NCBI GenBank assembly: GCA_002305475.1
Contig: DBRB01000015.1
Coordinates: 72,987 to 136,986 of the forward strand
Direction: 5' to 3'
DNA: 64,000 nt
Origin: a candidate division WWE3 bacterium UBA1379
GTDB taxonomy: Bacteria; Patescibacteriota; WWE3; UBA101185; UBA10185
Positions 1 to 64,000 of the stretch are shown here, one piece after another. Within the stretch, counting starts at the first letter, position 1. Every line of letters starts with the position of its first letter. The translations under genes were made by a program, and so were the position numbers. The notes under the pieces are model-generated. The model ran no database searches, was not told the DNA's origin, and saw nothing but the letters and a program-made list of their open reading frames with translations.

Positions 1-1
1 T

Positions 2-391
2 CAGATTCTTGTACGTATTCTGTTCAGATTAAAAGTGCATGATACGCAGACCGGCCTAAAAGTTTACAGGCGGAAAGTGTTGGAAAAAGTATTACCCAGA
101 CTAATTATCAACGGGTTTGCCTTTGATATTGAACTATTAGCAGTAGCTCATCACCTGGGATTTATAAAGATTATGGAAGCACCGGTGGATATCGCCTTGA
201 AATTCAGCACTGATTCGAAATTTAAAAAGAGTAGACCTCTTTTTTTTGATTACAATATTCGGAAAATGCTGATTGATACTTTCGAAGTTTTTTATCGGAT
301 CAACATACTAAAATTTTACGATGATGGTAATAAAAGAAAGTGGGTAGATGATAAAGACCTCGAAATGAGAATTATTGCAGGGGAAAGCTGA
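2..391 (+). CDS. Family-2 glycosyltransferase, C-terminal fragment (5' end lies outside the window)
   Basis: The reading frame is open from position 2. The sequence GLKVYRRKVLEKV...GFAFDIELL...IMEAPVDI is typical of the C-terminal half of DPM1/GtrB-like GT2 enzymes. The ORF track shows only 35..391. Confidence 0.55.
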   Translation, partial: QILVRILFRLKVHDTQTGLKVYRRKVLEKVLPRLIINGFAFDIELLAVAHHLGFIKIMEAPVDIALKFSTDSKFKKSRPLFFDYNIRKMLIDTFEVFYRINILKFYDDGNKRKWVDDKDLEMRIIAGES

Positions 392-494
392 TGAAAATTA
401 ATAAAATAATCCCTGTTCTTTGGTAAGTTTATCCATCTTCAGTTATAATTTATTTACTTCCGTTTCATTATGAAGCCATTAATTATCACATCCC

Positions 495-2570
495 ATGAAT
501 AAACATACCCCAAAACTAGATTTGAAGATACTTGATATTATTCTATTACTAATCTGTTATATCAGTATTTTCTCAATCGTTCTGTTAGTAATCGGGGTAT
601 TTAAGCCGTTATATGTCCTCATACTTTCGTTTATATTGTTATTTTCCACTTTGAAGGTATTCAATATACACATTATTATCCATGACGATCGTTTAGGTTG
701 GAAAATAGCCTTTATTTTAATAATCGCATTAGTACTTAGATTAAAACCGTATCTGTATGTAATGGGCGGTCAGGACCAGGGGACTTATGTAAATATGTCA
801 CGCCAGTTTGAATTGCAGGGGAGTTTATATACTACAGATCATTTTCGTAATACATTAACTGATGAACAAAAAGAAATGTATGATGTACATGGAAAATATT
901 TAATGCCGGAATTCCAGGAATGGGATCATCAAAAATCCGCACAGATTATGAAACTTTATCCCATGCATCCAGCCTGGATGGCAATATTCTCATTCCTGTT
1001 GGGAGCAGATAACCGGGTTTATTCATTAACATTCTTTTCTCTTTTATCCATTTTAGGATTTTTTTTAGTTGCTCTGGCTATTACCCGTAAAAAAGGTGTT
1101 GCTGTTTTAGTAGCCATGTTTTTGACTATTAGTCCTATCCATGTGTTTTTTGCTAAATTCCCTGTGACGGAAACTGTTGCCTTGGCATTTACATCATTTG
1201 GTATTTACTATCTTATTTCATATATTCGAGGTACAGACACGGAGGTACAGGCACCCTGGAAGTTAATACTTTCAGTACTATTGTTCAATGCATTTTTCTA
1301 TACCCGACTTAGTTCTTTTATGTATATTCCCTTATTTTTAGGTACCGGTTTTCTGTTTTCCATAGTAATAAAAGATACAGTTGTAAAACGAAATCTCAAG
1401 TACTATGTGGCGTCAGTATTAATACTCGTTCTTATATCATACATTGTCCATTTCAAGTTTTTATACCCGCTGTTTTATGAAATTTACTTGGGTTATTTAA
1501 AACAATTTTTAGGAGAGTATTCTACCCGAAAAATTATCGGTGTTTTCGGATTGCTGATAATTTTAAGTTTCTTGTTTGACATTGTTGCGAAAAAGAAGGT
1601 TGTTCAGAAAATGGTGGCAACTTTACATAAATATTTATGGGTGTTTTATCTCTGCTTTTTGATAGTATTAGCATTTACTACCTATAGGCAATATAATATG
1701 TTGGTTTACTCCGATGATTATGTACTTTCTAATCTTTTTTATAGATGGGAAGTTGCCGGGCAAGGATTGGATTCACTCAGACATATTACCTTATACGGTA
1801 TAATCACACATTTATCACCGTTTGGTTTTATTCTGTTAATCATTGCTTCATTTTATGAATTATTTAAAAAGAAAAAGGATATTTACATAAATTCATTTAT
1901 TGTTTATGTATGGTACTTTATAGCCTTAAATTCCTATTTTACCTTTATTTTCATCTATAACTATTATAGTTCACGATATTTTTTGAGCGAAATAGTTCCT
2001 TTTGCATATCTGATTATTGCAGTATTTTTAACAAAAATTTGGGGAAAACATAAGATTGTTACGACTCTGCTTGCCTGCGGAATTCTTCTTTATAATATGT
2101 ATTTCCTACCTCTTCCGGTATTAGAAAATGAAATGCCTAATTTGGATTTTTATGAAAAAATTCAGGAGAAAGTGAAAAGTGATTCCTTACTCCTGGTGAA
2201 TAAAAACTTCCGTTTTGGTAATGCAGCAGTTTCCCCTCTTAAGTATTATTACGATTATGACGTTTTCCCCTTTTATTACAATGAAGATATTAATACAAAG
2301 GAAATTGAGGAACTATCAAAAAAGTATAATCATGTATATTTACTGACGGCAACAGATGATAAGATGTATGCTTATACTCCAAATAAAGATACATTAAGAT
2401 TCAGATACGATTATTTTAATACACCAGGTGGTTGCACACAGCATTCATATTCATACCTTCCTATAGAAAAATCTGTAAAACTCCCGTTTTCTGATTATAT
2501 CGGTTGCTGGTTCCTCCCCAGTGTGAAATATACTGGGTATTCAGACCTGTATTTATATACGCTGAAATAG
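495..2570 (+). CDS. Large polytopic membrane protein, GT-C-like fold suspected (N-terminal multi-TM region plus C-terminal soluble domain)
   Basis: 691 aa with about 12 hydrophobic helices and a hydrophilic YY/FY-rich C-terminal domain. The architecture resembles the other large membrane proteins in this island at 10393, 24008 and 25767. Confidence 0.4.
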   Translation: MNKHTPKLDLKILDIILLLICYISIFSIVLLVIGVFKPLYVLILSFILLFSTLKVFNIHIIIHDDRLGWKIAFILIIALVLRLKPYLYVMGGQDQGTYVNMSRQFELQGSLYTTDHFRNTLTDEQKEMYDVHGKYLMPEFQEWDHQKSAQIMKLYPMHPAWMAIFSFLLGADNRVYSLTFFSLLSILGFFLVALAITRKKGVAVLVAMFLTISPIHVFFAKFPVTETVALAFTSFGIYYLISYIRGTDTEVQAPWKLILSVLLFNAFFYTRLSSFMYIPLFLGTGFLFSIVIKDTVVKRNLKYYVASVLILVLISYIVHFKFLYPLFYEIYLGYLKQFLGEYSTRKIIGVFGLLIILSFLFDIVAKKKVVQKMVATLHKYLWVFYLCFLIVLAFTTYRQYNMLVYSDDYVLSNLFYRWEVAGQGLDSLRHITLYGIITHLSPFGFILLIIASFYELFKKKKDIYINSFIVYVWYFIALNSYFTFIFIYNYYSSRYFLSEIVPFAYLIIAVFLTKIWGKHKIVTTLLACGILLYNMYFLPLPVLENEMPNLDFYEKIQEKVKSDSLLLVNKNFRFGNAAVSPLKYYYDYDVFPFYYNEDINTKEIEELSKKYNHVYLLTATDDKMYAYTPNKDTLRFRYDYFNTPGGCTQHSYSYLPIEKSVKLPFSDYIGCWFLPSVKYTGYSDLYLYTLK

Positions 2571-2603
2571 ACTTCTATTTATATTTGAGCTAATATTTGT
2601 TCT

Positions 2604-2843
2604 ATGAATAACGAAGATAAGCTTAAAGAAATATTTTCCTCATCTCTTGGTATTAAATTGGATGATATTAAAGAAAACCTGAAATATCATTCCATTCCTC
2701 AATGGGATTCTATTGCACATATGACTTTAGTAGCAGCTATTGATGACGCATTCGGTACTATGTTAGATACTGATGATGTTATTAACCTAAGTTCATTTGA
2801 TAAAGCTAAGGAGATTCTAAAAAAGTATGGAGTCGACTTTTAA
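2604..2843 (+). CDS. Acyl (peptidyl) carrier protein
   Basis: 79 aa, acidic. A WDSIAHM motif sits at the position of the phosphopantetheine-attachment Ser (DSL/DSI) of ACPs. It is directly followed by an SDR, an adenylating enzyme and AcpS. Confidence 0.65.
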   Translation: MNNEDKLKEIFSSSLGIKLDDIKENLKYHSIPQWDSIAHMTLVAAIDDAFGTMLDTDDVINLSSFDKAKEILKKYGVDF

Positions 2844-3585
2844 CCTATTAAAGGGAAAAACTGCCATTATTACTGGTTGTGCCAGCGGTATTGGATTAAG
2901 TACTATGGAATTATTTGCAACATGCGGTGCTGATGTTATGTCAATCGGTATTACAAAGGGAAGTCTTGATGAAGTATCGGCACGACTATCAAAAGAACAT
3001 TCAGTTTCGGTAATTCCCTACTACTTTGATATTTCTTCATATGACTCAGTAAAAAATTTCTATAGTATGTTAGTTAAGGAAAACAGGAAAGTAGATATTC
3101 TGATAAACAATGCAGGAATTTTAAGGGATGCTCTTATTCCTATGATTACTGAAGAGATACTGAAAAAGACTTATGAAGTTAACGTATTCGGATCCATTTT
3201 CATGATGCAGTATGCATCCAGAATGATGATGAGACAAAAGTCGGGAAGTATAGTAAATATTTCTTCCATTATCGGAACTCATGGAAACGAAGGGCAGGTA
3301 GTTTATGCAGGTAGTAAAGCGGCTTTAATCGGTGTGACAAAATCAGCTTCCAAAGAATTGGCAGGATATAATATCCGGGTAAATGCCATTGCTCCGGGAT
3401 TTATTGATACAAAAATGTCCCGTTCTATCCCTGAGGAGAAGTTTAATGAACGTCTCACCCAGATAAAAATGGGTCGGATCGGATCACCGGTAGATGTTGC
3501 TCAATGTGCATTATTCCTTTCCTCTGATCTATCATCTTATATCACCGGTGAAGTAATCGGGGTGGACGGTGAAATGATTATATGA
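2827..3585 (+). CDS. SDR-family oxidoreductase, 3-oxoacyl-ACP reductase (FabG)-like
   Basis: TGCASGIGLS glycine-rich NAD(P)-binding motif, NAG, and the YAGSKAA catalytic Y-x3-K. 252 aa. Confidence 0.8.
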   Translation: MESTFNLLKGKTAIITGCASGIGLSTMELFATCGADVMSIGITKGSLDEVSARLSKEHSVSVIPYYFDISSYDSVKNFYSMLVKENRKVDILINNAGILRDALIPMITEEILKKTYEVNVFGSIFMMQYASRMMMRQKSGSIVNISSIIGTHGNEGQVVYAGSKAALIGVTKSASKELAGYNIRVNAIAPGFIDTKMSRSIPEEKFNERLTQIKMGRIGSPVDVAQCALFLSSDLSSYITGEVIGVDGEMII

Positions 3586-4964
3586 GTTTCTTTCATACTT
3601 TAGATAAATTCAGTAATAATACTGCTCTTGTTGATTCTTTTGGAAATCAGTATTTATACAAGGATTTAATAGAGCTTTCTGATTCTTTTGCATCTAATCT
3701 TAAAAGCGGAAAAAAGAATCTGGTATTAATTCTTTGCAGAAATAATATTGAAACCATAAAGGCATATTTAGGTACAATTCGTTCAGGAAATACGGCATGG
3801 CTCTTAACTGTGGATATTGATCCAACACTAAAGGAAAATCTAATAAACTGCTACCGGCCTGATTATATCTGGCAGCCGGGTCCGGATAACAATGATTATG
3901 TATTGACGGAATATAATATAGAGAGAGATTTTGAGATATATAAGGACTTAAGTCTGTTATTAACTACTTCTGGTAGTACGGGTAGTCCTAAGCTGGTTCG
4001 GCTGACGCAGAAGAATCTGAATAGCAATGCACAAGCTATTGCGCAATATCTACAGCTTGATTCGTCGGAAAAACCTATTACTACTCTGCCACATCATTAT
4101 ACGTATGGCCTTTCTGTTCTAAACAGTCATTTAACAGTTGGAGCTCAGGTACTTCTTACTGAGGATTCTATAGTAACCTCGGAATTTTGGGATTTTTTTA
4201 AACGGGAAGGAGCTACTTCGTTTGCCGGTGTCCCTTATACTTATGAAACTTTAAAGAAGCTAAATTTTTTTAATATGGATCTTCCCAGTTTGAGATACTT
4301 CACACAGGCAGGAGGTAAGCTTCATCCTGATCTGGTAAAAGAGTATGCTGAGTTTTCACACAAAAAAGGAATAAAATTTTACGTTATGTATGGTCAGACA
4401 GAAGCAACCGCCCGGATCTCCTATCTGCCACCCGAGCATAACATTGAAAAGTATGCCAGTATGGGGATAGCTATCCCTGGTGGAACCCTAAGTGTACTTG
4501 ATGATGAGGGGAAAGATATTAAAGAACCGTTTGTAGATGGGGAACTTTGTTATGAAGGAGAGAATGTCATGCTTGGTTATGCAACTGAAGAAAAAGAGTT
4601 GGCGGAAGGGGATAAAATGCAGGGAAGATTGTTAACCGGAGATATTGCTCATTATGATGAGGATGGGTATTTCTATATCACAGGCAGAAAGAAGAGATTT
4701 CTAAAAATATATGGACAGAGGACAAATTTGGATGAGCTGGAAGGATCGTTAAAAAGATTAGGGATTGAGTGTGCCTGCGGTGGAAAGGATGACCTTTTAA
4801 TGATTGCCTGTATTGATTCTTCTCGCAACGAGGAAATAAAGGATCTATTAGTGGAAAAATATCATTTTTTTCATAAATCTTTTAAAATCGTCAATGTAGA
4901 TAAAATTGAGAGAAATGAGTCGGGAAAAGTACAATATGAGTCAGTATTTAAAAACTATCTTTGA
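3582..4964 (+). CDS. AMP-binding (adenylate-forming) acyl ligase
   Basis: TSGSTGSPK (A3), YGQTEAT (A5), TGDIAHYDEDGYFYITGRKK (A7/A8) motifs. The start overlaps the upstream stop (ATGA). Confidence 0.8.
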   Translation: MSFFHTLDKFSNNTALVDSFGNQYLYKDLIELSDSFASNLKSGKKNLVLILCRNNIETIKAYLGTIRSGNTAWLLTVDIDPTLKENLINCYRPDYIWQPGPDNNDYVLTEYNIERDFEIYKDLSLLLTTSGSTGSPKLVRLTQKNLNSNAQAIAQYLQLDSSEKPITTLPHHYTYGLSVLNSHLTVGAQVLLTEDSIVTSEFWDFFKREGATSFAGVPYTYETLKKLNFFNMDLPSLRYFTQAGGKLHPDLVKEYAEFSHKKGIKFYVMYGQTEATARISYLPPEHNIEKYASMGIAIPGGTLSVLDDEGKDIKEPFVDGELCYEGENVMLGYATEEKELAEGDKMQGRLLTGDIAHYDEDGYFYITGRKKRFLKIYGQRTNLDELEGSLKRLGIECACGGKDDLLMIACIDSSRNEEIKDLLVEKYHFFHKSFKIVNVDKIERNESGKVQYESVFKNYL

Positions 4965-6057
4965 TAAAAAACCCTATGAAATCGCAACCAACGAAAAAGA
5001 TGACCTATTACTTAGGGAGATGAATGAACTTCATGAGTTTCATTCAAAAAACTGCAAAGAATACAAAAGCATTTGCCGTGCTTTAGGTATTAGTGAGGGC
5101 GAGTTTAATAGCCTTAAGGAATTTCCCATGTTACCCGTATCCATTTTTAAAGAACTTGATATAAAAAGTATTAAAGATGAAGATGTGGTGAGAATTCTTT
5201 ACTCTTCGGGAACTACTTCTATGAAGAAATCAAAAATATATCTTGATGCTATGACTTCTGCCAATCAGACCAAAGCACTAACAACCATAGTGAATGACTT
5301 TATCGGAAAGAACAGAATACCCATGATTATAGTGGATTCCAGATCCACCATTACAAACAAAAACAATTTTTCAGCCAGAGCGGCTGGTATAGTAGGTATG
5401 CTTACCTTCGGTAAAGATTACTTTTACTTATTAAAGGATGACGATACTTTGGATATTACAGGACTGGAGGTGTTTTTAGATAAATACGGCAGTCAACCAA
5501 TTATTATCTTCGGATTTACTTTTATGGTTTGGAAGTATCTTTATCAGGAACTGATAAAAACGAAAAATAGCCAGGTTAAAATAAATTTAAAGGATAAATT
5601 AAATAATGCTGTTTTAATACATAGCGGGGGCTGGAAAAAACTACTGAATGAAAAAGTTGATAACATAACTTTCAAGAATATATTAAAAGAAGAATTAGGG
5701 ATCAAAAAAGTTCATAACTTCTATGGAATGGTAGAGCAGGTAGGTTCTGTATTTATGGAATGTGAAGAAGGTTATTTTCATACCTCGAATTTTTCAGAAG
5801 TTCTCATTCGAAATCACCTTGATTGGTCTGTAGAGGAAAATGGTAAAGAGGGAATTATTGAAGTAATTTCCGTTCTTCCGCAAAGTTATCCAGGAAATGT
5901 TTTATTAACAGAAGACATTGGGGTAATTCATGGAGTGGATGATTGTAAGTGTAAAAGAATGGGTAAGTACTTTACGGTTAAAGGCAGAGTCGAAAAAGCG
6001 GAAGTAAGAGGATGCAGTGATACATATGAACTGAAGGAGGTTCAGAACTATGTTTGA
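4936..6057 (+). CDS. LuxE-like acyl-protein synthetase family protein
   Basis: About 373 aa with an SSGTTS motif and a size typical of LuxE (PF04443-like). An alternative start at 4906 gives 383 aa, as in the ORF track. Confidence 0.5.
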   Translation: MSQYLKTIFDKKPYEIATNEKDDLLLREMNELHEFHSKNCKEYKSICRALGISEGEFNSLKEFPMLPVSIFKELDIKSIKDEDVVRILYSSGTTSMKKSKIYLDAMTSANQTKALTTIVNDFIGKNRIPMIIVDSRSTITNKNNFSARAAGIVGMLTFGKDYFYLLKDDDTLDITGLEVFLDKYGSQPIIIFGFTFMVWKYLYQELIKTKNSQVKINLKDKLNNAVLIHSGGWKKLLNEKVDNITFKNILKEELGIKKVHNFYGMVEQVGSVFMECEEGYFHTSNFSEVLIRNHLDWSVEENGKEGIIEVISVLPQSYPGNVLLTEDIGVIHGVDDCKCKRMGKYFTVKGRVEKAEVRGCSDTYELKEVQNYV

Positions 6058-7261
6058 TATTTTATGCCCGAAAAATGGAACATATGAAGATGTCTTAAAA
6101 TCAGAAAATTTTCTTCCGTACGGTTCCGCTGTGGTGGATTTTTTTCAGCAACTTTCTAAAAATATTCTTCAGAATAGTAATTATAAGAAATATCCGGAGA
6201 TTATTGCCTTAGGTTTCTGGTTACGAAAAGCCAATCTTATTAAGATGCAAAAGGACGTGTTTGAAAAAGAAACCACAAAGGACAATATAAAATTAGCAAG
6301 AGGTCTGGTCTTTCATATTGCACCGTCGAATGTAGACACTGTTTTTGCTTACTCTCTTTTTGTATCACTTCTGATGGGAAATAGAAATATCGTAAGGGTA
6401 TCAAGTCAAAGTTCTTTGGTTTTGGATTTACTTATAACTGAACTTAATGACATTCTATCATTAAAGGAATTCAAATCCCTAAGAAATAATTTGTTGATTG
6501 TCAGGTATGAACATAATGATGATACAACCACGGAATTTTCTTTGAGGTGTGATGTTAGGGTGATCTGGGGAGGGGACCAGACGGTAAATAAAATTAGATC
6601 TCTACCTTTGAATACTTCGGCACATGAGATTGTTTTTCCTGATCGGTTTTCTTACTGTGCAGTAAAGTCGAAAGAGTTTCTGAGTTTAAATCATCCTTTT
6701 GAACTAACGGATAAATTTTATAAGGATGTTTATACCTTTGATCAGAATGCATGTTCATCACCTAGGATGATATTCTGGATAGGTAGTTCTGAGGATAACC
6801 AAAAAGCTCAGGAAAAATTCTGGAGTTGTTTTAATGAAGTTGTAGAAAGTTACAGCGGGATACTGGAGCAGGATCATTCCTTACGAAAGCTAAATTCCAC
6901 AATTATTACGGCTGTAACAACAGAGGGAAAAGTTAAGATTATAAACGGATCCACTAACCGTATTACAAGAGTTCAATTTGATTCATTAAAGGATGTTCGA
7001 AGAGATGACCACTGTGGACTGGGATTATTTTATGAGGTGTGTATCAAAGATTTAAATGAACTTTCTTCTTTTTTCAGTTCAAAAGATCAAACCTTGAGTG
7101 TTTACGGGTTTTCAAATCAGGAGATATCTGATTGTCTTAATAAAGGTTGTAGGAGTATTTCCAGAGTAGTACCAATCGGAAAAGCTTTAGAATTTGATGT
7201 GGTATGGGACGGATATAATTTATTTGATGAGCTGACTAGAGAAGTCAGTATTGTTTCTTAA
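6050..7261 (+). CDS. LuxC-like acyl-CoA (acyl-protein) reductase family protein
   Basis: 403 aa. The N-terminal region (FLPYGSAVVDFF...FHIAPSNVDTVFAYSLF) resembles the LuxC fatty-acyl reductase family. It is translationally coupled to the LuxE-like gene. Confidence 0.5.
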   Translation: MFDILCPKNGTYEDVLKSENFLPYGSAVVDFFQQLSKNILQNSNYKKYPEIIALGFWLRKANLIKMQKDVFEKETTKDNIKLARGLVFHIAPSNVDTVFAYSLFVSLLMGNRNIVRVSSQSSLVLDLLITELNDILSLKEFKSLRNNLLIVRYEHNDDTTTEFSLRCDVRVIWGGDQTVNKIRSLPLNTSAHEIVFPDRFSYCAVKSKEFLSLNHPFELTDKFYKDVYTFDQNACSSPRMIFWIGSSEDNQKAQEKFWSCFNEVVESYSGILEQDHSLRKLNSTIITAVTTEGKVKIINGSTNRITRVQFDSLKDVRRDDHCGLGLFYEVCIKDLNELSSFFSSKDQTLSVYGFSNQEISDCLNKGCRSISRVVPIGKALEFDVVWDGYNLFDELTREVSIVS

Positions 7262-7262
7262 T

Positions 7263-7634
7263 ATGTGTATTCAGGGAGTAGGTATTGATATCGCAGAGAT
7301 AGAAAGATTCAAGGATAAAAGTGATTCTTTTTTCCGTAAAGTATTTACCGATAACGAAATAGAATACTGTCTGCAGAAAGGAGAACCAGCTCAGCACTTT
7401 TCTTCAAGATTTTCCGCAAAGGAAGCTGTTATTAAAGCTTTAGGATTAATGGGAATCTTTGATATTACCTATAAAGATATTGAGATTATTAATAGTGAAA
7501 ATAAGGTTCCAAGTTGCAGGATATATAAAAACGGTAAGATTACAGATGAATTTAATGTTAAAATCTCTATGTCTCATGCTCGGGGTTATGCAGCTGCAGT
7601 GGCCCTGATCAGTGAAAATTGCAAACAAGAATGA
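7263..7634 (+). CDS. acpS: Holo-ACP synthase (4'-phosphopantetheinyl transferase, AcpS type)
   Basis: GVGIDIAEIERF...FTDNEIEYC...RFSAKEAVIKALG is canonical AcpS. The ATG at 7263 is preferred over the TTG at 7251 used by the ORF track. Confidence 0.8.
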   Translation: MCIQGVGIDIAEIERFKDKSDSFFRKVFTDNEIEYCLQKGEPAQHFSSRFSAKEAVIKALGLMGIFDITYKDIEIINSENKVPSCRIYKNGKITDEFNVKISMSHARGYAAAVALISENCKQE

Positions 7635-7642
7635 TATAATAT

Positions 7643-8653
7643 ATGGCAGTCCCAATATTAAAATTAGCAACAATAGGCATTCTTCCTTCTCCAATAAAAA
7701 AGATGTACTACAAATCAAGAGGGGCAAAAATCGGTAAGAACGTTAATTTAGGTATTTTGTCAGTTATTGACTGTAAAAACCTAGAAATTGATGACGGAGT
7801 GAAAATGGGAATGATGACTTTTATCTGTGCCAAAAATGTGAAGCTTGGAAAACGGGCTCAGATAAAGATGATGTCGGCTGTGGATACCGGGGATCTGGAG
7901 ATGGCTGAAGATTCCATAATAATGGAGCAGGTTACTATCGGAGGAATGCTAACTCCCAGATCAAAACTCTATATGGGAAAAAGAGTCAGAATCTTTCCTT
8001 TCAGTTTTATTAATACTACTGAACCGGTAATTATTGAAGATGATTCAGGCGTAGGTGGGGGTAGTTATATCTTCACTCACGGTTCCTGGTTGTCTGTATT
8101 AGAAGGTTATCCGGCAACTTTCGGTCCGGTAAAAATTGAGAAAAATGTCTGGCTTCCCTGGAGAGTATTTATTATGCCCAATGTAACAATAGGTGAAGGT
8201 TCCGTAATCGGAGCAGGATCTGTAGTGACTGCGGACATACCTGAAAAATCCTTAGCATCCGGTTCTCCTGCTAAAGTTATTTTGGATAAGGGGAAATTTT
8301 TAAGAGTTCCAAACGAGGAGAAGAAGTTTGAGATAGTAAAAAAAATCATTAAAGAATTTACTGAATTTCAGGATTATCAAGGAATAGATAGTTTTTATCA
8401 GGAAGAAGGGGATAAGGTAACCTTTGGAATTAAATACAAAGATAGAGATTATCAAGGATTGTTGATTAAAGAAGTTACAGAAGATGTTGGTAGTTGCAAC
8501 GTCTTGATATCCATGCACTCTATTTCTGAACCGCCAACAGCATATTGGTTTGATCTTGAAAACAAGAAAGCAAAGCTTCCTTCAAATTATTTTTCCAAGG
8601 AAATAAATTCATTTTTTAGTCACTACGGAATAAGATTTGATTTTATTGACTAA
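7643..8653 (+). CDS. Hexapeptide-repeat (left-handed beta-helix) acyl/acetyltransferase with a C-terminal extension
   Basis: Repeated [LIV]-G-x-x-x-x hexads (IGKNVNLGILSVID..., VTIGEGSVIGAGSVV). 336 aa. Candidate N-acyltransferase in the WbpD/RfbO role. Confidence 0.6.
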   Translation: MAVPILKLATIGILPSPIKKMYYKSRGAKIGKNVNLGILSVIDCKNLEIDDGVKMGMMTFICAKNVKLGKRAQIKMMSAVDTGDLEMAEDSIIMEQVTIGGMLTPRSKLYMGKRVRIFPFSFINTTEPVIIEDDSGVGGGSYIFTHGSWLSVLEGYPATFGPVKIEKNVWLPWRVFIMPNVTIGEGSVIGAGSVVTADIPEKSLASGSPAKVILDKGKFLRVPNEEKKFEIVKKIIKEFTEFQDYQGIDSFYQEEGDKVTFGIKYKDRDYQGLLIKEVTEDVGSCNVLISMHSISEPPTAYWFDLENKKAKLPSNYFSKEINSFFSHYGIRFDFID

Positions 8654-8667
8654 AAAGTATCTTTATA

Positions 8668-9759
8668 TTACTTTTGAAGTCTTTCGTTATCCATCATATC
8701 CATCCACATAGCAAACAGAAGGGATTGAAATCCTGTGATGGTAAGAAACATAAAAGCCATAGTACTCTTGTCTGATAAGTATGCACCGATCAGAAAAGAT
8801 TCTATGACTCTCACAAAGAATATTGTATCGATAAGAAGTAGAATAAAACCTAAATGATATAAGAGAAATAACGGGTGAAAGTCGCGGATGAAATATTTTG
8901 TATAAAGACGTTTCCAAAACAGTTTAAACAGTAGCCAGGAAATTTTATGAATCACTTTGGCAATTTTCATTTTGGAATGTTCGCCTACATTATAAACAGG
9001 TTTGCTTGGGATTTCTTTGATTGTGCAATTGGCAATATTTAACTTAACTAAAATATCATTTGGGCATCCGTAGTAAGGATAGATATCAAATATCTTCATT
9101 AATTTTAAACATTTCAGATTTACTGCCGTATAGCTAGTCTGAGTATCGGATACTCTCCAGTAACCGCTGGCAATTTTTGTTAATAAAGATAAAACAGAAT
9201 TTCCGAATAACCTGACTGGCGGAATAACTACACTGGCTGCCGGATGGGTTAATCTGTTAATTTTGGTGGAATCAACCTCTCCGTTTATTACCGGCATACA
9301 CACATCTTCAAGTTCGGAAGGGTCCATTTGTCCATCTCCATCCATGATTGCAGTACAGTCAATATTATGATCACGACACCATTTGTATCCTGAAGCATAC
9401 GCTCTTCCCACATAACCATTGCTTAAGTGTTTAATTAGAACAACTCTGGAAGTAGGGCTTGATATGATTTCACTGGGTACATATTTGCAGTTTTCTTTTT
9501 CTTCTAACTCCTGGGCAATAATATCTGCATGATTGTATTTTGTCTGAGTAATTTTTTCCTTGCTGTCTTTTAAAGGGGTTACTTCCCTATGTTCTTTTTT
9601 AATGAAATCTTCAACTATTTGTGCTGTTTTATCCGTGGAGTAATCATCGATGATAACAATCCTGTCTACAAAATCAGGCATGGTTTCGATAACAAAGCCT
9701 ATTTGAGTTTCTTCATTATGACATGGAGCAACTACAGCAACAGTTTTCCCTTTAAGCAT
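8668..9759 (-). CDS. GT2 glycosyltransferase with C-terminal TM helices (polyprenyl-phosphate sugar transferase-like)
   Basis: VAVVAPCHNEE...IVIIDDYSTD (DxD region) with C-terminal hydrophobic helices. Confidence 0.7.
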   Translation of the reverse strand: MLKGKTVAVVAPCHNEETQIGFVIETMPDFVDRIVIIDDYSTDKTAQIVEDFIKKEHREVTPLKDSKEKITQTKYNHADIIAQELEEKENCKYVPSEIISSPTSRVVLIKHLSNGYVGRAYASGYKWCRDHNIDCTAIMDGDGQMDPSELEDVCMPVINGEVDSTKINRLTHPAASVVIPPVRLFGNSVLSLLTKIASGYWRVSDTQTSYTAVNLKCLKLMKIFDIYPYYGCPNDILVKLNIANCTIKEIPSKPVYNVGEHSKMKIAKVIHKISWLLFKLFWKRLYTKYFIRDFHPLFLLYHLGFILLLIDTIFFVRVIESFLIGAYLSDKSTMAFMFLTITGFQSLLFAMWMDMMDNERLQK

Positions 9760-9824
9760 TAGACAAATATAATATGGAGAAGACTACGTAGTCAAATATT
9801 TGCATCCTGTGTTTGTAAGAATTA

Positions 9825-10400
9825 TTATTGAATCTTTTCGCAAATTACTAACATTGATTGTTGCCATGCCAAGAGTTTTTGAATGATATTATAGTTTGGT
9901 TTATTGCCGGGATAGTATATTAATTTGGTTATTCTGAATCCTGAAACAGTTAGTATCCGTTCTAATGTAAATTTATCATGCCATAAAGTATGTGTAGGAT
10001 TGGGTTTCAAAAAAACAGTCGGCCATTTTGCATTAGGGGTGGTTAACACAAAGATTCCTTTATCGGATAAATGATTGTGAATATTTCTTAAAAACAATTC
10101 CTGGTTTGCCACATGTTCGATTACATCTCCCGCTATGATGACGTCAAATGTTTGATTAAATTTATATGTTTCCATATTGCCCCAGTGTATTCTTTCATCA
10201 TCGGGTAAGTTTTCTGTTTCCAATTTAAAGGTCCTTGTTGTTGAGTCAACTATGTTTGGAAGATCAATTCCGGTTAAAGACTTGCAATTAGTTTTTGACA
10301 GTTGGTTCCATAGACTATATGCTTCTGTCTGGCCGATGCTTCCGATATCCAGGACATCCTTGTTTTCAACTAGTTTTTCGATAATGTGTTCTCTAATCAT
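9825..10400 (-). CDS. Class I SAM-dependent methyltransferase
   Basis: VLDIGSIGQ (motif I), DVIIAGDVIEHV and the FVLTTPN post-I/II motifs. 191 aa. Confidence 0.65.
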   Translation of the reverse strand: MIREHIIEKLVENKDVLDIGSIGQTEAYSLWNQLSKTNCKSLTGIDLPNIVDSTTRTFKLETENLPDDERIHWGNMETYKFNQTFDVIIAGDVIEHVANQELFLRNIHNHLSDKGIFVLTTPNAKWPTVFLKPNPTHTLWHDKFTLERILTVSGFRITKLIYYPGNKPNYNIIQKLLAWQQSMLVICEKIQ

Positions 10401-12288
10401 ATGGTATTGGATATTTTGTAATCACAATATTATTCACCTTAGTTACATGAGGTTCAATACTTACAGGTAATGTTTTTATATAACTAAGCATTTCATCCTG
10501 AGCACCCGTGACATCTCTATAAGAATAGAAGAAGCTGCTTGGAATATCGGAGCTTATCAGTACAATATTTTTAACTCCATTTTTCTTTAAATCTTCATAA
10601 GTAGGCATAGAGAAATATCTAAGGTGCGTATAAATTTTTTGTGTCCCTAAGGTCTTTCCCATATATTTTTTCGGTATTCTAGGATCAAGTTTCCATGCCC
10701 ATTCTTGTTCCATGTAAGTATCATTAATATAGAAACCTATAAGTTCTTCCAATCCTGCAGTATAGTTCATAAGCACCGGAAATTCTCCTATAGCTTGGGC
10801 AATCTTTTCTGCATTGTAATTTCGTCCGTAAACCATTGTGCTTGCAATTTGTCCTTGAAGACTTAAGCTGAAGTACACAGCAATGCTTGGAAAAAAAGTG
10901 CATATCGATAATAAAAGAATAAAAATTCCTTGAGCATATTTTATCCGGATTAATATCCAAATCGGAGACAGAAACTGGTTTATGATATTGGGAAAAAGAA
11001 TTGCGAATAAACCCATTAAAAGAATGATATTAAGTCCTATTTTTATCATTAAATATCCTTCCTCGAATAAAAGACTCAGAATGACCATAATCGAAGTAAT
11101 AGTCAGAACAGATATTTTAAATCTGAAACTCATTCTCTCTTCATTTGTCAGATATAAATAAAATATGAATACAAAAGGCGCGATAGGAAATAGGTATCTT
11201 CCGTGTCCGCTCATTAACATAAATACCAATAGGTATGTCCAAAAAATCACTGAAAGGAAAGATAATTGGAATTCCTTTTCTTTTAACCAACGTCGGAACA
11301 TAAATATTGATGAAAAAAATGAAGGCACAATGATACCAAGTGGTATAGACGTGTAGCCAAAATTTCTCGGATATAATGTTTTTCCGAAATACAGGAGAAT
11401 AATGTTAACAGATTTTAGTATCAACCCTTTCGGGGAATTATCCTCTCTATCCACATAAAAAGTGGGGATTTTTCTTGAGTTTATTCCCATAAAGTTTCTG
11501 GTTGAAGAGTACGGATTAAAATTTCCCGTCAATGTATCGGCATGAATATCTTCTTCAGTCATTAAGAAAATATGTGCGTGGTAGATATTCAAAGGTATTA
11601 AACCGGTATACATCATTAGAATTAATGCAGCCAATGCCGGTGTGAAATTGAAAAGAAGAGTGGTGGTCATGTCTTTTAAAGTGTTAAGTGGTTTTATTCT
11701 AAGCCAGTTGGATGCTATTAATTTCGTAATAACAAACCAGATAAAATACCCTAATGCAATACTGTAATAAACATGTTCTTTTGCATCGAACATGAACAGG
11801 AATATTAATCCTACAACGATAGGAGTTTTCTTTCTGATAATTGCGTGAATGAGAAGAAGAACTGTAAATAGAACAGGAATTTCTCTTAAATAAGTAAAAT
11901 AGTTAAGAACAAAATGATAGGAAGATACAAGCAATAAAGTACCGAAGAAGGCTAATTTTTCCATTTTTAAATCTTCTTTTAGTATTTTGTAAAACAAAAC
12001 AAGAGATAATATTCCGAATATATAGGTTGAAATTGTAGCTACCGCAACCGAAGGCCCGGTAAAAATATAAAATATGGCAACCGGTACTTTTGACAGCACT
12101 CCGTGCAGGCTGACTCCATAATTTCCCGGCCATATACCTTTTTTAATTAACTCGGAAAGAAGTACCGTTTCCCGAAGATAATATGTTTCGTCACTGATTG
12201 GAGTTCGGAAAAACAGCATTACAAATGAAACTATCACCAATATTCCTATCAGATAACTTAATTCTGAATTATTTTTCAGATAGTGCAT
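10393..12288 (-). CDS. GT-C-fold glycosyltransferase-like polytopic membrane protein (ArnT/PMT-like)
   Basis: 631 aa, multi-TM. The first-loop ISDETYYLRE resembles the DE-x-RY acceptor-loop motif of the ArnT/PMT family. A C-terminal soluble domain is present. Confidence 0.45.
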   Translation of the reverse strand: MHYLKNNSELSYLIGILVIVSFVMLFFRTPISDETYYLRETVLLSELIKKGIWPGNYGVSLHGVLSKVPVAIFYIFTGPSVAVATISTYIFGILSLVLFYKILKEDLKMEKLAFFGTLLLVSSYHFVLNYFTYLREIPVLFTVLLLIHAIIRKKTPIVVGLIFLFMFDAKEHVYYSIALGYFIWFVITKLIASNWLRIKPLNTLKDMTTTLLFNFTPALAALILMMYTGLIPLNIYHAHIFLMTEEDIHADTLTGNFNPYSSTRNFMGINSRKIPTFYVDREDNSPKGLILKSVNIILLYFGKTLYPRNFGYTSIPLGIIVPSFFSSIFMFRRWLKEKEFQLSFLSVIFWTYLLVFMLMSGHGRYLFPIAPFVFIFYLYLTNEERMSFRFKISVLTITSIMVILSLLFEEGYLMIKIGLNIILLMGLFAILFPNIINQFLSPIWILIRIKYAQGIFILLLSICTFFPSIAVYFSLSLQGQIASTMVYGRNYNAEKIAQAIGEFPVLMNYTAGLEELIGFYINDTYMEQEWAWKLDPRIPKKYMGKTLGTQKIYTHLRYFSMPTYEDLKKNGVKNIVLISSDIPSSFFYSYRDVTGAQDEMLSYIKTLPVSIEPHVTKVNNIVITKYPIPYD

Positions 12289-13502
12289 ATTATCCTTTGG
12301 TATTTTTCTGAAACTTTATTTATATCAAATTCTTCTTTTGCATAAATAATACTATCTTGTTTTATCTCCTGTAATTTATTGCTTGCTTTTAAGTCCATAA
12401 GGTATGTGATTTTGTCTGCCAGTTCATCTACATTTCCTTTTGAAAACGTAAATATACACTTATCTGTCTGGTCCGTATCATTAAATTGGGGCAGATCAGA
12501 AACCAGAACTGGGCATCCGCAGCTTAAAGCTTCCATCATCACAACTGGCCAGCCTTCACTGTAGGAAGGAAGTACCAGAAAATCAGAGACCGCCAGATAC
12601 TTGGGAAGATTATTATTTGGGACTAACCCCAAAAATCTCACATTATTAGTTATACAAAGATTTTCACATTTTTTTTGTGCAGTTTCTCTGAGTTGACCTT
12701 CGCCGGCAACAAAAAGGATGGTATCAGGATATTTTTCCAATACTTTTGGCATGCTATTAATAAGATCAAGGATACCTTTAGCCTGAATAATTGAGCCTAC
12801 AAAAATAATGATATTGCTATTCAGACTAAGATCCAGGGATTCTTTTAGATCTTCAATATTGTTTACCGGTTTAAAAACACTTCTGTCTACACCCATTGGA
12901 CATACCTCCACTAGTGCTTTATCGTGGAGTTTTAATATTTTCTTTTTAAGATAAGAATTTACAGTTGATACATAATTGCAATTTTTAAGAATTAATCTGT
13001 CCAGATACTCGAAAAAAGCCAGAGTTAATCTGTTTAAATCACTGCCGTGTATGGTAAGAATGACATTAACATTGGGATTAAAAATTTTTTTAAAAATGAT
13101 CGTACTTAATCCGGAAGGATAAAGCCAGTGTGGATTAATTACATCTATATGGTTTTCTTTAGTAAGTTTCTTTATGGCAAATATTTGAGAGATGAAAACT
13201 AAGGGGAGTATGGCAAATAAATAAGGTTTTTTTTGCAGGTTAGGAAGAATTCCGTCCCCATAGAATAAACCAAAATCCCCAAAAGGTGTAATGGGATTTC
13301 TATATACTTCTATTCCATCCCAATTTTCAATCTTTGCTAATCCCTTACTGTGAGGAGTAAGAACTAATACCCTATTATATTTAATCAACCCTTCAGCTAG
13401 TTTCATCACAAATCCGCCCATCATCTCATCTTTTTTATTAGATGCAGGAAAAGATGAAGTAATAATTAATACAGTTTTTCTATTTGATTTGGTATATGAC
13501 AT
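12276..13502 (-). CDS. GT4-family glycosyltransferase
   Basis: FVGSIIQAKG...SYSEGWPVVMMEALSCGCPVLVSD (E-x7-E motif region). Confidence 0.75.
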   Translation of the reverse strand: MSYTKSNRKTVLIITSSFPASNKKDEMMGGFVMKLAEGLIKYNRVLVLTPHSKGLAKIENWDGIEVYRNPITPFGDFGLFYGDGILPNLQKKPYLFAILPLVFISQIFAIKKLTKENHIDVINPHWLYPSGLSTIIFKKIFNPNVNVILTIHGSDLNRLTLAFFEYLDRLILKNCNYVSTVNSYLKKKILKLHDKALVEVCPMGVDRSVFKPVNNIEDLKESLDLSLNSNIIIFVGSIIQAKGILDLINSMPKVLEKYPDTILFVAGEGQLRETAQKKCENLCITNNVRFLGLVPNNNLPKYLAVSDFLVLPSYSEGWPVVMMEALSCGCPVLVSDLPQFNDTDQTDKCIFTFSKGNVDELADKITYLMDLKASNKLQEIKQDSIIYAKEEFDINKVSEKYQRIICTI

Positions 13503-14637
13503 AATCTCCCGCCGTATAAATTATATCTGTTCTTCTGCGGAGAAACTCAACCATTTTATTATTATAAGCATCATATTTTGTATTATGAAGAATATATTTT
13601 ATATTTATTCCCGGTGTTGGTGTTTTATCTATAGTATCGGAGTCAGGATTCATGACCACAATTTTGTTATTTTCCCAATAACATGTAACAGCACCCATCC
13701 AGTTGCCGAACCAACAGTATAATCCAGGTTTATCCGTATAGTAGTAAAACTCGGATAAGTTATTTACCACGAACCATTCATGAGAATTTGATGGCATATT
13801 ATTAATAAAGTCAAATATTGTCTTAGTCGGGTGATCCTTTAACTGTGATTCCTTGTCTTTATTTTCAGTGCTAATATTACCGGTTAAATAATTGTTATTT
13901 TCCTTATTAAGTACAATGAATGCTTTAAAAGAGTTTATCAGTACAAGAATTAAAATACTGACAAGGATTATAGATTTATATTTACGGATAAATACATTAG
14001 AAGTAATTTCATTTATAAGGTAAAAAATCAAGGCAAGAGTAATTGGTTGATTAGTCATTTGGTAGCGATAGTTATAGGGGTCTTTGAAAATCAGTATAAC
14101 TGAAACAATATAATATAGGAAAAACGCGATTTCCCATCTTTTACGTTTCCTGATTGTAACAATCCCATACAAGAGGAGAGGAATGGCTAACCAGTTCAGG
14201 TTACCTAAAAGTTTAAATCGGAAAAACTGACCCAAATTACCATTGAAAAACATTTTTCCATCTGTCTCTACATCTCTGTCTGTGCTGCTTAGGTCTGAGT
14301 AATACCCAAGTGATATTAAATTATCTTTAATCAGGATTTTTTGTTCCTCACTAACATTCGGATCGATATAAAGGTATTCCGGGTGCATAGGGTCCGGGTG
14401 GTAGTATTTTTTCAAAAGAGATATTTGCTGTTTAAATGCAGCATTATTTGGTGATTCTTCTGTTAAAGCGGAAACAGCAATATATTCTGGCAAGCTTAGT
14501 TCAGAGACATCTGTATTATTAATTATTGAATACACGTTAAATACAACAAGGTATGCTAAAAAAATGCATCCGATGATTGATATTCCGGTAATTACTTTAA
14601 ACTTTCCTGTATTAATTTCCATTGCAGTTTGAGCCAT
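13480..14637 (-). CDS. Membrane protein of unknown function
   Basis: 385 aa, with an N-terminal TM, a central soluble region and additional C-terminal TM helices. Gene overlaps couple it into an operon. Confidence 0.35.
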   Translation of the reverse strand: MAQTAMEINTGKFKVITGISIIGCIFLAYLVVFNVYSIINNTDVSELSLPEYIAVSALTEESPNNAAFKQQISLLKKYYHPDPMHPEYLYIDPNVSEEQKILIKDNLISLGYYSDLSSTDRDVETDGKMFFNGNLGQFFRFKLLGNLNWLAIPLLLYGIVTIRKRKRWEIAFFLYYIVSVILIFKDPYNYRYQMTNQPITLALIFYLINEITSNVFIRKYKSIILVSILILVLINSFKAFIVLNKENNNYLTGNISTENKDKESQLKDHPTKTIFDFINNMPSNSHEWFVVNNLSEFYYYTDKPGLYCWFGNWMGAVTCYWENNKIVVMNPDSDTIDKTPTPGINIKYILHNTKYDAYNNKMVEFLRRRTDIIYTAGDYVIYQIK

Positions 14638-15722
14638 GTGACCCAGACATCTCCAAAGAGGATATCAAATAAATAATGAACTGCTCCAAACACTAATATC
14701 AATATTCCGATGATTAAAAGATTAATGATTTTGTTTTTAATACTTTCTCTAGAAAACAACCCATAAAGAATAAATAATATTCCGGCTAAGGCAAAACCCA
14801 AAGAATGGGCATTTGCCATAAATCCCCCCGATATTCCGAAAAGTAGTACCAATAGTCTATTTGGTTTCTCAATTACCTGTAGAAGAAGACTTAGTGTTAT
14901 AACTAGGAAGGCTATCCTGTAAGTATCTAAGTGATAGTATAGTAATGAGGCACCGAAGGCTGGTGTGAGAACCAGAGCTGTAGCTGCAATAAAAGCAATT
15001 ACTTTATCTTTTTTCATTAACCAGTACAGCAGTTCCAGCACAATAATGATCCAGTACCACCCTGTTACACTGCGAAAGTAGTAATCTCCCTGACTACTGG
15101 TGATATCATTCCAGAATCTTTCCCAGGTCCCAAAAATTGGAAAGTTCATCCCGTGAAGACCAACAAAGTAGAATCCGGTCGTTGGATCAAACCTTTGATT
15201 TGAATAGTTAATCTGTTTTCGTTCAGATAATACCTTACCCCATGTCCCATATTCAAAGGTATCGTGTCTTATAATCGGAATTTTAACTACGATAATTTGC
15301 CAGGCAAGGAAAAATATTGTTAAAGCAGAAGCGATAAAGAGAAAAATTTTTGGTTCGGTCTTTTTCTTTTCCTGAAGGAAAGTTAGGGTACTATCCCTTA
15401 GTTTATGCAAATTTTTTCTTCCGATTATCAAAAGATAAGTAAACACAGCAAACACAACGGAAACATAAAAAAGAGATGATTGTTTAGGTATTAAGATAAG
15501 AAGGTAGTAAATAAGCAGACTACAGATAGAAGGAGCTATTGCTGCTGAGATTAGATAAAGTTGGGGTAAACTTAAGACTTTTTTCTTATCTAATGTATAT
15601 ATAAACAAAGCCACAATTCCCGTAAAAAGAACATTAATGATATACAGCAGTATTAGATATGATAGGAAGTTATAAAACATATATTTACTTTGGATTATAG
15701 AGCTTGGGTTGACTGTTAACAA
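14592..15722 (-). CDS. Polytopic membrane protein of unknown function (possible polymerase or GT-C-like)
   Basis: 376 aa with about 10 TM helices. An alternative start at 15680 removes the overlap with the upstream gene. Confidence 0.35.
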   Translation of the reverse strand: MLTVNPSSIIQSKYMFYNFLSYLILLYIINVLFTGIVALFIYTLDKKKVLSLPQLYLISAAIAPSICSLLIYYLLILIPKQSSLFYVSVVFAVFTYLLIIGRKNLHKLRDSTLTFLQEKKKTEPKIFLFIASALTIFFLAWQIIVVKIPIIRHDTFEYGTWGKVLSERKQINYSNQRFDPTTGFYFVGLHGMNFPIFGTWERFWNDITSSQGDYYFRSVTGWYWIIIVLELLYWLMKKDKVIAFIAATALVLTPAFGASLLYYHLDTYRIAFLVITLSLLLQVIEKPNRLLVLLFGISGGFMANAHSLGFALAGILFILYGLFSRESIKNKIINLLIIGILILVFGAVHYLFDILFGDVWVTWLKLQWKLIQESLK

Positions 15723-17685
15723 TTTTAATTACTTCGCTTATGTGTAATCCTACAGTATCACAGTACCATTTAATAGATTCCAAACGAGGTCTGCTTTCTT
15801 CTAACAGTAAATCGTAAGCTTTTGCTCTTGAAATCTGACCGTTTCTTATCTGATTGCTTCTAAAAGTATCAATTTCTGTAAACCCGCCCATTGTATAGTA
15901 AATATAGTTATAAAAGGAAGCGGTTCCGTCTCCGATTCTCCAGGTAGATTTTGTATCAGGTGAGGTTTCCCAATCATATTGTTCAATTAGTGTTTTATTT
16001 ATTTCTTCTTCGTCCCATTGGATGTAATCAAAAAACGAGTAGTAGTTGATTCTTGGTTCAATGTAGTAAGAAAAGTAGGCACCTATGGTATCTAGTAATG
16101 ATGTGTTTAAATATGCAGGGTTTATTAGGTATTGTTTTGAATAAAAATTTGCTAATTTAATTTTTTGTGAAAGGGTTAAATGATCAATTCTTTTCTTATT
16201 AAAATTCGGAGATATTCCGCAATAGCCTATCTTGAAATTGGTTTCTTCAAGTCTATTGCTCATCCACACATCCATTTTAATTCCCGTTCTTCTCTTTACT
16301 ACATTCACATAATAGAAAAACTGTTTATCTCCCGCCATAAATAATGGAACCGTACCCAGACTGGGTTTTTTCAACCAGGCAGTCACATTTTTTCTAATAT
16401 TTTCCCTCTTTCTTTGAATATCCGCAGAGATTAGGATATTTTCTATCCCCAGACTTCCGCACATTCTGGCAATATTACGTCTTGCAAGATCAGTAACCAT
16501 TCCCCAGTCATAAGTATACGTTACCGGGTTTAAACCAAGCTCTTTTTTTAAATAATGCAATCCATAACTTGAATCTCTTCCCCCACTAAAAGGAACAATG
16601 CAATCAGCTTGTCGGCTTGTACTTCTAAATTGTTCGGCAATTTCCATAAACTTATCTTTTCCTAATGGGGTAGGAACATTATATGATTCACAATAGTTGC
16701 ATACTCCCTCTTCATTAAAGGAAATAAATGGCATAGTTTCTGGGAGTAGACATTTAGAACACCTTCTTAGCTTTGCGATTGCTTCCTTATTTTTTTGATA
16801 TTCTTCTTCTTCAATTTTTTGAACGTCTGAAAAATCTTTATCATTTTGGGATCTGGTTGTCGGCAGTACTACATTTACCTTTAAACTTTCAACTTGTATC
16901 TGTCTTTCTTTTGTTTTGTTTTCAAATAAATCCTGAGTAGTTTCATTAAATGTAAAACATACTTCTCCATCTGTATCAATATTTACCAGTCTGCATGAAT
17001 AGGGGGATGTTTGTATAATTGGATCATCTTCTTTAAATAGTTTTGGAAATTTAATTTTTACTTGTTCCAGAAAATATTTTTCGGATGCGAATATTCTGAT
17101 ATCGTTGTTCGGGTTTATAAGTTCATATAAAGATCCATTGTTAGTAAGAAAGGCAATATGGTTTAAATCGGAAAAGAGGGAAATGATTGTATATGCACCT
17201 TTAAGTAATTTTACCGTTTCAAGTATTGCGTCTTTCAAGTTATGTTTTGTGCTAATAAAATTCCTTAATAAGGAATTGAATACCTCAGTATCAACCTGAT
17301 ACTCTCGTTTTAAATTAGGAAATTCCTCCCATAGTTTTGCATCATTAACAATTATCCCGTTATGAACCGAAGCAATTCCTTCTTTCACAACCGGTTGATT
17401 ATTGTAATCCACTGCAAAGGTTCCGTTTGTTTCCATTCTTGAGTGTCCGACTACAGCAAGTATTTTCTGGTCATGAGTAAACAAGTCATTATATTTTTTT
17501 GTCCGAATAAAATTGGAAGCTCGGATTGGACTTTTTATAATTTTTATATCTTTATCTGTGACTACAGCTATACCGGATGCATCCTTGCCCCTTGACTCTG
17601 AAAGCTTGATAATAATGTTTGAGATACTTTGTAGATCTTGGTTGTTTAACCTATTATTATGGATAATTCCGAACACACCGCACAT
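15685..17685 (-). CDS. Fusion protein: N-terminal class-II (Ntn) glutamine amidotransferase domain plus C-terminal WbpG/PseA-like N-acetyl-sugar amidotransferase (PP-loop) domain
   Basis: It starts MCGVFGI (Cys2 nucleophile of GATase-II). In the middle is CSKCLLPETMPFISFNEEGVCNYC, which matches the CxxC...GVCnxC zinc-ribbon signature of WbuX/WbpG-family amidotransferases. This is followed by the PP-loop FSGGRDSS. 666 aa. Confidence 0.6.
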   Translation of the reverse strand: MCGVFGIIHNNRLNNQDLQSISNIIIKLSESRGKDASGIAVVTDKDIKIIKSPIRASNFIRTKKYNDLFTHDQKILAVVGHSRMETNGTFAVDYNNQPVVKEGIASVHNGIIVNDAKLWEEFPNLKREYQVDTEVFNSLLRNFISTKHNLKDAILETVKLLKGAYTIISLFSDLNHIAFLTNNGSLYELINPNNDIRIFASEKYFLEQVKIKFPKLFKEDDPIIQTSPYSCRLVNIDTDGEVCFTFNETTQDLFENKTKERQIQVESLKVNVVLPTTRSQNDKDFSDVQKIEEEEYQKNKEAIAKLRRCSKCLLPETMPFISFNEEGVCNYCESYNVPTPLGKDKFMEIAEQFRSTSRQADCIVPFSGGRDSSYGLHYLKKELGLNPVTYTYDWGMVTDLARRNIARMCGSLGIENILISADIQRKRENIRKNVTAWLKKPSLGTVPLFMAGDKQFFYYVNVVKRRTGIKMDVWMSNRLEETNFKIGYCGISPNFNKKRIDHLTLSQKIKLANFYSKQYLINPAYLNTSLLDTIGAYFSYYIEPRINYYSFFDYIQWDEEEINKTLIEQYDWETSPDTKSTWRIGDGTASFYNYIYYTMGGFTEIDTFRSNQIRNGQISRAKAYDLLLEESRPRLESIKWYCDTVGLHISEVIKIVNSQPKLYNPK

Positions 17686-17808
17686 AGTAAATGATTCTCA
17701 TAGATTATCATAAATTTAAATATATAGATATTTTTTAAAGTCTTGAACTAATTTAAGTTGCTTGTAATTCTCTTTACCCTATAATAGATTATATGATACT
17801 TTTAATAT

Positions 17809-18828
17809 ATGTCGCTTAACTTTGCATTAATCGGAGCAGGTGGATACATAGCTCCAAGACATCTTAAAGCAATTAAAGAAACGGGAAATAATTTGGTAGC
17901 TGCTGTTGATAAAAATGATTCAGTCGGTATTCTGGACAGCCATTTCCCTGAAGTTGAATTTTTTACTGATTTTGAAGCATTTGAAAAATTCGCTTGTAAA
18001 CTTAAGAGAAGCAATCCGGAAAAAGCAATTAATTATGTCAGTATTTGTACCCCCAACTATTTACATGAGGATCATATAATCTCTGCCTTAAGGCTTGGAG
18101 CTAATGTGATTTGTGAAAAACCCTTAGTATTAAACACAGAAAGCTTGGATAACCTTCAGGCAACAGAAATGGAACTGGGTATGGGTAAGGTAAATACTGT
18201 ATTGCAGCTTAGACTTCACCCCGTTCTCCAGCAGCTGAAAGATAGGATTAATAATGAAACCAGGGACCATCCTTATGATATAGATCTTACTTATATAACT
18301 CCGCGTGGAAAGTGGTATTACATCTCCTGGAAAGGGGATTCAAAAAAATCCGGCGGGGTGATGATGAATATTGGTATTCACTTTTTTGATATGCTTACAT
18401 GGATTTTCGGAGGTGTGAAAAGCCAGGCAACTTATTGTTTGAATGATACAAAAGCTTCAGGACACCTTGAACTGGAAAAAGCCAGAGTGCGCTGGTACCT
18501 GTCACTGGACAGAAATGATCTTCCAGAAACGTACAGGCAGAATAATAAAGCATACAGATCCATTACTATTGATGGAGAAGAATTATCTTTTACCGACGGA
18601 TTTACCGATTTACATACTGAGATATACAAAAAAGCCATCGCCGGTGATGGCTTTGGTATGGAATATGCCAGGCCATCCATAGAACTGGTGGAAATGATCA
18701 GAAACTCTTCTATTGCACCAATAAATTCAAAACTTGCTCATCCTATAATTCTAGGAAATCACTTTTCTTCACAGAAACAGGAAATTCCTGCCGCTGTCCC
18801 TATAGACGCTAAAGTTGAAGAAAAATAA
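17809..18828 (+). CDS. Gfo/Idh/MocA-family NAD-dependent sugar-nucleotide oxidoreductase (WbpB/GnnA-like 3-dehydrogenase)
   Basis: N-terminal Rossmann fold (ALIGAGGYIAPRHLKAI) and the EKPL motif in VICEKPLVL. It is followed 2 nt downstream by a DegT aminotransferase. Confidence 0.8.
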   Translation: MSLNFALIGAGGYIAPRHLKAIKETGNNLVAAVDKNDSVGILDSHFPEVEFFTDFEAFEKFACKLKRSNPEKAINYVSICTPNYLHEDHIISALRLGANVICEKPLVLNTESLDNLQATEMELGMGKVNTVLQLRLHPVLQQLKDRINNETRDHPYDIDLTYITPRGKWYYISWKGDSKKSGGVMMNIGIHFFDMLTWIFGGVKSQATYCLNDTKASGHLELEKARVRWYLSLDRNDLPETYRQNNKAYRSITIDGEELSFTDGFTDLHTEIYKKAIAGDGFGMEYARPSIELVEMIRNSSIAPINSKLAHPIILGNHFSSQKQEIPAAVPIDAKVEEK

Positions 18829-18830
18829 TC

Positions 18831-19925
18831 ATGCAAATACCCTTTGTGGATCTCAAAACACAATACAAAAATATTAAAAAAGATATTGATCAATCTTTAT
18901 TTGAAATCATTGAAAATGGCACGTTTATTTTAGGAAAACCGGTTGAAGAATTTGAAAAAAACATTTCTTCTTATTTAGATGCTTATTCTTTAGGGTGTGC
19001 ATCCGGCAGTGATGCTCTACTTTTGGCGTTGATGGCATCCGATATAAAAGAAGGGGATGAAGTAATAACCACTCCTTTTACTTTCTTTGCTACTGCCGGT
19101 GCTGTTGCACGGTTGGGAGCTGTACCTGTTTTTGTGGATATTGATGAAAAGACTTTTAATATTGATCCGGTAAAAGTTGAGCAAGCAGTAAGTGATAAGA
19201 CCAGAGCTATTATTCCTGTACATATTTTTGGTCAATCTGTGGATATGGATCCTGTATTAGAAATATGCGAAAGACGTAATCTGACTTTAATTGAGGATGC
19301 ATGTCAGGCGATAGGTGCAGAATATAAGGATAAAAAGGCAGGAACAATGGGTAGATTCGGATGTTTTTCTTTTTTCCCGACTAAAAACTTAGGCGGATTC
19401 GGCGATGGGGGGTTGATAACGTGCAAAAATGAAGAAGATTACAAATTACTTAAAAAATTACGTGTTCATGGTTCTGAAAAAAAGTATTTCCACGATGTAA
19501 TCGGAATAAACTCAAGACTGGATGCTATTCAGGCAGGTGTATTAAACATTAAACTGAAATATCTAGATGAGTGGAATACCAGGAGGGTTGAAATTGCTCA
19601 GAAATATTCTGAATCACTAAAAGATCTGGTTCAGACTCCTTATGTAATTAAAGACGCTGAACACATTTATCATCAGTATGCCATTTTAACTAAAGATAGA
19701 GACACCCTTTTAGCACATCTAAATCAAAATGGTATTTCCAGCGGAGTATATTATCCGCTTCCCTTACACCTTCAGAAATGTTTTGAATATCTAGGTTATA
19801 AGGAGGGGTATTTACCTGTTAGTGAAAAGGTATCTAAAGAAATTCTCAGCCTTCCGATATATCCGGAAATGACGGAGGCCCAGGTTGAATACATAATAAA
19901 CACGGTTCGCTCATTTTTCTCATAG
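18831..19925 (+). CDS. DegT/DnrJ/EryC1/StrS-family PLP-dependent sugar aminotransferase (WbpE/GnnB-like)
   Basis: DEVITTPFTFFAT, the PLP lysine context FSFFPTKNLGGFGDGG, and the IPVHIFGQ motif. 364 aa. Confidence 0.85.
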   Translation: MQIPFVDLKTQYKNIKKDIDQSLFEIIENGTFILGKPVEEFEKNISSYLDAYSLGCASGSDALLLALMASDIKEGDEVITTPFTFFATAGAVARLGAVPVFVDIDEKTFNIDPVKVEQAVSDKTRAIIPVHIFGQSVDMDPVLEICERRNLTLIEDACQAIGAEYKDKKAGTMGRFGCFSFFPTKNLGGFGDGGLITCKNEEDYKLLKKLRVHGSEKKYFHDVIGINSRLDAIQAGVLNIKLKYLDEWNTRRVEIAQKYSESLKDLVQTPYVIKDAEHIYHQYAILTKDRDTLLAHLNQNGISSGVYYPLPLHLQKCFEYLGYKEGYLPVSEKVSKEILSLPIYPEMTEAQVEYIINTVRSFFS

Positions 19926-20043
19926 TTACAAAAACACACAAATCCAAATATATATTTGACACATTGAATGTTTTCTATAGAATCAGGATAATAGGAATAC
20001 GCTCCTATTGTTTGAATATATATCGTGTATTTAATAAAAAAAT

Positions 20044-20988
20044 ATGTCTGAGAAAAAGAAACTGGTTTCAATCGTATCACCAGCCTATAACGAAGATGTA
20101 AATATACCCCTGATGGTAGAAGAGGTGAAAAAAAGCCTTTTACCTTTAAGTGATAAATATGATTTTGAATATATCATTGTCAATGATGGAAGTTGGGACA
20201 ATAGCTGGGAAGTGATTTGTGAGGAGAATAAAAAAGATTCCAGGGTAAAAGGAATAAATTTTTCAAGAAATTTCGGACACCAGATGGCCTTGACAGCCGG
20301 TTTGGATCGGGCAAAGGGAGATGTTGTAATATATTGCGATTCTGATTTACAGCAACCGCCTTCATTATTTCCAAAGATGTTAAAACTTTGGGAAGATGGG
20401 GTGAAAGTTGTACATACAAGACGGACTTTTACTGACGGAGAAGGCACATCTAAGAAATTATTATCCAAATTATTTTATAAATTCATAAATCTTTTATCTG
20501 ATACGGAAATAAAAGAAGGTTTTGCCGATTTTAAACTACTTGATAAAGAAGTGCTGGAAAAAGTTAAAAGTATGCGTGAGCATAACCGTTTCTTACGCGG
20601 TATGGTTCCCTGGCTGGGTTTTAAGTCTGCAATCCTGGAATACAAAGCGGGAAAGCGTCTACATGGAACACCCTGGTACAACTTCAGTAGAAATCTCGAG
20701 TTTGCAAAAACAGGCATTATGTCTTTTTCCATAAAACCGTTAAAATATATAGGATATTTTGGTGTATTTTTAACCATAGGATCTATAGCAATATTATTTT
20801 TAGGAGCTGTAATCAGTTTTATAAAAGGGGCATTGTATTTCTCACCCACATTTTATCTGCTGGTATTTAATACACTTTTAAACGGATTGATGATGAGTGC
20901 ACTAGGTATTGTGGCATTGTATATCAGTTATATTTATCAGGAGGTTATAAACAGGCCGTTGTATTTGATTTCCGATGTTGTTGAATAG
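20044..20988 (+). CDS. GT2 polyprenyl-phosphate glycosyltransferase (ArnC/GtrB-like) with two C-terminal TM helices
   Basis: VSIVSPAYNE...YIIVNDGSWD...IYCDSDLQ, and a C-terminal hydrophobic pair. Confidence 0.75.
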   Translation: MSEKKKLVSIVSPAYNEDVNIPLMVEEVKKSLLPLSDKYDFEYIIVNDGSWDNSWEVICEENKKDSRVKGINFSRNFGHQMALTAGLDRAKGDVVIYCDSDLQQPPSLFPKMLKLWEDGVKVVHTRRTFTDGEGTSKKLLSKLFYKFINLLSDTEIKEGFADFKLLDKEVLEKVKSMREHNRFLRGMVPWLGFKSAILEYKAGKRLHGTPWYNFSRNLEFAKTGIMSFSIKPLKYIGYFGVFLTIGSIAILFLGAVISFIKGALYFSPTFYLLVFNTLLNGLMMSALGIVALYISYIYQEVINRPLYLISDVVE

Positions 20989-21025
20989 CACAGTCTTAAT
21001 CTACATAACCTCCTAAATACTTTAA

Positions 21026-22279
21026 ATGGAAAATATAAAAAAACGTAAAATTGCATTTATCAGTGCATTTGCTCGTAAAGGTCACGATAGCACTCAGTTT
21101 TCAGCTATCGGCAGCTATTCAAAAACTCTTTTAAACACATTAAATACACAAGATAGAGAAAATATCGAAGTATTGGCACAAATCGAACCGAATGAAACCG
21201 GCTATGAATATGATGGTTTGTTGGTGTCCAGAGTTTGGAGAAAAGATAACCTGTTATTCTTCCTGGAACTTCTTTTCTACGTCATGAGAAAAGGTTTCAA
21301 GGTTGTTCACATTCAACAGGAGGTTTATTGTTTTGCTCCCAAATACGCTCCCTATATTTCACCCTATTTATTAGTATTATTACAGTTGTTATTAAGACTT
21401 CTCGGTATCAAAGTTATTGTTACTATCCATGGTGTTGTACCTCTGGCCTATATAAACAAAGATTTTACTGAAAATAATAAAGTTGCTACTCCGCTGATAA
21501 TCACAAGACACGGTCTGAAAACACTATATTATGGGTTAGTTTCAACAGCAAATAAAGTCATAGTACACAACGAACTAATTAAGGGATATCTGATAAATGA
21601 CTATGGTGCCAATGTGAATAAAATTATTGTAATTCCCTTGCCTTTGTATACATATCCGGAAAATAAAAAGAATCCCGATATACTACAGAAATTGAAAGAT
21701 CAAAAGAAAAAAATTATTCTTTTTTTCGGTTATCTTGCTCCCTATAAAGGTCTTGATACATTTATTAAAGCATTCCAATCTTTTAATCTTAGTGAGAATA
21801 ATGCAGTTGCACTTATATCAGGAAGTATCCCAAAAAGATTAGTAAATGATCCTAAATATTTAAAATGGCTCGAAGATCTTAAGGAATTATCCAGTAAAAT
21901 ATCAAAGGATATTATCTGGGATCAGAGGTTTATTCCTGATAATGAGATTCAGAGTTATTTTATTAATGCTGATATTGTAGTTGTACCATACTCTGAGGGT
22001 ATTGCATCATCAGGACCGCTCGCTCACTCTGTTAACGCAAATAAACCTACACTGTTATCGGAAGTATTTAGGGATGTAGTGGATGATACTCTGATATTTG
22101 GGAACACATCTGAAGAATTGGGAAGCGCACTATCTAAGTTCTTTTTGGATAATAATTTCAAGGATACGCTATTAAATATGGTTAATCGTCAGAAAGAGTT
22201 ATGGTCTAGTAGAAATATCGGAAAACTGACTCACGGAGTGTATCGGGAACTATTTGTTAATGAAATAAAATATGATTGA
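21026..22279 (+). CDS. Glycosyltransferase, GT4/GT1-like
   Basis: C-terminal Rossmann region FFGYLAPYKGLD...VVVPYSEGIASSGPLAHSV. 417 aa. Confidence 0.5.
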   Translation: MENIKKRKIAFISAFARKGHDSTQFSAIGSYSKTLLNTLNTQDRENIEVLAQIEPNETGYEYDGLLVSRVWRKDNLLFFLELLFYVMRKGFKVVHIQQEVYCFAPKYAPYISPYLLVLLQLLLRLLGIKVIVTIHGVVPLAYINKDFTENNKVATPLIITRHGLKTLYYGLVSTANKVIVHNELIKGYLINDYGANVNKIIVIPLPLYTYPENKKNPDILQKLKDQKKKIILFFGYLAPYKGLDTFIKAFQSFNLSENNAVALISGSIPKRLVNDPKYLKWLEDLKELSSKISKDIIWDQRFIPDNEIQSYFINADIVVVPYSEGIASSGPLAHSVNANKPTLLSEVFRDVVDDTLIFGNTSEELGSALSKFFLDNNFKDTLLNMVNRQKELWSSRNIGKLTHGVYRELFVNEIKYD

Positions 22280-23192
22280 AAAATATCTTAATCCTAATTT
22301 AGTAAAAATACGTTTGTATGATCATAATCTCCCGGGATTTAGTATTGGATCTTTAGATAATTGGGACAACATAAAAAAGTCTGAGATATATTTATTGGAT
22401 ATTAACGTTGTCTTGGAAGAAATCACGATTCCCAAGTCTTTTGAATTCCGTAAAGGAAATTACATATACAAGGACTCAGTTTGGTACTATCAAAGAAAGA
22501 TTGGTCCTATTGAAGTAAATTATTCTTATTCCGAGATTTCAAAAGTATTTACATATTATCCGGGCTTTATAGGAAAAATTCCGTTTATTTATAACTCCTT
22601 TTACCCGTTAGGTTATGAAGTTTCCAACATCATCATTTATGAACTGTATAAATTTGGTTACATTGCAATAAGATCCTGTGCTTTTAGATTTAATAAAAAA
22701 AATTTTCTTCTGATTTCCCCGTCGTTTAACGGGAAAAGCATGCTGCTTGATTTTCTGGTAAATAAAGAAAATGCAGAATACATTGCGGAGGATTTGGTTT
22801 TTATTAGTAAAGATTGTCTGGTTGGTGTTCCCTGGGATAGTCATAACTATGGGAGAAATTCTGGAATAAATACAAAATCGAAAAAGGCCTTGGATAAGGT
22901 AGAAGATAAAATAGACTATCTAATATGGTTTAATGTTTCCGACCAAGAATTAGTTCAGAAAACGGATTTATCAATAAAAAATATTTACAGCTATCCTTTA
23001 TTGGAAAGTATTTCTTATTTTGGAAAGTCATTATCATCAGCGATGATGTATTTTCATAATGACTATGATGTTAATAATGTTATAGATATATTTACCGGGT
23101 TTTTATCGGATACTAAAATATTAAATCTTAGAACAAACGGATATAATACTGAAAGTATAATGAGTTTGCTTAGAGAATTATCCAATGAATAA
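22272..23192 (+). CDS. Hypothetical protein with an HprK-like kinase domain (degenerate P-loop)
   Basis: NFLLISPSFNGKSMLLDFLVNKENAEYIAEDLVFI aligns with the HPr kinase/phosphorylase core vLItGdSGiGKSetaLeLvkrG-rLVADDav-I. Confidence 0.35.
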   Translation: MIEKYLNPNLVKIRLYDHNLPGFSIGSLDNWDNIKKSEIYLLDINVVLEEITIPKSFEFRKGNYIYKDSVWYYQRKIGPIEVNYSYSEISKVFTYYPGFIGKIPFIYNSFYPLGYEVSNIIIYELYKFGYIAIRSCAFRFNKKNFLLISPSFNGKSMLLDFLVNKENAEYIAEDLVFISKDCLVGVPWDSHNYGRNSGINTKSKKALDKVEDKIDYLIWFNVSDQELVQKTDLSIKNIYSYPLLESISYFGKSLSSAMMYFHNDYDVNNVIDIFTGFLSDTKILNLRTNGYNTESIMSLLRELSNE

Positions 23193-23886
23193 TGAAGTTG
23201 CTCAGCACTGGAATAGTTTAGGAGAAAAATATTCAAGCTCCTGGAAAGGAGTGGGCAAGGAATGGATGAATAATCAGGAGAAGGATTTCATTATGAAAGG
23301 TATAGGTTATGCGGGTGATCCGGTAAATAAACAGGTACTAGATGTAGGAAGCGGAACGGGGCGAATACAGGAAATTATAAAAAGCTTTGGGTATTCCGAT
23401 ATTTTAGGGGTGGATATTTCCCAGGAAATGATTTCCTTTCTGAGTAAAAAGTTTTCCGACTCAACAGTATCATTTAAAAGAATTGATTCCATCAGAGAAG
23501 TAAGCGGAAATTATGATCTAATCACAGCAATCAGAGTATTAAAGTACAGCGATACATGGAAGGACGATCTGAAACATCTTATGACACTTCTTAAACCGGG
23601 TGGAATTTTTGTTTTTACCATGCCAAATGAAAATTCCGTTACCAGGTTTGCACCTTATCCTATTAAAAAATACAAAACAAATCTAAAAGAACTATACGGA
23701 ATTATCTCATCTGAAGGATTTGAGATCTTGGAAATATGCACCAAATTCAGACTGCCTGATTTTTTATATGAATTTAAATTTGAAACCATGCAGAAGCTAG
23801 TGATTTTAATTGAGAAAGTAATGAATAAAATATTGCCGGATGTTTTATTAGGTAAGATTTTTTATGTTACCGTGAAAAAACATTAG
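23185..23886 (+). CDS. Class I SAM-dependent methyltransferase
   Basis: VLDVGSGTGR (motif I), DLITAIRVL and LKPGGIFVF. Confidence 0.65.
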   Translation: MNNEVAQHWNSLGEKYSSSWKGVGKEWMNNQEKDFIMKGIGYAGDPVNKQVLDVGSGTGRIQEIIKSFGYSDILGVDISQEMISFLSKKFSDSTVSFKRIDSIREVSGNYDLITAIRVLKYSDTWKDDLKHLMTLLKPGGIFVFTMPNENSVTRFAPYPIKKYKTNLKELYGIISSEGFEILEICTKFRLPDFLYEFKFETMQKLVILIEKVMNKILPDVLLGKIFYVTVKKH

Positions 23887-24007
23887 AGGTGATTAGATTG
23901 GCTAACGAAATAGTGATATTTATATGTAGTTTTTGAGTCTTTTCGTGACTTAGTTAATTGAAATTAATGCAATAGTAAGAAATGCAAAATTCTAAAGAAT
24001 ATAAAAA

Positions 24008-25678
24008 ATGATAAAAGATTATTTATTTGGATATATTGAAGATAACGTATTTTTAGTAACAAAAAATGTAGTTTGGATTGACGGTCGTAATATTCGATAT
24101 GGTATGGCCGCAATTTATAGGATGCATCCCATATTTTCAGCCGTTTACTTTTTTCTATTAAAGCATCTACATCCTTTGGTTTTGTATAACTCACTGACAA
24201 TATTGACACTACTATTGGTAAGCTTTTTGTCATTTACGATATTTAGACGTTACTTTGGAAAGTATATATCGCTATTACTTTCCGCAGCTTTTGTTATGTC
24301 TCCATATTTTTACTACCATTCGAGAAATCATTTGGAGTTGATACAGCTATGGATATTTCTCATACCTTTATTAATTTTATTGAAGGCATCAACTAGTATT
24401 CACTATGTAATATTAGGGTGTATTTTGGGTATTGGGACATTAATAAATAGTTATTTAGGTTTTTTTACCATAATTTTTATAGTAATATTCTTGCTTAGTA
24501 AATTTCTTTCTTTAGAAACAAAAAAAAGTTTTATTTTGAATTTTGTAAAATCTCTGTTTTTAGTTTTTATACCCTTTTTATTAGTAGTTACAATATTTGC
24601 TTATCCTGTATTAAAGGCTAATTTCATCAATAGGCTTTCGTTAGTGGATTCCTCAGAAATTGATTCCACTTTGATAGTGGAAAGAAATTTAGAAAACTTT
24701 TTTTACTTTACAACACGACCTTGGTACTATGTTCTTCCTTCTGTTGATAACCCATTTTTTGGAGGAGTTACACAAAAAGTATTGGATTGGATGGAACATG
24801 ATTGGGGATATTTTCTTACACTTAACTATTTCAAAAGTGAGCATTCTGTTTCATTCATGGGTTGGGCGGGTATCTTATTATCCTTATTAGGCATAGGGTA
24901 CATAAAAAAGCATCCAGATTTAAAAAATCGTAAAGAAATAATCATGTTATGTATTCCAGCATTATTTTTTGTATTAATTTCGTTACCTCCATATTTTACT
25001 GTTTCTGGTTTGAAGATTTATACGCCAAGCTATTTAATGTGGTTGCTTTTTCCTATGTTTAGAGTGTTATCCAGAACAGGCATTTTTATATTATTTTCTT
25101 TATTGATCCTTAGAGGTTTTGGCTTTATCGCCATTATTGAGTTTTTGAAAGAAAAATTTGTATCTGTAAAGAATAAAAACATGGGTAATGTAGTTGTCAT
25201 AGTTGTACTAGTGTTGTTAACACTATTTAACTTAGCTGAATTCTATATTCCATTTAGATTTACAGATTTACATACTACTCCCAAAGTATATACATATATC
25301 AAAGAACATCTTCCTAAGGATTCAATTATTGCACTCTATCCATATTCAAAAACAAGTGATGCTGTATATTGGTTTCAATATTTAGATCCAATTTTAATTA
25401 ATCCACTCTATAAAAAGAGAGGTGATTTTAACTCGGCAATATTTACTAAAGAGTTGCCAACTTCGGCTGGAATACAAAAAGCAAAAGAGTATGGCGTGGA
25501 TTATGTTGTCTATTATTATAACGAGGACGCAAATGAAATAGATTTTTTCAATAATAGCCCTTTGTTAACTTTGATTTCTGATATTAATGAAGAAGCTAAT
25601 ACAAACAAAAAGACTTTGTTTTATTCAATAGAAGGCGTTGATGAGACAGATAGCGCATTCATATACAGAATAAATTAA
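24008..25678 (+). CDS. Large polytopic membrane protein with C-terminal soluble domain (GT-C-like architecture)
   Basis: 556 aa with about 11 TM helices and a hydrophilic C-terminal domain of about 150 aa. Confidence 0.4.
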   Translation: MIKDYLFGYIEDNVFLVTKNVVWIDGRNIRYGMAAIYRMHPIFSAVYFFLLKHLHPLVLYNSLTILTLLLVSFLSFTIFRRYFGKYISLLLSAAFVMSPYFYYHSRNHLELIQLWIFLIPLLILLKASTSIHYVILGCILGIGTLINSYLGFFTIIFIVIFLLSKFLSLETKKSFILNFVKSLFLVFIPFLLVVTIFAYPVLKANFINRLSLVDSSEIDSTLIVERNLENFFYFTTRPWYYVLPSVDNPFFGGVTQKVLDWMEHDWGYFLTLNYFKSEHSVSFMGWAGILLSLLGIGYIKKHPDLKNRKEIIMLCIPALFFVLISLPPYFTVSGLKIYTPSYLMWLLFPMFRVLSRTGIFILFSLLILRGFGFIAIIEFLKEKFVSVKNKNMGNVVVIVVLVLLTLFNLAEFYIPFRFTDLHTTPKVYTYIKEHLPKDSIIALYPYSKTSDAVYWFQYLDPILINPLYKKRGDFNSAIFTKELPTSAGIQKAKEYGVDYVVYYYNEDANEIDFFNNSPLLTLISDINEEANTNKKTLFYSIEGVDETDSAFIYRIN

Positions 25679-25766
25679 CACAATTATACCTATTTCTCTC
25701 TGATCTATTCCTTATTATTAGGACTTTGTAGTACTATTAGCAGTTTTGGTAAGGTAAAATAACACT

Positions 25767-27209
25767 ATGAAATGGTTTGTGAAAATAGTCTTATTATCCT
25801 TGATGGTATTTTTCTTATCTTGGTTTGTGGTTTTTAAATTGGGGATTAACAAATTAAACTTACAGTCGGAGGACACTATTCCTGCTCTTTTTCTTCCTGT
25901 CACTGTTTTAAAAGAAGGAACTTTCTATATTGATTCATACTATGAAATGATTCGTGAAAAATACCCACATCCCGATGATCCGACAGGAGAACTTAAAATG
26001 ACTCCTTTTTATTTAAGAAGAGTAGTTTTTACTCAGTATAAAGATGATGAATTCGGAAATACTTATTTGGATGTGCAACCTCACTATATATCCGCATTTC
26101 CGGTTATCAGTGGTCTATTGGCTATTCCTGTCTATATTATTCCGATGTTAATTGATATGCCTATCACCTGGGAAAATCTCACTCTTCTAGGACATATTGC
26201 AGGGGCATTAATTATTGCTTTTTCAGGTGGATTTTTCTTTCTGCTTTTGAAAAAGCACTTTGATCTTGATGAAAGAAAATCACTTATTCTGACTATTGTT
26301 TATCTGTTTGGGACTATTAACTATGCTCTTATATCCCAGGCACTCTGGCAGCATGGAAGTATGCAGCTGTTTCTTATTCTTGGTCTGTATTTTCTATTTA
26401 ATGCAATAAATGAAAAAACGTCTGATACTTTATCTCAGTATTTCTGGGCAGGATTGATGTTTGGAATTTCCATTTTATCCCGTCCGACATCCGCGCTATC
26501 CTGGATATTTATATATGTCATTATCTACTTTGCCAATCAGCATTCTGTAAAAAATCTTATTAACAGATCTCTTTTTTACACCATGGGTTTGATTCCGGTC
26601 GCTGCATTCTTTATGTGGTATAACCAGACCTATTATTTATCCATTAATAATCAGGGTTATTCTGATCAGTTAGGAGACAGCTGGCTTGGTAGATTTCCCG
26701 AAGGTTTTTTGGGTGTCTGGTTTTCTCCCAGCAAAGGGATACTTATATATTCTCCGGTAATCGTATTTTCTCTGATCGGTCTGTACTTATTAATTAAAAA
26801 CAAACACTGGCAAAAATCTATCCACTTTATTGTTTTTGCTTTAATTGTTTTGATTCATACATTAGTGATAGGAAAGTGGAAGCATTGGTACGGTGGGTGG
26901 TCATTCGGATATCGGATGAGTGCGGATATTATTCCGTATTTAGTTCTTCTGATGATTCCGTATATCCGGTCTGATTTGTTTGAAAAAACAAAAAAGATAT
27001 TCTTTGGCTTATTGGTTTTTTCCATTCTGGTTCAGATATTCGGTATTATCTTTTTTGACGGTATCTGGCATGCAGCATATGATGGTGGATATGAGGATAC
27101 CGGATGGCTATGGTCTATCAAAAATAGTGAATTCCTCTTTAATATCAGAAGAATTTTAGTTAAACTAGGGTTAATGGAGCAAGCCTGTCCACGATGTCTT
27201 CCCGGATAA
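25767..27209 (+). CDS. Polytopic membrane protein (possible GT-C-like glycosyltransferase)
   Basis: 480 aa, multi-TM, with short loops rich in W/Y. Confidence 0.4.
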   Translation: MKWFVKIVLLSLMVFFLSWFVVFKLGINKLNLQSEDTIPALFLPVTVLKEGTFYIDSYYEMIREKYPHPDDPTGELKMTPFYLRRVVFTQYKDDEFGNTYLDVQPHYISAFPVISGLLAIPVYIIPMLIDMPITWENLTLLGHIAGALIIAFSGGFFFLLLKKHFDLDERKSLILTIVYLFGTINYALISQALWQHGSMQLFLILGLYFLFNAINEKTSDTLSQYFWAGLMFGISILSRPTSALSWIFIYVIIYFANQHSVKNLINRSLFYTMGLIPVAAFFMWYNQTYYLSINNQGYSDQLGDSWLGRFPEGFLGVWFSPSKGILIYSPVIVFSLIGLYLLIKNKHWQKSIHFIVFALIVLIHTLVIGKWKHWYGGWSFGYRMSADIIPYLVLLMIPYIRSDLFEKTKKIFFGLLVFSILVQIFGIIFFDGIWHAAYDGGYEDTGWLWSIKNSEFLFNIRRILVKLGLMEQACPRCLPG

Positions 27210-27212
27210 TAT

Positions 27213-28451
27213 ATGCAAAATCCTAATCAAAGATACAATATCATTTGTTTATCTAATCAGTTATGGGATTTTCCCAACTGGACCAATAAACGTCATGTGA
27301 TGACCAGACTAGCAAAAGCCGGCCATCACGTCCTGTTTGTTGATCCTCCTCTAAATACTGGTAATGTCTTTTTCCGACAGATAAAAAGAGGATTGTGGAA
27401 TATTCGAAGAATTCTGACTCAGACCCATCGGGATACTATAGGAGCATTAATTTATACACCCCTTAATGTCATTCCTTTTAGTGAAATCACATCTTCCTGG
27501 CATATTAAAAGAATTAATAAGCTGGGAAATAAAGAATTTGATAAAGGTTTAAAAACCATATTGTGGATTTATCATGTTCAGATCCCTTATCTTATTGAAT
27601 ACATCAGTAAGCTGGAATACGATATTCTTGTTTATGATTGCGTGGACAACTATGAGGGTTTCCCTTCCAGTAGTTCATTCTATTCAGCAACCGTTCCTAA
27701 AGAAAAAGTGATGGAACAGGAGAAGATGCTGTCAGAGAGAGCGGATATTGTGTTTGCTACGGCTCCGGGTTTGGTAGATAAGCTGAAAAATTACACAGAT
27801 AAGGTGTTTTTTACTCCCAATGTCGGAGACTATGAAAAATTCAAAGTAGTAAGAAGTGATTCCAGGGAGATAAAAGTTGAAGTGCCCGTAGAATTAGAAA
27901 ATATCAAACGACCGAGAGTCGGATTTACCGGAGCTTTGGATGAATATAAATTCGATTTGGAACTTTTCAAAAAATCTGCGATGGCACATCCCGATTACAG
28001 CTTCATTCTGATTGGTCAGATTGCCCTAAAGGATAAATCTACTGATCTTTCGGACCTTGGTTTGTCTGACCTACCCAACGTTTATTTTCTGGGTTATAAA
28101 CCCTATGAGACATTGGAAGGATATTATGAGGGGTTTGATGCGTTTATCATTCCTTATCAATTGAATGACTATACAGTAGGCGGTTGCTTTCCTGTAAAGT
28201 TTCATGATGCTCTAGCAGCTGGTCTACCTACGGTAGTTACCGATTTGCCGGCATACCGTCCTTTTGATAATATCTGTTATATTTCCAAAACTGATGACGA
28301 TTTTATTGCTAATATCACGAAATCTTTGGATGAAGACAATGGTGAGCGAACCAGATCCAGAAAGGAGGTTGCCAAACAGAATTCCTGGGAGGGTAAGGTT
28401 GAAACAATGCTGTCTTTATTGAGCAGCCAAGTATTATACAAAGATCAATAG
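27213..28451 (+). CDS. Glycosyltransferase, GT4/GT1-like
   Basis: C-terminal Rossmann nucleotide-sugar binding region (FLGYKPYETLEGYY...DAFIIPY...AAGLPTVVTD). Confidence 0.5.
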   Translation: MQNPNQRYNIICLSNQLWDFPNWTNKRHVMTRLAKAGHHVLFVDPPLNTGNVFFRQIKRGLWNIRRILTQTHRDTIGALIYTPLNVIPFSEITSSWHIKRINKLGNKEFDKGLKTILWIYHVQIPYLIEYISKLEYDILVYDCVDNYEGFPSSSSFYSATVPKEKVMEQEKMLSERADIVFATAPGLVDKLKNYTDKVFFTPNVGDYEKFKVVRSDSREIKVEVPVELENIKRPRVGFTGALDEYKFDLELFKKSAMAHPDYSFILIGQIALKDKSTDLSDLGLSDLPNVYFLGYKPYETLEGYYEGFDAFIIPYQLNDYTVGGCFPVKFHDALAAGLPTVVTDLPAYRPFDNICYISKTDDDFIANITKSLDEDNGERTRSRKEVAKQNSWEGKVETMLSLLSSQVLYKDQ

Positions 28452-28487
28452 TATTTGCCTGATGGGACTGAAATAGGAGAGGATAAG

Positions 28488-28790
28488 ATGACTTCTTCAA
28501 TATTTGCAACATGTGAAGGGTGCAGTTTGCATATTGAAATGATACCGTTCATCGCTTTTTGTGGTGAGTCTGTCAGAGTCGACCTTGTAAGAGATTTGTA
28601 TGTAGACGGATGGCCTACCACTGCGTCTCGAAGAAGTAGTTTTAGGGTTAATGTCGAAGACAATGAATTAAGGGCAAAGATAGCAGAATGGTTGAAGAGT
28701 GAAGTAATGCAATCACTTTCTCTTAAAGAAGAATGTTTAGAAGGTATTGTAAATAAAATTGTTGAAATGATTCGGAAGCCTCCTGGATAG
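28488..28790 (+). CDS. Hypothetical small protein (about 100 aa) with a CEGC...C motif
   Basis: A strong SD (GGAGAGG) sits 5 nt before the ATG at 28488. Composition is protein-like and locally GC-richer. No recognisable family. Confidence 0.3.
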   Translation: MTSSIFATCEGCSLHIEMIPFIAFCGESVRVDLVRDLYVDGWPTTASRRSSFRVNVEDNELRAKIAEWLKSEVMQSLSLKEECLEGIVNKIVEMIRKPPG

Positions 28791-28954
28791 AAAAAAGCGC
28801 AACAAAAGCGATAATTTTTCTTTATTTGTGCCGTTGATGCTTCGAAGTTCTCGAGCAAAAACGGCATATCATATTTTAAATACCAGCAAATGAATACTTT
28901 ATTGAAAATATGAAATTCGTGCAGATATTGTTCCTTCAAGCTATAATTTCCTAA

Positions 28955-30103
28955 ATGAAGATACTCTATATTCTAAATTCAGGTAATCCGGGTGGTATGG
29001 AACAGCATGTATTGGATTTGGTTCGGTATATGACTGATCATGGTCATAAAGTATATGTGTGGTGTAGGGAAGGTGTAGTGGCAGACTGGTATCGTCAGGC
29101 ACAAGCACAGGTAACAACCATATCCATAAATATTGAAATTGATCCTGTATATATTTATAAGCTGGTAAAGTTTCTCAGACAGGAAAAGATTGAAATTATC
29201 CATGCTCATGAATTAAAACCGGTAGTAAATAGTGTGATAGCAGGATTTATTTCCAGAGTTAAAGTTCGAATAACTCATACACATACTCCGATATCAACTT
29301 GGAAAATCGGTTCAGCAGCAAAGGTGATAAATACATTAGTGAACACATGGGTGGTAAACATTTTAGCAACAAAAGAGATTGCTCTTACAGAATCACGGAA
29401 GGAAATAAAGAAAAACGAGGGGATTAGAGAGGAAAAACTGGAAATAATTCCCAACGGGTTGGATACCCAAAACTTTGATATCTCTCCACAGCTGAAACAA
29501 TCCTACTCTTTTGAAATTAGAAATAAGCACCAGATTCCTAAGGATGCATTTATCTTTGGTCTGGTAAGCAGACTAACAGAAGAAAAAGGTCATGAAGTAT
29601 TGATTAAAGCATTTAAGAAATTACTGGAATATTCCTTATTAAATAAGGAGAATATTTATTTGATGTTGGTAGGGGGTGGAAGACTGGAAGAAAAATTGAA
29701 AGAATTAGCATCAGAATGTGGGTTATCAGAAAGAGTGATATTTACGGGAGTATTTAGGGAGGAAGACAAAGTTAAATATTATTCTGCCATTGATATTTTT
29801 GTCTTTCCCTCATTAACGGAAGGTTTCGGTTTGGTGCTGATAGAAGCTATGTATTCAAAACTACCGATCGTCTGTTCAAATCTGGAAGTGCTTCAGGAAG
29901 TGGGAGGTTCAACTGTGATGTATTTTGAGGTTGGCAATTCAGATGATTTAGCGGAAAAAATGATGAATCTTTATCAGAAAAAAGACCGACTGACAGAGCT
30001 GACTGAAAGTGCAAGAGCAAGGGTAGAACAACTGTATACTTATGAAAAATTCGGGGATAACTACGAAAATCTGTATTTTAATCTCTTAAACCCTCATGCA
30101 TAA
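28955..30103 (+). CDS. GT4-family glycosyltransferase
   Basis: N-terminal GNPGGMEQHV and C-terminal VFPSLTEGFGLVLIEAMYSKLPIVCSN. Confidence 0.8.
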   Translation: MKILYILNSGNPGGMEQHVLDLVRYMTDHGHKVYVWCREGVVADWYRQAQAQVTTISINIEIDPVYIYKLVKFLRQEKIEIIHAHELKPVVNSVIAGFISRVKVRITHTHTPISTWKIGSAAKVINTLVNTWVVNILATKEIALTESRKEIKKNEGIREEKLEIIPNGLDTQNFDISPQLKQSYSFEIRNKHQIPKDAFIFGLVSRLTEEKGHEVLIKAFKKLLEYSLLNKENIYLMLVGGGRLEEKLKELASECGLSERVIFTGVFREEDKVKYYSAIDIFVFPSLTEGFGLVLIEAMYSKLPIVCSNLEVLQEVGGSTVMYFEVGNSDDLAEKMMNLYQKKDRLTELTESARARVEQLYTYEKFGDNYENLYFNLLNPHA

Positions 30104-30106
30104 AAA

Positions 30107-30152
30107 AAGCTTTTGTCTTTAGCTTAACACCAGGACAAAAGCTTTAGGTTAA
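30107..30152. terminator. Bidirectional intrinsic terminator between convergent genes
   Basis: AAAAAGCTTTTGTC...(16-nt loop)...GACAAAAGCTTT, a perfect 12-bp inverted repeat flanked by A-run and T-run. Confidence 0.6.
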
Positions 30153-30160
30153 TTTATCTA

Positions 30161-30505
30161 TTATCTGCAAATCTGATCCCGTAAAGTGTTAATATTTTTA
30201 TTTAGGAAGCAGTAATTTTTGGAATAAACATCTTTTCCTTTTTTACTACCACTATCGTATACTCCAATGATATGAGCCACTTTTTTAAAGACCTTCTTTG
30301 CCAGTTCTTTTGAATTATTATCATATGGGCTACTCTTTTTAAATATTGCAAACATTAACTCTTCCAACTCCATAAAAAAATTACGGTCAAAATTATCTGG
30401 AAGAGGAAGGAGTAGTTGTCTGAGAATCTTTTTTGTTTTGTTCTGATCGTTTAATCTTAACGGTGTATAAAGTACTTTACCAGTAGGTGTGAATTTACCA
30501 GACAT
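30161..30505 (-). CDS. Hypothetical small protein (114 aa)
   Basis: Canonical SD (AGGAGAAAGAC-ATG). Its start and C-terminal contexts are conserved with the neighbouring 60-aa ORF. No family recognised. Confidence 0.35.
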   Translation of the reverse strand: MSGKFTPTGKVLYTPLRLNDQNKTKKILRQLLLPLPDNFDRNFFMELEELMFAIFKKSSPYDNNSKELAKKVFKKVAHIIGVYDSGSKKGKDVYSKNYCFLNKNINTLRDQICR

Positions 30506-30639
30506 GTCTTTCTCCTATATATTTTGGCACTAAGATAATAATTAGGTGACCAGATAATACAACCTTGATGTAACAAAAGCAAATGAAAGTGCTATGCCTG
30601 TCCTGACGGAATAAAAAAGCTTTGGGTTAAAGTGGATTC

Positions 30640-30822
30640 CTATTTGCAAAGAAGCCCTTTCAGAGCATTAAGATGCCAGGATATTCTCCGATAGCTGGTT
30701 CGAAAGGAACTTTCAGCATTTCTATATTCTTCATCATTCCCATTAACTGCTTCTTGCAACGCATGAAGAATTGGTCCTAATTCGTTATTTAATGCACCAG
30801 CTAGCGCCGCCTCTTTTGCCAT
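30640..30822 (-). CDS. Hypothetical small protein (60 aa), diverged paralog-like partner of the ORF at 30161-30505
   Basis: SD AAAGGAGAAAACC-ATG. It ends ...LCK-stop, against ...ICR-stop in its neighbour. GC-richer than the surroundings. Confidence 0.3.
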   Translation of the reverse strand: MAKEAALAGALNNELGPILHALQEAVNGNDEEYRNAESSFRTSYRRISWHLNALKGLLCK

Positions 30823-30902
30823 GGTTTTCTCCTTTCTTTATCACTATCTCTATTGTTATTTATAAGTGACCAAATACTACATTCACGTTATAATAAAGGC
30901 AA

Positions 30903-32039
30903 ATGAAAATCCTCATGCAAGGCCGGTACGAACTTCTTGCTAAAGGCGGCGGCGACAAAGTACAAATTGAAAATACTGCTAAGGAACTTAGAAACTTGGG
31001 AGTAAATGTTGATATTGTTGGTGGTCCTGTAAAGGATCTTTCTTCTTATGACCTTGTGCATTTATTTCAACTTGACTGGACTCCAGAAACATATTTTCTG
31101 GCCAAAAATGCTAAAGATGCAGGAAAACCACTTGTATTATCCCCAATTCATCACAGCGTGAAGGAAGTAAAGAGATTTGATGATGAATATGTTTTCGATT
31201 TCCGCAGACTATCAAAAATATTGTTCAAAGAACAGCATAAAAGGGATACTTTCAAAAATATATACAGGTCTTTGATTAATCCTCAGAAACTTAAACCCAC
31301 ATTGCAAAGTATAAATATTGGATTAAAGAACATGCATATCAGAACACTTAGTATGGCAGATATTATTCTAGTGCAGACTGAAGCAGAAGCAACGGATTTA
31401 AAAGATACATATGGGGTAGATTTTTCATGGGTGAAAATACCAAACGGAGTTGGAGAACCGTTCTTAAAGGCAAATAAATCAGATAGTAAATTACCCAATC
31501 CACTGGGTTTTCAGGACTATATTATTTGTGTAGGTAGAATTGAGCCCAGAAAAAATCAGATTAAAGTGATTGAAGCAGTAAATTGTTTACGGAAAGAAAA
31601 GAACATGGATATAAGACTGGTTTTTATCGGATCTATGAACAGCGAAAAACATTTTGAGTATAAGTACAAGTTCCGCAAAACTCTCAAGCAGTACACATGG
31701 ATTAAACATATAGAATCAGTTCCTTATGATGTAATGCCTGCATATTATAAATATGCAAAAGTCGGTGTTTCTGCCAGTTGGTTTGAAACAACTGGACTGA
31801 CCAGCCTAGAAGCTTTATTCTGTGGTAGTAATGCTGTCGCATCAGGTAAACGGGCTAAGGAGTATCTGGGTGATCTGGTGAGCTATTGTGATCCGGGAGA
31901 CGTCAATTCCATCCAGAAAGCTATAGATACTGAATATTTTAATCAGCGTCCTACAGTTCCGGAAAATATGTTTAAGGAATATACATGGGAAAATGCGGCA
32001 AAGAAAACTTTGGAGGTTTATCACAAACTGATAAAATAA
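30903..32039 (+). CDS. GT4-like glycosyltransferase
   Basis: ICVGRIEPRKN...ASWFETTGLTSLEALFCGSNAVAS. 378 aa. Confidence 0.6.
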   Translation: MKILMQGRYELLAKGGGDKVQIENTAKELRNLGVNVDIVGGPVKDLSSYDLVHLFQLDWTPETYFLAKNAKDAGKPLVLSPIHHSVKEVKRFDDEYVFDFRRLSKILFKEQHKRDTFKNIYRSLINPQKLKPTLQSINIGLKNMHIRTLSMADIILVQTEAEATDLKDTYGVDFSWVKIPNGVGEPFLKANKSDSKLPNPLGFQDYIICVGRIEPRKNQIKVIEAVNCLRKEKNMDIRLVFIGSMNSEKHFEYKYKFRKTLKQYTWIKHIESVPYDVMPAYYKYAKVGVSASWFETTGLTSLEALFCGSNAVASGKRAKEYLGDLVSYCDPGDVNSIQKAIDTEYFNQRPTVPENMFKEYTWENAAKKTLEVYHKLIK

Positions 32040-32043
32040 TTGT

Positions 32044-34953
32044 GTGCACCCCGAATTAATAGTTATTGGATTATTATTCATAATATCTTTAGTCCTTCTA
32101 TTAACCAACTTTAAAGCTGGTTTTTATGTGCTTCTAATTTTATCTGTTTTACTACATAAAGAACTTTTCAGCATTTTCAGATGGGATATTCTTCCGGTCA
32201 GACTATTTATGGTAGCATTTACAATCTTTGCAGGTATTAAAGGTCTCCAATGGTTCATTAAAGAGAAACGCATTAAGAGTGTTTTTAATCATGCTGCAAA
32301 TCCGTTTATTCTTTTCCTTTTAGCATTATGGTTGGTTCGTGCAATATCTTTGATCTTTAGTAAGAACATGCAGTCCAGTATTCAGCTTTTGGGTTTTTTT
32401 ACCTCTATGGTGGTTCTAGGTATTTATCTTTTTTACTACTTTCAGAGCAAACCTCAGGAAATAATTAAATTTATTAAATTTTATATCTTTGTAGTTTTTG
32501 GTTTGTGTGTTTTTGCATTTATTCAGCTGATTATTTATGCACAGACAGGTAAAATTTACGGAGCATTGTGGAACGTCCCCGGACATTTATCAAGAGTCGG
32601 ATCACTATTTTGGGATGTGAACCATTTCGGGGGATTATTAGCTGGTCTTCTTCCGGTATTAGGTATATTTATTTTGGTCTCAAAAGGTGTTAAGGAAAGA
32701 TTAGGATACATGTTGCTTATTATTCCGATGTCACTGGTTCTTTTATTAACCAATTCACGTACTTCCTGGATCAGTGCCTTTATTGCATTGATGGTATTTA
32801 TCACCTTAATGATAGTGAGGAGAGTGGGTGTAAAAGGTGTGGTTGCAGTTGTTTTGGCATTGATCCTGATATCTATACCGTTTGTTATTGAGTATCAGGA
32901 TAAATCCAGTCCCTTTAGAGCCAGGGTAAAACAGTATTTCCATTACAGAATAGATTCGTTTGATTCGCACCTGCTACTGTTAAGAGGTGCATTTCAGGTA
33001 TTTGAATCATATCCGTATATTGGTGGCGGTTATGGTAGTTTCTTTGAACATTTTTCCAAGACAAAGGTAGCTGCTGAATTTTTCGGTAGAGATCCTGCGG
33101 CACTAAATGTCCGTGTACCTGCTCATACCATATGGGGGGAATTAGTGGCAGAAACAGGCATTACCGGATTGGCAGTATTCATCCTTTTTATACTTTCCGG
33201 ATTGCTGCCCCTTTTATATCTATCACAAAATCAGAAAGATAAAAAAGAATACTTAATTTCTTCAGCTATGTTAGCCGGTTTGGTAGGATGGCTTACTGCC
33301 GGAATATTTTACTCATACAATTCAGAGTTTTTCTGGCTAGTGTTCTTTATGTATTTCATCTATGGATTGAACATTTTAGGGCGGGATAAGTACGGAAAAA
33401 TTATTTCTCACTACACCCAGCATAATAGTATCGGTTTTTGGTTGATCCTAATTATCTCAGTAGGTTTGGTTTTCTTTAACTTAGGGAAAAACCACCTATT
33501 GCCTTGGGATGAGGCTATATATGCACAGATTGCTAAAAATATGGTGCAATCGGGAGATTTTATTGTTCAGAGATGGTGGCCGGATAGGGTATGGTATGAA
33601 AAACCTCCGCTTGGTATGTGGCTGATAGCAGTTTCATTCAAATTATTTGGAATTTCTGAATTTACAGCTCGATTATCTTCAGCAATATTTGGAATCGGTA
33701 CGGTATTAATTGTGTATTTCTTCGGAAGAAGAATGTTTAATAAAACAGTTGGTTTTATTTCGGCATTGTCTCTATTGACCACATTTAACTTTTTATATTA
33801 TTCCCGGGCATCAATGCTTGATGTAACTTCTACATTCTTTATTACTTTATCTCTGTTTTTATACTGGCTGGCAAAAAATAATAACAGAAATCAGATTATG
33901 TATTGGGTAATCTCCGGTCTTACGGTTGGAATGAGTATTATGGTAAAAGGGGTAGTCGGTTTTATACCATTTGCGGTGATAGGTATGTTTGAAATATATC
34001 TATTCCTGATAAAGAAACAAAAGCTTAACAGCCGACTTTTTTTGGGATATTTCTCATTCTTCATATTCAGTGTATTGGTATTTATGCCATGGCATTTGGA
34101 AATGTATAGGAGATTTGGTGCTGCGTTTATTGATAATTATCTTGGATATCATGTTCTGGATAGGGCAACATCGTCCATAGAAGATAAAGGAAGACCGTTC
34201 TTCTGGTACACGATAGTCATGAAAGTGAGTATGCGAATCTGGTTTGTGGTATTAATTCCTGCTTTACTTTCGATTATGTACGGAATTTATAAGAAATCAG
34301 ATAAAAATACATTCCTTATGATCTGGCTCGTTTTCATTTTTCTCCTATTTTCCAGCGCTACATCAAAATTAAAATGGTACATTATTCCGATTTATCCTGC
34401 TACATCTTTAATGGTTGGGTATTTCCTTGAACGAGCCTTAGATTTTCTATTCAATAAGGTGAAAGTATTAAACCCGGTAATAATTAAAACCATGTTCCTC
34501 TACTCTCTGGTGGTATTCGGCTTGTTTTATTTATTTGTGAACAGGGAGCTAGTTTACGAAACGGATTTGACGGGAGCACAGGCACTACTTTTGGAAGAGA
34601 AGGATCAGATATTCGGAACCGATACGAAAGTGTATGCAGATAGAATTGACCTGCCGTTGATCTTATATTACTCCGACAGTCCGTTTGAAGTCGTCGATTT
34701 TGCACCCTTAAATGAGAAAATATCCGTACTTACTCCTGAAGATAAATTTATCTTTATAACCAAAGAAAGTCGTTATAGAAAACTAAAGGAGAGCTACCCC
34801 AGAATAGAAAAGGTATCCGGTTATAAAGAATGGGTTATGGGTTTCATTTCGTATGGGTATGATTATGACTCTTCAACTAAAGAGGTGAATCCTATCGATC
34901 AACCATTGATTCCACCCGTAGATACCCCAATACAAATCCAAAATAACCCTTGA
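32044..34953 (+). CDS. Fusion membrane protein: N-terminal O-antigen ligase/polymerase-like (Wzy_C) domain plus C-terminal ArnT/PMT-like GT-C domain
   Basis: 969 aa with a GTG start. The N-terminal half has TNSRTSWISAFIAL...GGGYGSFFEHF...VPAHTIWGELVAETGITGL (O-antigen ligase family signature). The C-terminal half has PWDEAIYAQIAKNM (the DE-x-RYA-like acceptor loop of ArnT/PMT) and PLGMWLIAVSFKLFGISEFTARLSSAIFGIGTVLIVYFFGRRMF. Confidence 0.55.
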   Translation: MHPELIVIGLLFIISLVLLLTNFKAGFYVLLILSVLLHKELFSIFRWDILPVRLFMVAFTIFAGIKGLQWFIKEKRIKSVFNHAANPFILFLLALWLVRAISLIFSKNMQSSIQLLGFFTSMVVLGIYLFYYFQSKPQEIIKFIKFYIFVVFGLCVFAFIQLIIYAQTGKIYGALWNVPGHLSRVGSLFWDVNHFGGLLAGLLPVLGIFILVSKGVKERLGYMLLIIPMSLVLLLTNSRTSWISAFIALMVFITLMIVRRVGVKGVVAVVLALILISIPFVIEYQDKSSPFRARVKQYFHYRIDSFDSHLLLLRGAFQVFESYPYIGGGYGSFFEHFSKTKVAAEFFGRDPAALNVRVPAHTIWGELVAETGITGLAVFILFILSGLLPLLYLSQNQKDKKEYLISSAMLAGLVGWLTAGIFYSYNSEFFWLVFFMYFIYGLNILGRDKYGKIISHYTQHNSIGFWLILIISVGLVFFNLGKNHLLPWDEAIYAQIAKNMVQSGDFIVQRWWPDRVWYEKPPLGMWLIAVSFKLFGISEFTARLSSAIFGIGTVLIVYFFGRRMFNKTVGFISALSLLTTFNFLYYSRASMLDVTSTFFITLSLFLYWLAKNNNRNQIMYWVISGLTVGMSIMVKGVVGFIPFAVIGMFEIYLFLIKKQKLNSRLFLGYFSFFIFSVLVFMPWHLEMYRRFGAAFIDNYLGYHVLDRATSSIEDKGRPFFWYTIVMKVSMRIWFVVLIPALLSIMYGIYKKSDKNTFLMIWLVFIFLLFSSATSKLKWYIIPIYPATSLMVGYFLERALDFLFNKVKVLNPVIIKTMFLYSLVVFGLFYLFVNRELVYETDLTGAQALLLEEKDQIFGTDTKVYADRIDLPLILYYSDSPFEVVDFAPLNEKISVLTPEDKFIFITKESRYRKLKESYPRIEKVSGYKEWVMGFISYGYDYDSSTKEVNPIDQPLIPPVDTPIQIQNNP

Positions 34954-34975
34954 TTACATAGATTTACTAAAGTAG

Positions 34976-35185
34976 TTATGATTTTCTTCCAAAACTAAAT
35001 ATTGCTAATAACAGATATATAGCCGATGCACCAACCAGAGAGTATATGAATTTGGTTGGTACGGAACCCTGTCCTAGAATTGATGCAACAAGGTCAAAGT
35101 CAAATAACCCTATTAACCCCCAGTTAATACCTCCTACTATAGTTAGGATTAGTGCTGTTAAATCAAAAGTATTAAGCTTGTTCAT
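34976..35185 (-). CDS. DUF378-family small membrane protein
   Basis: 69 aa with the GGINWGLIGLFDFDLV motif characteristic of DUF378. Confidence 0.55.
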   Translation of the reverse strand: MNKLNTFDLTALILTIVGGINWGLIGLFDFDLVASILGQGSVPTKFIYSLVGASAIYLLLAIFSFGRKS

Positions 35186-35240
35186 ACAAAGAGCATCTAC
35201 TATAAGCTTTAAATGTAAGTTGTAATCAGGTAAAGATTTC

Positions 35241-35266
35241 CAGGGATAAACCCGGGTTTATCCCTG
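35241..35266. promoter_or_regulatory. Perfect 26-bp palindrome CAGGGATAAACCCGGGTTTATCCCTG in the divergent intergenic region
   Basis: Read directly from the sequence. The half-site GGTTTATCCCT recurs immediately before the aspS start codon (35521-35531). Confidence 0.5.
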
Positions 35267-35299
35267 TATCTGTTGTCGTTGTAGGATCTTTATGATAAT

Positions 35300-35471
35300 C
35301 TAAAAATAATAGTGATGACGGAGACTGTGACCCTCCTGAACTGCATGGTAAAAAGGCTTTATGCTGAGTAAGACCTGCCGGGTGAGCCCGTTACAGCTTT
35401 CAATGAGTGAAAAGTACCGGGTGGCACCGTCCAATATTGGACCCTGGCAGAGTTAGCCGGGGCTTGTTTTT
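35300..35471 (+). promoter_or_regulatory. T-box-like leader (putative tRNA-Asp sensing) upstream of aspS
   Basis: GUGAUGA K-turn-like element at the 5' end. Hairpin GGAG-ACUGUGACC-CUCC exposes a GAC codon. T-box-like GGGUGGCACCG sits at 35419-35429. Downstream hairpin CCCUGGC-agaguua-GCCGGGG is followed by CUUGUUUUU. Confidence 0.4.
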
Positions 35472-35531
35472 CAGACCCTACGCTGCGGCTGATTTAATAA
35501 ATAAATTTAGGGTCGATCTAGGTTTATCCCT

Positions 35532-36869
35532 ATGAGGACTATTATTAGAGATACTTTAAATAAAGTTGGAGAAAAAGCCACAATTTATGGTTGGGTTAGG
35601 CTGGTGCGTGACCACGGTAAAGTGACGTTTGTGGATGTGAGAGATTTTTCTGGTGTGATACAGGTGGTGTTTGTCGGTAATGCCGATGCTAAATCCCTGC
35701 GCAGTGAAGATGTAGTAGTGATTGAGGGTACTGTGCAGCAGAGAAAAGCCGGAACGGAGAATACGGAAATCGAAACAGGGTCAATAGAAATTTTCGGTGA
35801 ATCGCTTACAGTATTGGAGAGAGCGGGTGATCTACCTATTGATATGGGTGCTGCGGAATTAAATGTAGAGCTTCCAACTTTACTGGATCATCGTTCTTTA
35901 ACTTTACGTCATCCCAAAGTGCAGGCAATTTTTAAAGTGCAGGAAATTATTGTAGATGCGTTTCGTAATGCTCTAAAAGAAAAAGATTTTACCGAATTTG
36001 TTGCTCCAGCTATTGTTCCTACAGCTACCGAAGGCGGGGCGGAAGTTTTTAAGATTGACTATTTTGACTACAATGCCTTTTTAGGTCAGAGCCCACAGTT
36101 TTATAAGCAGATTATGGTTGGAGCGTTTGAACGGGCTTTTACCGTAGGTAAGGTATATCGGGCTGAACCGTCTGTGACAACCCGGCATCTGACTGAATAT
36201 CTATCTCTTGATGCTGAATTCGGTTTTATTAATGATTTTATGGAAATAATGGATATGGTTGAGTATGTTATGAGAAGGATTTTTAAAGATCTTAGCGAGA
36301 AAGGTGAAAAATACCTTAAACTGTATGGAGCAACAATCCCTCAGTTTTCGGATAAGATTCCTGCAGTTACTATGGACGAAGCTAAGGAAATAATTTTCAA
36401 AAGAACAGGCAGGGATATAAGAAAAAAACCTGACCTTGATCCACAAGGTGAAAAAGATATCTGTCAGTATGCATATGAAGAGTTCGGAAGTGAACTGATT
36501 TTTGTGACTCATTATCCGACAGCAAAAAGACCTTTTTATACATATCCAAATAAGGATAATACGGAGATAACGGACAGCTTTGATTTAATCGGCAGAGGTG
36601 TGGAATGGGTTACTGGCGGTCGAAGAATCAATAATTATGAACATATTGTGGAGAATGCAAAAAAGTGGGGAAATGATCCTGAAGCATTAGATATTTATCT
36701 TCAAGCTTTCAGATACGGCATGCCTCCCGAGGGTGGTTTTGCCTTAGGTGCGGAACGAATCACTATGAATATCTTAGGTCTTCAAAACATCAGAGAAGCA
36801 TCTGCATTCCCACGAGATATGGAAAGAGTTGATGTGATGCTGCGGGATATACAACCTGAGGAAGAATAA
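35532..36869 (+). CDS. aspS: Aspartyl-tRNA synthetase, short archaeal/eukaryal-like class IIb form (likely non-discriminating)
   Basis: 445 aa, lacking the bacterial GAD insertion. N-terminal OB anticodon-binding domain, class II motifs, and the C-terminal GGFALGAERITMNILGLQNIREASAFPRD (motif 3). Confidence 0.9.
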   Translation: MRTIIRDTLNKVGEKATIYGWVRLVRDHGKVTFVDVRDFSGVIQVVFVGNADAKSLRSEDVVVIEGTVQQRKAGTENTEIETGSIEIFGESLTVLERAGDLPIDMGAAELNVELPTLLDHRSLTLRHPKVQAIFKVQEIIVDAFRNALKEKDFTEFVAPAIVPTATEGGAEVFKIDYFDYNAFLGQSPQFYKQIMVGAFERAFTVGKVYRAEPSVTTRHLTEYLSLDAEFGFINDFMEIMDMVEYVMRRIFKDLSEKGEKYLKLYGATIPQFSDKIPAVTMDEAKEIIFKRTGRDIRKKPDLDPQGEKDICQYAYEEFGSELIFVTHYPTAKRPFYTYPNKDNTEITDSFDLIGRGVEWVTGGRRINNYEHIVENAKKWGNDPEALDIYLQAFRYGMPPEGGFALGAERITMNILGLQNIREASAFPRDMERVDVMLRDIQPEEE

Positions 36870-36892
36870 TCTATTCAAATTGAAAAGAAAAT

Positions 36893-36940
36893 GACGAAAG
36901 TGTCCGCTTATGAATATAATGCGGACACTTTTAAATTTAT
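36893..36940. terminator. Bidirectional intrinsic terminator
   Basis: AAAGTGTCCGC-(13-nt loop)-GCGGACACTTT, an 11-bp perfect stem. T-rich on the minus side and TTTTAAATTT on the plus side. It sits between convergent aspS and the 107-aa ORF. Confidence 0.6.
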
Positions 36941-36947
36941 GCACGGA

Positions 36948-37271
36948 TTAATGATAGCCGACTTTTTTACTTTCGGATTCTTTAATCTTTTTTAATTCTC
37001 CTTTTATATACTTGATTGCTTCTGTAATATTCATCGTCCTAACTATCAGACGAAAATTAGAAACGTCTCTCTCTTCTTTTTCTAATTGTCTGAGGATTGA
37101 TTCATACACTTCTGTTTTATTACTACAGCTTAATAAATTGTCTTTTTTTGTTTTGTTATTATAGATTGCTAAGAGTGCATGATACAAAGCCTCATTCATT
37201 TCCTTGTTCTCCTCAGTTTCATTAAGTAAACTATTGAGTGTTGAATCAAGGGAAAAGTTGGATTTTGCCAT
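36948..37271 (-). CDS. Hypothetical protein (107 aa, charged and helical)
   Basis: An ORF with a terminator immediately downstream. No family recognised. Confidence 0.3.
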   Translation of the reverse strand: MAKSNFSLDSTLNSLLNETEENKEMNEALYHALLAIYNNKTKKDNLLSCSNKTEVYESILRQLEKEERDVSNFRLIVRTMNITEAIKYIKGELKKIKESESKKVGYH

Positions 37272-37322
37272 TTTGTCTACTCTCCTTAATTTAAATGTGG
37301 TAAATGCATTAGTATTTGTGGA

Positions 37323-38513
37323 TTACTTCTTAACAAACATCAGAACATACGTCAATCCGACTGCTGATATTCCTGCTATTAGAGAGGAATATGCTAGTCC
37401 GGTAAGAGCCAGACTAGGAACCAAAATCAGGGATCCAAGTAGAAAGACTAGAAGCTTAAATACGGAAATATGGAAAAGAGCTTTTGTCTTTTGTTCCACA
37501 AAAAAGTAATTTTCCGTGAAAGTATGAATTGCTGTTAAAGCACTCGTAAAGATTAAAATATTCAGCAGTGGGAGAGATTCCAGGAATTTTTCTCCGAAAA
37601 CGAAAGGTATAAAAAACCTAGCAAAGATCATGGCACATAGTGATAACAAAAGTATTCCTGCGGAGATCAATCCTGTTTCCTTAAAGTCATACTTTTTGTT
37701 TTCTCTTTTACCTCTGGCATTTTTTGGAAGTAGTACCGTGAATATGGATAAGGACACCAGAGAAAAAATTGTGGAGATTTTATCTGCCAGAGAAAAAATA
37801 CCTACATCTGAAAAACCCTGAGCAATTTTTGCGATGCTGTTTGCAATTGCTGACCAGCTTTCTGCAATGATTTGTGATATTCCTGCAGGAAAACTCTGAC
37901 TGAAAATTAATTTTAGTCCTGAAAAATCCGGTCTGAAATATTGTAGATCTTTGGGAAGAAAAAAGAAAAGAATGATACTAGGAGCTACCGAACCTACAAA
38001 TACTAAAAAACCCTGAGTAAAATTAAGACTAAACAAACCAAGCAGAATGAATACTGCAACTACTCCTTTAATAAATGCCGGGATGGAGTTTAATAAAATC
38101 AGGTACTCAAATTTTTCTATTTTTTGAAACAGACCGAATAATGCAAAATTCAAAGTATATACGATCAGTCCGAATAAAAAGAGAAGATAAATTGTGGTAT
38201 CTGAAAAATTCAGAAATCTTAATGCTAAGTATGAAATAGGAAGAGTGACAGCAAATAGAATTATTTTTAAAGAAAGGAATTTATCTTTGATCAGTTCATT
38301 TTGAGCTAAAGCTTTGGCAACATATAGTGAGTTGGTACCAAAATCAGTTATTTTTGCAATGGCTACCAGAAGACTGGTTGTAAGTGTATATCTACCAAAA
38401 TCATCCAGCGGAAGACTTTTTGCCAGAGCGGTTAAGAATAAAAACCCCAGGGCTGCATTTAAAATGTTCCCCACACCGACAAATGAAATTTTCCATAAGG
38501 ATTTTGTCATCAC
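37323..38513 (-). CDS. Polysaccharide flippase-like protein (Wzx / MOP superfamily)
   Basis: 396 aa with about 12 TM helices. The N-terminal VGNILNAALGFLFLTALAKSL...DFGRYTL is typical of Wzx-family proteins. Confidence 0.55.
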   Translation of the reverse strand: MMTKSLWKISFVGVGNILNAALGFLFLTALAKSLPLDDFGRYTLTTSLLVAIAKITDFGTNSLYVAKALAQNELIKDKFLSLKIILFAVTLPISYLALRFLNFSDTTIYLLFLFGLIVYTLNFALFGLFQKIEKFEYLILLNSIPAFIKGVVAVFILLGLFSLNFTQGFLVFVGSVAPSIILFFFLPKDLQYFRPDFSGLKLIFSQSFPAGISQIIAESWSAIANSIAKIAQGFSDVGIFSLADKISTIFSLVSLSIFTVLLPKNARGKRENKKYDFKETGLISAGILLLSLCAMIFARFFIPFVFGEKFLESLPLLNILIFTSALTAIHTFTENYFFVEQKTKALFHISVFKLLVFLLGSLILVPSLALTGLAYSSLIAGISAVGLTYVLMFVKK

Positions 38514-38565
38514 CTCTAGATTTTATCAGTATTTCCTCTATATCACTATCGGAATGAGTGTAAAT

Positions 38566-38606
38566 AAAAAACCCCCTATAAAATCTAGCTTTATAGGGGT
38601 ATTTTC
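38566..38606 (-). terminator. Intrinsic terminator downstream of the 117-aa ORF (minus strand)
   Basis: Minus-strand read: CCCCTATAAAgctagatTTTATAGGGGG followed by TTTTTTATTT. Confidence 0.6.
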
Positions 38607-38958
38607 AGGGTGGATCCATTCTTTGCTCGTAAACATAAATTGTGGCTTTCTTGCACTCTTTTCCTACGATAAAAATACATACTACTTGTTTATATCCCAC
38701 CCAAACCTGTAAGATGGTTTCTTTACCGTTGACTGGATGTCCTTGCTTAATTTCGAGGTTTAAACCATTATCCCCCAGGATTTCCTCTAGTTGATTGATG
38801 AGTTCACTAATGACCGGTTTATCTGTCTTGGCGTACGCGATCAGAAAATCCGCAAGAATCTTTCTGAAAAAGTTGGATATCGGACAGCTTTTTTGACAAT
38901 GGCGATGAGGTAAACCGTTTTCTTCTGATGACACCTGTGTACTGAGGTAGGTAACCAT
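38605..38958 (-). CDS. Hypothetical protein (117 aa) with N-terminal HRHCQKSCP motif
   Basis: An ORF with an SD-like AAAGGA upstream and a clean terminator downstream. No confident family. Confidence 0.4.
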   Translation of the reverse strand: MVTYLSTQVSSEENGLPHRHCQKSCPISNFFRKILADFLIAYAKTDKPVISELINQLEEILGDNGLNLEIKQGHPVNGKETILQVWVGYKQVVCIFIVGKECKKATIYVYEQRMDPP

Positions 38959-39116
38959 AAGGCTCTATCCTTTTTACTCTTCTCCATTAATTACGATCCG
39001 ATGATTCGGTTTGTCACCGGTAGTATTAAAATTCACTATAATACTTTTGTTTAATTAAATAAATAGAAGCATATTGGTGTTTTTGTATGCATACTTATAG
39101 GATGTACAATTATTAT

Positions 39117-40226
39117 ATGAAAATAGCTCTGGTGTGTGATGATCTGATTCAGTTTGGCGGTCAGGAACGCCTTATATTGGCATTGCATGAACTCTGGCCT
39201 GATGCACCCATTTTTACCTCGGTGGTATCTGAAAAATGGAAGAAGATATGTGAGGAAAAGAAAATATTACTGAAAGTTTCTTTTATGCAGAAACTTCCTT
39301 GGATCGAGAAACTTAATCGGTTCTACTCGGTATTTCTTTTTCATCAGTTGGCTTTTGAGAGCTTTGATTTCACAGGTTACGATGTGATTCTGTCAGTATC
39401 TGCCCGGTATTCACATTGCATTATCACCAAACCACAGACAATTCATATCTGCTATATGAACAGTCCCGGAAGAATGATCTGGGAGCCCCATCTATATTTT
39501 AGAAAAGAAAACTTCGGAGTGTTAAGATACTTTTCAAAAATATTTCTTAGTTTTCCTTTAAGTCTTTTAAGAGCGGGGGATTATTCTTCAGCTCAGGGAG
39601 TAGATTATTTTATTGCTAATTCCCTTACATCAAAAAACAGGATAAAGAAATATTATGGAAGGGACTCGATCGTAATTCACCCGTTTGCGGATATAAAACC
39701 TTTCGAAAATACAGACAGCGGAAACTTTTTTTTGGTAATCAGCAGACTGAATGCCTGGAAAAGAATCGATACCGCTGTGGAAGCATGTACAAGGCTAAAG
39801 ATACCCTTAAGGGTTATAGGGACCGGACCTGATTTGATAAGACTGAAACGAATTGCTGGGGATACTGTGGAATTTTTGGGATATGTCAGAGAGGAAGTTA
39901 AATCGGAAATGCTGGGAAAGTGTACTGCTTTAATAAATACACAGGAGGAGGATTTTGGGATTGTGCCGGTGGAGGCAATGGCTCACGGAAAACCGGTTAT
40001 CGCATACGGAAATGGAGGGGTATGTGAAACTGTAGAGCCGGGAATAACTGGTGAATTTTATTACGAACAGACGGCAGATTCATTGATGGAAGTATTGGAG
40101 TTTTTTGATTCAAAAAAATATGACCCGGATATTTGCAAGAAATCAGCTGAACGATTTACCAAATATGAGTTTTTAACGAGTGTTCAACGTTATGTAAATG
40201 AGGTATACTTTTCTAGACGTAACTAG
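39117..40226 (+). CDS. GT4-family glycosyltransferase
   Basis: MKIALVCDD...GGQER N-terminus and EDFGIVPVEAMAHGKPVIAYGNGGVCETV. An alternative upstream ATG at 39087 is the ORF-track start. Confidence 0.75.
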   Translation: MKIALVCDDLIQFGGQERLILALHELWPDAPIFTSVVSEKWKKICEEKKILLKVSFMQKLPWIEKLNRFYSVFLFHQLAFESFDFTGYDVILSVSARYSHCIITKPQTIHICYMNSPGRMIWEPHLYFRKENFGVLRYFSKIFLSFPLSLLRAGDYSSAQGVDYFIANSLTSKNRIKKYYGRDSIVIHPFADIKPFENTDSGNFFLVISRLNAWKRIDTAVEACTRLKIPLRVIGTGPDLIRLKRIAGDTVEFLGYVREEVKSEMLGKCTALINTQEEDFGIVPVEAMAHGKPVIAYGNGGVCETVEPGITGEFYYEQTADSLMEVLEFFDSKKYDPDICKKSAERFTKYEFLTSVQRYVNEVYFSRRN

Positions 40227-40238
40227 AAGCGTTCAACT

Positions 40239-40874
40239 ATGTCGCTTTATTCTATCGGAAAAAGATTAATAGATATTATTGGGGGATTAATAGGAGTGAT
40301 ATTATTTTCCCCTTTCATGATCGGAACAGCTATTTATATTAAATTAGTATCCCCCGGCGGTACTGTATTTGTGGAAGCGGCAAAACGGGTAGGTCGAAAC
40401 GGCAAGGAATTTCCCATGTATAAATTCAGAACTATGATACCTTACGCTCAAAAATGGCTAGAAAACCAGCCGGAACTATATAAAAAATATCAGGAAAACG
40501 GCTATAAACTGGATCCTGATCCCAGATGGATCAAGGGGGCAAAAATCATTCGTAAATTCAGTCTTGATGAATTTCCACAGTTTATTAATGTAGTAAAAGG
40601 TGATATGAGTCTGGTTGGGTATAGGGCCTATTATCGATATGAACTAGATGAGCAGTTATGCATGCATCCGGAAGTAAAAGAATATTTAGATAAAGCATTA
40701 ACCGTCAAACCGGGTATTACGGGAGTATGGCAGACCAGTGGAAGATCGAAAGTAGGATTTGTGGACAGGGTAAAAATGGATGCAGCATACGCTGATAAAC
40801 AATCTTTACTTTATGATATATTTATAATTCTGAAAACACCTTATGTAGTAATTTCAGGAAAAGGAGCTTTTTGA
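40239..40874 (+). CDS. Initiating polyprenyl-phosphate phosphoglycosyltransferase, small monotopic PglC/WbaP-C-terminal type (bacterial sugar transferase family)
   Basis: An N-terminal re-entrant helix, then GRNGKEFPMYKFRTM and DELPQ-like FPQFINVVKGDMSLVG motifs. 211 aa. Confidence 0.85.
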   Translation: MSLYSIGKRLIDIIGGLIGVILFSPFMIGTAIYIKLVSPGGTVFVEAAKRVGRNGKEFPMYKFRTMIPYAQKWLENQPELYKKYQENGYKLDPDPRWIKGAKIIRKFSLDEFPQFINVVKGDMSLVGYRAYYRYELDEQLCMHPEVKEYLDKALTVKPGITGVWQTSGRSKVGFVDRVKMDAAYADKQSLLYDIFIILKTPYVVISGKGAF

Positions 40875-42817
40875 TGTCTACTAACTTTTGGCAGCCTAAT
40901 AACAATTCAAGACCTCAGGTTAATCTTAATAACCGGGGATTTAAAAAGAAGAATGGTTGGCTTAAACGTTTAGGAGTCGGCAGTGGGGTGCTGATTGCTA
41001 TTGTAGCTGTAGTCGGAATAATCGGTTTTATCTTGGTAATTAAACCCTTGTTATCTTTAGGTTCAAATGTTAGTGCCTTAAGAGCAGACGGAAGAGCAAT
41101 AAATAAAGCTTTAGTAGATCGGGACGTAGAAGCTATGGAGAAAGCTTTAAACAATACAGAGAAAGATCTCAAGGAATTCCAAATTGCCAGAGATAAGAAT
41201 GTAGGTTGGGCAAGAAACTTCGGTCCTACTAAAGAATACTATGCAGATTCGGAAAGATTTATTAATGCCGGATTATATGTAGTTGCTGCAGGTCGAGAAA
41301 CCGTCAAACTGGTTATGCCCTTCGCAGATGCAGCCGGTCTAAAAGTTTCAGGAGATACCAAGACTTCTTCATCTGAAACCGGACTTGCAGACGCTATCGC
41401 ACAGTGGGTAGCTATCATGCCGCAGATTGCAGATCAGATGGATCCTGCATTAAATTTATTGGATAAAGCAGGAGAAGAATTAAAACCGATTGATGCAAGC
41501 AAGTATCCTGAAAGCATCAGAGGATTTGCGGTACGAACCAACATTGAAGCTGCACAGACTGCATTAAGTTCAGTTGATCAGTATGCTCCCGACATTAAAA
41601 AAGCTTTAACTATTATTCCTAAACTATTAGGGGTAGGCGGTGAAAAACGATACATGATTATCATGCAGAATGATAAGGAAATTCGAGCTACTGGAGGTTT
41701 TTGGACTAACTATGCCACATTTAGAATCAACAACGCCATGTTGGTAAACCATGATATTTCCTCAAAAGATATGTATAGTATTGATCTGACCTTAGACCTG
41801 ATAGATGCTGTACACACCTTCCCTACTGCTCCTGCTGCATATCAGAGGTATCTGAAGGTCGAAAGACTGTATGCAAGAGATGCTAATATATCACCTGATT
41901 TCCCAACAGCAGTAGACAAATTCATGTATTTCTACAAACTCGCCATGCCTTTGGCTCCGGCAGAAATTAAACCGATTGACGGGATTGTGGCAATTGATAC
42001 TGAAGTGATCAAAGAGCTGTTGAATGTTACCGGACCGGTGACTGTAAATGGTGTGACATATAACAAAGATAATGTGGTTTTGGAGCTTGAAAGAACAGCT
42101 TCTCTGGAGTTAAGAGAACAGGTGGGAAGAAAGAAAGTACTGGGTGATCTAATGGAAGGTATGATGAAAAATGTGTTTGAGTCCGATAGAAATCTCTGGC
42201 CGAAAATGATTGAAACCGGAATTGATTTAGTCAACCGTAAGCATATCATTGGTTATTCATTCGATCAGGAAGCTCAGGCACTGATTGAGGAATATAAAAT
42301 TGGCGGAAGAATCATTGATCCGGTGGAAGGCGATTACTCCTATGTAGTATCTACAAACTTAGGTGGAGATAAAACCAACTGGTTTGTTAAAAAAGAAATT
42401 GATCACACCCTTTCCAAAGAAGGCAATAAGTATATAGATACCGTAACTATAAAGTATTCTTATCCACAACCCGGAGCTGAATATTCTCCTTTTGTGAAGA
42501 GATTTAGAGATTGGGTACGGGTCTATGCTCCGCTAAATTCACGACTGATTAATGTAACCGGTTCTGCGGAAGAAGCCGTAACCGATCAGGAGAGAAACAA
42601 AACTTATTTTACGGGTTATATCGAACTGGGACCTGGAGAATCTGCAGAAATGACCTTTAAATATGAACTTGCGGATAGTGTAGTGAAAAACGGAGTATAC
42701 AATCTATACATCCAAAAGCAGTCGGGAACCAACGGTGAAATCCATCGGGTGATAGTAAACGGAAAAACGGAAAATATCACTTTAACCAAAGATGCAGAAA
42801 TCTCTAAAAAACTTTGA
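40871..42817 (+). CDS. DUF4012-like secreted or membrane-anchored protein
   Basis: 648 aa with one N-terminal TM. The internal MQNDKEIRATGGFWTNYA resembles the NAElR-TGGfiG core of DUF4012 proteins, which commonly sit beside phosphoglycosyltransferases. It overlaps the PGT stop (ATGA). Confidence 0.45.
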   Translation: MMSTNFWQPNNNSRPQVNLNNRGFKKKNGWLKRLGVGSGVLIAIVAVVGIIGFILVIKPLLSLGSNVSALRADGRAINKALVDRDVEAMEKALNNTEKDLKEFQIARDKNVGWARNFGPTKEYYADSERFINAGLYVVAAGRETVKLVMPFADAAGLKVSGDTKTSSSETGLADAIAQWVAIMPQIADQMDPALNLLDKAGEELKPIDASKYPESIRGFAVRTNIEAAQTALSSVDQYAPDIKKALTIIPKLLGVGGEKRYMIIMQNDKEIRATGGFWTNYATFRINNAMLVNHDISSKDMYSIDLTLDLIDAVHTFPTAPAAYQRYLKVERLYARDANISPDFPTAVDKFMYFYKLAMPLAPAEIKPIDGIVAIDTEVIKELLNVTGPVTVNGVTYNKDNVVLELERTASLELREQVGRKKVLGDLMEGMMKNVFESDRNLWPKMIETGIDLVNRKHIIGYSFDQEAQALIEEYKIGGRIIDPVEGDYSYVVSTNLGGDKTNWFVKKEIDHTLSKEGNKYIDTVTIKYSYPQPGAEYSPFVKRFRDWVRVYAPLNSRLINVTGSAEEAVTDQERNKTYFTGYIELGPGESAEMTFKYELADSVVKNGVYNLYIQKQSGTNGEIHRVIVNGKTENITLTKDAEISKKL

Positions 42818-43352
42818 AGCGATAGTTCTCAAAAAGATTAACTATAAAGATACGGATCGGATATATACCCTCCTCTCAAAAGAGAGGGGGAAAATATCCG
42901 TATTGGCAAAAGGTGTCAGAAGAATTAACTCCAAAAGAAGCGGTAGTTTAGACACGATGAATCAGGTAGTGGTGGGAATAGCAGAGAATTCTGCTGGATT
43001 TATGACTCTGACTGAAGTAAAAAGCATCAATAGTTTTAAAAATGTGAAAGAGGATCTGGATCGTTCTTTGGCAGGATATTATATGTTAGAGCTAGTAAAT
43101 GAATCAGTGGAGGAGGAATCGGAAGGGTATGAGGTGTTTGAACTATTAAAGACTATGCTTGAAAAACTAAATGATCCGGAAATGAAGATTGGATTTGTGA
43201 TTGGAAAATTCGAATTTATGTTAATGAGGATATTGGGTTATGAACTCAGTTTGGAAAAATTGAGAAGCTTTGGAAAAGAACATATGAATGAAAGATTAAA
43301 AGCTTATGTGAAAGAAGTATTAGATACGGACTTTAAGAGTTTGGAAATATAA
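42792..43352 (+). CDS. recO: DNA repair protein RecO (short form)
   Basis: The N-terminal OB-fold (FEAIVLKKINYKDTDRIYTLLSKERGKISVLAKGVRR) matches the RecO N-terminus. 186 aa. Confidence 0.55.
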   Translation: MQKSLKNFEAIVLKKINYKDTDRIYTLLSKERGKISVLAKGVRRINSKRSGSLDTMNQVVVGIAENSAGFMTLTEVKSINSFKNVKEDLDRSLAGYYMLELVNESVEEESEGYEVFELLKTMLEKLNDPEMKIGFVIGKFEFMLMRILGYELSLEKLRSFGKEHMNERLKAYVKEVLDTDFKSLEI

Positions 43353-43370
43353 AAAAACTTATAATTACCA

Positions 43371-45782
43371 CTAGAGAGTAGTAACTGTCACTGTTACATT
43401 AACACTATATGTGCCACTTGGCTGGAATTTATTGCTTCCTACTTCCGATTTAAATTGAACAATCTGATTTGATCCAGTTGTTGTGCTAGTTCTTTGAGCA
43501 ATTTGATATAAAGAGGAAGCGTTAACATTAAGCCACTTTGCAGCAGTAGTATCATTACTCCCCCACGTAGCTGAACTGTAATCTGTAGATGTAGATTTTA
43601 AGCGGGCACCCCATTCGGAATTTGCTGCCGGTATACTCCATAACTCGGGAGTGTTTGCTACAGAGGGTGAGTAGGCACTAATGGTATCACCGTATGTATT
43701 TGTCATTGCAGCCGACGAAGCCTGCCATTCTATTTTATAACCGGAAGGATTATTGGTGATAACAGTCCAGGTAGCTTCACCTATACCGGATGTTCCGGTT
43801 CCGCTGATTGTTCCCATGGAAACATTTGCTGGTGAAGAAACTGAGATGGAAACAGGGTCAACCTGGTAAAATGCTGAATAACTATTTGTGGCGCTGACAC
43901 CGGTATTGTCTATTGTATATAACTGTGCACCATAATTTGTGTTTTTATTAAGAAAGTTATTATTAAACCGTATTTCAAAATTTAGTGTCCAGTTATTACC
44001 GGATGGTGTAGAATCTGCTGCTGTAGATAAAATAGTTGCCGCATTTTGTGTATCAGCGTCTTCGGAAAACGTGTCAGTCGACCTCGTCCATCTAAACATC
44101 AAAGCATTATACGGGGCTGAGTTGTCGCTGGAATTAGCCAGCCTGAGTTGGACATAATTTAGTGTATTACCACTATCAGCATCGGATACTACTGCCCGAA
44201 AGATCCATGTAGTTGAATTATCAGCTACTGCTGCATTTCCTGATCCGCCATAGGGATTAACAAATGTTAGTGAGTTATTTACAGGAGGAATGGATGCCAA
44301 GTATGTCACGGAAAGTATCGGTTTATTTGCTCCGGATTCATATGTCCCCATTGAAACTTCCTGTGAGCTTAAAATACTACTTCCTGGGGCACTTCCCGCT
44401 GCATCACGTGAAGATCTTAAGCAATAGTATGTAGATGCTGTTTTAGATACCCAGGTTGTGGTTAACGCACCGCTGGTAACTGCATCGGGAAGGGTACCTA
44501 TTGTGGAAGTATCTAGCAGTATATTTGGCTCTGCAGCGGCGGATAAACATCCATCATATGCAGTTTCTCTTTGTGTTGCATTTGCAAAATTCTGAACGGC
44601 GCTCCAGTTATAGCGGGCTATTTGAACATCGAAATCAACATTAGCAAAAATATCCCCAGTGACATAAGCTGTGAGAGTAACCTGTGAAACGTATGCCGTA
44701 TCAGGAAGTACACTAGTATCAAAACTGATATATGATCTGGAAATAAGGTATTCAGATACTTGTACTCTCTGTCCAATAACCATGCTTTCAGCAACTGAAT
44801 CCGCACTGGATGAGGTATTACGTGCAGTTGAATATGTAGTGTTTTGACCTCTGATGTAACCATCTGCGGCTAATGAGCCGTAATTTGGATCAATGATTAC
44901 CGGATATTTACGGTTTTCTTTTTTTAGCCATTCAATTCCCTCGTCACTGAGATGTTTTGCTATCCGTACTTCACTGCAGTTTCGTAGATTTTGATTTTCA
45001 TCCAGGCACTCCACCTGATATTTAACTCCGTAACTGAGATTTTCTTCATTATCCTTTTCGTACATATAGGGCTTAGGTAAATAAAGAAACGGTTCATCGG
45101 CATCAGATTTATATAACAGATATCTCCCATCCTCCTCTTTAAAATATAAATTTTTGAGTCTGATATTCTGCGTAATTTTAGGTATTCCTATGTACTCATC
45201 CAAAACTATCTTTTCACTGAGTTTCAATTCATTCAGTTCATAAATAAGATTAAAGCTATTTTTATCAGGTAATGAAAAACTATATACAGCTTGATTTTCT
45301 GAAGATTCAAAATCCGAATTTTCTATACCGCTGTCTATTTTTATATCGATGTCTTTATCGGAGTCATTGAATTCAATTTTATTTATTCCATATAACTCGA
45401 TTACATAATCATCTCTCTCAACTTTAATCATAGTTTTATCATTAGAAGATTTTTCTGAAAAATATGTTTTAAAAGAATTTGTCTTATTCATTAGATCAAA
45501 ATTTTCATCATCTGATTCGACAATTTCCAGTTTTATATCCTCCCAATTTCCATCCTCGGTTTGGTAATGAATAGGGCCGGAAGATATTTTGGTTGTGTAA
45601 TTGTTTCCACCCAGATGAAAAGTTTTTGATGACTCTGTTCTTAAATATTCAATTTCTTCAGGAGTAGGTTCTTTAGATTCTTCTGCATATGTTGAGGAGA
45701 TTGAGACACTTACACAGAGAAATCCGGTAACAACGAGGGAAGGTATGATGAAACGAAACATGTTTAATAGTATCCGTAGCAT
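43371..45782 (-). CDS. Large secreted surface protein with C-terminal WxL-like domain (CscC-like)
   Basis: About 803 aa from MLRILL..., with a signal peptide. The C-terminal roughly 160 aa are homologous to the C-terminus of the 225-aa protein at 46895-47572 (TWTVITNNPSGYKIEW...EWGARL...KWLNV...GTYSVNVTVTVTTL-stop). The ORF track's TTG start at 45818 is an alternative. Confidence 0.45.
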   Translation of the reverse strand: MLRILLNMFRFIIPSLVVTGFLCVSVSISSTYAEESKEPTPEEIEYLRTESSKTFHLGGNNYTTKISSGPIHYQTEDGNWEDIKLEIVESDDENFDLMNKTNSFKTYFSEKSSNDKTMIKVERDDYVIELYGINKIEFNDSDKDIDIKIDSGIENSDFESSENQAVYSFSLPDKNSFNLIYELNELKLSEKIVLDEYIGIPKITQNIRLKNLYFKEEDGRYLLYKSDADEPFLYLPKPYMYEKDNEENLSYGVKYQVECLDENQNLRNCSEVRIAKHLSDEGIEWLKKENRKYPVIIDPNYGSLAADGYIRGQNTTYSTARNTSSSADSVAESMVIGQRVQVSEYLISRSYISFDTSVLPDTAYVSQVTLTAYVTGDIFANVDFDVQIARYNWSAVQNFANATQRETAYDGCLSAAAEPNILLDTSTIGTLPDAVTSGALTTTWVSKTASTYYCLRSSRDAAGSAPGSSILSSQEVSMGTYESGANKPILSVTYLASIPPVNNSLTFVNPYGGSGNAAVADNSTTWIFRAVVSDADSGNTLNYVQLRLANSSDNSAPYNALMFRWTRSTDTFSEDADTQNAATILSTAADSTPSGNNWTLNFEIRFNNNFLNKNTNYGAQLYTIDNTGVSATNSYSAFYQVDPVSISVSSPANVSMGTISGTGTSGIGEATWTVITNNPSGYKIEWQASSAAMTNTYGDTISAYSPSVANTPELWSIPAANSEWGARLKSTSTDYSSATWGSNDTTAAKWLNVNASSLYQIAQRTSTTTGSNQIVQFKSEVGSNKFQPSGTYSVNVTVTVTTL

Positions 45783-45786
45783 TGTA

Positions 45787-46881
45787 TTACCAGAGCTTTG
45801 TGATTTGCTCTCTTTCAACTATTTCTATTTTCTTTTTTCCTGGTTTTACTCTGATTTCAAATTTGGACAGGAATGCAAAGACTAAACCGGCAATCAGAGC
45901 AATAGCACCTAGGATGATATAAATGGTTTGAGCGGGAATGACAAAGAAAGTTATTGATTGGGTATCTTTTTTACCATCATAACCTCTATCTAGCTCCAAC
46001 ACTGCTGAATATTTTCCTATGGCAAATTTCGGCTCCCATGTTAATTCCCGTGATCTGATGGAGTCCCGCAAAATAACCCAATCCTTAATATACAGTTCAT
46101 CAACGCTTTATCCGAATATATCCTTGATCACTATTCTTCCGGAGGGGATTAAGTGAACGTTACCTTCATTTTTAAAAGTCAGAAGAAAATTTATTGCAGG
46201 TTTTGTGAAAATTTTATTTGATGTCCTAAAACTTTGCAGGAAGCCGTTTAGTACCGCTTTATCTTTACCTGTATTAAATAGAAATAGCGCACCAGCACGC
46301 GAAGTAAGAGTAATTCCGGTGGTATTTGCATCATCATCTTCTTTAGCCGTCTGAACAAACACAGCGGAATAATGATCACCAGGTTCAACTTCTTTAGGAA
46401 CTGTAATTTTAATAGGGATATATGCTCTTTCTCCGAATTTTAAAATGATTTTTTCAGTTCCCAGTTGAAACCATGTCTTTGAAGAAAACTGTCCCACACC
46501 TTCTCCAAGAAAATGAGTGTAGTTGTTTGTATCAAGAGATGATGTGAAATCCTCAACATGAAGTTCAAATTCCGTGCTGTTTTTCATCCGGTTGGTAATT
46601 TGAATTTCTGTCCAGATTTCCTGACCCGGCTCAAGATCATAAATGAATCTGGTTGGCCCCAATACAAAATCATTTCTGATTTCCGTACCTTCCTGATGTT
46701 CAATTCTGATCTGCGGTTCAATTGTGGGAGTGGATTCCTCCACTTCAGGTATAGTTTCCGGTATACCTGCAGGGTCTTCAAAAATTTCTTTAATTATTAT
46801 TTCCTCCGCACATACAGTTCGCAATGATAGAGTATAAAGTAACAAGATAAATATTGAAAATAACTGTGTAATTTTTTTCAT
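45787..46881 (-). pseudogene. CscA-like (DUF916/DUF3324-type architecture) membrane-anchored surface protein, interrupted by a single in-frame TAA
   Basis: It has a signal peptide (MKKITQLFSIFILLLYTLSLRTVCA), a roughly 250-aa domain, the in-frame stop TAA at 46108-46110, then 12 in-frame codons continuing into the 94-aa ORF. That ORF carries the single TM helix (IYIILGAIALIAGLVFAFL) and a basic tail. Confidence 0.4.
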
Positions 46882-46894
46882 TTATAAACGGGCA

Positions 46895-47572
46895 TTAAAG
46901 GGTGGTTGCCGTCATTGTGACATTAGTGCTGTAAGTTCCCGTAGGAAGGGTATGATTGGCGCCGACCTGTACCCTAAAATATACAGTTTCTGTTGAACCT
47001 GCTGTTTCTGAATTGCGTGTAACAATCTCTCTTGGACTTGTTGCAACGTTAAGCCATTTTTCATCATCCCCGTCAGTACCCCATTCAGAGGTATTGGCAT
47101 CTGTTGAAGCAGATGATAGACGTGCTCCCCATTCTGCATCTGCAGCATCAACCGACCATGCTTCCGGTGTATCCGCAGAACCTGGAGAATAAGCATTTAT
47201 TACATCCGATCCACTGGACATTTCGGCTGTATCAGTAGACCATTCAAGTTTATATCCTGTTGAATTGTTGGTAGTAACGGTCCAGGAAGCCGACCCCCCC
47301 GATGGGCCTGTATCTCCGGTACCTGTGGTTGACCCCAGGTTTACATCAGCCGGAGATGAAATGGAGATGGTTGATCCGATTGTGACATTTACTTGCACTG
47401 TATCCGATGCAGTTGCGGCTTTTGAAATGGGAATCAGATACATGGAGAATACCAATAAATTTATTCCTGCATCGATAAAAAAAATTAGACTGAGTATTTT
47501 GTACTTATTTGGTTTATAGAGAATATGAAATTTATTGGCAGGCATACAAAATAATTGTGATGTATAGGACAA
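46895..47572 (-). CDS. Small secreted WxL-like domain protein (CscB-like)
   Basis: Signal peptide. The C-terminal domain is SWTVTTNNSTGYKLEW...EWGARL...KWLNV...GTYSTNVTMTATTL-stop, whose end resembles the WxL-domain terminus G-T-Y-x-G-x-i-T-W-x-L. The start may be the internal ATG at 47545. Confidence 0.4.
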   Translation of the reverse strand: MSYTSQLFCMPANKFHILYKPNKYKILSLIFFIDAGINLLVFSMYLIPISKAATASDTVQVNVTIGSTISISSPADVNLGSTTGTGDTGPSGGSASWTVTTNNSTGYKLEWSTDTAEMSSGSDVINAYSPGSADTPEAWSVDAADAEWGARLSSASTDANTSEWGTDGDDEKWLNVATSPREIVTRNSETAGSTETVYFRVQVGANHTLPTGTYSTNVTMTATTL

Positions 47573-47580
47573 ATAAATTC

Positions 47581-47597
47581 AGTGATGAAAATCACAC
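47581..47597. promoter_or_regulatory. Crp/Fnr-type palindrome GTGAT-N4-ATCAC between the csc-like cluster and the Crp-family regulator gene
   Basis: aGTGATgaaaATCACa at 47582-47595. A second TGTGAT half-site is at 47557-47562. Confidence 0.4.
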
Positions 47598-47725
47598 AAC
47601 ATTAATTATTGGGAAACTTGACCTATTATGCTAAATCATTTACGATTACCAAGATCTCAGCACATACGACTATTTTCTCCGCTGGTTCACAAGTTTTTAA
47701 TATTTTCAATTTATTCTTAAAAGAT

Positions 47726-48361
47726 ATGTCCTACGGGATTGAAGATAAATTTAAAGATGGTCGCAATATGTCTTTTGTAAAAGGAGATATTATACTTTCT
47801 CCTGAGAAAAACGAAGGATGTATCTTTCATATTAATTCTGGTTTGGTAAGGATATTCAGTATAAGCGAGAAAGGTGATGAGGTTACCCTCGGTTTGTTTA
47901 CCTCCAACGAAATATTTCCAATCTGGTCGCTTGGAGGTAAACATAAAAATATCTTTTACTTCGAGGCTTTAACGGAAGTGGAAGTATCCGCATTAAAAAC
48001 GGAACGATGTATAGAGATGATAAAAGATTGTGCAGTCTATTCTTTTGAAATAATGTCATTGATCTCAAAACAATATGGAAATCTTCTAGAAAGAAATGCC
48101 CGATGTAATTCCGGTATAGCATATGAACAGACATCTAACCTACTGTTTGATTTAGCAGAAAGAGTAGGTATTCAGAAAGGTGATTATGTAATTATAAAAG
48201 AGAAACTCTCCCATAAATTGCTGGCTTCGTGGCTGGGTACCAGCCGGGAAACTATAAGCAGGGTATTAAGCAAAATGTCCAAAGATGGGTTGATTGATAA
48301 TATTGACGGTTATATTTCGATAAATACCAAAAAGACTAAGTTTGTACCGAAAAACCAGTAA
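47726..48361 (+). CDS. Crp/Fnr-family transcriptional regulator (cNMP-binding domain plus C-terminal HTH)
   Basis: The beta-roll region (FVKGDIILSPEKNEGCIFHINSGLVRIF) and the HTH SRETISRVLSKMSKDGLI (CRP-like R-E-x-x-x-R recognition helix). The start is taken at the ATG at 47726; the ORF track uses the TTG at 47609. Confidence 0.7.
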   Translation: MSYGIEDKFKDGRNMSFVKGDIILSPEKNEGCIFHINSGLVRIFSISEKGDEVTLGLFTSNEIFPIWSLGGKHKNIFYFEALTEVEVSALKTERCIEMIKDCAVYSFEIMSLISKQYGNLLERNARCNSGIAYEQTSNLLFDLAERVGIQKGDYVIIKEKLSHKLLASWLGTSRETISRVLSKMSKDGLIDNIDGYISINTKKTKFVPKNQ

Positions 48362-48410
48362 ACAATATATTTCCCAATGTTTATATATTTTATAGTATAC
48401 TTACAGCATT

Positions 48411-49790
48411 ATGCCACAACAAGTATCTATATCGACTCAACAAAAAATCATATCTTTATGTAAAAGACGTGGATTTGTTTTTCCTGGTTCTGAAATATAT
48501 GGAGGTTTAGCTAACACTTACGATTTCGGACCTTTAGGTGTGTTAATGATCAGAAATATTAAAAACAGTTGGTGGGAAACATTTGTGACCAAAAGAAGTG
48601 ATATGTACGGTATGGATACCAGCATTTTAATGTCTCCGAAAGTATGGGAGGCTTCCGGACATACAAAAAGTTTTTCCGATGTTCTTATAGATTGCAAGGA
48701 ATGCAAAACCAGAACCCGCGCAGATCATCTGATCGAAAATTATCTGGAAAAAGATGGTCTTAAACATGATGTAGAAGGGAAAAGTCTAGAAGAGCTGGAA
48801 AAACTGATCAATGAAAACCGGATAGTTTGTCCGAACTGTGGAAAATTTAATTGGACCAAACCCCGTACTTTTAATTTACTGTTTGAAACTCATATCGGAA
48901 TTGTTCCTGAAAATCAGTCACTGGCTTATCTACGGGGAGAAATCGCACAGGGAATGTTTGTGAACTTTGCTAATGTTGTAGATACTATGCGCCCTAAACT
49001 TCCGTTTGGAATTGCTCAGTCAGGAAAGGCTTTTAGAAATGAGATTACACTTGGTAATTTTATTTTCAGAACATTGGAGTTTAATCTGGCGGAGTTTGAA
49101 TACTTTATAGATCCCAGATATAACTGGGAGGATTTCTTTAATTACTGGAAAGTGGAAATGAAGAAGTGGATAATGTCTTTTGGCGTACCGGAGGAAAAAC
49201 TAAGATGGAGAGAACACACACCTGAGGAACGTGCCCATTATTCAAAAATGACCATGGATCTGGAATACGAATATTCATTCGGTTTTAAGGAGATGTTTGG
49301 CCTGGCTTATAGGACGGATTATGATTTAAAAAACCATATCGAAAAATCGGGAGCTAATCTTTATTACGTTGATCCCACCACCTCAGAAAAACTGATTCCT
49401 CATGTGATTGAACCTACTTTTGGGATTAATCGAGTATTTCTGACCCTTTTAGAAAATGCATATTGTGAGGAAGACGAAAGAATTGTTTTGAAACTGGATA
49501 AAAAAGTTGCTCCGTACCGTGCAGCTGTATTTCCTCTGGTCAGAAATAAACCGGATTTGGTGGAAAAAGCCAGGGATATATTCAACAATTTGATTTCACA
49601 GGGATTTTCTTGTGCGTGGGATGATAGAGGAAATATCGGAAAGCGTTATTTAAGCCAGGATGAAATCGGTACACCATCATGCATTACAGTTGATTACCAG
49701 ACTCTTGAAGATGGTACAGTTACGATCAGAGACAGAGATACGACCGAACAGAAACGGATTAAAATTGAAAATATCCATGAATTAATCTGA
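48411..49790 (+). CDS. glyQS: Glycyl-tRNA synthetase, alpha2 homodimeric (archaeal/eukaryal-like) type
   Basis: 459 aa. The N-terminus (RRGFVFPGSEIYGGLANTYDFGPLG) and class II motifs identify it. The C-terminal anticodon-binding domain is present. Confidence 0.9.
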   Translation: MPQQVSISTQQKIISLCKRRGFVFPGSEIYGGLANTYDFGPLGVLMIRNIKNSWWETFVTKRSDMYGMDTSILMSPKVWEASGHTKSFSDVLIDCKECKTRTRADHLIENYLEKDGLKHDVEGKSLEELEKLINENRIVCPNCGKFNWTKPRTFNLLFETHIGIVPENQSLAYLRGEIAQGMFVNFANVVDTMRPKLPFGIAQSGKAFRNEITLGNFIFRTLEFNLAEFEYFIDPRYNWEDFFNYWKVEMKKWIMSFGVPEEKLRWREHTPEERAHYSKMTMDLEYEYSFGFKEMFGLAYRTDYDLKNHIEKSGANLYYVDPTTSEKLIPHVIEPTFGINRVFLTLLENAYCEEDERIVLKLDKKVAPYRAAVFPLVRNKPDLVEKARDIFNNLISQGFSCAWDDRGNIGKRYLSQDEIGTPSCITVDYQTLEDGTVTIRDRDTTEQKRIKIENIHELI

Positions 49791-49895
49791 TTTTTCAAAT
49801 CTATTTATTACTAGGTTTTAAAAAAACTTTAAATTATTCCAGTTATCATAAAATTTTTATCCGGTGTTAAGTGATGTGTGGACAAGGAGAGAAGC

Positions 49896-50864
49896 ATGAA
49901 ACCCTTGATGACTCTGGAGGTACCTGATCCTAAAGTTGTGATAGACGGTTCCTGGTGGTTTTTATACAGTACCCAGATCATACTGAGTAGTAAGCATGTA
50001 AATGTTCCCACCTACACATCAAGAAACGGAGTGGACTGGGTCTATCTAGGTGATTCCATGCCGGAACTTCCGGCTTGGGGTAGAGGAGATGTTTGGGCTC
50101 CTTCTGTCTGTAAAGTTGTAACCGACGAGTACAGGATGTGTGTAACTGTCAGAAGCAAAGACGAAGGATCAATCAGACCTGTTTTAGGAAGGTCTAACAT
50201 TATCAGTCAGGGATGGAAGTATTCAAATCTTCCACTGATACCTTCTCACCGGTTAAGACGTAATTACGGAAAGAAAGGAAACAGAGAAATTGATCCTGAT
50301 TTCTTTTACGATCCAATAACAAAAAGATGGTGGTTGGTATGGGGCGGCGGAGAAATTAAGATACAGATGATGAATGAGGAGGTGACGGATTTTGAACCGG
50401 GTACACGTCCACAAGTAATACTCAAACCCGATCCGGTACGGTGCAAATCGGAAGCTTATTGGATTGAAGCACCCACTCTAACATTTTTTGACGGACTCTA
50501 TAATCTTACATATTCTGCCGGTGTTCATTACTGGATCGGTGACAGAAAGCCTACATATGTGATTAAGCAGGCAAGAGGCATGCATCTGCTTGGTCCGTAT
50601 TTTCGGCCATCGGAGACAGATAATTGTGATGTTTCTGATTATCTTCTGACGGGTTCCCACCTGGAGGGCGGTTGGATTGCACCCGGGCATCATAGTTTCC
50701 CGATAGAAAACGGTCGGGTAGTGTTTGATGAACAGGATATTCTTTGGTGCTACCACCATGCAATACCTGGATATATTTCACCCAGAGGTAAACCTATCTT
50801 TTATATGTTCCGTTACCCTATGCGGTTTGGAGAGGATGGTTGGCTGCAAAGAGTAAAAAGATAA
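49896..50864 (+). CDS. Glycoside hydrolase family 43-like protein (five-bladed beta-propeller)
   Basis: The three GH43 catalytic positions are present: PDPKVV (base Asp), DPDFFYDPITKRWWLVWGG (pKa-modulating Asp) and WIEAPTLTFFDGLYNLTYS (acid Glu). A strong SD (AAGGAG) sits 6 nt before the ATG at 49896. The gene is GC-richer than its neighbours. Confidence 0.65.
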   Translation: MKPLMTLEVPDPKVVIDGSWWFLYSTQIILSSKHVNVPTYTSRNGVDWVYLGDSMPELPAWGRGDVWAPSVCKVVTDEYRMCVTVRSKDEGSIRPVLGRSNIISQGWKYSNLPLIPSHRLRRNYGKKGNREIDPDFFYDPITKRWWLVWGGGEIKIQMMNEEVTDFEPGTRPQVILKPDPVRCKSEAYWIEAPTLTFFDGLYNLTYSAGVHYWIGDRKPTYVIKQARGMHLLGPYFRPSETDNCDVSDYLLTGSHLEGGWIAPGHHSFPIENGRVVFDEQDILWCYHHAIPGYISPRGKPIFYMFRYPMRFGEDGWLQRVKR

Positions 50865-50886
50865 TTGATCCATTCTGTTTAGGAGT

Positions 50887-50925
50887 AAACAGGCAGATAT
50901 TTATTTATATCTGCCTGTTTTTTAT
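50887..50925 (+). terminator. Intrinsic terminator after the GH43 gene
   Basis: AAACAGGCAGATAT-ttattt-ATATCTGCCTGTTT, a perfect 14-bp stem followed by TTTTTTATT. Confidence 0.75.
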
Positions 50926-50947
50926 TAGGTTTCGGGTCTTATTTGTG

Positions 50948-51001
50948 TTGACAGTGGATGTTAAATGGTGGAATATGGATATACTTGGTGATGAATGGTG
51001 A
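50948..51001 (+). promoter_or_regulatory. mraZ promoter region with a five-unit 10-bp-periodic TGG(T/A)(G/T) direct-repeat array (MraZ operator-like)
   Basis: The -35 TTGACA is at 50948-50953. TGGAT/TGGTG units begin at 50956, 50966, 50976, 50986 and 50996, an exact 10-bp spacing. A candidate -10 TATACT is at 50980-50985. Confidence 0.5.
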
Positions 51002-51052
51002 CAGTCGAATCTTAACGTAAGCTGCCTAAGATTCGACTGCCCATACTTTGAC

Positions 51053-51463
51053 ATGAGAATGTTTCTTGGGGAGTATCAACCGAATATAACCGAAGGATCA
51101 CGCATTGCCCTGCCCAAGAAACTTCGGGATCAGATCCACGGAGATGAAGTAGTTCTCTCCAGGGGATTTGAAAAATGTATTTTTATTTATGATAAAGAAG
51201 ATTGGGTTAACGAAGCTAATAAGCAGGTTGACAGTCCGATAACAGATGTAAAGACCAGAGATCTTAAGCGATATATGTTTGCTTCTGCAACGGAAGCCGC
51301 CGTAGATTCTCAGGGAAGGTTGGTCCTGCCCGCCAATCTTAAGGATTATGCCGGGATAGAAAAGAAAACGGCTGTGATTGGAGCGGGAGATCATATAGAA
51401 ATCTGGGATTTTGATGCCTGGAATGCACATTTACAAAAAATTTCTGCCGAACTGGCTGGGTAA
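51053..51463 (+). CDS. mraZ: Transcriptional regulator MraZ
   Basis: MFLGEY...ALPKKLR...LSRGFEKCIFIY, with the duplicated MraZ/SpoVT-AbrB fold. 136 aa. Confidence 0.85.
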   Translation: MRMFLGEYQPNITEGSRIALPKKLRDQIHGDEVVLSRGFEKCIFIYDKEDWVNEANKQVDSPITDVKTRDLKRYMFASATEAAVDSQGRLVLPANLKDYAGIEKKTAVIGAGDHIEIWDFDAWNAHLQKISAELAG

Positions 51464-51466
51464 TTT

Positions 51467-52372
51467 ATGAACAACGCAGATAATATGGCGTATCACATAC
51501 CCGTAATGGTCAGGGAAGTCATTGAGTTATTAATGATTAAACCTGACGGTATATACATCGACTGTACATTGGGTGAAGGTGGACATACCCTGGAAATTCT
51601 CAGACGTGGAGGAAATGTATTAGGAATTGATGTAGATGAAAACACAATTAAACGTGCTAAGGAACGAATTAAAACTGAAGGTCTGGGAGAGAAATTCACT
51701 TTTCTGAAAGGTAATTTCAGGGATCTAAATCAGCTTGCTCAACAAGTAGGGATCAGTCAGGCAGACGGAATTTTGTACGATCTTGGATACAGTTCATACC
51801 AGCTTGGTGTAGAAGAACTGGGAATATCCTTTTTACAGGATCAGGCTTTGGATATGCGGCTAGATAAAAGTCTAGGAGTAACTGCAGCGGATCTGGTTAA
51901 TGCCCTAGGTGAGAAAGAGCTGGCCAGAATTTTTTATGAATTCAGCGATGAAAAGTATTCGAAAAGATTTGCTAAAGCTATCGTACAGCATCGTAATTTG
52001 AAGAAGTTTCAGACTACAACAGAACTTTCCGATCTGATTGCTTCTGTAGCTCCTTTAAATTATGAGCATGGAAGGATTCATCCCGCAACCAGGGTTTTTC
52101 AGGCCTTAAGGATTGCGGTTAACAGTGAAATTGACAATCTGAGAGAATCACTGCCCCGGGCCGAGAAGCTATTACTGCCTGGCGGGCGAATGGCTGTCAT
52201 CAGTTTCCATTCGCTTGAAGATAAGACGGTCAAAGACTTTGGCCGCAGCGCTCGGCCCAATTTAAATCTGGTGACGGAAAAACCACTGGTACCGTCCCAA
52301 AGTGAGACTGAAGAAAACATCAGGAGTCGCAGTGCAAAACTGCGGGTCTTCGAAAAAGTATCTAATGTTTAA
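51467..52372 (+). CDS. rsmH: 16S rRNA (cytosine1402-N4)-methyltransferase RsmH (MraW)
   Basis: HIPVMVREVIELL...YIDCTLGEGGHT...LYDLGYSSYQL...GGRMAVISFHSLEDKTVK. Confidence 0.9.
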   Translation: MNNADNMAYHIPVMVREVIELLMIKPDGIYIDCTLGEGGHTLEILRRGGNVLGIDVDENTIKRAKERIKTEGLGEKFTFLKGNFRDLNQLAQQVGISQADGILYDLGYSSYQLGVEELGISFLQDQALDMRLDKSLGVTAADLVNALGEKELARIFYEFSDEKYSKRFAKAIVQHRNLKKFQTTTELSDLIASVAPLNYEHGRIHPATRVFQALRIAVNSEIDNLRESLPRAEKLLLPGGRMAVISFHSLEDKTVKDFGRSARPNLNLVTEKPLVPSQSETEENIRSRSAKLRVFEKVSNV

Positions 52373-52447
52373 CGACATTGATACTACCTTTTAACCGGAA
52401 AGAGACTATAAATAGATAGATTAAAGAATATTTAAAGAAAAACTGCC

Positions 52448-52777
52448 ATGTTTAAAAACAATTTTAAAAATGAATCGGCCGGATTAAATCTGTCGAAAAT
52501 ACTTTTTAAAATCAGCCTGGTCTCGCTGATTCTAAGTGTTTTCGCCCAGGTATATTTTACGAATAATGTGGCAATCAGAAGCGGGGAACTAACGGATCTA
52601 AAAACAAAAAGAGAAACACTGAAAAAAGAAATTGCCGCACTTGAATACGAAGATTCACTATTATCCTCTCTTTCCTATTTGGAACAGAAATCATCAGAAA
52701 TGGGATTTGTAAAAATGACCGAAAACGTATTAGCAATCAAAAGCTCTTCTACAGCAGCTGCAGTTAGTATCAGATAA
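52448..52777 (+). CDS. ftsL: FtsL-like cell-division protein (single TM plus coiled coil)
   Basis: 109 aa. One TM helix (ILFKISLVSLILSVFAQVYF) followed by a coiled-coil/leucine-zipper-like region, in the conserved position between rsmH and the PBP gene. Confidence 0.5.
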   Translation: MFKNNFKNESAGLNLSKILFKISLVSLILSVFAQVYFTNNVAIRSGELTDLKTKRETLKKEIAALEYEDSLLSSLSYLEQKSSEMGFVKMTENVLAIKSSSTAAAVSIR

Positions 52778-52788
52778 AATAAAACTCC

Positions 52789-54594
52789 ATGAACAGATCA
52801 CGTGAAAAGAAAAACAGCACCTGGAGGATAAGTGTAATACAGGGAGTATTCATACTGGTCTGTCTATTATTTATTGCCCGGTTATTCCAAATCCAGGTTT
52901 TACAGCACAAACAGTATAAAGCTATGGCTTCCGAACAATACTGGACTTTATACGATCTTCCGGCACGAAGAGGGGATATATTAAGTAATGATGGTTTTGT
53001 TCTTGCTACAACCCAGAATCATTTCCTTTTGTTTTCCGAACCTCAGAAAATATTAAAGAAAGATGAAACAGCAAAGGTTCTTTCAGAACTAATGGCATCT
53101 TTTAAGGTGGAAAAAGATGCAAAACCGGAGGAAATTGATGAAATAAAGACGCAGTATCAGGAAAGATTTCAGGGAATATTTAAATCTAATCTTGTATGGG
53201 CAATTCTTGAACACAACCTCACACCCCCTCAAAAAGAAGAGATTGAAAAACTTAGCTTGGAAGGAATTGGGTTTGAAGTAGAACCGGTCAGATATTATCC
53301 GGAAGGAAATCTGAGTGCACATATTCTTGGTTTTGTGGCTAGCAATGAAAAAGGTGAAAAACAGGGGTATTTCGGGATTGAAGGTCAGCTGGACGGAGAC
53401 CTGAAGGGAAAACCGGGAAGAATTATTGAGGAAAAAGATGCTTTGGGTACTCCTATTCTTGTTGGCGGACACAAAAGAGTAGATCCGATAAACGGAAGAA
53501 GTGTGGTATTAACTATTAATCGTTCAGTCCAGTATTTGGTGGAAAAAACACTTAAAGATGGTGTGGAAAGATATGATGCAGCATCAGGAAGTGTTATTGT
53601 GATGGATCCTTTTACCGGTGAAATTGTGGCGTTGGCTAATTACCCCACATTTGATCCGGCAAATTTTACAGATGATGTAAAGGAATCAACCGAGTCACCA
53701 CACAGAAAAAGTATCGAGAAAAGAAACCTGGCAATTTCCGAAACATATGAACCTGGTTCGGTATTAAAACCTCTTACTGTTTCTGCGGCAATAGATTTAA
53801 AGAAAGTCACTCCGCAGACAACATTTGAAGACAACGGGCCGGTAAATTATTCAGGTTACACCATTGATAACTGGGATGGAAAGCACCATGGAACACAAAC
53901 TATCATTCAGTTATTGCAGAAATCAAATAATATAGGTGCGGCTTGGGTAGGGCATTTGGTCGGGGAAAAAGATCTTTATACCTATTTTAGTAAATTCGGC
54001 ATGGGATCAAGACATGGTATTGATCTTGAAGGAGAGGACACTGGAATTCTCAGAGATTATAAAACATGGACCGATATTGATTTGGCAAACATTGCATTTG
54101 GACAGGGAATCTCCGCTACTCCCTTACAGGTTTTAACTGCTTTTAATGTGATGGCTAACGGAGGAAATCTCATTCAGCCGAAAATTATTTCCCGAATTAT
54201 TGATGAAGAAAAAGTCATTGAAGTACCCTTAAAAACAGTCAGAAGGGTAATATCAAAAGAAACATCTGATACTATGGTTGATATGCTGACACAGGCGGTG
54301 GAAGGTGGAGAGTCGAAATATTTTAATCTTAAAGAATATAAAATAGCTGGAAAAACCGGTACAGCCCAGATTCCTATAGGCGGAAAATATGATCCGAGAA
54401 AGACTAATGCCACCTTTGTAGGATTTCTTACCAATACAAAAAAGTTCTCCATGATAGTAAGATTGGACAGACCGGAAACAAGTGTTTATGCTGCGGAGAC
54501 TGCGGTACCTCTTTGGATGAGTATTGCCGCGGAATTGGTTAAATATTACGGAATTGCTCCTGACAATATTATTCAGACAGAGTTGGAACCATAA
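52789..54594 (+). CDS. ftsI: Class B penicillin-binding protein (FtsI/PBP2-like transpeptidase)
   Basis: An N-terminal TM and dimerisation domain, with SVLKP (SxxK), SNN (SxN) and KTGTA (KTG) active-site motifs. 601 aa. Confidence 0.85.
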   Translation: MNRSREKKNSTWRISVIQGVFILVCLLFIARLFQIQVLQHKQYKAMASEQYWTLYDLPARRGDILSNDGFVLATTQNHFLLFSEPQKILKKDETAKVLSELMASFKVEKDAKPEEIDEIKTQYQERFQGIFKSNLVWAILEHNLTPPQKEEIEKLSLEGIGFEVEPVRYYPEGNLSAHILGFVASNEKGEKQGYFGIEGQLDGDLKGKPGRIIEEKDALGTPILVGGHKRVDPINGRSVVLTINRSVQYLVEKTLKDGVERYDAASGSVIVMDPFTGEIVALANYPTFDPANFTDDVKESTESPHRKSIEKRNLAISETYEPGSVLKPLTVSAAIDLKKVTPQTTFEDNGPVNYSGYTIDNWDGKHHGTQTIIQLLQKSNNIGAAWVGHLVGEKDLYTYFSKFGMGSRHGIDLEGEDTGILRDYKTWTDIDLANIAFGQGISATPLQVLTAFNVMANGGNLIQPKIISRIIDEEKVIEVPLKTVRRVISKETSDTMVDMLTQAVEGGESKYFNLKEYKIAGKTGTAQIPIGGKYDPRKTNATFVGFLTNTKKFSMIVRLDRPETSVYAAETAVPLWMSIAAELVKYYGIAPDNIIQTELEP

Positions 54595-54794
54595 ACTGCT
54601 GATACTCAACCCATCTTAAATGTACTATACTTATAGTGTGATGGATAAACACCAACTAATATTATGGATTTATCCGTTTAAATAAATCGTTTTATGAAGT
54701 AATAACGCCAAATAAAGGAGAGATTTAAGTAATTCTATTTATAAAAATTGGAATTATTCTTGTTATATAAGAAAAATTCCTATATCATTTTATT

Positions 54795-55196
54795 ATGAAA
54801 AAGATATTAATAGTGGAAGACGATGAGTCTTTTTACAATGTATGTGCAACTGCCATTAAGTTAAAAGGTTATGATGTTGTCCATGTATCGGACGGTTCAC
54901 AGGCAATTGAAAGGATTCAGAGTGAATCTCCCGATCTGGTTCTTTTGGACATTGTTCTTCCAGGAATGAGCGGACTGGATATATTGCAGAACCTTAAGGA
55001 AATGGAAGAAACAAAAAACATCAGAGTCATTATGCTCACAAATTTTGGTACTGATGCTAATGTCGATAAAGCTATTGAGTTGGGAGCGGAAGACTACATT
55101 ATGAAATACAACGTAGTTCCCCACGAACTGGCGGAAAGAGTGGCAATAGCCTTGGGAGACAGTGCCGATACAGCAGTAAAATTTGTAGGTGATTAA
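54795..55196 (+). CDS. Stand-alone response regulator receiver domain protein (CheY-like)
   Basis: ILIVEDDE...DLVLLDIVLPGMSGLD...IMLTNF...KY (conserved Asp pocket, T and K). 133 aa with no output domain. Confidence 0.8.
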   Translation: MKKILIVEDDESFYNVCATAIKLKGYDVVHVSDGSQAIERIQSESPDLVLLDIVLPGMSGLDILQNLKEMEETKNIRVIMLTNFGTDANVDKAIELGAEDYIMKYNVVPHELAERVAIALGDSADTAVKFVGD

Positions 55197-55216
55197 TAAG
55201 TAAATACCTGCCCAAA

Positions 55217-56053
55217 ATGATTGAGTCATTAATTACTATCACCAGCTCAATAACTATACTCGCTTTAGTATTCCTTTTCCTCTATGTAAAAAAATTCCAG
55301 GAAATAACTGAACTGCACAGACAGATTGAAGAGCTTGAAAAGCATGCAGGGGATGGGGACCGGGTCATGAAGGTACGGGAGGAATTTTTGGCGATGATTA
55401 TTCACGAATTAAGAGCTCCTCTTTCGGTAATTAAAGGTTCTGCTGATCTTATCATCAGAGAAGCTGGAACCTTAACCAAGGATCAGATTTCCGAACTATT
55501 AGATCAGATAAAAACCTCATCTTCCGATTTACTTGGTATGGTAAATGACATGCTGGATGTTTCGAAAATCGAAGCTGGCAGGTTTGAAATCTATCCTAAA
55601 GATGCAGTTTTAAATGATGTACTTGAAGAAGAATATAAGATGTATGTACCCCTCGCTTCTGAAAAAGGAATTGATTTCAGTATTCATCTTGATCCCTATG
55701 TATCTCATGTAAGATTCGATCCGGATAAAATTAGGCAGGTGTTAAACAATCTGCTTTCTAATGCCTTAAAGTTTACTCCACAGGGAGGAAAAGTAGATCT
55801 GTTATCCGAAAAAGTGGACGGTAAGGTTAAGATTACCGTTTCCGATACCGGAATTGGTATTCCGGAACAGATCAAGGCAAAATTATTCAATAAATTTGTC
55901 CAGGGTGCGGCTGGCAACCATTCATCAGAAAAAGGCACCGGGTTAGGTTTGGTGATTGCCAAAGGAATTGTGGAAGCACATAACGGTTCAATTTGGATGG
56001 AAGATAATAAGCCAAAAGGCGTGAAGTTTTTATTTACCTTACCTATCTCGTGA
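55217..56053 (+). CDS. Sensor histidine kinase (one TM, HisKA plus HATPase_c)
   Basis: H-box IIHELRAPLSVIKG; the N, D/G boxes (NLLSNALKFT, DTGIGIP, GTGLGLVIAKG). Confidence 0.8.
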   Translation: MIESLITITSSITILALVFLFLYVKKFQEITELHRQIEELEKHAGDGDRVMKVREEFLAMIIHELRAPLSVIKGSADLIIREAGTLTKDQISELLDQIKTSSSDLLGMVNDMLDVSKIEAGRFEIYPKDAVLNDVLEEEYKMYVPLASEKGIDFSIHLDPYVSHVRFDPDKIRQVLNNLLSNALKFTPQGGKVDLLSEKVDGKVKITVSDTGIGIPEQIKAKLFNKFVQGAAGNHSSEKGTGLGLVIAKGIVEAHNGSIWMEDNKPKGVKFLFTLPIS

Positions 56054-56065
56054 TACTATTCTCTC

Positions 56066-57445
56066 ATGATTATTCCGGATCATATTTTTAGGACATATGA
56101 TATCCGAGGGGTTTATCCTGATGAAATAAACGAAGAATCCGCTTACCACATCGGAAGAGCATTCGGAACTTTAGTCAGAGGAAAAGGGTGGTTTGATTGT
56201 GTGGTCGGGAGGGATAACCGGACATCATCTGAACCATTAAGCAAAGCTGTGATTCGGGGACTGACAGATTCAGGTTGCAATGTAATATATACAGGCCTAA
56301 CTACCAATCCTCAGATTCATTTTTTTACTCGCCATGAAAGTTTTCATGGCGGAGTTAATATCACTGCCAGTCACAATCCTCTACAGTTTAATGGAATAAA
56401 ACTAGATCTTAATGGTGCGGTTCCAGTGTGGGGAATTGGTCTGAAAGAACTCAGAGAAGTATGTCTAAAGGAAAATTATGTTTCAGGAGAAGGTGCAGTT
56501 CAAGAAAAAGATCTGTCAGAAAGTTATGTTAAATATGTAACCTCAAAATTTACTAGCCTGAAAAGCGGAAAAATTGTGGTGGACAGCGGTACAGGTGCTG
56601 CAGGTGTATCTGCGAAAAAAATATTTGAGAAATTAGGTCTGAATACTGTATTTCTGCATTGTGAACCTGACAGCAGTTTTCCCCTGGGGCCTCCCGATCC
56701 TGAAGGAGAAGTAATGCAAAAAAGATTAAGCTCAGAAGTGCTGGAGCACGGTGCAGATATAGGTTTTGCATTGGATACGGACGGTGATCGTCTGAATGTA
56801 GTGGATGAAAAAGGTAAAAGCTACCGAAGTGATGAAATTCTAATGTTAATAAGTGAGGATATGCTGAAACGATATCCCGGAGGACAGGTGGTATATGATG
56901 TGAAATGCACCGGACTTTTGGATAATGTAATAAAAAAAGCAGGAGGAATTCCGAAAATGACGGCAACGGGTCGTTCCATAATTCTTAATGAAATGAATAA
57001 ATCACTTTTGGGAGGAGAATTCAGCGGACACATCTATATCGGAGGAGATGATTATCTGGGATATGATGACGGAATATTTACAGCACTGACAGTTCTTAAG
57101 ATTATTCAGGAACATAACTTACCCTTATCTGCATTAATGAGCAGTTATCCCCGGCTGCCCAGCACATTGGAAATAAAGGTGGATGTATCAGACAAGGAAA
57201 AACCCGGCGTGATGGAAACAGTCAGAAGACTGGTTTCGGACATGGTAAAGAATGAAGACAGAATCATCAGGGTACTGTATATCGACGGAGTAAGAGCATA
57301 TATTTCCGAGACCGGATGGTTTCTCATACGCAGTTCAAATACCTCACCATATTTAAGTGTTAGAGCGGAAGGAAAAGACCAAGAGGAACTTGATGCTCTG
57401 TTATCAATTACGGAAGAAATTCTTAAAAAAGCACTTAATAACTAA
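56066..57445 (+). CDS. Alpha-D-phosphohexomutase family enzyme (phosphomannomutase / phosphoglucomutase / GlmM-like)
   Basis: The active-site serine loop ITASHNPLQFNGIKL, metal-binding FALDTDGDR, and the sugar-binding GGEFSGH-like region. 459 aa. Confidence 0.8.
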   Translation: MIIPDHIFRTYDIRGVYPDEINEESAYHIGRAFGTLVRGKGWFDCVVGRDNRTSSEPLSKAVIRGLTDSGCNVIYTGLTTNPQIHFFTRHESFHGGVNITASHNPLQFNGIKLDLNGAVPVWGIGLKELREVCLKENYVSGEGAVQEKDLSESYVKYVTSKFTSLKSGKIVVDSGTGAAGVSAKKIFEKLGLNTVFLHCEPDSSFPLGPPDPEGEVMQKRLSSEVLEHGADIGFALDTDGDRLNVVDEKGKSYRSDEILMLISEDMLKRYPGGQVVYDVKCTGLLDNVIKKAGGIPKMTATGRSIILNEMNKSLLGGEFSGHIYIGGDDYLGYDDGIFTALTVLKIIQEHNLPLSALMSSYPRLPSTLEIKVDVSDKEKPGVMETVRRLVSDMVKNEDRIIRVLYIDGVRAYISETGWFLIRSSNTSPYLSVRAEGKDQEELDALLSITEEILKKALNN

Positions 57446-57536
57446 TAATTGTTGTAATATTGCTTGTTAAATTTCTGATATACTTTAAACAGGTGCTGAA
57501 GGCACACGGTGTACATTTAATCTAGGAGAAATATAT

Positions 57537-59813
57537 ATGAAGAAAATATCTGCCCACGTACTGTGGTTTAAACAGGTTAGAAAAACGGACATCCCGATAG
57601 TCGGGGGAAAAGGTGCTAACCTGGGCGAAATGACCCATGCAGGTATTCCAGTTCCAAACGGTTTTATTGTTACAGCCGCCGCCTATTATGACTTTCTAAA
57701 AGGAACTTCTTTAAGACAAAAAATATTAACCGAACTATCCGGCTTGGATGTTAATGATTCAAAAGAGCTTCAGGCAGCATCCAAAAGGATAAAGACGGCA
57801 ATTTTAGCTGCGGATATGCCGGATGAATTAGCCGTAAAAATAAAGGAATTTTATCATGATCTATGCGGGGAACATGACAAACCGGTGGCTGTCAGATCAT
57901 CAGCTACTGCGGAGGATCTACCCGATGCATCATTTGCCGGTCAGCAGGAAACATATTTAAATGTGTGCGGATACAAAGATGTGGTGAAAAGTGTACAAAA
58001 ATGCTGGGCTTCACTGTTTGAAGCAAGAGCAATATTTTACAGGACAACAAACGGATTTAGCCATTTCAAGGTCGGTATAGCAGTACCGGTTCAATTAATG
58101 GTACAGTCGGATATCTCAGGAATTATGTTTACTGTAAATCCTCTCACTAATGAGTTGAGTGAGGTATCCATAGAAGCTGCCTATGGTTTGGGACAACCGG
58201 TAGTTTCCGGAGAATTGACCCCGGATCAGTTTATTGTTGATAAAAAGACTTTAAAGATTAAAGAAAAACAAATAGCCAAACAGACCTGGCAGCTAACTAA
58301 GGCAGGAAATGTTCCTATATCAAGAGCTTATCAAACTAAACAGAAGATGAGCGATCTGTTTGTGAAACGCTTGGCGGAAATCGGAATTAAAATTGAAGAA
58401 CATTACGGAAGACCGATGGATATTGAATGGGGTATGGAAAACAAGAAGTTGTATATTGTACAGGCCAGACCGGTTACTACCTTAAAAGCCAAGGAAATGA
58501 AGGAAGTTACAAAAATTGATGAGAAATTGGTAGGAAAATATATTCTTGAAGGATTGGGTGCATCTCCTGGTGTGGCAAGTGGTCCGGTTAAAATGGTTCA
58601 CAATTATAAAGAGATTGATAAAGTAAAAGAAGGAGATGTATTGGTTGCAGTCATGACTAATCCGGATTATGTTCCCGCTATGAAAAGAGCAAGTGCAATA
58701 GTGACTGATGAGGGTGGAAGAACCTGTCATGCAGCCATTGTTTCCAGAGAATTGGGTGTACCTGCAGTAGTCGGTTCTGTTAATGCCACAAAACTTTTAA
58801 AGGACGGAGAAATTATTACGGTAGATGGAAATGAAGGCAAGGTGTATGAGGGGAATATTACAATTACGGAGGAAGTAAAAGATACAACAGGAATTGATGC
58901 ATCAAGAATTAAAACTGCAACGAAGTTGTATGTAAACCTGGCCGAGCCTGAACTTGCCGAAGATATGGCAAAAAATAATGTAGATGGTGTGGGTTTGTTA
59001 AGAGCAGAGTTTATGATAGCTCAGATCGGTGTTCACCCAAGAAAATTTATTAAAGATGGAAAAAGCCACGAATTTGTGAAGAAGCTAGCTGATGGTATGG
59101 AGAAATTTGCCAAAGCATTTGATAAGCGACCTGTTGTCTATCGTTTTACTGACTTCAGATCCAATGAATACGCAAATCTTAAAGGCGGAGCAGAATATGA
59201 AAGACCTGAACCTAACCCGATGATTGGTTATCGTGGTACAGGGAGATATCTGGATGATCCTGAAGTATTTAAGCTTGAAATTGAAGCAATAAAAATTGTC
59301 AGAAATAAAAAAGGCTTAAAGAATCTGCATGTGATGTTTCCTTTTGTCAGAACCGTCGAGCAGCTTAGAGAAGTCAAAAAATTAATGTCATCATACGGAT
59401 TAAGACGGGGAGGTCTGTTTAAAGTATGGATGATGGTAGAAATACCATCAAATGTGATTCTTCTTGATGAATTTATCAAAGAGGGAATAGACGGAGTCAG
59501 TATCGGTTCAAATGATCTGACTATGCTTATACTTGGAGTTGATCGGGATAATGAAAAGGTTGCTCCGATTTACAGTGAAATGGATCCGGCGGTGTTGGCC
59601 AGTTTTGAAAAAATTGTTACCACTTGTAAAAAACACAGAGTAACCTGCTCTATGTGCGGACAGGCTCCGTCAGTATATCCTGAACTGGTGGATAAACTAG
59701 TGCACTGGGGTATCACATCTGTTTCAGTCAGTCCCGATGTGATCGATAAGACCAGGCTGATTGTATACGAAGCAGAAAAGAAGCTGTTAAAAAACAGACA
59801 TGTGAAAAAGTAA
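57537..59813 (+). CDS. ppsA: Phosphoenolpyruvate synthase (pyruvate, water dikinase)
   Basis: An N-terminal ATP-grasp, the central phospho-His domain GGRTCHAAIVSRELGVPAVVG, and a C-terminal PEP-utilising TIM barrel. SD AGGAG sits 8 nt before the ATG. 758 aa. Confidence 0.85.
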   Translation: MKKISAHVLWFKQVRKTDIPIVGGKGANLGEMTHAGIPVPNGFIVTAAAYYDFLKGTSLRQKILTELSGLDVNDSKELQAASKRIKTAILAADMPDELAVKIKEFYHDLCGEHDKPVAVRSSATAEDLPDASFAGQQETYLNVCGYKDVVKSVQKCWASLFEARAIFYRTTNGFSHFKVGIAVPVQLMVQSDISGIMFTVNPLTNELSEVSIEAAYGLGQPVVSGELTPDQFIVDKKTLKIKEKQIAKQTWQLTKAGNVPISRAYQTKQKMSDLFVKRLAEIGIKIEEHYGRPMDIEWGMENKKLYIVQARPVTTLKAKEMKEVTKIDEKLVGKYILEGLGASPGVASGPVKMVHNYKEIDKVKEGDVLVAVMTNPDYVPAMKRASAIVTDEGGRTCHAAIVSRELGVPAVVGSVNATKLLKDGEIITVDGNEGKVYEGNITITEEVKDTTGIDASRIKTATKLYVNLAEPELAEDMAKNNVDGVGLLRAEFMIAQIGVHPRKFIKDGKSHEFVKKLADGMEKFAKAFDKRPVVYRFTDFRSNEYANLKGGAEYERPEPNPMIGYRGTGRYLDDPEVFKLEIEAIKIVRNKKGLKNLHVMFPFVRTVEQLREVKKLMSSYGLRRGGLFKVWMMVEIPSNVILLDEFIKEGIDGVSIGSNDLTMLILGVDRDNEKVAPIYSEMDPAVLASFEKIVTTCKKHRVTCSMCGQAPSVYPELVDKLVHWGITSVSVSPDVIDKTRLIVYEAEKKLLKNRHVKK

Positions 59814-59830
59814 AAACCGGAAGAATTATC

Positions 59831-61057
59831 ATGGCTAAGATTAAAAGTATCACTGCCCATAAAATGCTGAATTCCCGTTCAGACTGGACTATCAGTACAC
59901 GGGTTATTCTAGATGACGGTTCTATCGGCGTGGAATTTGTTCCGGATGGTGCTTCCAAAGGCATTAATGAATCAATTTATCTTCCTGCAGATCAAGCGGT
60001 GGAGAAAGTTAATACAGTCGTATTAGCTCGATTAAAGGGCCTGGATGCTTCAGATCAGAAAAACATCGATAATATACTTTGCGAAATGGATGGAACGGAA
60101 AATGATAGAGTACTCGGTGGTAACAGTATACTTTCAATTTCTCTAGCAGTAGCAAAAGCATCGGCACAATCCGCTCAGAATCCTTTATACAAATATCTTG
60201 CTGAATTATTTGGAAACAAGGAAAGCTTAAGGCTTCCTACTCCTGTTTTTAATATCCTTAACGGAGGAAAACACGCTCAGAATGATCTATCATTTCAGGA
60301 GTTCATGGTAATCCCTTCTCCGAATTTTTCCTATCCTCAGGCTTTGGAAGTAGGAGTGAATATATATAAAGGGTTGAAAAAAGAACTGCATGACAATGGG
60401 TACAGTACCGGTGTGGGTGATGAAGGTGGTTTTGCACCCACAGGATTTAATCCAAAAACTGCGCTTAATATGATCAAAAATGTTGCCAAAAAAGATTACC
60501 ATCCTGGAGAGGATGTATTTTTTGGAATGGATATTGCAGCAGAGTCATTCTGGAATGGAAAAGAATATGAAATTAAGGAAGAAAGTCTTAAATTGGATGC
60601 GGAAAGTCTGATGAATTATTACGCGGACTTATTAAAAGAATATGAACTTATATATATGGAGGATCCCTACTTTGAACAAGACAGATCGGGATGGTATGAA
60701 TTTCACCAGAGGTACGGAAAAAAGCTGATGGTGGTGGCGGATGATCTGGTGGTGACTAATCCTAAATTTTTAAAAACAGCAATTGAAGAAAAACTGGCTA
60801 ATGCAGTAATTGTGAAACCAAATCAGGTAGGCACATTAACTGAAACACTCGAATTTATAAAAATGGCTAAAAAAGCAGGAATGAGCATAGTTGTATCACA
60901 CAGAAGCGGAGATACAGCAGAAGATACTTTTATTTCTGATCTTGCAGCAGCGGTTGGTGCAGAGTTTATTAAAAGCGGAGCACCGGCAAGAGGGGAAAGA
61001 GTAGCTAAATATAATCGACTGTTGGAAATCTATTATGAAATAGAAAACCGGATCTAG
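59831..61057 (+). CDS. eno: Enolase (phosphopyruvate hydratase)
   Basis: 408 aa. SHRSGDTAEDTFISDLAAAVGAEFIKSGAPARGERVAKYNRLLEI and the other enolase signatures. Confidence 0.95.
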   Translation: MAKIKSITAHKMLNSRSDWTISTRVILDDGSIGVEFVPDGASKGINESIYLPADQAVEKVNTVVLARLKGLDASDQKNIDNILCEMDGTENDRVLGGNSILSISLAVAKASAQSAQNPLYKYLAELFGNKESLRLPTPVFNILNGGKHAQNDLSFQEFMVIPSPNFSYPQALEVGVNIYKGLKKELHDNGYSTGVGDEGGFAPTGFNPKTALNMIKNVAKKDYHPGEDVFFGMDIAAESFWNGKEYEIKEESLKLDAESLMNYYADLLKEYELIYMEDPYFEQDRSGWYEFHQRYGKKLMVVADDLVVTNPKFLKTAIEEKLANAVIVKPNQVGTLTETLEFIKMAKKAGMSIVVSHRSGDTAEDTFISDLAAAVGAEFIKSGAPARGERVAKYNRLLEIYYEIENRI

Positions 61058-61078
61058 AATTAAAATAAAGATCCGGTA
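61045..61078. terminator. Terminator-like hairpin overlapping the eno stop codon
   Basis: ACCGGATCT-(13-nt loop)-AGATCCGGT, a 9-bp perfect inverted repeat. The U-rich tract lies only on the minus-strand side. Confidence 0.35.
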
Positions 61079-61396
61079 TTAAAAACAGTGAGTATAAATA
61101 ATCTTCTCATGCATCCTTATGTGAAATTCTACTTTGCATTCTTTACACCTTCCTTTTCGCATCTTATTGCCGTAGGTAAAATGAAGATCCACTTGATTAC
61201 CGCATCCACAAATTAATGTTTCTTGGCTTAAGGGAAAGAAATTTTGTGTATTAAATGTACACTTAATCGCAACACTTGAAGTTTTGTGTACCCATCCATG
61301 TTTATTATCAATAATTTCTTTATTTAAACTGCTAAATTTCTTTATCCACAATCTCCAGCTCTCACTAATGCTTTCGATTTCCCAGAATTCTCTCAT
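61079..61396 (-). CDS. Hypothetical protein with a C-terminal Cys cluster (CGCGN...CKEC, zinc-ribbon-like)
   Basis: 105-aa ORF with a hairpin immediately downstream. No family assigned. Confidence 0.3.
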   Translation of the reverse strand: MREFWEIESISESWRLWIKKFSSLNKEIIDNKHGWVHKTSSVAIKCTFNTQNFFPLSQETLICGCGNQVDLHFTYGNKMRKGRCKECKVEFHIRMHEKIIYTHCF

Positions 61397-61474
61397 CCTG
61401 TCCTCCCATTTAGAAGATGAAACATATTATAATATCGCTATAAGATAAAATCAAATAGTTGTTATGTATTTTAA

Positions 61475-62164
61475 TTATTGAATTGAATATGCAGCGTAAT
61501 CCTGAGCTAAGGGAGTTTCTACAATAGCTGTTTCTTCATCATTTAAGTGTTCAAAATATCTTCTAAACCCTCTGATACTGTTCCCATGGCAAGATACTGC
61601 AACATTCATTTTGAATTGTTTCATTAAAGGTACTATTTCATCAATAAACTCATAGACTCTTTTACAGACCATTTCAATACTCTCTCCATTGGGAGGAATG
61701 TGATCAAATGATCTTCTATCCAACTTTAACTGTTCTGGATTTTCCAAGGCAACCATAAGTTTGCTTGTTCCTTGTAAATCACCGTAGCATCTTTCCCTTA
61801 ATCTTTTATCCTGATGTATCTCCATATCTTTTATTCTTTCATTCAGACTGACTGCAATCTGCATGGTTTTTACCGCTCGGATTTGATCGGATGCAATCAG
61901 CATATCCAGTTTTTTATCCTTCAATTTTTCTGCCAGTACTTTTGCCTGTCTTATCCCTTCATCCGTTAAATCCACATTCCTCCATCCGCTGAATATAAAA
62001 TCGGCATTGTCGGTTGTCTGTCCGTGACGGAAAACATACAAAATAGGGTACTCGAGATTTTCATCTTTAGGTAACGGTGTAATTTTTTTGTATGTAAGTA
62101 GTTCAACAGCCTGATCAATTTTTTCTTTAGGATATTTTTCTATAATCTGAGGATCGATATTCAT
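61475..62164 (-). CDS. Histidine-phosphatase superfamily protein, 2,3-bisphosphoglycerate-dependent phosphoglycerate-mutase-like
   Basis: LYVFRHGQTTDN...SGWRNVDLTDEG matches the dPGM N-terminal RHG-x-x-x-N...GW-x-D-x-x-L-x-x-x-G pattern. 229 aa, adjacent to eno. Confidence 0.65.
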   Translation of the reverse strand: MNIDPQIIEKYPKEKIDQAVELLTYKKITPLPKDENLEYPILYVFRHGQTTDNADFIFSGWRNVDLTDEGIRQAKVLAEKLKDKKLDMLIASDQIRAVKTMQIAVSLNERIKDMEIHQDKRLRERCYGDLQGTSKLMVALENPEQLKLDRRSFDHIPPNGESIEMVCKRVYEFIDEIVPLMKQFKMNVAVSCHGNSIRGFRRYFEHLNDEETAIVETPLAQDYAAYSIQ

Positions 62165-62187
62165 ACGCTATTAAAAGCATATCATGT

Positions 62188-62883
62188 ATGTTATTATTTC
62201 TGAATATGTCGGAATTCTTTAGCGCACTTTTCAGCCACGATTTAAAAAATTTGATAGAACAGATAGGATATATCGGTGTCTGGGGAATCATTTTTGCTGA
62301 ATCCGGATTATTATTTGGGTTTTTTCTTCCGGGGGATAGTCTGATATTTACAGCAGGTCTCCTTGCTTCACCATTATTTAATTTTTTTAATATCTGGATT
62401 TTAATTACCGGTTCGTGGGTTGCAGCAATTGTGGGTGATAATGTGGGTTACGAATTCGGAAAAAGAGTGGGACGAAAACTTTTTAAAAAAGAAAAATCTA
62501 TCCTATTTAATCCTAAAAACCTTTTAAAAGCACAGGAATTTTATGAAAAACACGGAGGTAAAGCTATAGTTCTGGCAAGATTTATGCCGATAGTAAGAAC
62601 ATTTGCTCCCATTGTTGCAGGAATAGCTCATATGGATCACAAAAGATTTACATTATTTAATGCTATTGGAGGAACATTATGGGTTTGGGGTTTAACTTTA
62701 GCAGGATACTTTTTGGGTAGCATAATCCCCGATGTTGATAAATATTTACTACCAATTATTGGTTTGATTGTAATATTTTCCGTCCTTCCTCCCGTTCTGC
62801 ACTTGTATAAGGAGAATAAAAAGAGTTGGGATCAAAAGTTACTGGAGAATTTCCAACTCATCAGACATCGTTTGTTCAAATAA
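62188..62883 (+). CDS. DedA-family membrane protein (VTT/SNARE-associated domain)
   Basis: GYIGVWGIIFAESGLLFGFFLPGDSLIFTAG motif. The start may be the downstream ATG at 62206. Confidence 0.8.
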   Translation: MLLFLNMSEFFSALFSHDLKNLIEQIGYIGVWGIIFAESGLLFGFFLPGDSLIFTAGLLASPLFNFFNIWILITGSWVAAIVGDNVGYEFGKRVGRKLFKKEKSILFNPKNLLKAQEFYEKHGGKAIVLARFMPIVRTFAPIVAGIAHMDHKRFTLFNAIGGTLWVWGLTLAGYFLGSIIPDVDKYLLPIIGLIVIFSVLPPVLHLYKENKKSWDQKLLENFQLIRHRLFK

Positions 62884-62915
62884 CCTAATTATAAATAAAG
62901 AAAGGAGAAGGCGAA

Positions 62916-63098
62916 TTGGGTAATTCAGGTAAATCCCGAAAGGATTGGAGATCTTCATCTGGGGGTATTAATATCAATAACAACAGACCAGAAAATGAAA
63001 AATCCACATCGGAATTGGAAACACATTGTAAGGTAAGATCGTATCCCCCAATTAAGAATGGACACAGAACAAAAACTATACCTAATAATGGAAAGTAG
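62916..63098 (+). CDS. Possible small basic protein (60 aa, rich in N/S/K/R)
   Basis: TTG start preceded by AAAGGAGAAGG at good spacing. It is followed by an intrinsic terminator. Composition is of low complexity, so coding is uncertain. Confidence 0.2.
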   Translation: MGNSGKSRKDWRSSSGGININNNRPENEKSTSELETHCKVRSYPPIKNGHRTKTIPNNGK

Positions 63099-63109
63099 GG
63101 GGATACTTC

Positions 63110-63144
63110 AGCCGGGTATTATTTTCGCCCGGCTTTGTTTTTTT
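63110..63144 (+). terminator. Intrinsic terminator (plus-strand orientation)
   Basis: AGCCGGG-(11-nt loop)-CCCGGCT followed by TTGTTTTTTT. Confidence 0.65.
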
Positions 63145-63154
63145 AGAATAAATA

Positions 63155-63784
63155 CTATCTGAATTTTCTAATCACACCAGTGACTTTGCCCTGTATGGTT
63201 AGAGATTCTGCATCCACTATGATTGGATCCATGTTGTCGTTTGCGGGCTGTAGACGTATTTTCCCGTTCTTTTCTCTGTAAAAAGTCTTTAAAGTGGCAA
63301 AGTTGTTATCAATTAATGCCACCACGATTTCTCCATTTTCTGCCGTGTTCTGCTGTTGAATTACCACGTAATCTCCGTCGAAGATGCCCTCTTTAATCAT
63401 TGAATCCCCACGTACCTGAAGAACATAACAGCGTTTTGAGCGTGTTACCAGATCAGGGGAGACTAAAATGGTTTCGTTAGGATTTTCAATCGCATCAATG
63501 GGTTGACCGGCAGCAATAAAGCCTACTACCGGAAGTTCAATACCATTCAGTGCTGCGTTAACTTTTTCATCAAGGATTTCTATTCCTCTGACAGCGCCTT
63601 CATATCTTTTAATTACACCTTTTTTAACCAAAGCCTGTAAGTGTTCATGAACCGTGGCTAAAGAAGACAGACCCATGGCATCCGCGATTTCCTGCAGAGT
63701 AGGTGAAGTACTATTCTGTTGTATATACTGGGAAATATAATCTAAAATTTGACGCTGCTTTCTGTATAAAGTTATAGGACTCAT
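63155..63784 (-). CDS. lexA: LexA repressor (S24 self-cleaving peptidase plus wHTH)
   Basis: N-terminal wHTH (QRQILDYI...PTLQEIADAMGLSS...VHEHLQAL), cleavage site VVGFIAAGQP (Ala-Gly), catalytic Ser in VRGDSM and Lys in GKVTGVIRKF. 209 aa. Confidence 0.9.
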   Translation of the reverse strand: MSPITLYRKQRQILDYISQYIQQNSTSPTLQEIADAMGLSSLATVHEHLQALVKKGVIKRYEGAVRGIEILDEKVNAALNGIELPVVGFIAAGQPIDAIENPNETILVSPDLVTRSKRCYVLQVRGDSMIKEGIFDGDYVVIQQQNTAENGEIVVALIDNNFATLKTFYREKNGKIRLQPANDNMDPIIVDAESLTIQGKVTGVIRKFR

Positions 63785-63838
63785 TAGATTCCTTTCTGGG
63801 CATAAAGCCTGAAATATATTTGGTATTTCTTTGGGTTA

Positions 63839-63868
63839 ATAATAACGAATGTTACCCGAAACTGTCAA
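63839..63868 (-). promoter_or_regulatory. Candidate lexA promoter with an overlapping imperfect palindrome (possible SOS box)
   Basis: Minus-strand read: -35 TTGACA (63863-63868), 18-nt spacer, -10 TATTAT (63839-63844). TAACATTCGTTA (63843-63854), of the form TAAC-N4-GTTA, overlaps the spacer and -10. It is reminiscent of GAAC-N4-GTTC but does not match it. Confidence 0.25.
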
Positions 63869-64000
63869 CAGGTATTTTATTGAATATATAGTATTCCATT
63901 CTCTTTTATAATACCCATACAAAACCCAAAAATATTGTGTTACAATCTTTTTGTGTTTGAACTTAAATCAACCTACAAGCCAACAGGCGATCAACCCCTG

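Follow-up and report, generated by a model that had tools for sequence, protein, structure and literature searches.

Two types of membrane glycosyltransferase, GT-C_B and GT-C_A, are normally separate proteins, and a gene at positions 32044..34953 (+ strand) of the window analysed here (a 64-kb stretch of WWE3 DNA) unites them in one chain. It sits in a conserved surface-glycan operon and raises the question of whether the two halves work together on the cell surface. WWE3 belongs to the CPR/Patescibacteria, ultrasmall and mostly uncultured bacteria that are believed to rely on their surface for host-cell attachment and about whose surface building very little is known. The product combines an O-antigen-ligase-type enzyme with an ArnT/PMT-type sugar transferase, and it probably performs two linked surface-glycan attachment steps at the outer face of the cell membrane. 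As the best explanation overall, a coupled WaaL-type and ArnT/PMT-type enzyme of a WWE3 (CPR/Patescibacteria) surface-glycan pathway has in our judgment an even chance of being right. Our literature search retrieved no paper with Wzy_C and PMT_2 together and none with WWE3 and O-antigen ligase, and the term "O-antigen ligase" was absent among the matches listed for its combination with CPR.

The gene begins with a GTG located 4 nt past the TAA stop of the GT4 gene at 30903..32039 and codes for 969 aa (stop codon counted in the coordinates) as one listed ORF, just as an earlier note on this DNA had claimed. With a G+C of ~35%, arithmetic from the base composition puts the chance of a 969-codon open frame at ~1e-31, but the reality of the frame is independent of this estimate, since homology settles the matter. 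An identical protein (P0001) was found in two independent public sources, and both domains are present in all homologs among the matches listed (at least 120). Once the loci truncated by contig ends are set aside, the fusion is a single ORF in 64 of 67, the closed genome CP006914 among them. The 969-residue membrane protein is thus real, and uncultured WWE3 bacteria have conserved it. Scans of the whole window for tRNAs and Rfam families gave no match.

The N-module (residues 1-445; 32044..33378, + strand) is of the WaaL/Wzy_C type (GT-C_B), that is, a lipid-PP-oligosaccharide transferase. Pfam Wzy_C (PF04932) matches residues 225-380 with 50.8 bits, above its gathering cut-off of 31.7, and the fold, which has 12 TM helices and, towards the C-terminal end, a large outer loop (residues 286-362), is WaaL-like, so that the O-antigen ligase signature proposed for this half in the earlier note is sustained. 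The motifs quoted there were all located, TNSRTSW at residues 236-242, GGGYGSFFEHF at 327-337 and VPAHTIWGELVAETGITGL at 358-376 in the N-module, and PWDEAIYAQIAKNM at 487-500 in the C-module. R239 in TNSRTSW (codon 32758..32760, +) aligns with R191 of C. metallidurans WaaL, is invariant in 37/37 of the family members over which residue conservation was computed, and is a candidate ligand of the Und-PP phosphates. The HX10G motif of the large outer loop occurs once in the fusion, from H361 to G372 (33124..33159, +), both residues being invariant in the family, and the alignment of H361 to WaaL H313 makes it the candidate catalytic His. [quoted passage not shown] The second of these Arg, R265, aligns with the invariant H309 rather than with an Arg, at a place where the alignment is uncertain, and the invariant R292 and R302 are nearby candidates for it in a region of unreliable alignment. 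The HX10G motif with its essential His is described in PMC2932511, where both polymerases and ligases have it; hence, we rejected it as a ligase marker. The N-half had no match in NCBIfam, ligase families included. By profile and fold, its nearest solved relative is the ligase WaaL, with the proviso that polymerase structures to compare with may be scarce; in sequence the two are only distantly similar (profile E about 1e-6). We infer that the N-module is a ligase rather than a polymerase.

The C-module (residues 463-969) consists of a membrane part of the ArnT/PMT type (GT-C_A), a polyprenyl-P-sugar transferase (residues 463-840; 33430..34563, +), followed by an extracytoplasmic alpha/beta domain delimited by predicted secondary structure and pLDDT (residues 841-969; 34564..34950, +). 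The latter has a mean identity of 41% across the family, and the last ~11 residues of the fusion are disordered according to pLDDT. PMT_2 (PF13231) matches at 520-683 (79.2 bits versus a gathering cut-off of 26.1) and PMT (PF02366) at 472-690 (57.5 versus 22.7), and these scores together with the GT-C_A fold agree with the ArnT/PMT-like assignment made before. The first outer loop carries D489-E490 in PWDEAIY (codons 33508..33513, +), equivalent to the ArnT active-site pair D55/E56, while E519-K520 in YEKPPL (33598..33603, +) corresponds to E84/K85, of which K85 binds the carrier-lipid phosphate (PMC7801869). By the same alignment, D593, K635, R707 and Y779 match ArnT D158, K203, R270 and Y345; hence, both the acidic pair and the positions that bind the carrier-lipid phosphate and the sugar in the ArnT/PMT type are present. 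Against the ArnT equivalog NF009784, the C-half gives only a sub-threshold match, 131 bits being far under the NCBIfam cut-off of 567. ArnT H265 and H267, which we take to be its zinc-site histidines, are replaced by Tyr and Val, neither being kept. The low score and the loss of these histidines indicate that the substrate of the C-half is not Ara4N/lipid A, and judged by its sequence this half is ArnT-like, not ArnT.

The two modules are joined by a cytoplasmic linker (residues 446-462; 33379..33429, +) that is poorly conserved, with a mean identity of 17% versus 53% and 52% in the two modules. The domain boundary had been placed near residue 470, which is about right, as the N-module ends at ~445 and the C-module opens with a helix at 463-477. 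Basic residues in the linker fit a cytoplasmic position, and the short loops carry 15 K+R inside versus 7 outside. Since the 12-TM N-module has both ends inside and is followed by a cytoplasmic linker, both catalytic loops lie outside. The predicted structure of the full chain has a pTM of 0.85, a high value which suggests that the two modules are packed in a fixed arrangement.

The gene neighborhood was compared in 80 related loci with 8-kb flanks around the fusion. Directly upstream are three GT4 genes (27213-28451, 28955-30103 and 30903-32039, all +; Pfam), the last nearly abutting the fusion, whose homologs adjoin it in 63/80, 71/80 and 70/80 loci, respectively. Two small ORFs without family match (28445-28939 and 30161-30505) lie amid them on the opposite strand. 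Downstream, there is a Wzx-type flippase (Polysacc_synt; 37323..38513, -; Pfam) that adjoins the fusion in 64/80 loci, followed by three + strand genes identified with Pfam/NCBIfam: a fourth GT4 (39087-40226; conserved in 54/80), an initiating phosphoglycosyltransferase, Bac_transf (40239-40874; 47/80), and a DUF4012 protein (40871-42817; 46/80). Two more GT-C_A-type membrane proteins (24008-25678, with an AglB-like C-domain, and 25767-27209, both +) are found at the edge of the cluster. ORF 24008 was the best candidate for a separate Wzy-type polymerase and was rejected, its fold being GT-C_A. PDB profile searches with the families of ORF 24008, ORF 25767 and DUF4012 gave no meaningful match, and hmmsearch with the profiles of both halves detected no other WaaL/Wzy-type protein in the window, nor a further paralog of the N-half or the C-half.

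A PgfS/ArnC-like GT2 that carries a pair of TM segments at its C-terminus (20044..20988, +) is the candidate maker of a polyprenyl-P-sugar donor; it aligns over its full length with PgfS and ArnC, and its names in the sources include "polyisoprenyl-phosphate glycosyltransferase". It lies 11 kb upstream of the fusion, and one relative has a homolog ~13 kb upstream; these are the only two genomes where a PgfS-like GT2 was seen near the fusion, the distance of 11-13 kb exceeding the 8-kb flanks available elsewhere. Its absence from all 80 loci is an artefact of these short flanks and no sign that linkage is lacking. CPR contain Gram-positive-type families (PMC6744442).

With these components, a pathway can be proposed. 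The small phosphoglycosyltransferase at 40239 would start an undecaprenyl-PP-linked sugar, the four GT4s (27213, 28955, 30903 and 39087) would lengthen it in the cytoplasm, and the Wzx at 37323 would flip the resulting oligosaccharide. The N-module would bind the Und-PP donor through R239 and a second conserved Arg, H361 would activate an acceptor hydroxyl, and the oligosaccharide would be moved en bloc. The C-module (D489/E490 loop, K520, R707 and Y779) would transfer one sugar from a polyprenyl-monophosphate-sugar, plausibly made by the GT2 at 20044. Their fusion makes it probable that one module works on what the other has produced. We favor an order modeled on the bimodular ligase WadA, in which the C-module would first attach one sugar to the final acceptor (Ser/Thr of a surface protein, or a lipid of the membrane or wall), and to this sugar the N-module would then join the oligosaccharide. 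In its most specific form, this would be a self-contained two-step conjugation enzyme particular to CPR, with a single primer sugar set by the PMT/ArnT-like module on a surface protein or envelope lipid at the outer face, followed by WaaL-like ligation of a pre-assembled Und-PP-oligosaccharide, a tentative idea that we regard as rather unlikely.

Part of the earlier interpretation persists only as a rival. The fused architecture it described holds, while the polymerase with side-branch glycosylation is now an alternative, and one that we consider unlikely. According to it, the N-module would be a Wzy polymerase joining flipped Und-PP units, the C-module would add a side-branch sugar from a polyprenyl-P-sugar to the growing chain, and another enzyme would attach the polymer. 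Pfam Wzy_C, HX10G and the fold all extend to polymerases as well as ligases, the cluster fits the logic of the Wzx/Wzy pathway, and either of the GT-C_A enzymes 24008 and 25767 could do the final transfer. Furthermore, a second Wzy_C paralog exists in the split-gene relative described below and in those fused lineages that are most distant, which is what a polymerase working beside a ligase would predict. The WWE3 loci of the present type, however, have a single Wzy_C module, so that attaching a polymer would call for a ligase of a non-canonical kind; no Wzz/PCP co-polymerase or LCP ligase family was found with Pfam among the ORFs of the window, and the closeness to WaaL noted above also speaks for a ligase. 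Gtr-type and GacL-type GT-C enzymes provide a likeness for such a side-branch role.

Alternatively, the modules could have two independent activities on different targets (e.g., proteins for the N-module and, for the C-module, a lipid of the membrane or a polymer of the wall), with the fusion providing only equal dosage or co-localization. Each module has its own complete catalytic set, the linker is unconserved, and split forms exist: in a distant relative, the halves are encoded by neighboring genes with a stop and 56 nt between them, and the PMT gene retains 35% identity to the C-half (E 8e-87). Against this, fusion or adjacency is kept from 63% to about 30% identity with the order of the halves constant, the whole-chain prediction suggests fixed packing, and the gene sits inside a single operon for one glycan. 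We find independent activities quite doubtful. It is very improbable that the C-module has lost transferase activity and serves as a scaffold or acceptor-binding domain, as the score under the ArnT cut-off might hint. In a sister class of 700-850 aa, the C-extension has indeed diverged strongly, its DE motif is altered and PMT_2 matches it weakly or not at all, but in the present family D489, E490, E519, K520, D593, K635, R707 and Y779, all the ArnT catalytic and ligand positions examined, are invariant in 37/37 sequences, and the C-module is as conserved as the N-half. Finally, an assembly or sequencing artefact joining two genes through a missed stop or frameshift, the refuting case raised in the earlier note, has a negligible probability, since nothing was found in its favor (the fusion is fragmented in 3 of the 80 related loci, and the placeable breaks lie away from the domain junction) and the identical public protein, the homologs and the intact loci effectively refute it.

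If the modules of the fusion are indeed coupled, they would represent a natural case in which a lipid-PP-oligosaccharide transferase and a lipid-P-monosaccharide transferase pass substrate between them, and would reveal the role of O-antigen-ligase homologs in bacteria that lack LPS. The fusion could also serve glyco-engineering as a compact tool. Were the two-step conjugation true, surface glycoconjugates would be made by a route undescribed in any organism, and WWE3 as a lineage would share an envelope feature that could mediate host-cell attachment. Coupling can be tested directly, given that the catalytic residues are invariant and that relatives with split genes exist.

CPR are generally regarded as having a Gram-positive-type envelope and as being without LPS; hence, the acceptor of the N-module is unlikely to be lipid A-core. 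The WaaL of C. metallidurans (PDB 7TPG/7TPJ; CAZy GT121; GT-C_B) is free of a second transferase, whereas the N-half of the fusion is joined to one. ArnT (undecaprenyl-phosphate-L-Ara4N:lipid A transferase; PDB 5EZM/5F15; GT83; GT-C_A) acts on lipid A, which is not expected in the lineage of the fusion, and its counterpart here, the C-half, is part of a larger protein. Protein O-mannosyltransferases (PMT/GT39; yeast Pmt1/2/4 and bacterial Pmt) differ in that the C-half is nearer to ArnT than to them and that Pfam detected only PMT, PMT_2 and Wzy_C in the fusion, with no MIR domain. The logic of GtrA/B/C, GacI/GacL, CsbB/YfhO and PgfS/PgfM is the same, with a GT2 with C-terminal TM segments making the polyprenyl-P-sugar and a GT-C enzyme transferring it outside. 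The GT-C enzyme of these three-component systems is free-standing, unlike that of the fusion, which is joined to a ligase/polymerase.

In the S-layer glycosylation of Gram-positive bacteria, the role of protein O-oligosaccharyltransferase is filled by enzymes with Wzy_C (PMC2943079). PglL, PilO and WsaB/WsfB share the Wzy_C domain with the N-module and transfer Und-PP-linked glycans to surface proteins, even without an outer membrane, and compared by description they have TPR motifs or no extra module rather than a GT-C_A (PMC2943079); such enzymes offer a plausible picture of how the N-module might function. WadA (Brucella/Mesorhizobium; GT121 + GT25) resembles the fusion in that a module of the O-antigen-ligase family is joined to a second glycosyltransferase, one that adds the acceptor sugar, implying coupled action (PMC10920833). 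Its partner, however, is a globular GT25 that adds the last core sugar, whereas that of the fusion is not a GT25 but a polytopic GT-C_A that would use a lipid-P-sugar at the outer face; the two proteins come from unrelated lineages and resemble each other in logic only.

The open reading frame at 32044-34953 on the forward strand begins with a GTG codon, 4 nt past the stop of the preceding GT4 gene, and codes for a protein of 969 amino acids. The coordinates and length of the earlier note agree with our ORF listing, and all the motifs quoted there were located (residues 236-242, 327-337, 358-376, and 487-500). The protein consists of an N-half (residues 1-445) and a C-half (463-969) joined by a linker (446-462). 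Pfam places Wzy_C at 225-380, PMT at 472-690, and PMT_2 at 520-683, all above the gathering cutoff, while NCBIfam gave no match to the N-half and one to ArnT at residues 467-839 that is below threshold (131 bits versus a cutoff of 567). Against PDB sequences, the full-length family profile matched only ArnT (E 8e-40) and the N-half profile only WaaL (7TPG; E 8.9e-7), in agreement with the structural matches of both halves, so the union of an O-antigen-ligase-like and an ArnT/PMT-like domain proposed from the sequence is borne out. Since O-antigen ligases (GT121) are GT-C_B enzymes with lipid-PP-oligosaccharide donors, and GT83 and GT39 are GT-C_A enzymes with lipid-P-monosaccharide donors (PMC10920833), the fusion is a GT-C_B plus GT-C_A tandem.

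A frameshift or an unnoticed stop dividing two genes, which the earlier note had considered, is excluded by homology. Searched with the full-length protein, a set of 5.8 billion proteins yielded 292 clusters; among the 120 matches listed, all carry PF04932, PF13231, and PF02366 in 899 to 1072 aa, with identities of 46 to 63% plus one identical entry (found in NCBI and in a Logan assembly), and their source names, where given, are candidate division WWE3 or Patescibacteria. Scanning species-representative genomes revealed a relative in 107, the closed genome CP006914 among them. We kept 80 related loci for comparison; the fusion is one ORF of 880 aa or more in 64, is truncated at contig ends in 13, and is fragmented in 3, where the placeable breaks lie away from the domain junction.

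Both modules look catalytically competent. In the alignment with WaaL, R191 and H313 correspond to R239 and H361 of the fusion, the latter being the first residue of its single HX10G motif, whose leading histidine is essential in the WaaL of Pseudomonas aeruginosa and Escherichia coli (PMC2932511). The second arginine of WaaL, R265, aligns less certainly, to H309, with R292 and R302 close by as candidates. In the ArnT alignment, where the chain index was judged from the PDE and YFEKPP motifs to be the native numbering plus 3, D55/E56, E84/K85, D158, K203, R270, and Y345 correspond to D489/E490, E519/K520, D593, K635, R707, and Y779; in ArnT these form the active-site acidic pair, phosphate ligands, and sugar and acceptor contacts (PMC7801869). 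All these fusion positions are invariant in the 37 family members compared. Mean identity to the fusion across the family is almost the same for the N-half (53%) and the membrane part of the C-half (52%), lower for the C-terminal soluble domain (41%), and lowest for the linker (17%). The invariant positions and the nearly equal identities of the membrane parts indicate that the two modules are under similar selection.

Helices taken from the predicted structure model give 12 transmembrane helices in the N-half, if residues 2-35 are taken as a single kinked span. Placing the N-terminus inside leaves the large loop 286-362 and H361 outside and the linker inside; the first C-half helix (463-477) then runs outwards, leaving D489/E490 outside. 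The short loops contain 15 lysines and arginines on the side proposed to be cytoplasmic versus 7 outside, a distribution consistent with the positive-inside rule. In ArnT, the N-terminus is inside and the C-terminal domain outside. WaaL has 12 transmembrane segments (PMC2932511), and the predicted topology of the halves matches what is known for both enzymes. Modelled topology and charge distribution together suggest that both active sites face one extracytoplasmic side.

An exhaustive N-half-only search of 1.84 billion representatives gave only 70 matches at E ≤ 1e-30. The 100 representatives that match the N-half strongly comprise 42 in which an ArnT-like C-half is fused to it, 28 in which a diverged polytopic C-extension of 270 to 440 aa follows (in some, with a weak PMT_2 signal), 8 with the N-half only, and 22 fragments. 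One N-half-only relative (P0148) sits on a 285-kb contig in the order GT4, Wzy_C (460 aa), a TAG stop plus 56 nt, PMT/PMT_2 (497 aa), GT4, a second Wzy_C (428 aa), and Wzx; this split arrangement occurs on several contigs. The split-form PMT protein shares with the C-half the motif WDE-IYAKIAKN and 35% identity over 465 residues (E 8e-87). The same two activities occurring in one chain or in neighboring genes is classic evidence of functional coupling.

The most distant fused lineages have a second, shorter Wzy_C paralog directly downstream. In three of these (L076, L077, and L079) it is a protein of ~740 aa with a Wzy_C domain, Pfam-shown for L077, and a diverged C-extension, and in the split-gene relative (L082/L085) two Wzy_C genes stand alone within one cluster. 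These paralogs suggest that the ligase/polymerase module was duplicated anciently and that WWE3 genomes like this one were reduced to a single copy. L076, whose fusion is 35% identical to ours, is labelled Candidatus Woesearchaeota archaeon, which could reflect a mis-binned contig or transfer between CPR bacteria and DPANN archaea.

The fusion is located within a large glycan-biosynthesis region (G+C of the window, ~35%; tRNA and Rfam scans of the window gave no matches) whose gene order around the fusion is constant across related loci. Within 8 kb, the three GT4 genes immediately upstream have homologs in 63, 71, and 70 of the 80 loci, and downstream are an opposite-strand Wzx flippase (64), a further GT4 (54), a small Bac_transf phosphoglycosyltransferase (47), and a DUF4012 protein (46); RecO has a homolog in 33. 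An aspartyl-tRNA synthetase gene (35532-36869, forward, 445 aa), accompanied by small ORFs including an opposite-strand DUF378 gene, lies between the fusion and Wzx in only 2 of the 80 loci and so was inserted locally into a gene order that is otherwise fixed. The DUF4012 protein (40871-42817, forward, 648 aa, one N-terminal transmembrane segment) has 59% mean column identity and many invariant residues, and a sequence search of the PDB found no relative of its family. DUF4012 is reportedly enriched in CPR and Gram-positive bacteria and is found in a Bifidobacterium CPS/EPS cluster (PMC6744442); here it is a candidate partner, e.g., a chain-length or export factor.

Two further GT-C_A-type membrane proteins flank the cluster. 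ORF 25767 (25767-27209, forward) adds a third GT-C-type enzyme to the fusion operon; it has a weak PMT_2 match, a match to the LA_3751/LA_3752 family, homologs in 52 of the 80 loci, and numerous invariant residues, an HPDD motif among them. The model of ORF 24008 (pLDDT 84) resembles Pmt4, STT3, AftD, and AglB, and its C-terminal domain is like that of AglB. Farther downstream, a PBP transpeptidase and MraW indicate that the organism makes peptidoglycan.

A forward-strand row inside the glycan region at 2827-8653 (SDR, AMP-binding enzyme, LuxE acyl-protein synthetase, LuxC acyl-CoA reductase, and hexapeptide acyltransferase) resembles a gene set for activating and reducing fatty acyl groups, which could N-acylate an amino sugar or modify it in another way. 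The variable upstream part also has four polytopic ORFs with marginal or no family assignment, at 495-2570 (forward) and 10393-12288, 13480-14637, and 14592-15722 (reverse), with 13, 10, 4, and 8 transmembrane-like segments; the last two share 46 nt and may represent a single gene that a frameshift has broken. Within the glycan region, the reverse-strand ORF at 15685-17685 (666 aa, glutamine-amidotransferase domains) resembles asparagine synthase, and the S-layer glycosylation cluster of P. alvei likewise includes an asparagine synthase homologue, WsfA (PMC2943079). The products of 43371-45818 (reverse, 815 aa, one N-terminal transmembrane or signal segment, no family match) and the adjoining 46108-46881 (reverse, weak match to a WxL-interacting peptidoglycan-binding domain) are possible surface proteins and hence possible glycan acceptors.

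The earlier note suggested that two GT2 genes, at 8668 and 20044, could supply the donor for the C-half. The product of the second (20044-20988) can be aligned over its whole length with PgfS (239 bits) and ArnC (120 bits), in each case under the equivalog cutoff, and has two C-terminal transmembrane segments; its relatives are called dolichol-phosphate mannosyltransferase or polyisoprenyl-phosphate glycosyltransferase by their sources. The gene is 11 kb upstream of the fusion, and one relative has a homolog ~13 kb upstream of its own fusion within the same supercluster, distances that the 8-kb flanks of the 80 loci are too short to reach. We regard it as the candidate donor maker, and the GT2 at 8668 as a weaker candidate.

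The best-supported reading is that the fusion is a bifunctional outer-face enzyme. The N-module would take the flipped, operon-built Und-PP-oligosaccharide and transfer it en bloc, and the C-module would transfer one sugar from a polyprenyl-P-sugar; their fusion suggests that both act on one shared molecule. We favor a ligase or oligosaccharyltransferase over a polymerase for the N-module, since its nearest solved relative is WaaL, since Pfam scans of the whole window found no Wzz/PCP or LCP family and a profile search no second WaaL/Wzy-type protein, and since Wzy_C enzymes act as protein O-oligosaccharyltransferases in Gram-positive S-layer glycosylation (PMC2943079). The polymerizing N-module with a side-branching C-module proposed in the earlier note is less likely on the first two of these grounds, and two independent activities are less likely still. 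For the bifunctional enzyme, the favored order would be to prime and then ligate, with the C-module installing an acceptor sugar to which the N-module attaches the glycan: WaaL-type ligases attach glycans to a sugar acceptor, and where a cell lacks LPS, the addition of that sugar would need to take place on the outer side of the membrane, as it does with GT-C_A enzymes.

Public databases have carried sequences of this family for years, with automatic labels like "glycosyltransferase family 39 protein"; an entry from JGI goes by the name "ArnT-like glycosyltransferase/O-antigen ligase". Literature searches found no description of the Wzy_C plus ArnT/PMT architecture, and, as far as we found, no GT-C_B plus GT-C_A tandem with such conservation across a CPR lineage has been described. 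The families of the two modules are known, however, as are bimodular ligases: WadA, a ligase fused to the glycosyltransferase that makes its acceptor (PMC10920833), is a precedent for the arrangement proposed here.

Follow-up and report, generated by a model that had tools for sequence, protein, structure and literature searches.

A predicted T-box riboswitch with an ultrashort Stem I upstream of archaeal-type aspS in a Patescibacteria bacterium

Gene regulation in the Patescibacteria is largely unexplored (PMC11665869), and the region upstream of aspS in a 64,000-nt stretch of DNA from one of these bacteria (hereafter, the window) raises the question of whether it encodes a T-box, the textbook type of tRNA-sensing riboswitch, and, if so, of what kind. 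The original prediction described a 346-nt leader with four elements, namely, (i) a perfect palindrome, (ii) a K-turn-like GUGAUGA with a hairpin displaying the Asp codon GAC, (iii) a sequence resembling the T-box antiterminator core followed by a hairpin, and (iv) a terminator-like hairpin, together with a repeat of one palindrome half at the start codon. All four elements and the repeat were present exactly where they had been placed. The product of aspS scored 490 bits against NCBIfam NF003483 (cut-off, 353 bits) and 383 bits against TIGR00458 (cut-off, 368 bits). The host is a CPR/Patescibacteria bacterium and not a Firmicute, so that the suggested hint of a Firmicutes-like regulatory repertoire was overstated.

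Evidence for a T-box ahead of aspS

Comparison with the Rfam T-box model RF00230, proposed earlier as a check, gave a match over the full model length at 35306-35449 in a permissive search (39.8 bits, E = 2e-7), but the score did not reach the gathering score of 93 bits. At the gathering score, nothing was reported in the whole window. The low score is explained by two large deletions, one of the whole of Stem III and one of ~75 nt in Stem I. The same threshold missed 18 of the 18 CPR leaders tested. We also built a covariance model (R1) from six other Patescibacteria (CPR) aspS leaders, leaving out the window and its closest T-box-bearing relative, L069. R1 gave a single match in the window, at 35313-35454 (60.9 bits, E = 4.5e-11 over 0.5 Mb), and also matched the L069 leader (47 bits). 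L069 shares 77% AspRS identity and the gene order, with PMT followed by aspS, and has kept the T-box while having neither the DUF378 gene nor the palindrome (Table 1).

Covariation was then read from the family. Pairing was found in 95.6% of the cells of a 21-leader alignment, compared with 67% after shuffling and at most 55% after sliding, and compensatory changes, with both sides altered, were present at 20 of 23 pairs. RNAalifold, run on an unfitted MAFFT alignment, recovered Stem II, Stem IIA, the antiterminator helices A1 and A2, and the 7-nt bulge, with compensatory changes at 12 of 22 pairs. Conservation upstream of aspS was seen in the T-box of L069 and in the covariation of the 21 leaders. 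The terminator and antiterminator exclude each other. The unconstrained minimum free energy (MFE) fold of the whole leader did not reproduce the canonical T-box fold, and its stability was not unusual (z = -1.2). Unconstrained MFE folding of this leader is uninformative on the T-box fold.

These results indicate, with a probability of roughly 0.8, that ~35308-35471 encodes a T-box riboswitch coupling aspS transcription to the charging state of tRNA-Asp. The assignment rests on the sequence and structure match, the covariation in the family, the mutually exclusive helices with computed energies, and the conservation in L069. Elements (ii) to (iv) belong to a genuine T-box with an Asp (GAC) specifier, as judged from the RF00230 match, the R1 match, and the covariation. 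From the sequence, we infer tRNA binding, a match to the G73 discriminator, and actual termination at this predicted T-box. The aspS leader appears to be a real, stripped-down T-box with transcription termination as its mode.

Table 1. Features of the aspS locus (window coordinates)
Feature	Position	Strand	Basis or remarks
Divergent DUF378 small membrane protein gene	34976-35185	-	Pfam PF04070, E 9e-22
Perfect 26-bp palindrome CAGGGATAAACCCGGGTTTATCCCTG	35241-35266		13+13 inverted repeat
Putative sigma-70-type promoter of aspS leader	35273-35301	+	Positional analogy with family leaders
Ultrashort Stem I	35312-35341	+	Rfam alignment, R1 alignment
Stem II	35343-35378	+	Rfam and family alignment; compensatory changes at every pair of helix
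Stem IIA (CGGG/CCCG) with F-box-like CCGUUA (35388-35393)	35379-35398	+	Aligned, covarying
Purine-rich linker CAAUGAGUGAAAAGUA	35399-35416	+	No Stem III
Antiterminator	35417-35447	+	Covariance-model alignments; -10.6 kcal/mol; covariation in both helices
Predicted intrinsic terminator	35442-35471	+	Stem CCCUGGC/GCCGGGG (35442-35462), 7-nt loop, then CUUGUUUUU; -13.4 kcal/mol
Post-terminator leader	35472-35531	+	AU-rich hairpin and second GGTTTATCCCT copy
aspS, archaeal-type non-discriminating aspartate--tRNA(Asn) ligase	35532-36869	+	NCBIfam, Pfam

Organization of the leader and its promoter

Stem I is closed by the pairs G35312-C35341 and U35313-A35340. GUGAUGA is located at 35312-35318, and a K-turn (GA motif), GAUGAC/UGA, lies at the base of the stem, where GAUGA...UGA aligned with gaUGA...GA of the model. 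The flanks of the K-turn pair as G-C and U-A, and the closing pair covaried in the family (CG, AU, UG, and UA). The stem continues as a 4-bp hairpin, GGAG (35320-35323)/CUCC (35333-35336), whose apical loop, ACUGUGACC, carries the specifier GAC at 35329-35331. In the Rfam alignment, 75 model positions of Stem I are reduced to 8 nt, without the AG bulge/distal-loop platform for the tRNA elbow. GAC was found at the aligned loop position across the family and AAC in its place in three leaders; the use of either codon fits a non-discriminating AspRS. In the window, the specifier is followed by C (C35332), whereas every other family member has a conserved purine there; a purine after the specifier is a conserved T-box feature (PMC7583486).

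Stem II consists of a lower helix, GCA(U)GG/CCUGC, and an upper helix, GGC/GCU, and its S-turn-like purine strand is GAGUAAGA (35366-35373). A candidate IIB pseudoknot of AGC (35385-35387) with GCU (35396-35398), judged by eye only, has an A:U pair in the window and L069, a U:A pair in L053 and L037, and a mismatch in L014 and L019. Stem III is said to contribute to aminoacylation sensing. Its 19 model positions are down to 2 in the Rfam alignment, and in the family alignment it is present only in L037, L053, L011, and L012. We rejected a small Stem III candidate, UUUCA/UGAAA (35398-35412), for lack of conservation in L069, L014, and L019.

In the antiterminator, the helices A1 (CCGGG/CCUGG) and A2 (GUCC/GGAC) flank the 7-nt T-box bulge UGGCACC (35422-35428). 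The T-box sequence GGGTGGCACCG (also written GGGUGGCACCG) is located at 35419-35429, and a stricter T-box pattern, RGGTGGNACCRY, occurred once in the window against 0.08 expected. As T-box logic requires, the terminator-like hairpin overlaps the antiterminator: its 5' arm (35442-35448) shares nucleotides with the 3' arms of the antiterminator (35439-35447), making the two structures mutually exclusive, and the terminator is the more stable (Table 1).

The putative promoter has a -35 box TTGTCG (35273-35278), a 17-nt spacer containing TG (35293-35294), and a -10 box TAATCT (35296-35301), and ends 11 nt ahead of the first T-box position in the model. In at least 15 family leaders, including L069, a TTGxxx-16/17-(TG)TAxxxT box ends 10-13 nt before the T-box; by this analogy, the transcription start of the aspS leader is expected at about 35307-35310. 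Because of the promoter position, the transcribed leader is probably ~224 nt long (about 35308-35531) rather than the 346 nt first proposed. The start codon had also been described as having no obvious Shine-Dalgarno (SD) sequence; a weak SD-like AGGU is located at 35520-35523, 8 nt before the AUG and within the repeated 11-mer. The AU-rich hairpin of the post-terminator leader is a local one formed by 35501-35511 and 35517-35527. In L069, the start region, AAGGAGTTTATATG, has an ordinary AAGGAG SD in place of the 11-mer.

Predicted regulation and relation to known T-boxes

In the regulation that we propose, RNA synthesis would start just 3' of the promoter, and the nascent RNA would form the K-turn and the 4-bp hairpin, with the apical loop offering GAC to the GUC anticodon. 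The S-turn strand of Stem II and Stem IIA/F-box would dock onto the codon-anticodon helix and, by this docking, compensate for the absent elbow-binding distal Stem I. With uncharged tRNA, the 3' GCCA would pair with UGGC of the bulge and stabilize the antiterminator, giving read-through into aspS. With charged tRNA, the more stable terminator and its U-run would form, and transcription would stop 60 nt before the start codon. G73 is conserved in tRNA-Asp, and the UGGC of the bulge would fit this discriminator. Published work already describes the pairing of UGGN with NCCA, short Stem I's with the specifier in the apical loop, and the K-turn and Stem II as essential parts (PMC7583486, PMC7778990). 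No tRNA gene was found in the window; 60 related loci yielded a single tRNA-Glu gene and neither tRNA-Asp nor tRNA-Asn.

The leader shares with canonical transcriptional T-boxes (RF00230; B. subtilis tyrS/glyQS type) the K-turn at the base of Stem I, a cognate specifier codon, the Stem II S-turn, Stem IIA (with a candidate IIB), the F-box, the 7-nt UGGN bulge, the opposition of antiterminator and intrinsic terminator, and the location 5' of an aminoacyl-tRNA synthetase gene. By contrast, it is without ~75 nt of Stem I, including the elbow-binding distal platform, and without Stem III, and its specifier is located in an apical rather than an internal loop. Transcriptional T-boxes generally need the elbow contact of a long Stem I (PMC7583486). 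A long, elbow-gripping Stem I goes with fast capture in transcriptional T-boxes and a short Stem I with the slower translational switches of actinobacteria (PMC7583486, PMC11297988, PMC7778990).

With the actinobacterial ileS T-boxes, the leader has in common a short Stem I, an apical-loop specifier, and no elbow-binding motif. It also has the K-turn, the Stem II S-turn, and Stem IIA with a candidate IIB, on which tRNA binding would be expected to depend. These translational T-boxes with an ultrashort Stem I were reportedly described by Sherwood et al. in 2015. The window leader differs from them in its gene (aspS), its host (Patescibacteria), the absence of Stem III, and its expression platform, which is a terminator hairpin with a U-run 60 nt 5' of the start codon and not an SD sequestrator. 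The SD-like AGGU is complementary to no T-box strand, and no SD-sequestering platform was found in the leader. An ultrashort Stem I is known from the ileS T-boxes, including the M. tuberculosis and N. farcinica structures (PMC7583486). The combination seen here, an ultrashort Stem I without Stem III on a predicted transcription terminator, is the notable feature of the leader, and the original prediction had missed it.

T-box control of an archaeal-type AspRS, which had been thought noteworthy in itself, is supported by our analysis but is not new, being known from Clostridium. Saad et al. reportedly described such control for the non-discriminating AspRS/GatCAB pathway of C. acetobutylicum in 2012 and for the same pathway in Clostridium again in 2013 (both cited in PMC4206432). 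At the Clostridium loci L056 and L057, Rfam-significant T-boxes (105-109 bits) precede the homologous archaeal-type AspRS gene, the product of which is 43-44% identical to the window protein, and the Asn codon AAC is used in some CPR leaders as well. In Clostridium, the leaders are long and tandem and reach Rfam significance, and their class has an Asn specifier, whereas the window has one minimal leader that scores under the gathering threshold and specifies Asp (GAC).

It is highly unlikely, in our estimate, that the predicted T-box is instead a decaying relic or works translationally rather than by termination. Such a reading could draw on the pyrimidine 3' of the specifier, on the loss of the leader in several close relatives, on the local hairpin that can mask AGG ahead of the AUG, and on the fact that the ultrashort Stem I T-boxes described previously are all translational (PMC7583486, PMC11297988). 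Against it, all helices are intact in both the window and L069, and a change from G.U to A-U in A1 preserves pairing. The terminator shares its 5' arm with the antiterminator and has a U-run behind it, and the SD region, at a distance of 60 nt, is complementary to no T-box strand. The terminator design is, moreover, repeated across the family: an equivalent stem and U-run lie well 5' of the ATG in most members, and automated folding was weak or unsuccessful for several of them (L012, L053, L004, L007, and L061). Several relatives with 70-78% AspRS identity have no leader whatever, indicating that the element is dispensable in this clade.

Transcriptional control by the window T-box may not be an isolated case. 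We suggest tentatively, at slightly less than even odds, that it belongs to an undescribed, Patescibacteria-wide minimal class that terminates transcription without an elbow platform or Stem III and senses tRNA-Asp/tRNA-Asn for a non-discriminating AspRS; in some relatives, Stem II is missing too. A limited literature search found no reported T-boxes in CPR/Patescibacteria. The line between transcriptional and translational T-boxes would be blurred by a conserved family that combines an ultrashort Stem I with a terminator. If the class is real, co-transcriptional tRNA capture needs no long Stem I, against the current view, and T-box regulation in CPR is invisible to Rfam-based annotation; annotation at the gathering score under-reports T-boxes in these bacteria. 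Few concrete mechanisms of cis-regulation have been identified in Patescibacteria, and this family would add one; natural minimal T-boxes of ~140 nt would serve structural and kinetic work as well as engineering.

The palindrome and the repeat at the start codon

The palindrome is located 7 bp 5' of the putative -35 box of aspS and is probably a separate element outside the T-box RNA, acting as a DNA or hairpin feature. Perfect arms of at least 11 nt were found at only two loci in the window, the palindrome among them, and as an RNA hairpin, it has a computed energy of about -16 kcal/mol. Exact copies of GGTTTATCCCT in the window were restricted to 35242(-), 35255(+), and 35521(+). Some exact direct 11-nt repeat was present in 5.6% of 350-nt segments of this sequence, and the recurrence of the 11-mer next to the start codon exceeds chance only modestly. 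There were three copies with one mismatch; the two that were checked lie inside open reading frames (ORFs), and the third (33483) is within the coordinates of the PMT ORF. Nothing in these copies suggests a regulatory motif. No further full copy of the palindrome with up to three mismatches was found in the 64 kb, the palindrome was absent 5' of the closest DUF378 homologues (L199 and L201), and neither it nor the 11-mer at the start codon is conserved in L069.

A possible reading, although we hold it with less than even confidence, is that the palindrome acts as an intrinsic-terminator-like hairpin that blocks plus-strand read-through from the glycosyltransferase/PMT operon and so insulates the T-box promoter, the arm copy at the start codon being coincidental. 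The palindrome was flagged as a terminator-like site of 11 pairs followed by the tail UAUCUGUUGU, and no other terminator-like site was found between the PMT stop (34953) and aspS. Other perfect-arm hairpins of the window (38573-38599 and 50889-50918) are canonical terminators with the same GC clamp on an AT-rich stem, and the frequency of 11-nt direct repeats suits a coincidental arm copy. However, the hairpin has a poor U-tract, transcription would need to run antisense across the whole DUF378 gene, and the lack of conservation leaves no test by comparison. A metagenome scan for AGGGATAAAC-N6-GTTTATCCCT returned at least 120 matches, all unrelated AT-rich terminators. The identical stem sequence is a terminator in at least 120 unrelated metagenome contigs, which favors a terminator, but the matches listed included no CCCGGG center and no CPR relatives, and being unrelated AT-rich terminators, they say nothing specific on this locus.

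Rather doubtful is a role as an operator for a dimeric DNA-binding protein acting on the divergent DUF378 and aspS promoters, with the half-site at 35521-35531 as a secondary operator or roadblock. The dyad is perfect, its exact 11-bp half-site recurs, and its center (35253.5) lies ~55 bp from the predicted aspS start and ~61 bp from the predicted DUF378 start, which are typical activator positions. On the other hand, 13-bp arms without a spacer are unusual in operators, and no regulator gene was recognized among the neighbors. The operator also fits poorly with the lack of further copies in 64 kb, with single-mismatch half-sites that do not look regulatory, and with the absence of the palindrome from L069 and from the DNA 5' of the DUF378 homologues.

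The earlier proposal that a transcribed 5' arm, AGGGAUAAACC, has a choice of pairing partner, one local and one in the initiation region, as a translational switch on top of the T-box, is the least probable and hardly tenable: an 11-bp duplex of about -18 kcal/mol is possible with a target that holds the weak SD-like AGGU and abuts the AUG, but the promoter placed by family analogy is between palindrome and T-box, no plus-strand promoter-like site lies 5' of the palindrome in the intergenic region, the local hairpin with its perfect 11-13-bp stem would form first and has no trigger to open it, and no part of the arrangement is conserved in L069. An apparent MAFFT likeness between the palindrome region and L069 was rejected as spurious, because that part of L069 encodes the PMT C-terminus and is homologous to window positions 34890-34945.

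T-box in the aspS leader

The elements described ahead of aspS in the original prediction (a palindrome, GUGAUGA, a hairpin displaying GAC, a T-box core, a terminator-like hairpin, and a second copy of an 11-mer) were all present on direct reading. The features of the region are collected below.

Features of the aspS region (positions along the window)
Feature	Position	Strand	Description
DUF378 membrane protein gene	34976-35185	-	left neighbor of aspS, divergent from it
Palindrome	35241-35266		CAGGGATAAACCCGGGTTTATCCCTG; 13-nt arms, 100% complementary, no spacer
Putative aspS promoter	TTGTCG 35273-35278; TG 35293-35294; TAATCT 35296-35301	+	17-nt spacer; by position and family analogy
GUGAUGA element		+	present; direct read
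Stem I closing pairs	G35312-C35341, U35313-A35340	+	coordinates checked on sequence
K-turn		+	GAUGAC/UGA, base of Stem I
Stem I hairpin	GGAG 35320-35323; CUCC 35333-35336	+	apical loop ACUGUGACC; GAC specifier 35329-35331
Stem II	35343-35378	+	purine strand GAGUAAGA
Stem IIA	35379-35390	+	CGGG/CCCG
F-box-like CCGUUA	35388-35393	+	
Linker	35399-35416	+	purine-rich; no Stem III
T-box core	35419-35429	+	GGGTGGCACCG; direct read
Antiterminator	bulge 35422-35428; end 35447	+	A1 CCGGG/CCUGG; bulge UGGCACC; A2 GUCC/GGAC
Terminator	35442-35462	+	CCCUGGC-AGAGUUA-GCCGGGG, then CUUGUUUUU to 35471
aspS ORF	35532-36869	+	aspartate--tRNA(Asn) ligase, archaeal non-discriminating type; Pfam; NCBIfam NF003483 (490 bits, cut-off 353)

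At Rfam gathering thresholds, no match was found in the whole window. In a permissive Rfam scan of 35100-35650, the T-box family RF00230 was the sole meaningful match, at 35306-35449 on the forward strand (model positions 1-219, E = 2e-7); the hit expected for a T-box was thus obtained, but with 39.8 bits against a gathering score of 93. The alignment covered the K-turn, proximal Stem I pairs, Stem II, Stem IIA, and the antiterminator. The low score results from the deletion of most Stem I and Stem III model positions (~75 Stem I positions correspond to 8 nt, and 19 Stem III positions to 2).

We collected 68 loci with AspRS relatives from species-representative genomes, together with contigs of the closest metagenomic homologues; G[GA]TGGNACC was found upstream of aspS in 13 CPR loci. 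A covariance model (R1) with a hand-written structure was built from the leaders of L014, L019, L034, L049, L037, and L053, excluding the window and its nearest relative. With 0.5 Mb searched, R1 matched the window at a single site, 35313-35454, over its full length (60.9 bits, E = 4.5e-11). It also matched L069, the closest T-box-bearing relative (47 bits), L011, L012, and L018 and, more weakly, eight further CPR loci and the Clostridium controls L056 and L057. In a 21-sequence alignment fitted to R1, standard pairs filled 95.6% of cells, compared with 67% in a shuffled control and no more than 55% with partners slid one column, and both sides had changed in 20 of 23 pairs. Run as a control on eight leaders aligned with plain MAFFT, RNAalifold recovered both Stem II helices, Stem IIA, the antiterminator helices A1 and A2, and the 7-nt bulge (12/22 pairs compensatory). 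The AspRS of L069 is 77% identical, the gene order is that of the window (PMT, aspS, and Polysacc_synt on the opposite strand), and T-box and terminator are clearly homologous, with a G.U to A-U change that keeps A1 paired. From the R1 match, the covariation, and the L069 homologue, we conclude that the T-box is very probably real and under selection; together with the RF00230 match, these data bear out the T-box originally proposed. When 18 CPR leaders and the two Clostridium leaders were run together at gathering thresholds, Rfam detected only the Clostridium pair; annotation systematically under-reports T-boxes in Patescibacteria.

The best named AspRS relatives belong to Woesebacteria, Microgenomates, Daviesbacteria, Parcubacteria, and the "Patescibacteria group", and the G+C content of the window is ~36%. 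The host is therefore assigned to the CPR/Patescibacteria, and the suggested hint of a Firmicutes-like repertoire was not borne out. Many CPR AspRS homologues (P0012-P0017, P0021, P0023, P0030, P0041, P0063, P0068, P0072, P0074, and others) are ~600-611 aa long, with an inserted PF04073 (YbaK/aminoacyl-tRNA editing) domain that separates the class II core from the anticodon-binding OB fold; for a non-discriminating AspRS, an internal domain of the editing type looks unusual.

Expression platform and promoter

The 5' arm of the terminator and the antiterminator share 35442-35447, with computed energies of -13.4 and -10.6 kcal/mol, respectively, and the predicted layout is the usual T-box arrangement. 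Termination would be the default, and uncharged tRNA would be needed to stabilize the antiterminator. A G+C-rich hairpin forms the switch helix, and its U-run stops 60 nt short of the AUG. The start codon had been said to have no obvious SD; a weak SD-like AGGU lies at 35520-35523, with no complementarity to any T-box strand. In most family members examined, the terminator arm reuses the 3' strand of A1 and is followed by a U-run well ahead of the ATG, usually by 30-70 nt and, at the closest, by 15-16 nt (L015 and L008). For L012, L053, L004, L007, and L061, automated folding was weak or unsuccessful, and the terminator was assessed by visual inspection. On the basis of the hairpin and its U-run, the lack of complementarity between AGGU and the T-box strands, and the recurrence of this design, we infer that the T-box would act by transcription attenuation. 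In the unconstrained fold, AGUUAGCCG, which includes the first part of the terminator 3' arm, is paired to CGGCUGAUU 3' of the U-run (35451-35485). A similar GGGG...CCCC pairing is available in L069 downstream of its terminator. The predicted pairing may represent a second alternative helix or an artefact of folding.

When Stem I is short, the K-turn and Stem II domain are essential (PMC7583486), and the same short-Stem-I contrast is drawn in PMC11297988 and PMC7778990. The short-Stem-I model of TBDB has been applied only to Actinobacteria and Rfam-detected sequences (PMC7778990). The window element shares its decoding module with the actinobacterial ultrashort class and its expression platform with the canonical class, and also lacks Stem III; this architecture appears to be a new variant. 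No report of T-boxes in CPR/Patescibacteria was found within the searched literature, which leaves novelty unproven. T-box control of an archaeal-type AspRS, regarded at first as noteworthy in itself, is not new: in the Clostridium loci L056 and L057, a T-box precedes such a gene, and this control was reportedly described in C. acetobutylicum by Saad et al. in 2012 and 2013.

In the family, the distance from the end of the promoter, TTGxxx-16/17 nt-(TG)TAxxxT, to the first modelled T-box position is 10-13 nt (13 nt for TTGTTC-16-TGtTATTAT in L069). The window candidate ends 11 nt before 35313. Because it matches the consensus weakly and was picked by position, the transcription start is placed only provisionally near 35308; the leader would then be ~224 nt, shorter than the 346 nt first supposed. 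In L069 (2795-2904), the called PMT/Wzy_C gene spans the aspS promoter and continues through half of the T-box to its stop, and homology with the window protein is lost near 2821; either the 3' end of the coding sequence contains the promoter, or the final 27 codons are an artefact of read-through.

Palindrome upstream of the promoter

The palindrome ends 7 bp upstream of the candidate -35 box. Three exact copies of GGTTTATCCCT occur in the 64-kb window: both palindrome strands and 35521-35531, adjoining the aspS ATG. The PMT gene and the T-box lie ~350 nt further apart in the window than in L069, and the additional sequence contains the palindrome as well as the DUF378 gene and the aspS promoter. 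L069 has neither DUF378 gene nor palindrome, and shows an ordinary AAGGAGTTTATATG at the aspS start. Conservation upstream of aspS thus holds for the T-box, in L069 and other CPR loci, but the palindrome and 11-mer are not found in L069. The 11-mer repeat is suggestive at most, given that 5.6% of this sequence's 350-nt windows hold an exact direct 11-nt repeat of some kind, that AGGTTTAT, a stretch within the repeated 11-mer, looks like the SD and spacer found in relatives (e.g., AGGAGGTTTATATG in L014), and that the palindrome is unconserved.

We rank a terminator/insulator hairpin first among readings of the palindrome, which is flagged terminator-like; the other perfect-arm hairpins in the window, at 38573-38599 and 50889-50918, are canonical terminators, although the U-tract of the palindrome is poor. 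Those two hairpins illustrate the style of this genome, with long, perfect or near-perfect arms (CCCCTATAAA...TTTATAGGGG, bidirectional; ACAGGCAGATAT...ATATCTGCCTGT, then TTTTTT). A metagenome scan for AGGGATAAAC-N6-GTTTATCCCT gave at least 120 loci in unrelated marine, gut, and sediment contigs (L079-L198, e.g., L079:196-221, L097, L144, and L176). The matches listed were unrelated A-run/hairpin/T-run terminators of AT-rich marine and gut organisms, and the scan shows only that this stem is a common terminator design. One conserved copy lies between tRNA-like gene sequences, sometimes duplicated 260 nt apart.

A protein operator ranks second. The inferred start sites of the two divergent genes are ~55 and ~61 bp away from the palindrome center, distances that would also suit an activator site, but no further copy with up to three mismatches was found in the whole window, and the 1-mismatch half-sites (13727 and 21927 inside ORFs, 33483 within the PMT ORF span) do not look regulatory. 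No palindrome-like element was found ahead of the nearest DUF378 homologues. Last comes the translational switch of the original prediction, with the transcribed 5' half pairing locally or with the initiation region; it requires a transcript start upstream of 35241, where no promoter-like site was found, and L069 does without the palindrome.

Specifier variants and reduced leaders

Across the family, the apical loop reads xGACA at the same position. The Asn codon AAC replaces GAC in the apical Stem I loop of L049:2789-2936, L009:2728-2848, and L046:388-462, which is sensible for an enzyme that charges tRNA-Asn too. The bulge of L049 and L011 is UGGU, not UGGC. The same enzyme therefore appears to be under the control of tRNA-Asn in certain lineages and of tRNA-Asp elsewhere. 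As a caveat to the T-box reading, the base 3' of the codon is a pyrimidine (GACC) in the window, alone within the family; a conserved purine would be expected there (PMC7583486).

The T-box leader is patchily distributed. It is carried by more distant Patescibacteria in the R1 search, and L001, L072, L076, and L078 have 9-70 nt intergenic regions without a T-box. Because these leaderless relatives have 70-78% identical AspRS, the T-box would have been gained or lost repeatedly inside a narrow clade. Among the leaderless relatives in this identity range (L001, L072-L074, L076, and L078), several have aspS directly 3' of a prepilin peptidase gene in a type IV pilus cluster.

Six smaller aspS leaders (L004:2826-2944, L007:2815-2926, L008:2869-2977, L015:2875-2967, L018:2860-2945, and L061:2865-2961) have a K-turn, a 4-bp specifier hairpin, and an antiterminator/terminator. 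Stem II is absent, which is noteworthy because published work holds it essential with a short Stem I. Stem IIA is kept in most of the six, not in L018, and the core is the variant GGAUGGCAC in L004, L007, L008, and L061.

Follow-up and report, generated by a model that had tools for sequence, protein, structure and literature searches.

The stretch of DNA analysed here, 64 kb in length and hereafter called the window, contains at 43371-47572 three tightly packed ORFs on the minus strand, a small, a middle and a large one, which point in the same direction and are separated by intergenic gaps of 13 nt and 4 nt. Three co-directional minus-strand genes had been reported at this place in a preliminary description, and the ORFs were indeed found there. 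By inspection, all three products begin with a basic and then hydrophobic stretch resembling a signal peptide. The host is an ultra-small bacterium of the Patescibacteria type (CPR). The features of the cluster are:

47605..47652, minus strand: two sigma-70-like promoter matches that overlap each other, just upstream of the small gene, weak and suggestive
46895..47572, minus strand: small secreted protein; the TTG start gives 225 aa, the ATG at 47545 used by the gene callers 216 aa
46898..47371, minus strand: TATTL domain, predicted to be pilin-like, in the small protein (residues 68-225)
45787..46881, minus strand: WxLIP-like (DUF916/CscA-like) gene with 364 codons and an in-frame stop that breaks it
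46495..46545, minus strand: residues 113-129 of the WxLIP-like protein, a loop in its first Ig-like domain and candidate donor strand or hairpin
46108..46110, minus strand: in-frame TAA of the WxLIP-like gene, within the part for the second Ig-like domain
45862..45933, minus strand: C-terminal transmembrane helix (residues 317-340), a helix in the AF2 model; IYIILGAIALIAGLVFAFLSKF is hydrophobic and is followed by a basic tail
43371..45782, minus strand: large secreted protein, 803 aa from ATG or 796 aa according to the gene callers
43374..43850, minus strand: TATTL domain in the large protein (residues 645-803), with the end ...VTVTVTTL-stop

The promoter matches are suggestive only, because the region contains fewer such sites than shuffled sequence. 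As had been noted before, no LPxTG-type protein (the CscD partner) is found within the window, and no S26 peptidase is present among the immediate neighbours of the cluster (gene table of the same region in L010).

The small protein, for which a secreted product of 225 aa had been proposed, was confirmed as an ORF of this length; it consists of the signal-peptide-like N-terminus and a single domain of around 160 aa, which ends with ...VTMTATTL-stop. Its AF2 model reaches a pLDDT of 84.8, with values above 90 across 150 residues, and none of its 68 homologues carries a Pfam domain. The large protein, described beforehand as a secreted protein of the 800-aa class, was found as an ORF of 803 aa comprising a signal peptide, an N-terminal region of around 600 aa and a C-terminal TATTL domain. 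The N-terminal region has no database match, and the large protein as a whole has none in Pfam, NCBIfam or the PDB; the profile of the small family (alignment A1) matches its C-terminal 176 or so residues only (E 4e-59).

Interruption and relationships of the middle gene

The in-frame TAA at 46108-46110 cuts the middle gene at codon 258 and splits it into parts of 257 aa and 94 aa. The same split of 257 aa and 94 aa is present in the separate Logan assembly of run SRR5321211. Every orthologue has a Lys at the position of the stop, encoded by AAA in three loci. The read-through translation comprises 363 residues, and the orthologues are intact with 315-336 aa; both exhibit a signal peptide, two Ig-like beta-sandwich domains, a transmembrane helix and a basic tail. 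Because the TAA, which had been missed in the preliminary description, interrupts the gene, the architecture given there for the middle protein exists in full only in the read-through translation and in the orthologues. The transmembrane helix is situated downstream of the stop and hence outside the 257-aa product.

Concerning its relationships, the middle protein is a distant homologue of WxLIP (DUF916/CscA), as indicated by PF06030, profile searches, hhalign and Foldseek. PF06030 matches the middle protein of the window with 21.2 bits (E 3e-4; cut-off 27.3) and is found in 9 of 11 members of the middle family, always below threshold (best E 2e-5); PF11797 (DUF3324) matches none of these 11 members at E<=1. 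The middle-family profile finds true Enterococcus WxLIP with E 3e-5 (hmmsearch) and, among PDB entries, EfmWxLIP1 with E 0.05, while hhalign aligns the middle family with true WxLIP over 215 columns spanning both domains. When the AF2 model of the middle protein is used for Foldseek, ranks 1-3 are taken by chains of the Enterococcus faecium WxLIP (9i25_C, 9i1y_A and 9i1y_B) with E-values of 2e-11 to 1e-10 and 268-278 aligned columns, the second domain included. The TM-scores against the E. faecium chains are low (0.30-0.43), which may result from the signal peptide and the helix of the query or from another angle between the domains. The conserved N-terminal motif NQIDKxxxYFDLK of the PGBD has a partial counterpart in the middle family (RNDFxxGPTxxxxDLxPGE), and YFDL of EfmWxLIP1 corresponds to kfeLDL in the profile alignment. 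Chaperones of chaperone-usher systems (CfaA, Caf1M, FimC and CsuC) resemble the middle protein as well (Foldseek E 3e-10 to 1e-7), which, at the level of the fold, speaks for a TATTL domain that takes up a strand.

The loop formed by residues 113-129 is predicted to be disordered (pLDDT <50) and exhibits a conservation of 0.67 versus 0.65 in the folded core. For WxLIP, a hairpin has been predicted to complete the WxL sandwich (PMC10599100), and a WxLIP-long-WxL complex has been solved according to the title of 9i25.

The TATTL domain in comparison with WxL domains

The small and the large protein have in common a C-terminal domain of around 155 aa, in which 77 of 151 residues are identical (51%; E 6e-42), so that the homology of the two C-termini assumed earlier holds; all the motifs given for it (SWTV(T/I)TNN..GYK(L/I)EW, EWGARL, KWLNV and GTYSxNVT(M/V)T(A/V)TTL-stop) were likewise recovered. 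Among the small homologues of alignment A1, the C-terminal TATT is invariant and the final L near-invariant, and the family consensus includes TNNxxGYxLxW and GtYxxxvTxTAttl-stop. The TATTL domain is a large, hitherto unannotated family, with 2,129 representatives at E<=1e-3 (clusters at 50% identity). The end of the domain lies at most 5 aa from the C-terminus in 145 of 150 representatives, with 78 counting as small (<=260 aa) and 60 as large (>400 aa). The N-terminal cargo of large members comprises Laminin_G_3, RCC1, SBBP, fn3, InlB B-repeat, Kelch and FG-GAP. Because the same C-terminal domain bears lectin, beta-propeller, fn3 and repeat cargo, it may act as a modular anchor. As part of the explanation preferred below, the domain would be a pilin-like beta-sandwich of around 160 aa anchoring adhesin-type proteins, a reading to which we incline slightly.

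The terminus of the domain had been compared to the end of WxL domains, a parallel that was not borne out. In WxL domains, the first motif has the context hydrophobic-x-D-x-R-G...G-W-x-L and the second, near the C-terminus, L-T-W-x-L-x-x-x-P (PMC9772566). Neither Trp-x-Leu motif is found in its WxL context in the TATTL family consensus, and the family has neither the Asp/Arg pair nor the terminal Pro. PF13731 has no match at E<=1 in the small and large proteins of the window or in 41 members of the small family; in 45 large members, a match at E<=1e-3 is likewise missing (together with the small ones, around 85 members). The TATTL family profile matches no PDB chain, though the library includes the long WxL chain 9i25_A, and this solved chain is not situated within the top 50-60 structural neighbours of the domain. 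Authentic WxL sequences for comparison are exemplified in locus L001. With hhalign, neither the match to true small WxL (probability 11.6%, 12 columns) nor that to true long WxL (0.15%, 21 columns) is significant; in the control, true small and true long WxL are aligned with each other over 130 columns (E 8.7e-4).

The shared domain might nonetheless be a true WxL domain that has diverged strongly and binds directly to peptidoglycan, in which case the cluster would be a csc/WxL locus from beyond the Firmicutes. In favour of this, the cluster is built alike and its partner is homologous; the best local hhalign match sets QPtGTYsxxVTxT on QPGATYQGMVTWE of true long WxL, in the register of the preliminary description; a conserved W-x-[VIL] (W139) falls, in the alignment with small WxL, on the first of its WxL motifs; and the motif-like elements are spaced by 81-113 residues, similar to small WxL proteins (PMC9772566). 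However, this register is that of the non-significant hhalign match, and in it M/V/A stands in place of the Trp of the second motif and an invariant Ala in place of the Leu. Together with the missing Asp/Arg pair and terminal Pro, the PF13731 result and the structural rank of 9i25_A, this makes such a diverged WxL domain decidedly unlikely, as does the 51% identity between the small and large copies, given that the topology of canonical WxL domains is not the same for the small and the large ones (PMC9772566).

Since there is no detectable sequence or profile kinship and 9i25_A is not among the top neighbours, the WxL analogy of the shared domain is to be regarded as organizational only. Of the divergent WxL-type surface complex proposed earlier, the organization and the WxLIP-like middle protein stand, but not the WxL identity of the shared domain. 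Judging from sequences and models, the middle protein is related to known WxLIP, whereas the attachment domain is a different, unannotated one.

Related loci and a possible mode of surface tethering

In six of seven related loci independent of the window (L002, L004-L008), a WxLIP-like gene directly adjoins the small gene; in the seventh (L009), the contig starts just upstream of the small gene and no WxLIP-like gene is seen. L007 exhibits the order small, middle, large as in the window. The small protein of L004 (P0055) bears the NCBI label Thermoleophilia, not Patescibacteria. The comparison across related genomes hence argues against three unrelated secreted proteins that have a common beta-sandwich module and whose adjacency is functionally meaningless. 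Ig-like folds are ubiquitous, and the anchor gene is broken in this genome, as might be expected under such a view; yet the adjacency in six independent loci, one of them labelled Thermoleophilia, the spacing of 4-13 nt and the exact parallel with WxL clusters (PMC10599100) make it highly improbable.

A WxL cluster is by definition composed of at minimum one WxLIP together with two WxL proteins within four genes (PMC10599100). Like such clusters, known from Lactobacillales, Enterococcus and Listeria (PF13731, PF06030, PF11797; 9i25, 9i1y), the present one encodes a small protein consisting of the domain only, a membrane-anchored two-Ig protein (320-380 aa) and a large protein with a C-terminal domain; its middle protein is detectably a distant homologue of WxLIP, and the disordered loop of domain 1 corresponds in position to the predicted strand donor of WxLIP. 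There are, however, also differences: The TATTL domain lacks a PF13731 match, both WxL motifs and any significant profile or top-ranked structural likeness, and its copies in the small and the large protein are of nearly one type instead of topologically distinct. Furthermore, PF11797 and an LPxTG (CscD) partner are missing, the host is of Patescibacteria type and not a Firmicute, and the WxLIP-like gene is interrupted. Concerning the suggestion that the gene order mirrors that of csc loci, the small/WxLIP-like/large arrangement is thus present and recurs, but the attachment domain is not demonstrably WxL and the anchor gene contains a stop.

The three genes may accordingly be seen as a cell-surface display cluster that follows the logic of WxL/WxLIP (csc) systems with another attachment domain. 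The middle protein would be a membrane protein of type I that exposes two Ig-like domains outside the cell and is anchored by a transmembrane segment at its C-terminus. The disordered loop of its first domain would insert as a beta-strand into the TATTL domain, beside the invariant C-terminal strand; in this way, both the small protein and the large one with its cargo would be held non-covalently at the cell surface. Binding of the TATTL domain to the WxLIP-like protein in a donor-strand mode is inferred from synteny and analogy. A WxL-like surface-tethering system working by strand complementation is, by a narrow measure, what we consider probable for this cluster.

Comparison with fibre-forming systems

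The structures ranked nearest to the small protein are without exception those of fibre subunits that assemble through donor-strand exchange (PMC11494351, PMC9245690). The cluster could therefore encode an usher-less fibre of this kind, in which the small protein would be the major subunit, joined head to tail, the large protein a tip adhesin (similar to FimH or PapG) and the membrane-anchored two-Ig protein, comparable to PapD or TapA, a chaperone, initiator or base. An adhesin, a pilin and a two-Ig chaperone indeed make up the parts list of chaperone-usher pili, and the likeness of the middle protein to PapD-type chaperones is almost as good as that to WxLIP. The invariant extreme C-terminus, with a Gly 14 residues before the end, recalls what we take to be the C-terminal motif of chaperone-usher pilins, which would favour a fibre. 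In L002, moreover, an S26 signal peptidase adjoins the small gene, as SipW does beside tasA.

Compared to chaperone-usher pili (archaic Csu/CupE; SCPU, PF05229), the cluster exhibits a weak SCPU match on the C-terminal strands (E 0.0099; 16.7 bits versus a cut-off of 22.4), found in 1 of 41 small members, a partner with the two-Ig-domain shape of the chaperones, and a large protein laid out as an adhesin, with cargo followed by a pilin domain. Searches for the families of this system (PF00419/PF05229, PF00345, PF00577) yielded only the sub-threshold SCPU match, such that the likeness lies at the level of the fold; the usher (PF00577) has no match among the three cluster proteins, and PapD_N none in the middle family. 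In contrast to these pili, the three cluster proteins include no usher, an outer membrane is presumably lacking, the 'chaperone' is anchored in the membrane, and neither component has a detectable Pfam membership. Nor is an N-terminal extension specific to polymerization evident, since profile positions of around 28-44, the segment ahead of the conserved core, occur in large and small proteins alike.

TasA/TapA of Bacillus, the archaeal bundling pili AbpA/AbpB and the environmental TLP-1 fibrils (9ikk) offer a further comparison. TasA, AbpA and TLP-1 are donor-strand-complemented fibre subunits of monoderm or archaeal systems, in which an accessory protein gives the complementing strand. They differ from the present cluster in that TasA (PF12389) has no match in the cluster or the small members, identity amounts to 6-14%, a SipW-type peptidase is missing from the window, and the accessory protein of the cluster is similar to WxLIP and not to TapA. 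The window contains no dedicated signal peptidase, and the nearest relative of the middle protein, WxLIP, is not known as a builder of fibres. Taken with the Pfam results, this renders a fibre unlikely.

Returning to tethering by strand complementation, Patescibacteria and at least one Thermoleophilia-labelled locus might possess a widespread, hitherto unannotated, usher-less donor-strand surface system in which a membrane-anchored two-Ig protein, WxLIP-related and with the shape of a chaperone-usher chaperone, completes and holds the TATTL domain; this generalization is put forward tentatively and is rather doubtful. If it were true, the TATTL domain with its varied lectin, propeller and adhesin cargo would constitute a modular host-attachment toolkit of episymbiotic ultra-small bacteria, and the system would form an evolutionary bridge between the WxL clusters of Gram-positives and the chaperone-usher pili of Gram-negatives.

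In the genome studied here, the 257-aa product of the middle gene would keep the signal peptide and the first domain with its loop, but would be without a part of domain 2 and without the membrane helix. As the premature TAA removes these latter parts, the surface system is probably impaired or decaying in this genome.

Gene layout and the interrupted middle gene

The preliminary description had placed three co-directional genes on the minus strand, and ORF calling in the window recovers them as a closely packed group:

43371-47572, minus strand: cluster of three tightly spaced ORFs
46895-47572, minus strand: small gene, 225 aa from TTG (gene callers: ATG at 47545, 216 aa)
45787-46881, minus strand: middle, WxLIP-like gene, 364 codons with one in-frame TAA
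46108-46110, minus strand: in-frame TAA, splitting the WxLIP-like gene into ORFs of 257 aa and 94 aa
43371-45782, minus strand: large gene, 803 aa from ATG

The middle gene had been read as encoding one single protein, the in-frame TAA having been overlooked. All ten middle-gene homologues (315-336 aa) are uninterrupted and carry Lys at the position of the stop; in three related loci the codon for this Lys is AAA, such that one A-to-T change accounts for the TAA. Run SRR5321211, assembled separately in Logan (L010, the window's own region), shows the same split into 257 aa and 94 aa; the stop thus belongs to the data and is not an artefact of one assembler. Concerning a possible recoding of TAA, the evidence favours mutation, the orthologous codon being only one base off; the 47 ORFs of at least 150 aa (code 11) that almost tile the whole window likewise count against recoding. 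The premature stop takes away the membrane helix and some of domain 2, and the surface system, whatever its role, is probably impaired in this genome; as the anchor gene is broken, the finding carries less weight for this one genome.

The WxLIP-like protein and its linkage to the small gene

The proposed assignment of the middle protein to the CscA/DUF916 type is supported at the levels of sequence and structure. PF06030 (WxLIP_PGBD, formerly DUF916) matches it with E 3e-4, under the gathering score, and is found in 9 of 11 members of its family (best E 2e-5). The family profile picks out EfmWxLIP1 among PDB sequences (E 0.05) and, in a local search, the Enterococcus lactis WxLIP (E 3e-5); hhalign aligns family and WxLIP, the latter as a single-sequence template, over 215 columns across both domains (E 4.7e-4, probability 33%). 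The AF2 model (pLDDT 78.6) shows a pair of beta-sandwich domains plus a helix spanning residues 317-340, and its top three Foldseek matches are 9i25_C, 9i1y_A, and 9i1y_B (E. faecium WxLIP, E 2e-11 to 1e-10), followed by the chaperone-usher chaperones CfaA, Caf1M, FimC, CsuC, and CupB2. Among the Pfam models brought forward in the preliminary description, PF06030 thus has a sub-threshold counterpart in the middle protein, whereas PF11797 (DUF3324) was undetected there and PF13731 (WxL) remained without a match.

In the authentic E. lactis WxL locus (L001), the WxLIP ORF (959-1927) has no obvious transmembrane helix at its end. A separate ORF of 114 aa comes next (2118-2462); it combines a signal peptide and an FPETN motif with a hydrophobic stretch that has a basic tail, and might encode an anchor protein of the CscD kind.

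Both family profiles were searched in eight loci (L002-L009) fetched through small-protein homologues, a set lying outside the window's own region; L003, a 1.2-kb fragment with the same small gene as L002, was left out of the locus count. The WxLIP-like gene directly adjoins the small gene in six of the seven loci (L002, L004, L005, L006, L007, L008), the exception being L009, the contig of which begins just upstream of the small gene. The small protein of L004 (P0055) is labelled Thermoleophilia at NCBI, and L008 has the same gene neighbourhood as L004. The order small, middle, large of the window recurs in L007, while L005 has small, middle, small and L006 has large, an intervening gene, small, middle. 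A WxL cluster is defined by a minimum of one WxLIP together with two WxL proteins (PMC10599100), and the present loci fit this definition except for the identity of the attachment domain. The reading of the locus as a WxL (csc)-type cluster is therefore supported for its arrangement, which recurs in related loci, but not for the attachment domain, which is not demonstrably WxL. The LPxTG partner is indeed missing, no LPxTG protein being found in the window.

The shared C-terminal domain

The small and large proteins share a C-terminal domain of about 160 aa (here TATTL domain), with 51% identity across the C-terminal 151 residues (E 6e-42); their homology, as well as all motifs quoted for it, is thus confirmed. 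A small-family profile searched against 1.84 billion representative proteins yielded 2,129 family members at E<=1e-3 (888 at E<=1e-10), each being a cluster at 50% identity. Position and ending of the domain, and protein length, were scored on the best 150 of these 2,129 proteins: the domain ends 0-5 residues from the protein C-terminus in 145, the small size class (<=260 aa) comprises 78 and the large one (>400 aa, maximum 1,919 aa) 60, and the final five residues are TATTL in 47, most others ending in T-A-x-x-[L/N/Q]. Large members carry at their N-termini Laminin_G_3, RCC1 and SBBP propellers, fn3, InlB B-repeats, Fib_succ_major, Kelch, or FG-GAP domains. Given its C-terminal position and this varied cargo, the TATTL domain behaves as a modular C-terminal unit beneath surface-type cargo. 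Concerning its distribution, the small-protein homologue P0004 (56% identical where aligned) falls into one 90%-identity cluster with a Candidatus Dojkabacteria protein (NCBI name), and for another one, P0035 (45% identical), the name given is 'Patescibacteria group bacterium'.

For the TATTL domain, neither Pfam nor NCBIfam yielded a model, and no small-protein homologue carries a Pfam annotation. For the three cluster products, Pfam gave only the sub-threshold matches to PF06030 (middle) and SCPU (small), while in NCBIfam the small and large proteins had none and the middle gene's C-terminal fragment a negligible hit of 13 bits. The N-terminal 600 or so residues of the large protein (43860-45680, minus strand) have no Pfam, NCBIfam, or PDB-sequence match; the same region is present in homologues, e.g., P0083-P0085, with 41-63% identity. 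A segment near 'SRSYISFDTSVLPDTAYVSQVTLTAYV' in this region recalls CBM96/DNRLRE-type modules by eye, with no profile support.

The shared domain had been likened to a WxL domain, and four comparisons made on this point all came out negative. PF13731 has no match at E<=1 in the window proteins and 41 small-family members, in the latter of which other matches (Gmad2, DUF4402, SCPU) are sporadic and weak; 45 large members likewise lack one at E<=1e-3. Searched with the small-family profile, neither the PDB chains (E<=10) nor the ORFs of L001 yield a hit; L001 is the authentic comparison locus, and its large WxL C-terminus corresponds to chain 9i25_A ('WxL domain surface protein'). In hhalign, the TATTL family reaches a probability of 11.6% over 12 columns against true small WxL proteins (Neff 1.9) and of 0.15% over 21 columns against the true long WxL domain. 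The true-WxL alignment, built from a search with E. lactis SwpA, contains only 16 close relatives, which limits the sensitivity; a control was therefore run for calibration, and true small and true long WxL align over 130 columns covering both WxL motifs (E 8.7e-4). The defining WxL motifs (PMC9772566) are absent from the TATTL family, with its consensus TNNxxGYxLxW and GtYxxxvTxTAttl-stop, as are the Asp/Arg pair and the terminal Pro. The register formerly proposed for the C-terminal strand reappears in the best local hhalign match to the long WxL domain, but this match is not significant, and at the second Trp-x-Leu site it puts M/V/A in place of Trp and an invariant Ala in place of Leu. As the true-WxL profile is shallow, the TATTL domain may still be a very remote WxL homologue.

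For the small protein, AF2 gives a confident model (pLDDT 84.8, 150 residues above 90). Its structural scores are moderate, and the likeness is therefore read as one of fold class and not of family membership, the only echo in sequence being the SCPU match over the last strands (E 0.0099). The environmental TLP-1 fibril, unknown in origin and built by donor-strand exchange (PMC11494351), resembles the TATTL domain at fold level only.

Possible mode of attachment and genomic surroundings

In the middle protein, residues 113-129 are predicted to be disordered (pLDDT < 50) and are about as conserved as the core (0.67 vs. 0.65), the eleven residues that follow being more so (0.74). A loop of WxLIP is likewise unstructured in monomer predictions, and AF2 predicts that it completes the WxL sandwich as a strand (PMC10599100); we infer that residues 113-129 correspond to it. 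The WxLIP-like protein would then keep the TATTL domain on the cell surface, its conserved loop inserting as a strand into the pilin-like, strand-accepting sandwich. Such tethering is suggested by the solved WxLIP-long-WxL complex (title of PDB 9i25), by the prediction for WxL and WxLIP, and by the fold classes of both partners. Alternatively, the cluster might encode a true donor-strand-exchange fibre: its subunit would be the small protein, its tip adhesin the large one, and its anchored chaperone or initiator the middle one. The stretch before the conserved core occurs, however, in large as well as small proteins, such that no polymerisation-specific N-terminal extension is apparent, and we consider the fibre less probable than tethering. 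The folds suggest that one strand-completion trick is common to WxLIP-type proteins and to the chaperones of chaperone-usher systems. In a full-text search of the literature, WxL stood alongside chaperone-usher systems in only two general papers, neither of which gave a sign of comparing them.

We class the cluster as WxL-type with a homologous anchor protein, but with a different attachment domain, unannotated and widespread. It is an entry point to an extensive family of anchor domains at the C-terminus, with many cargo types and a genomic pairing with a WxLIP homologue. If this pairing is physical, it would allow the surface proteome of CPR/Patescibacteria to be predicted by a sequence rule, and the WxL/WxLIP principle would reach well beyond Firmicutes. 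To our knowledge, adhesin display and host-cell attachment in these bacteria are largely uncharted beyond type IV pili, and no paper that connects Patescibacteria with WxL or DUF916 turned up in full-text searches.

Some related loci contain further genes that are absent from the window: an S26 signal peptidase adjoining the small gene in L002 (4790-5359), which recalls sipW-tasA, and proteins with CarboxypepD_reg domains downstream of the cluster in L007 (9950-10582) and L005 (6680-8629). The window cluster itself is flanked as follows (L010 gene table):

40871-42817, plus strand: 648-aa DUF4012 protein, overlapping recO
47609-48361, plus strand: Crp/Fnr-type regulator (cNMP_binding and HTH_Crp_2)
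49878-50864, plus strand: neighbouring region on the GH43/dcw side

Beyond the regulator, the latter flank comprises glyS, a GH43 glycoside hydrolase, and the dcw cluster with mraZ, rsmH, and a PBP gene. The regulator is divergent from the small gene at a distance of 37 nt (longest ORF) or 64 nt (gene-caller start), and could control the cluster.
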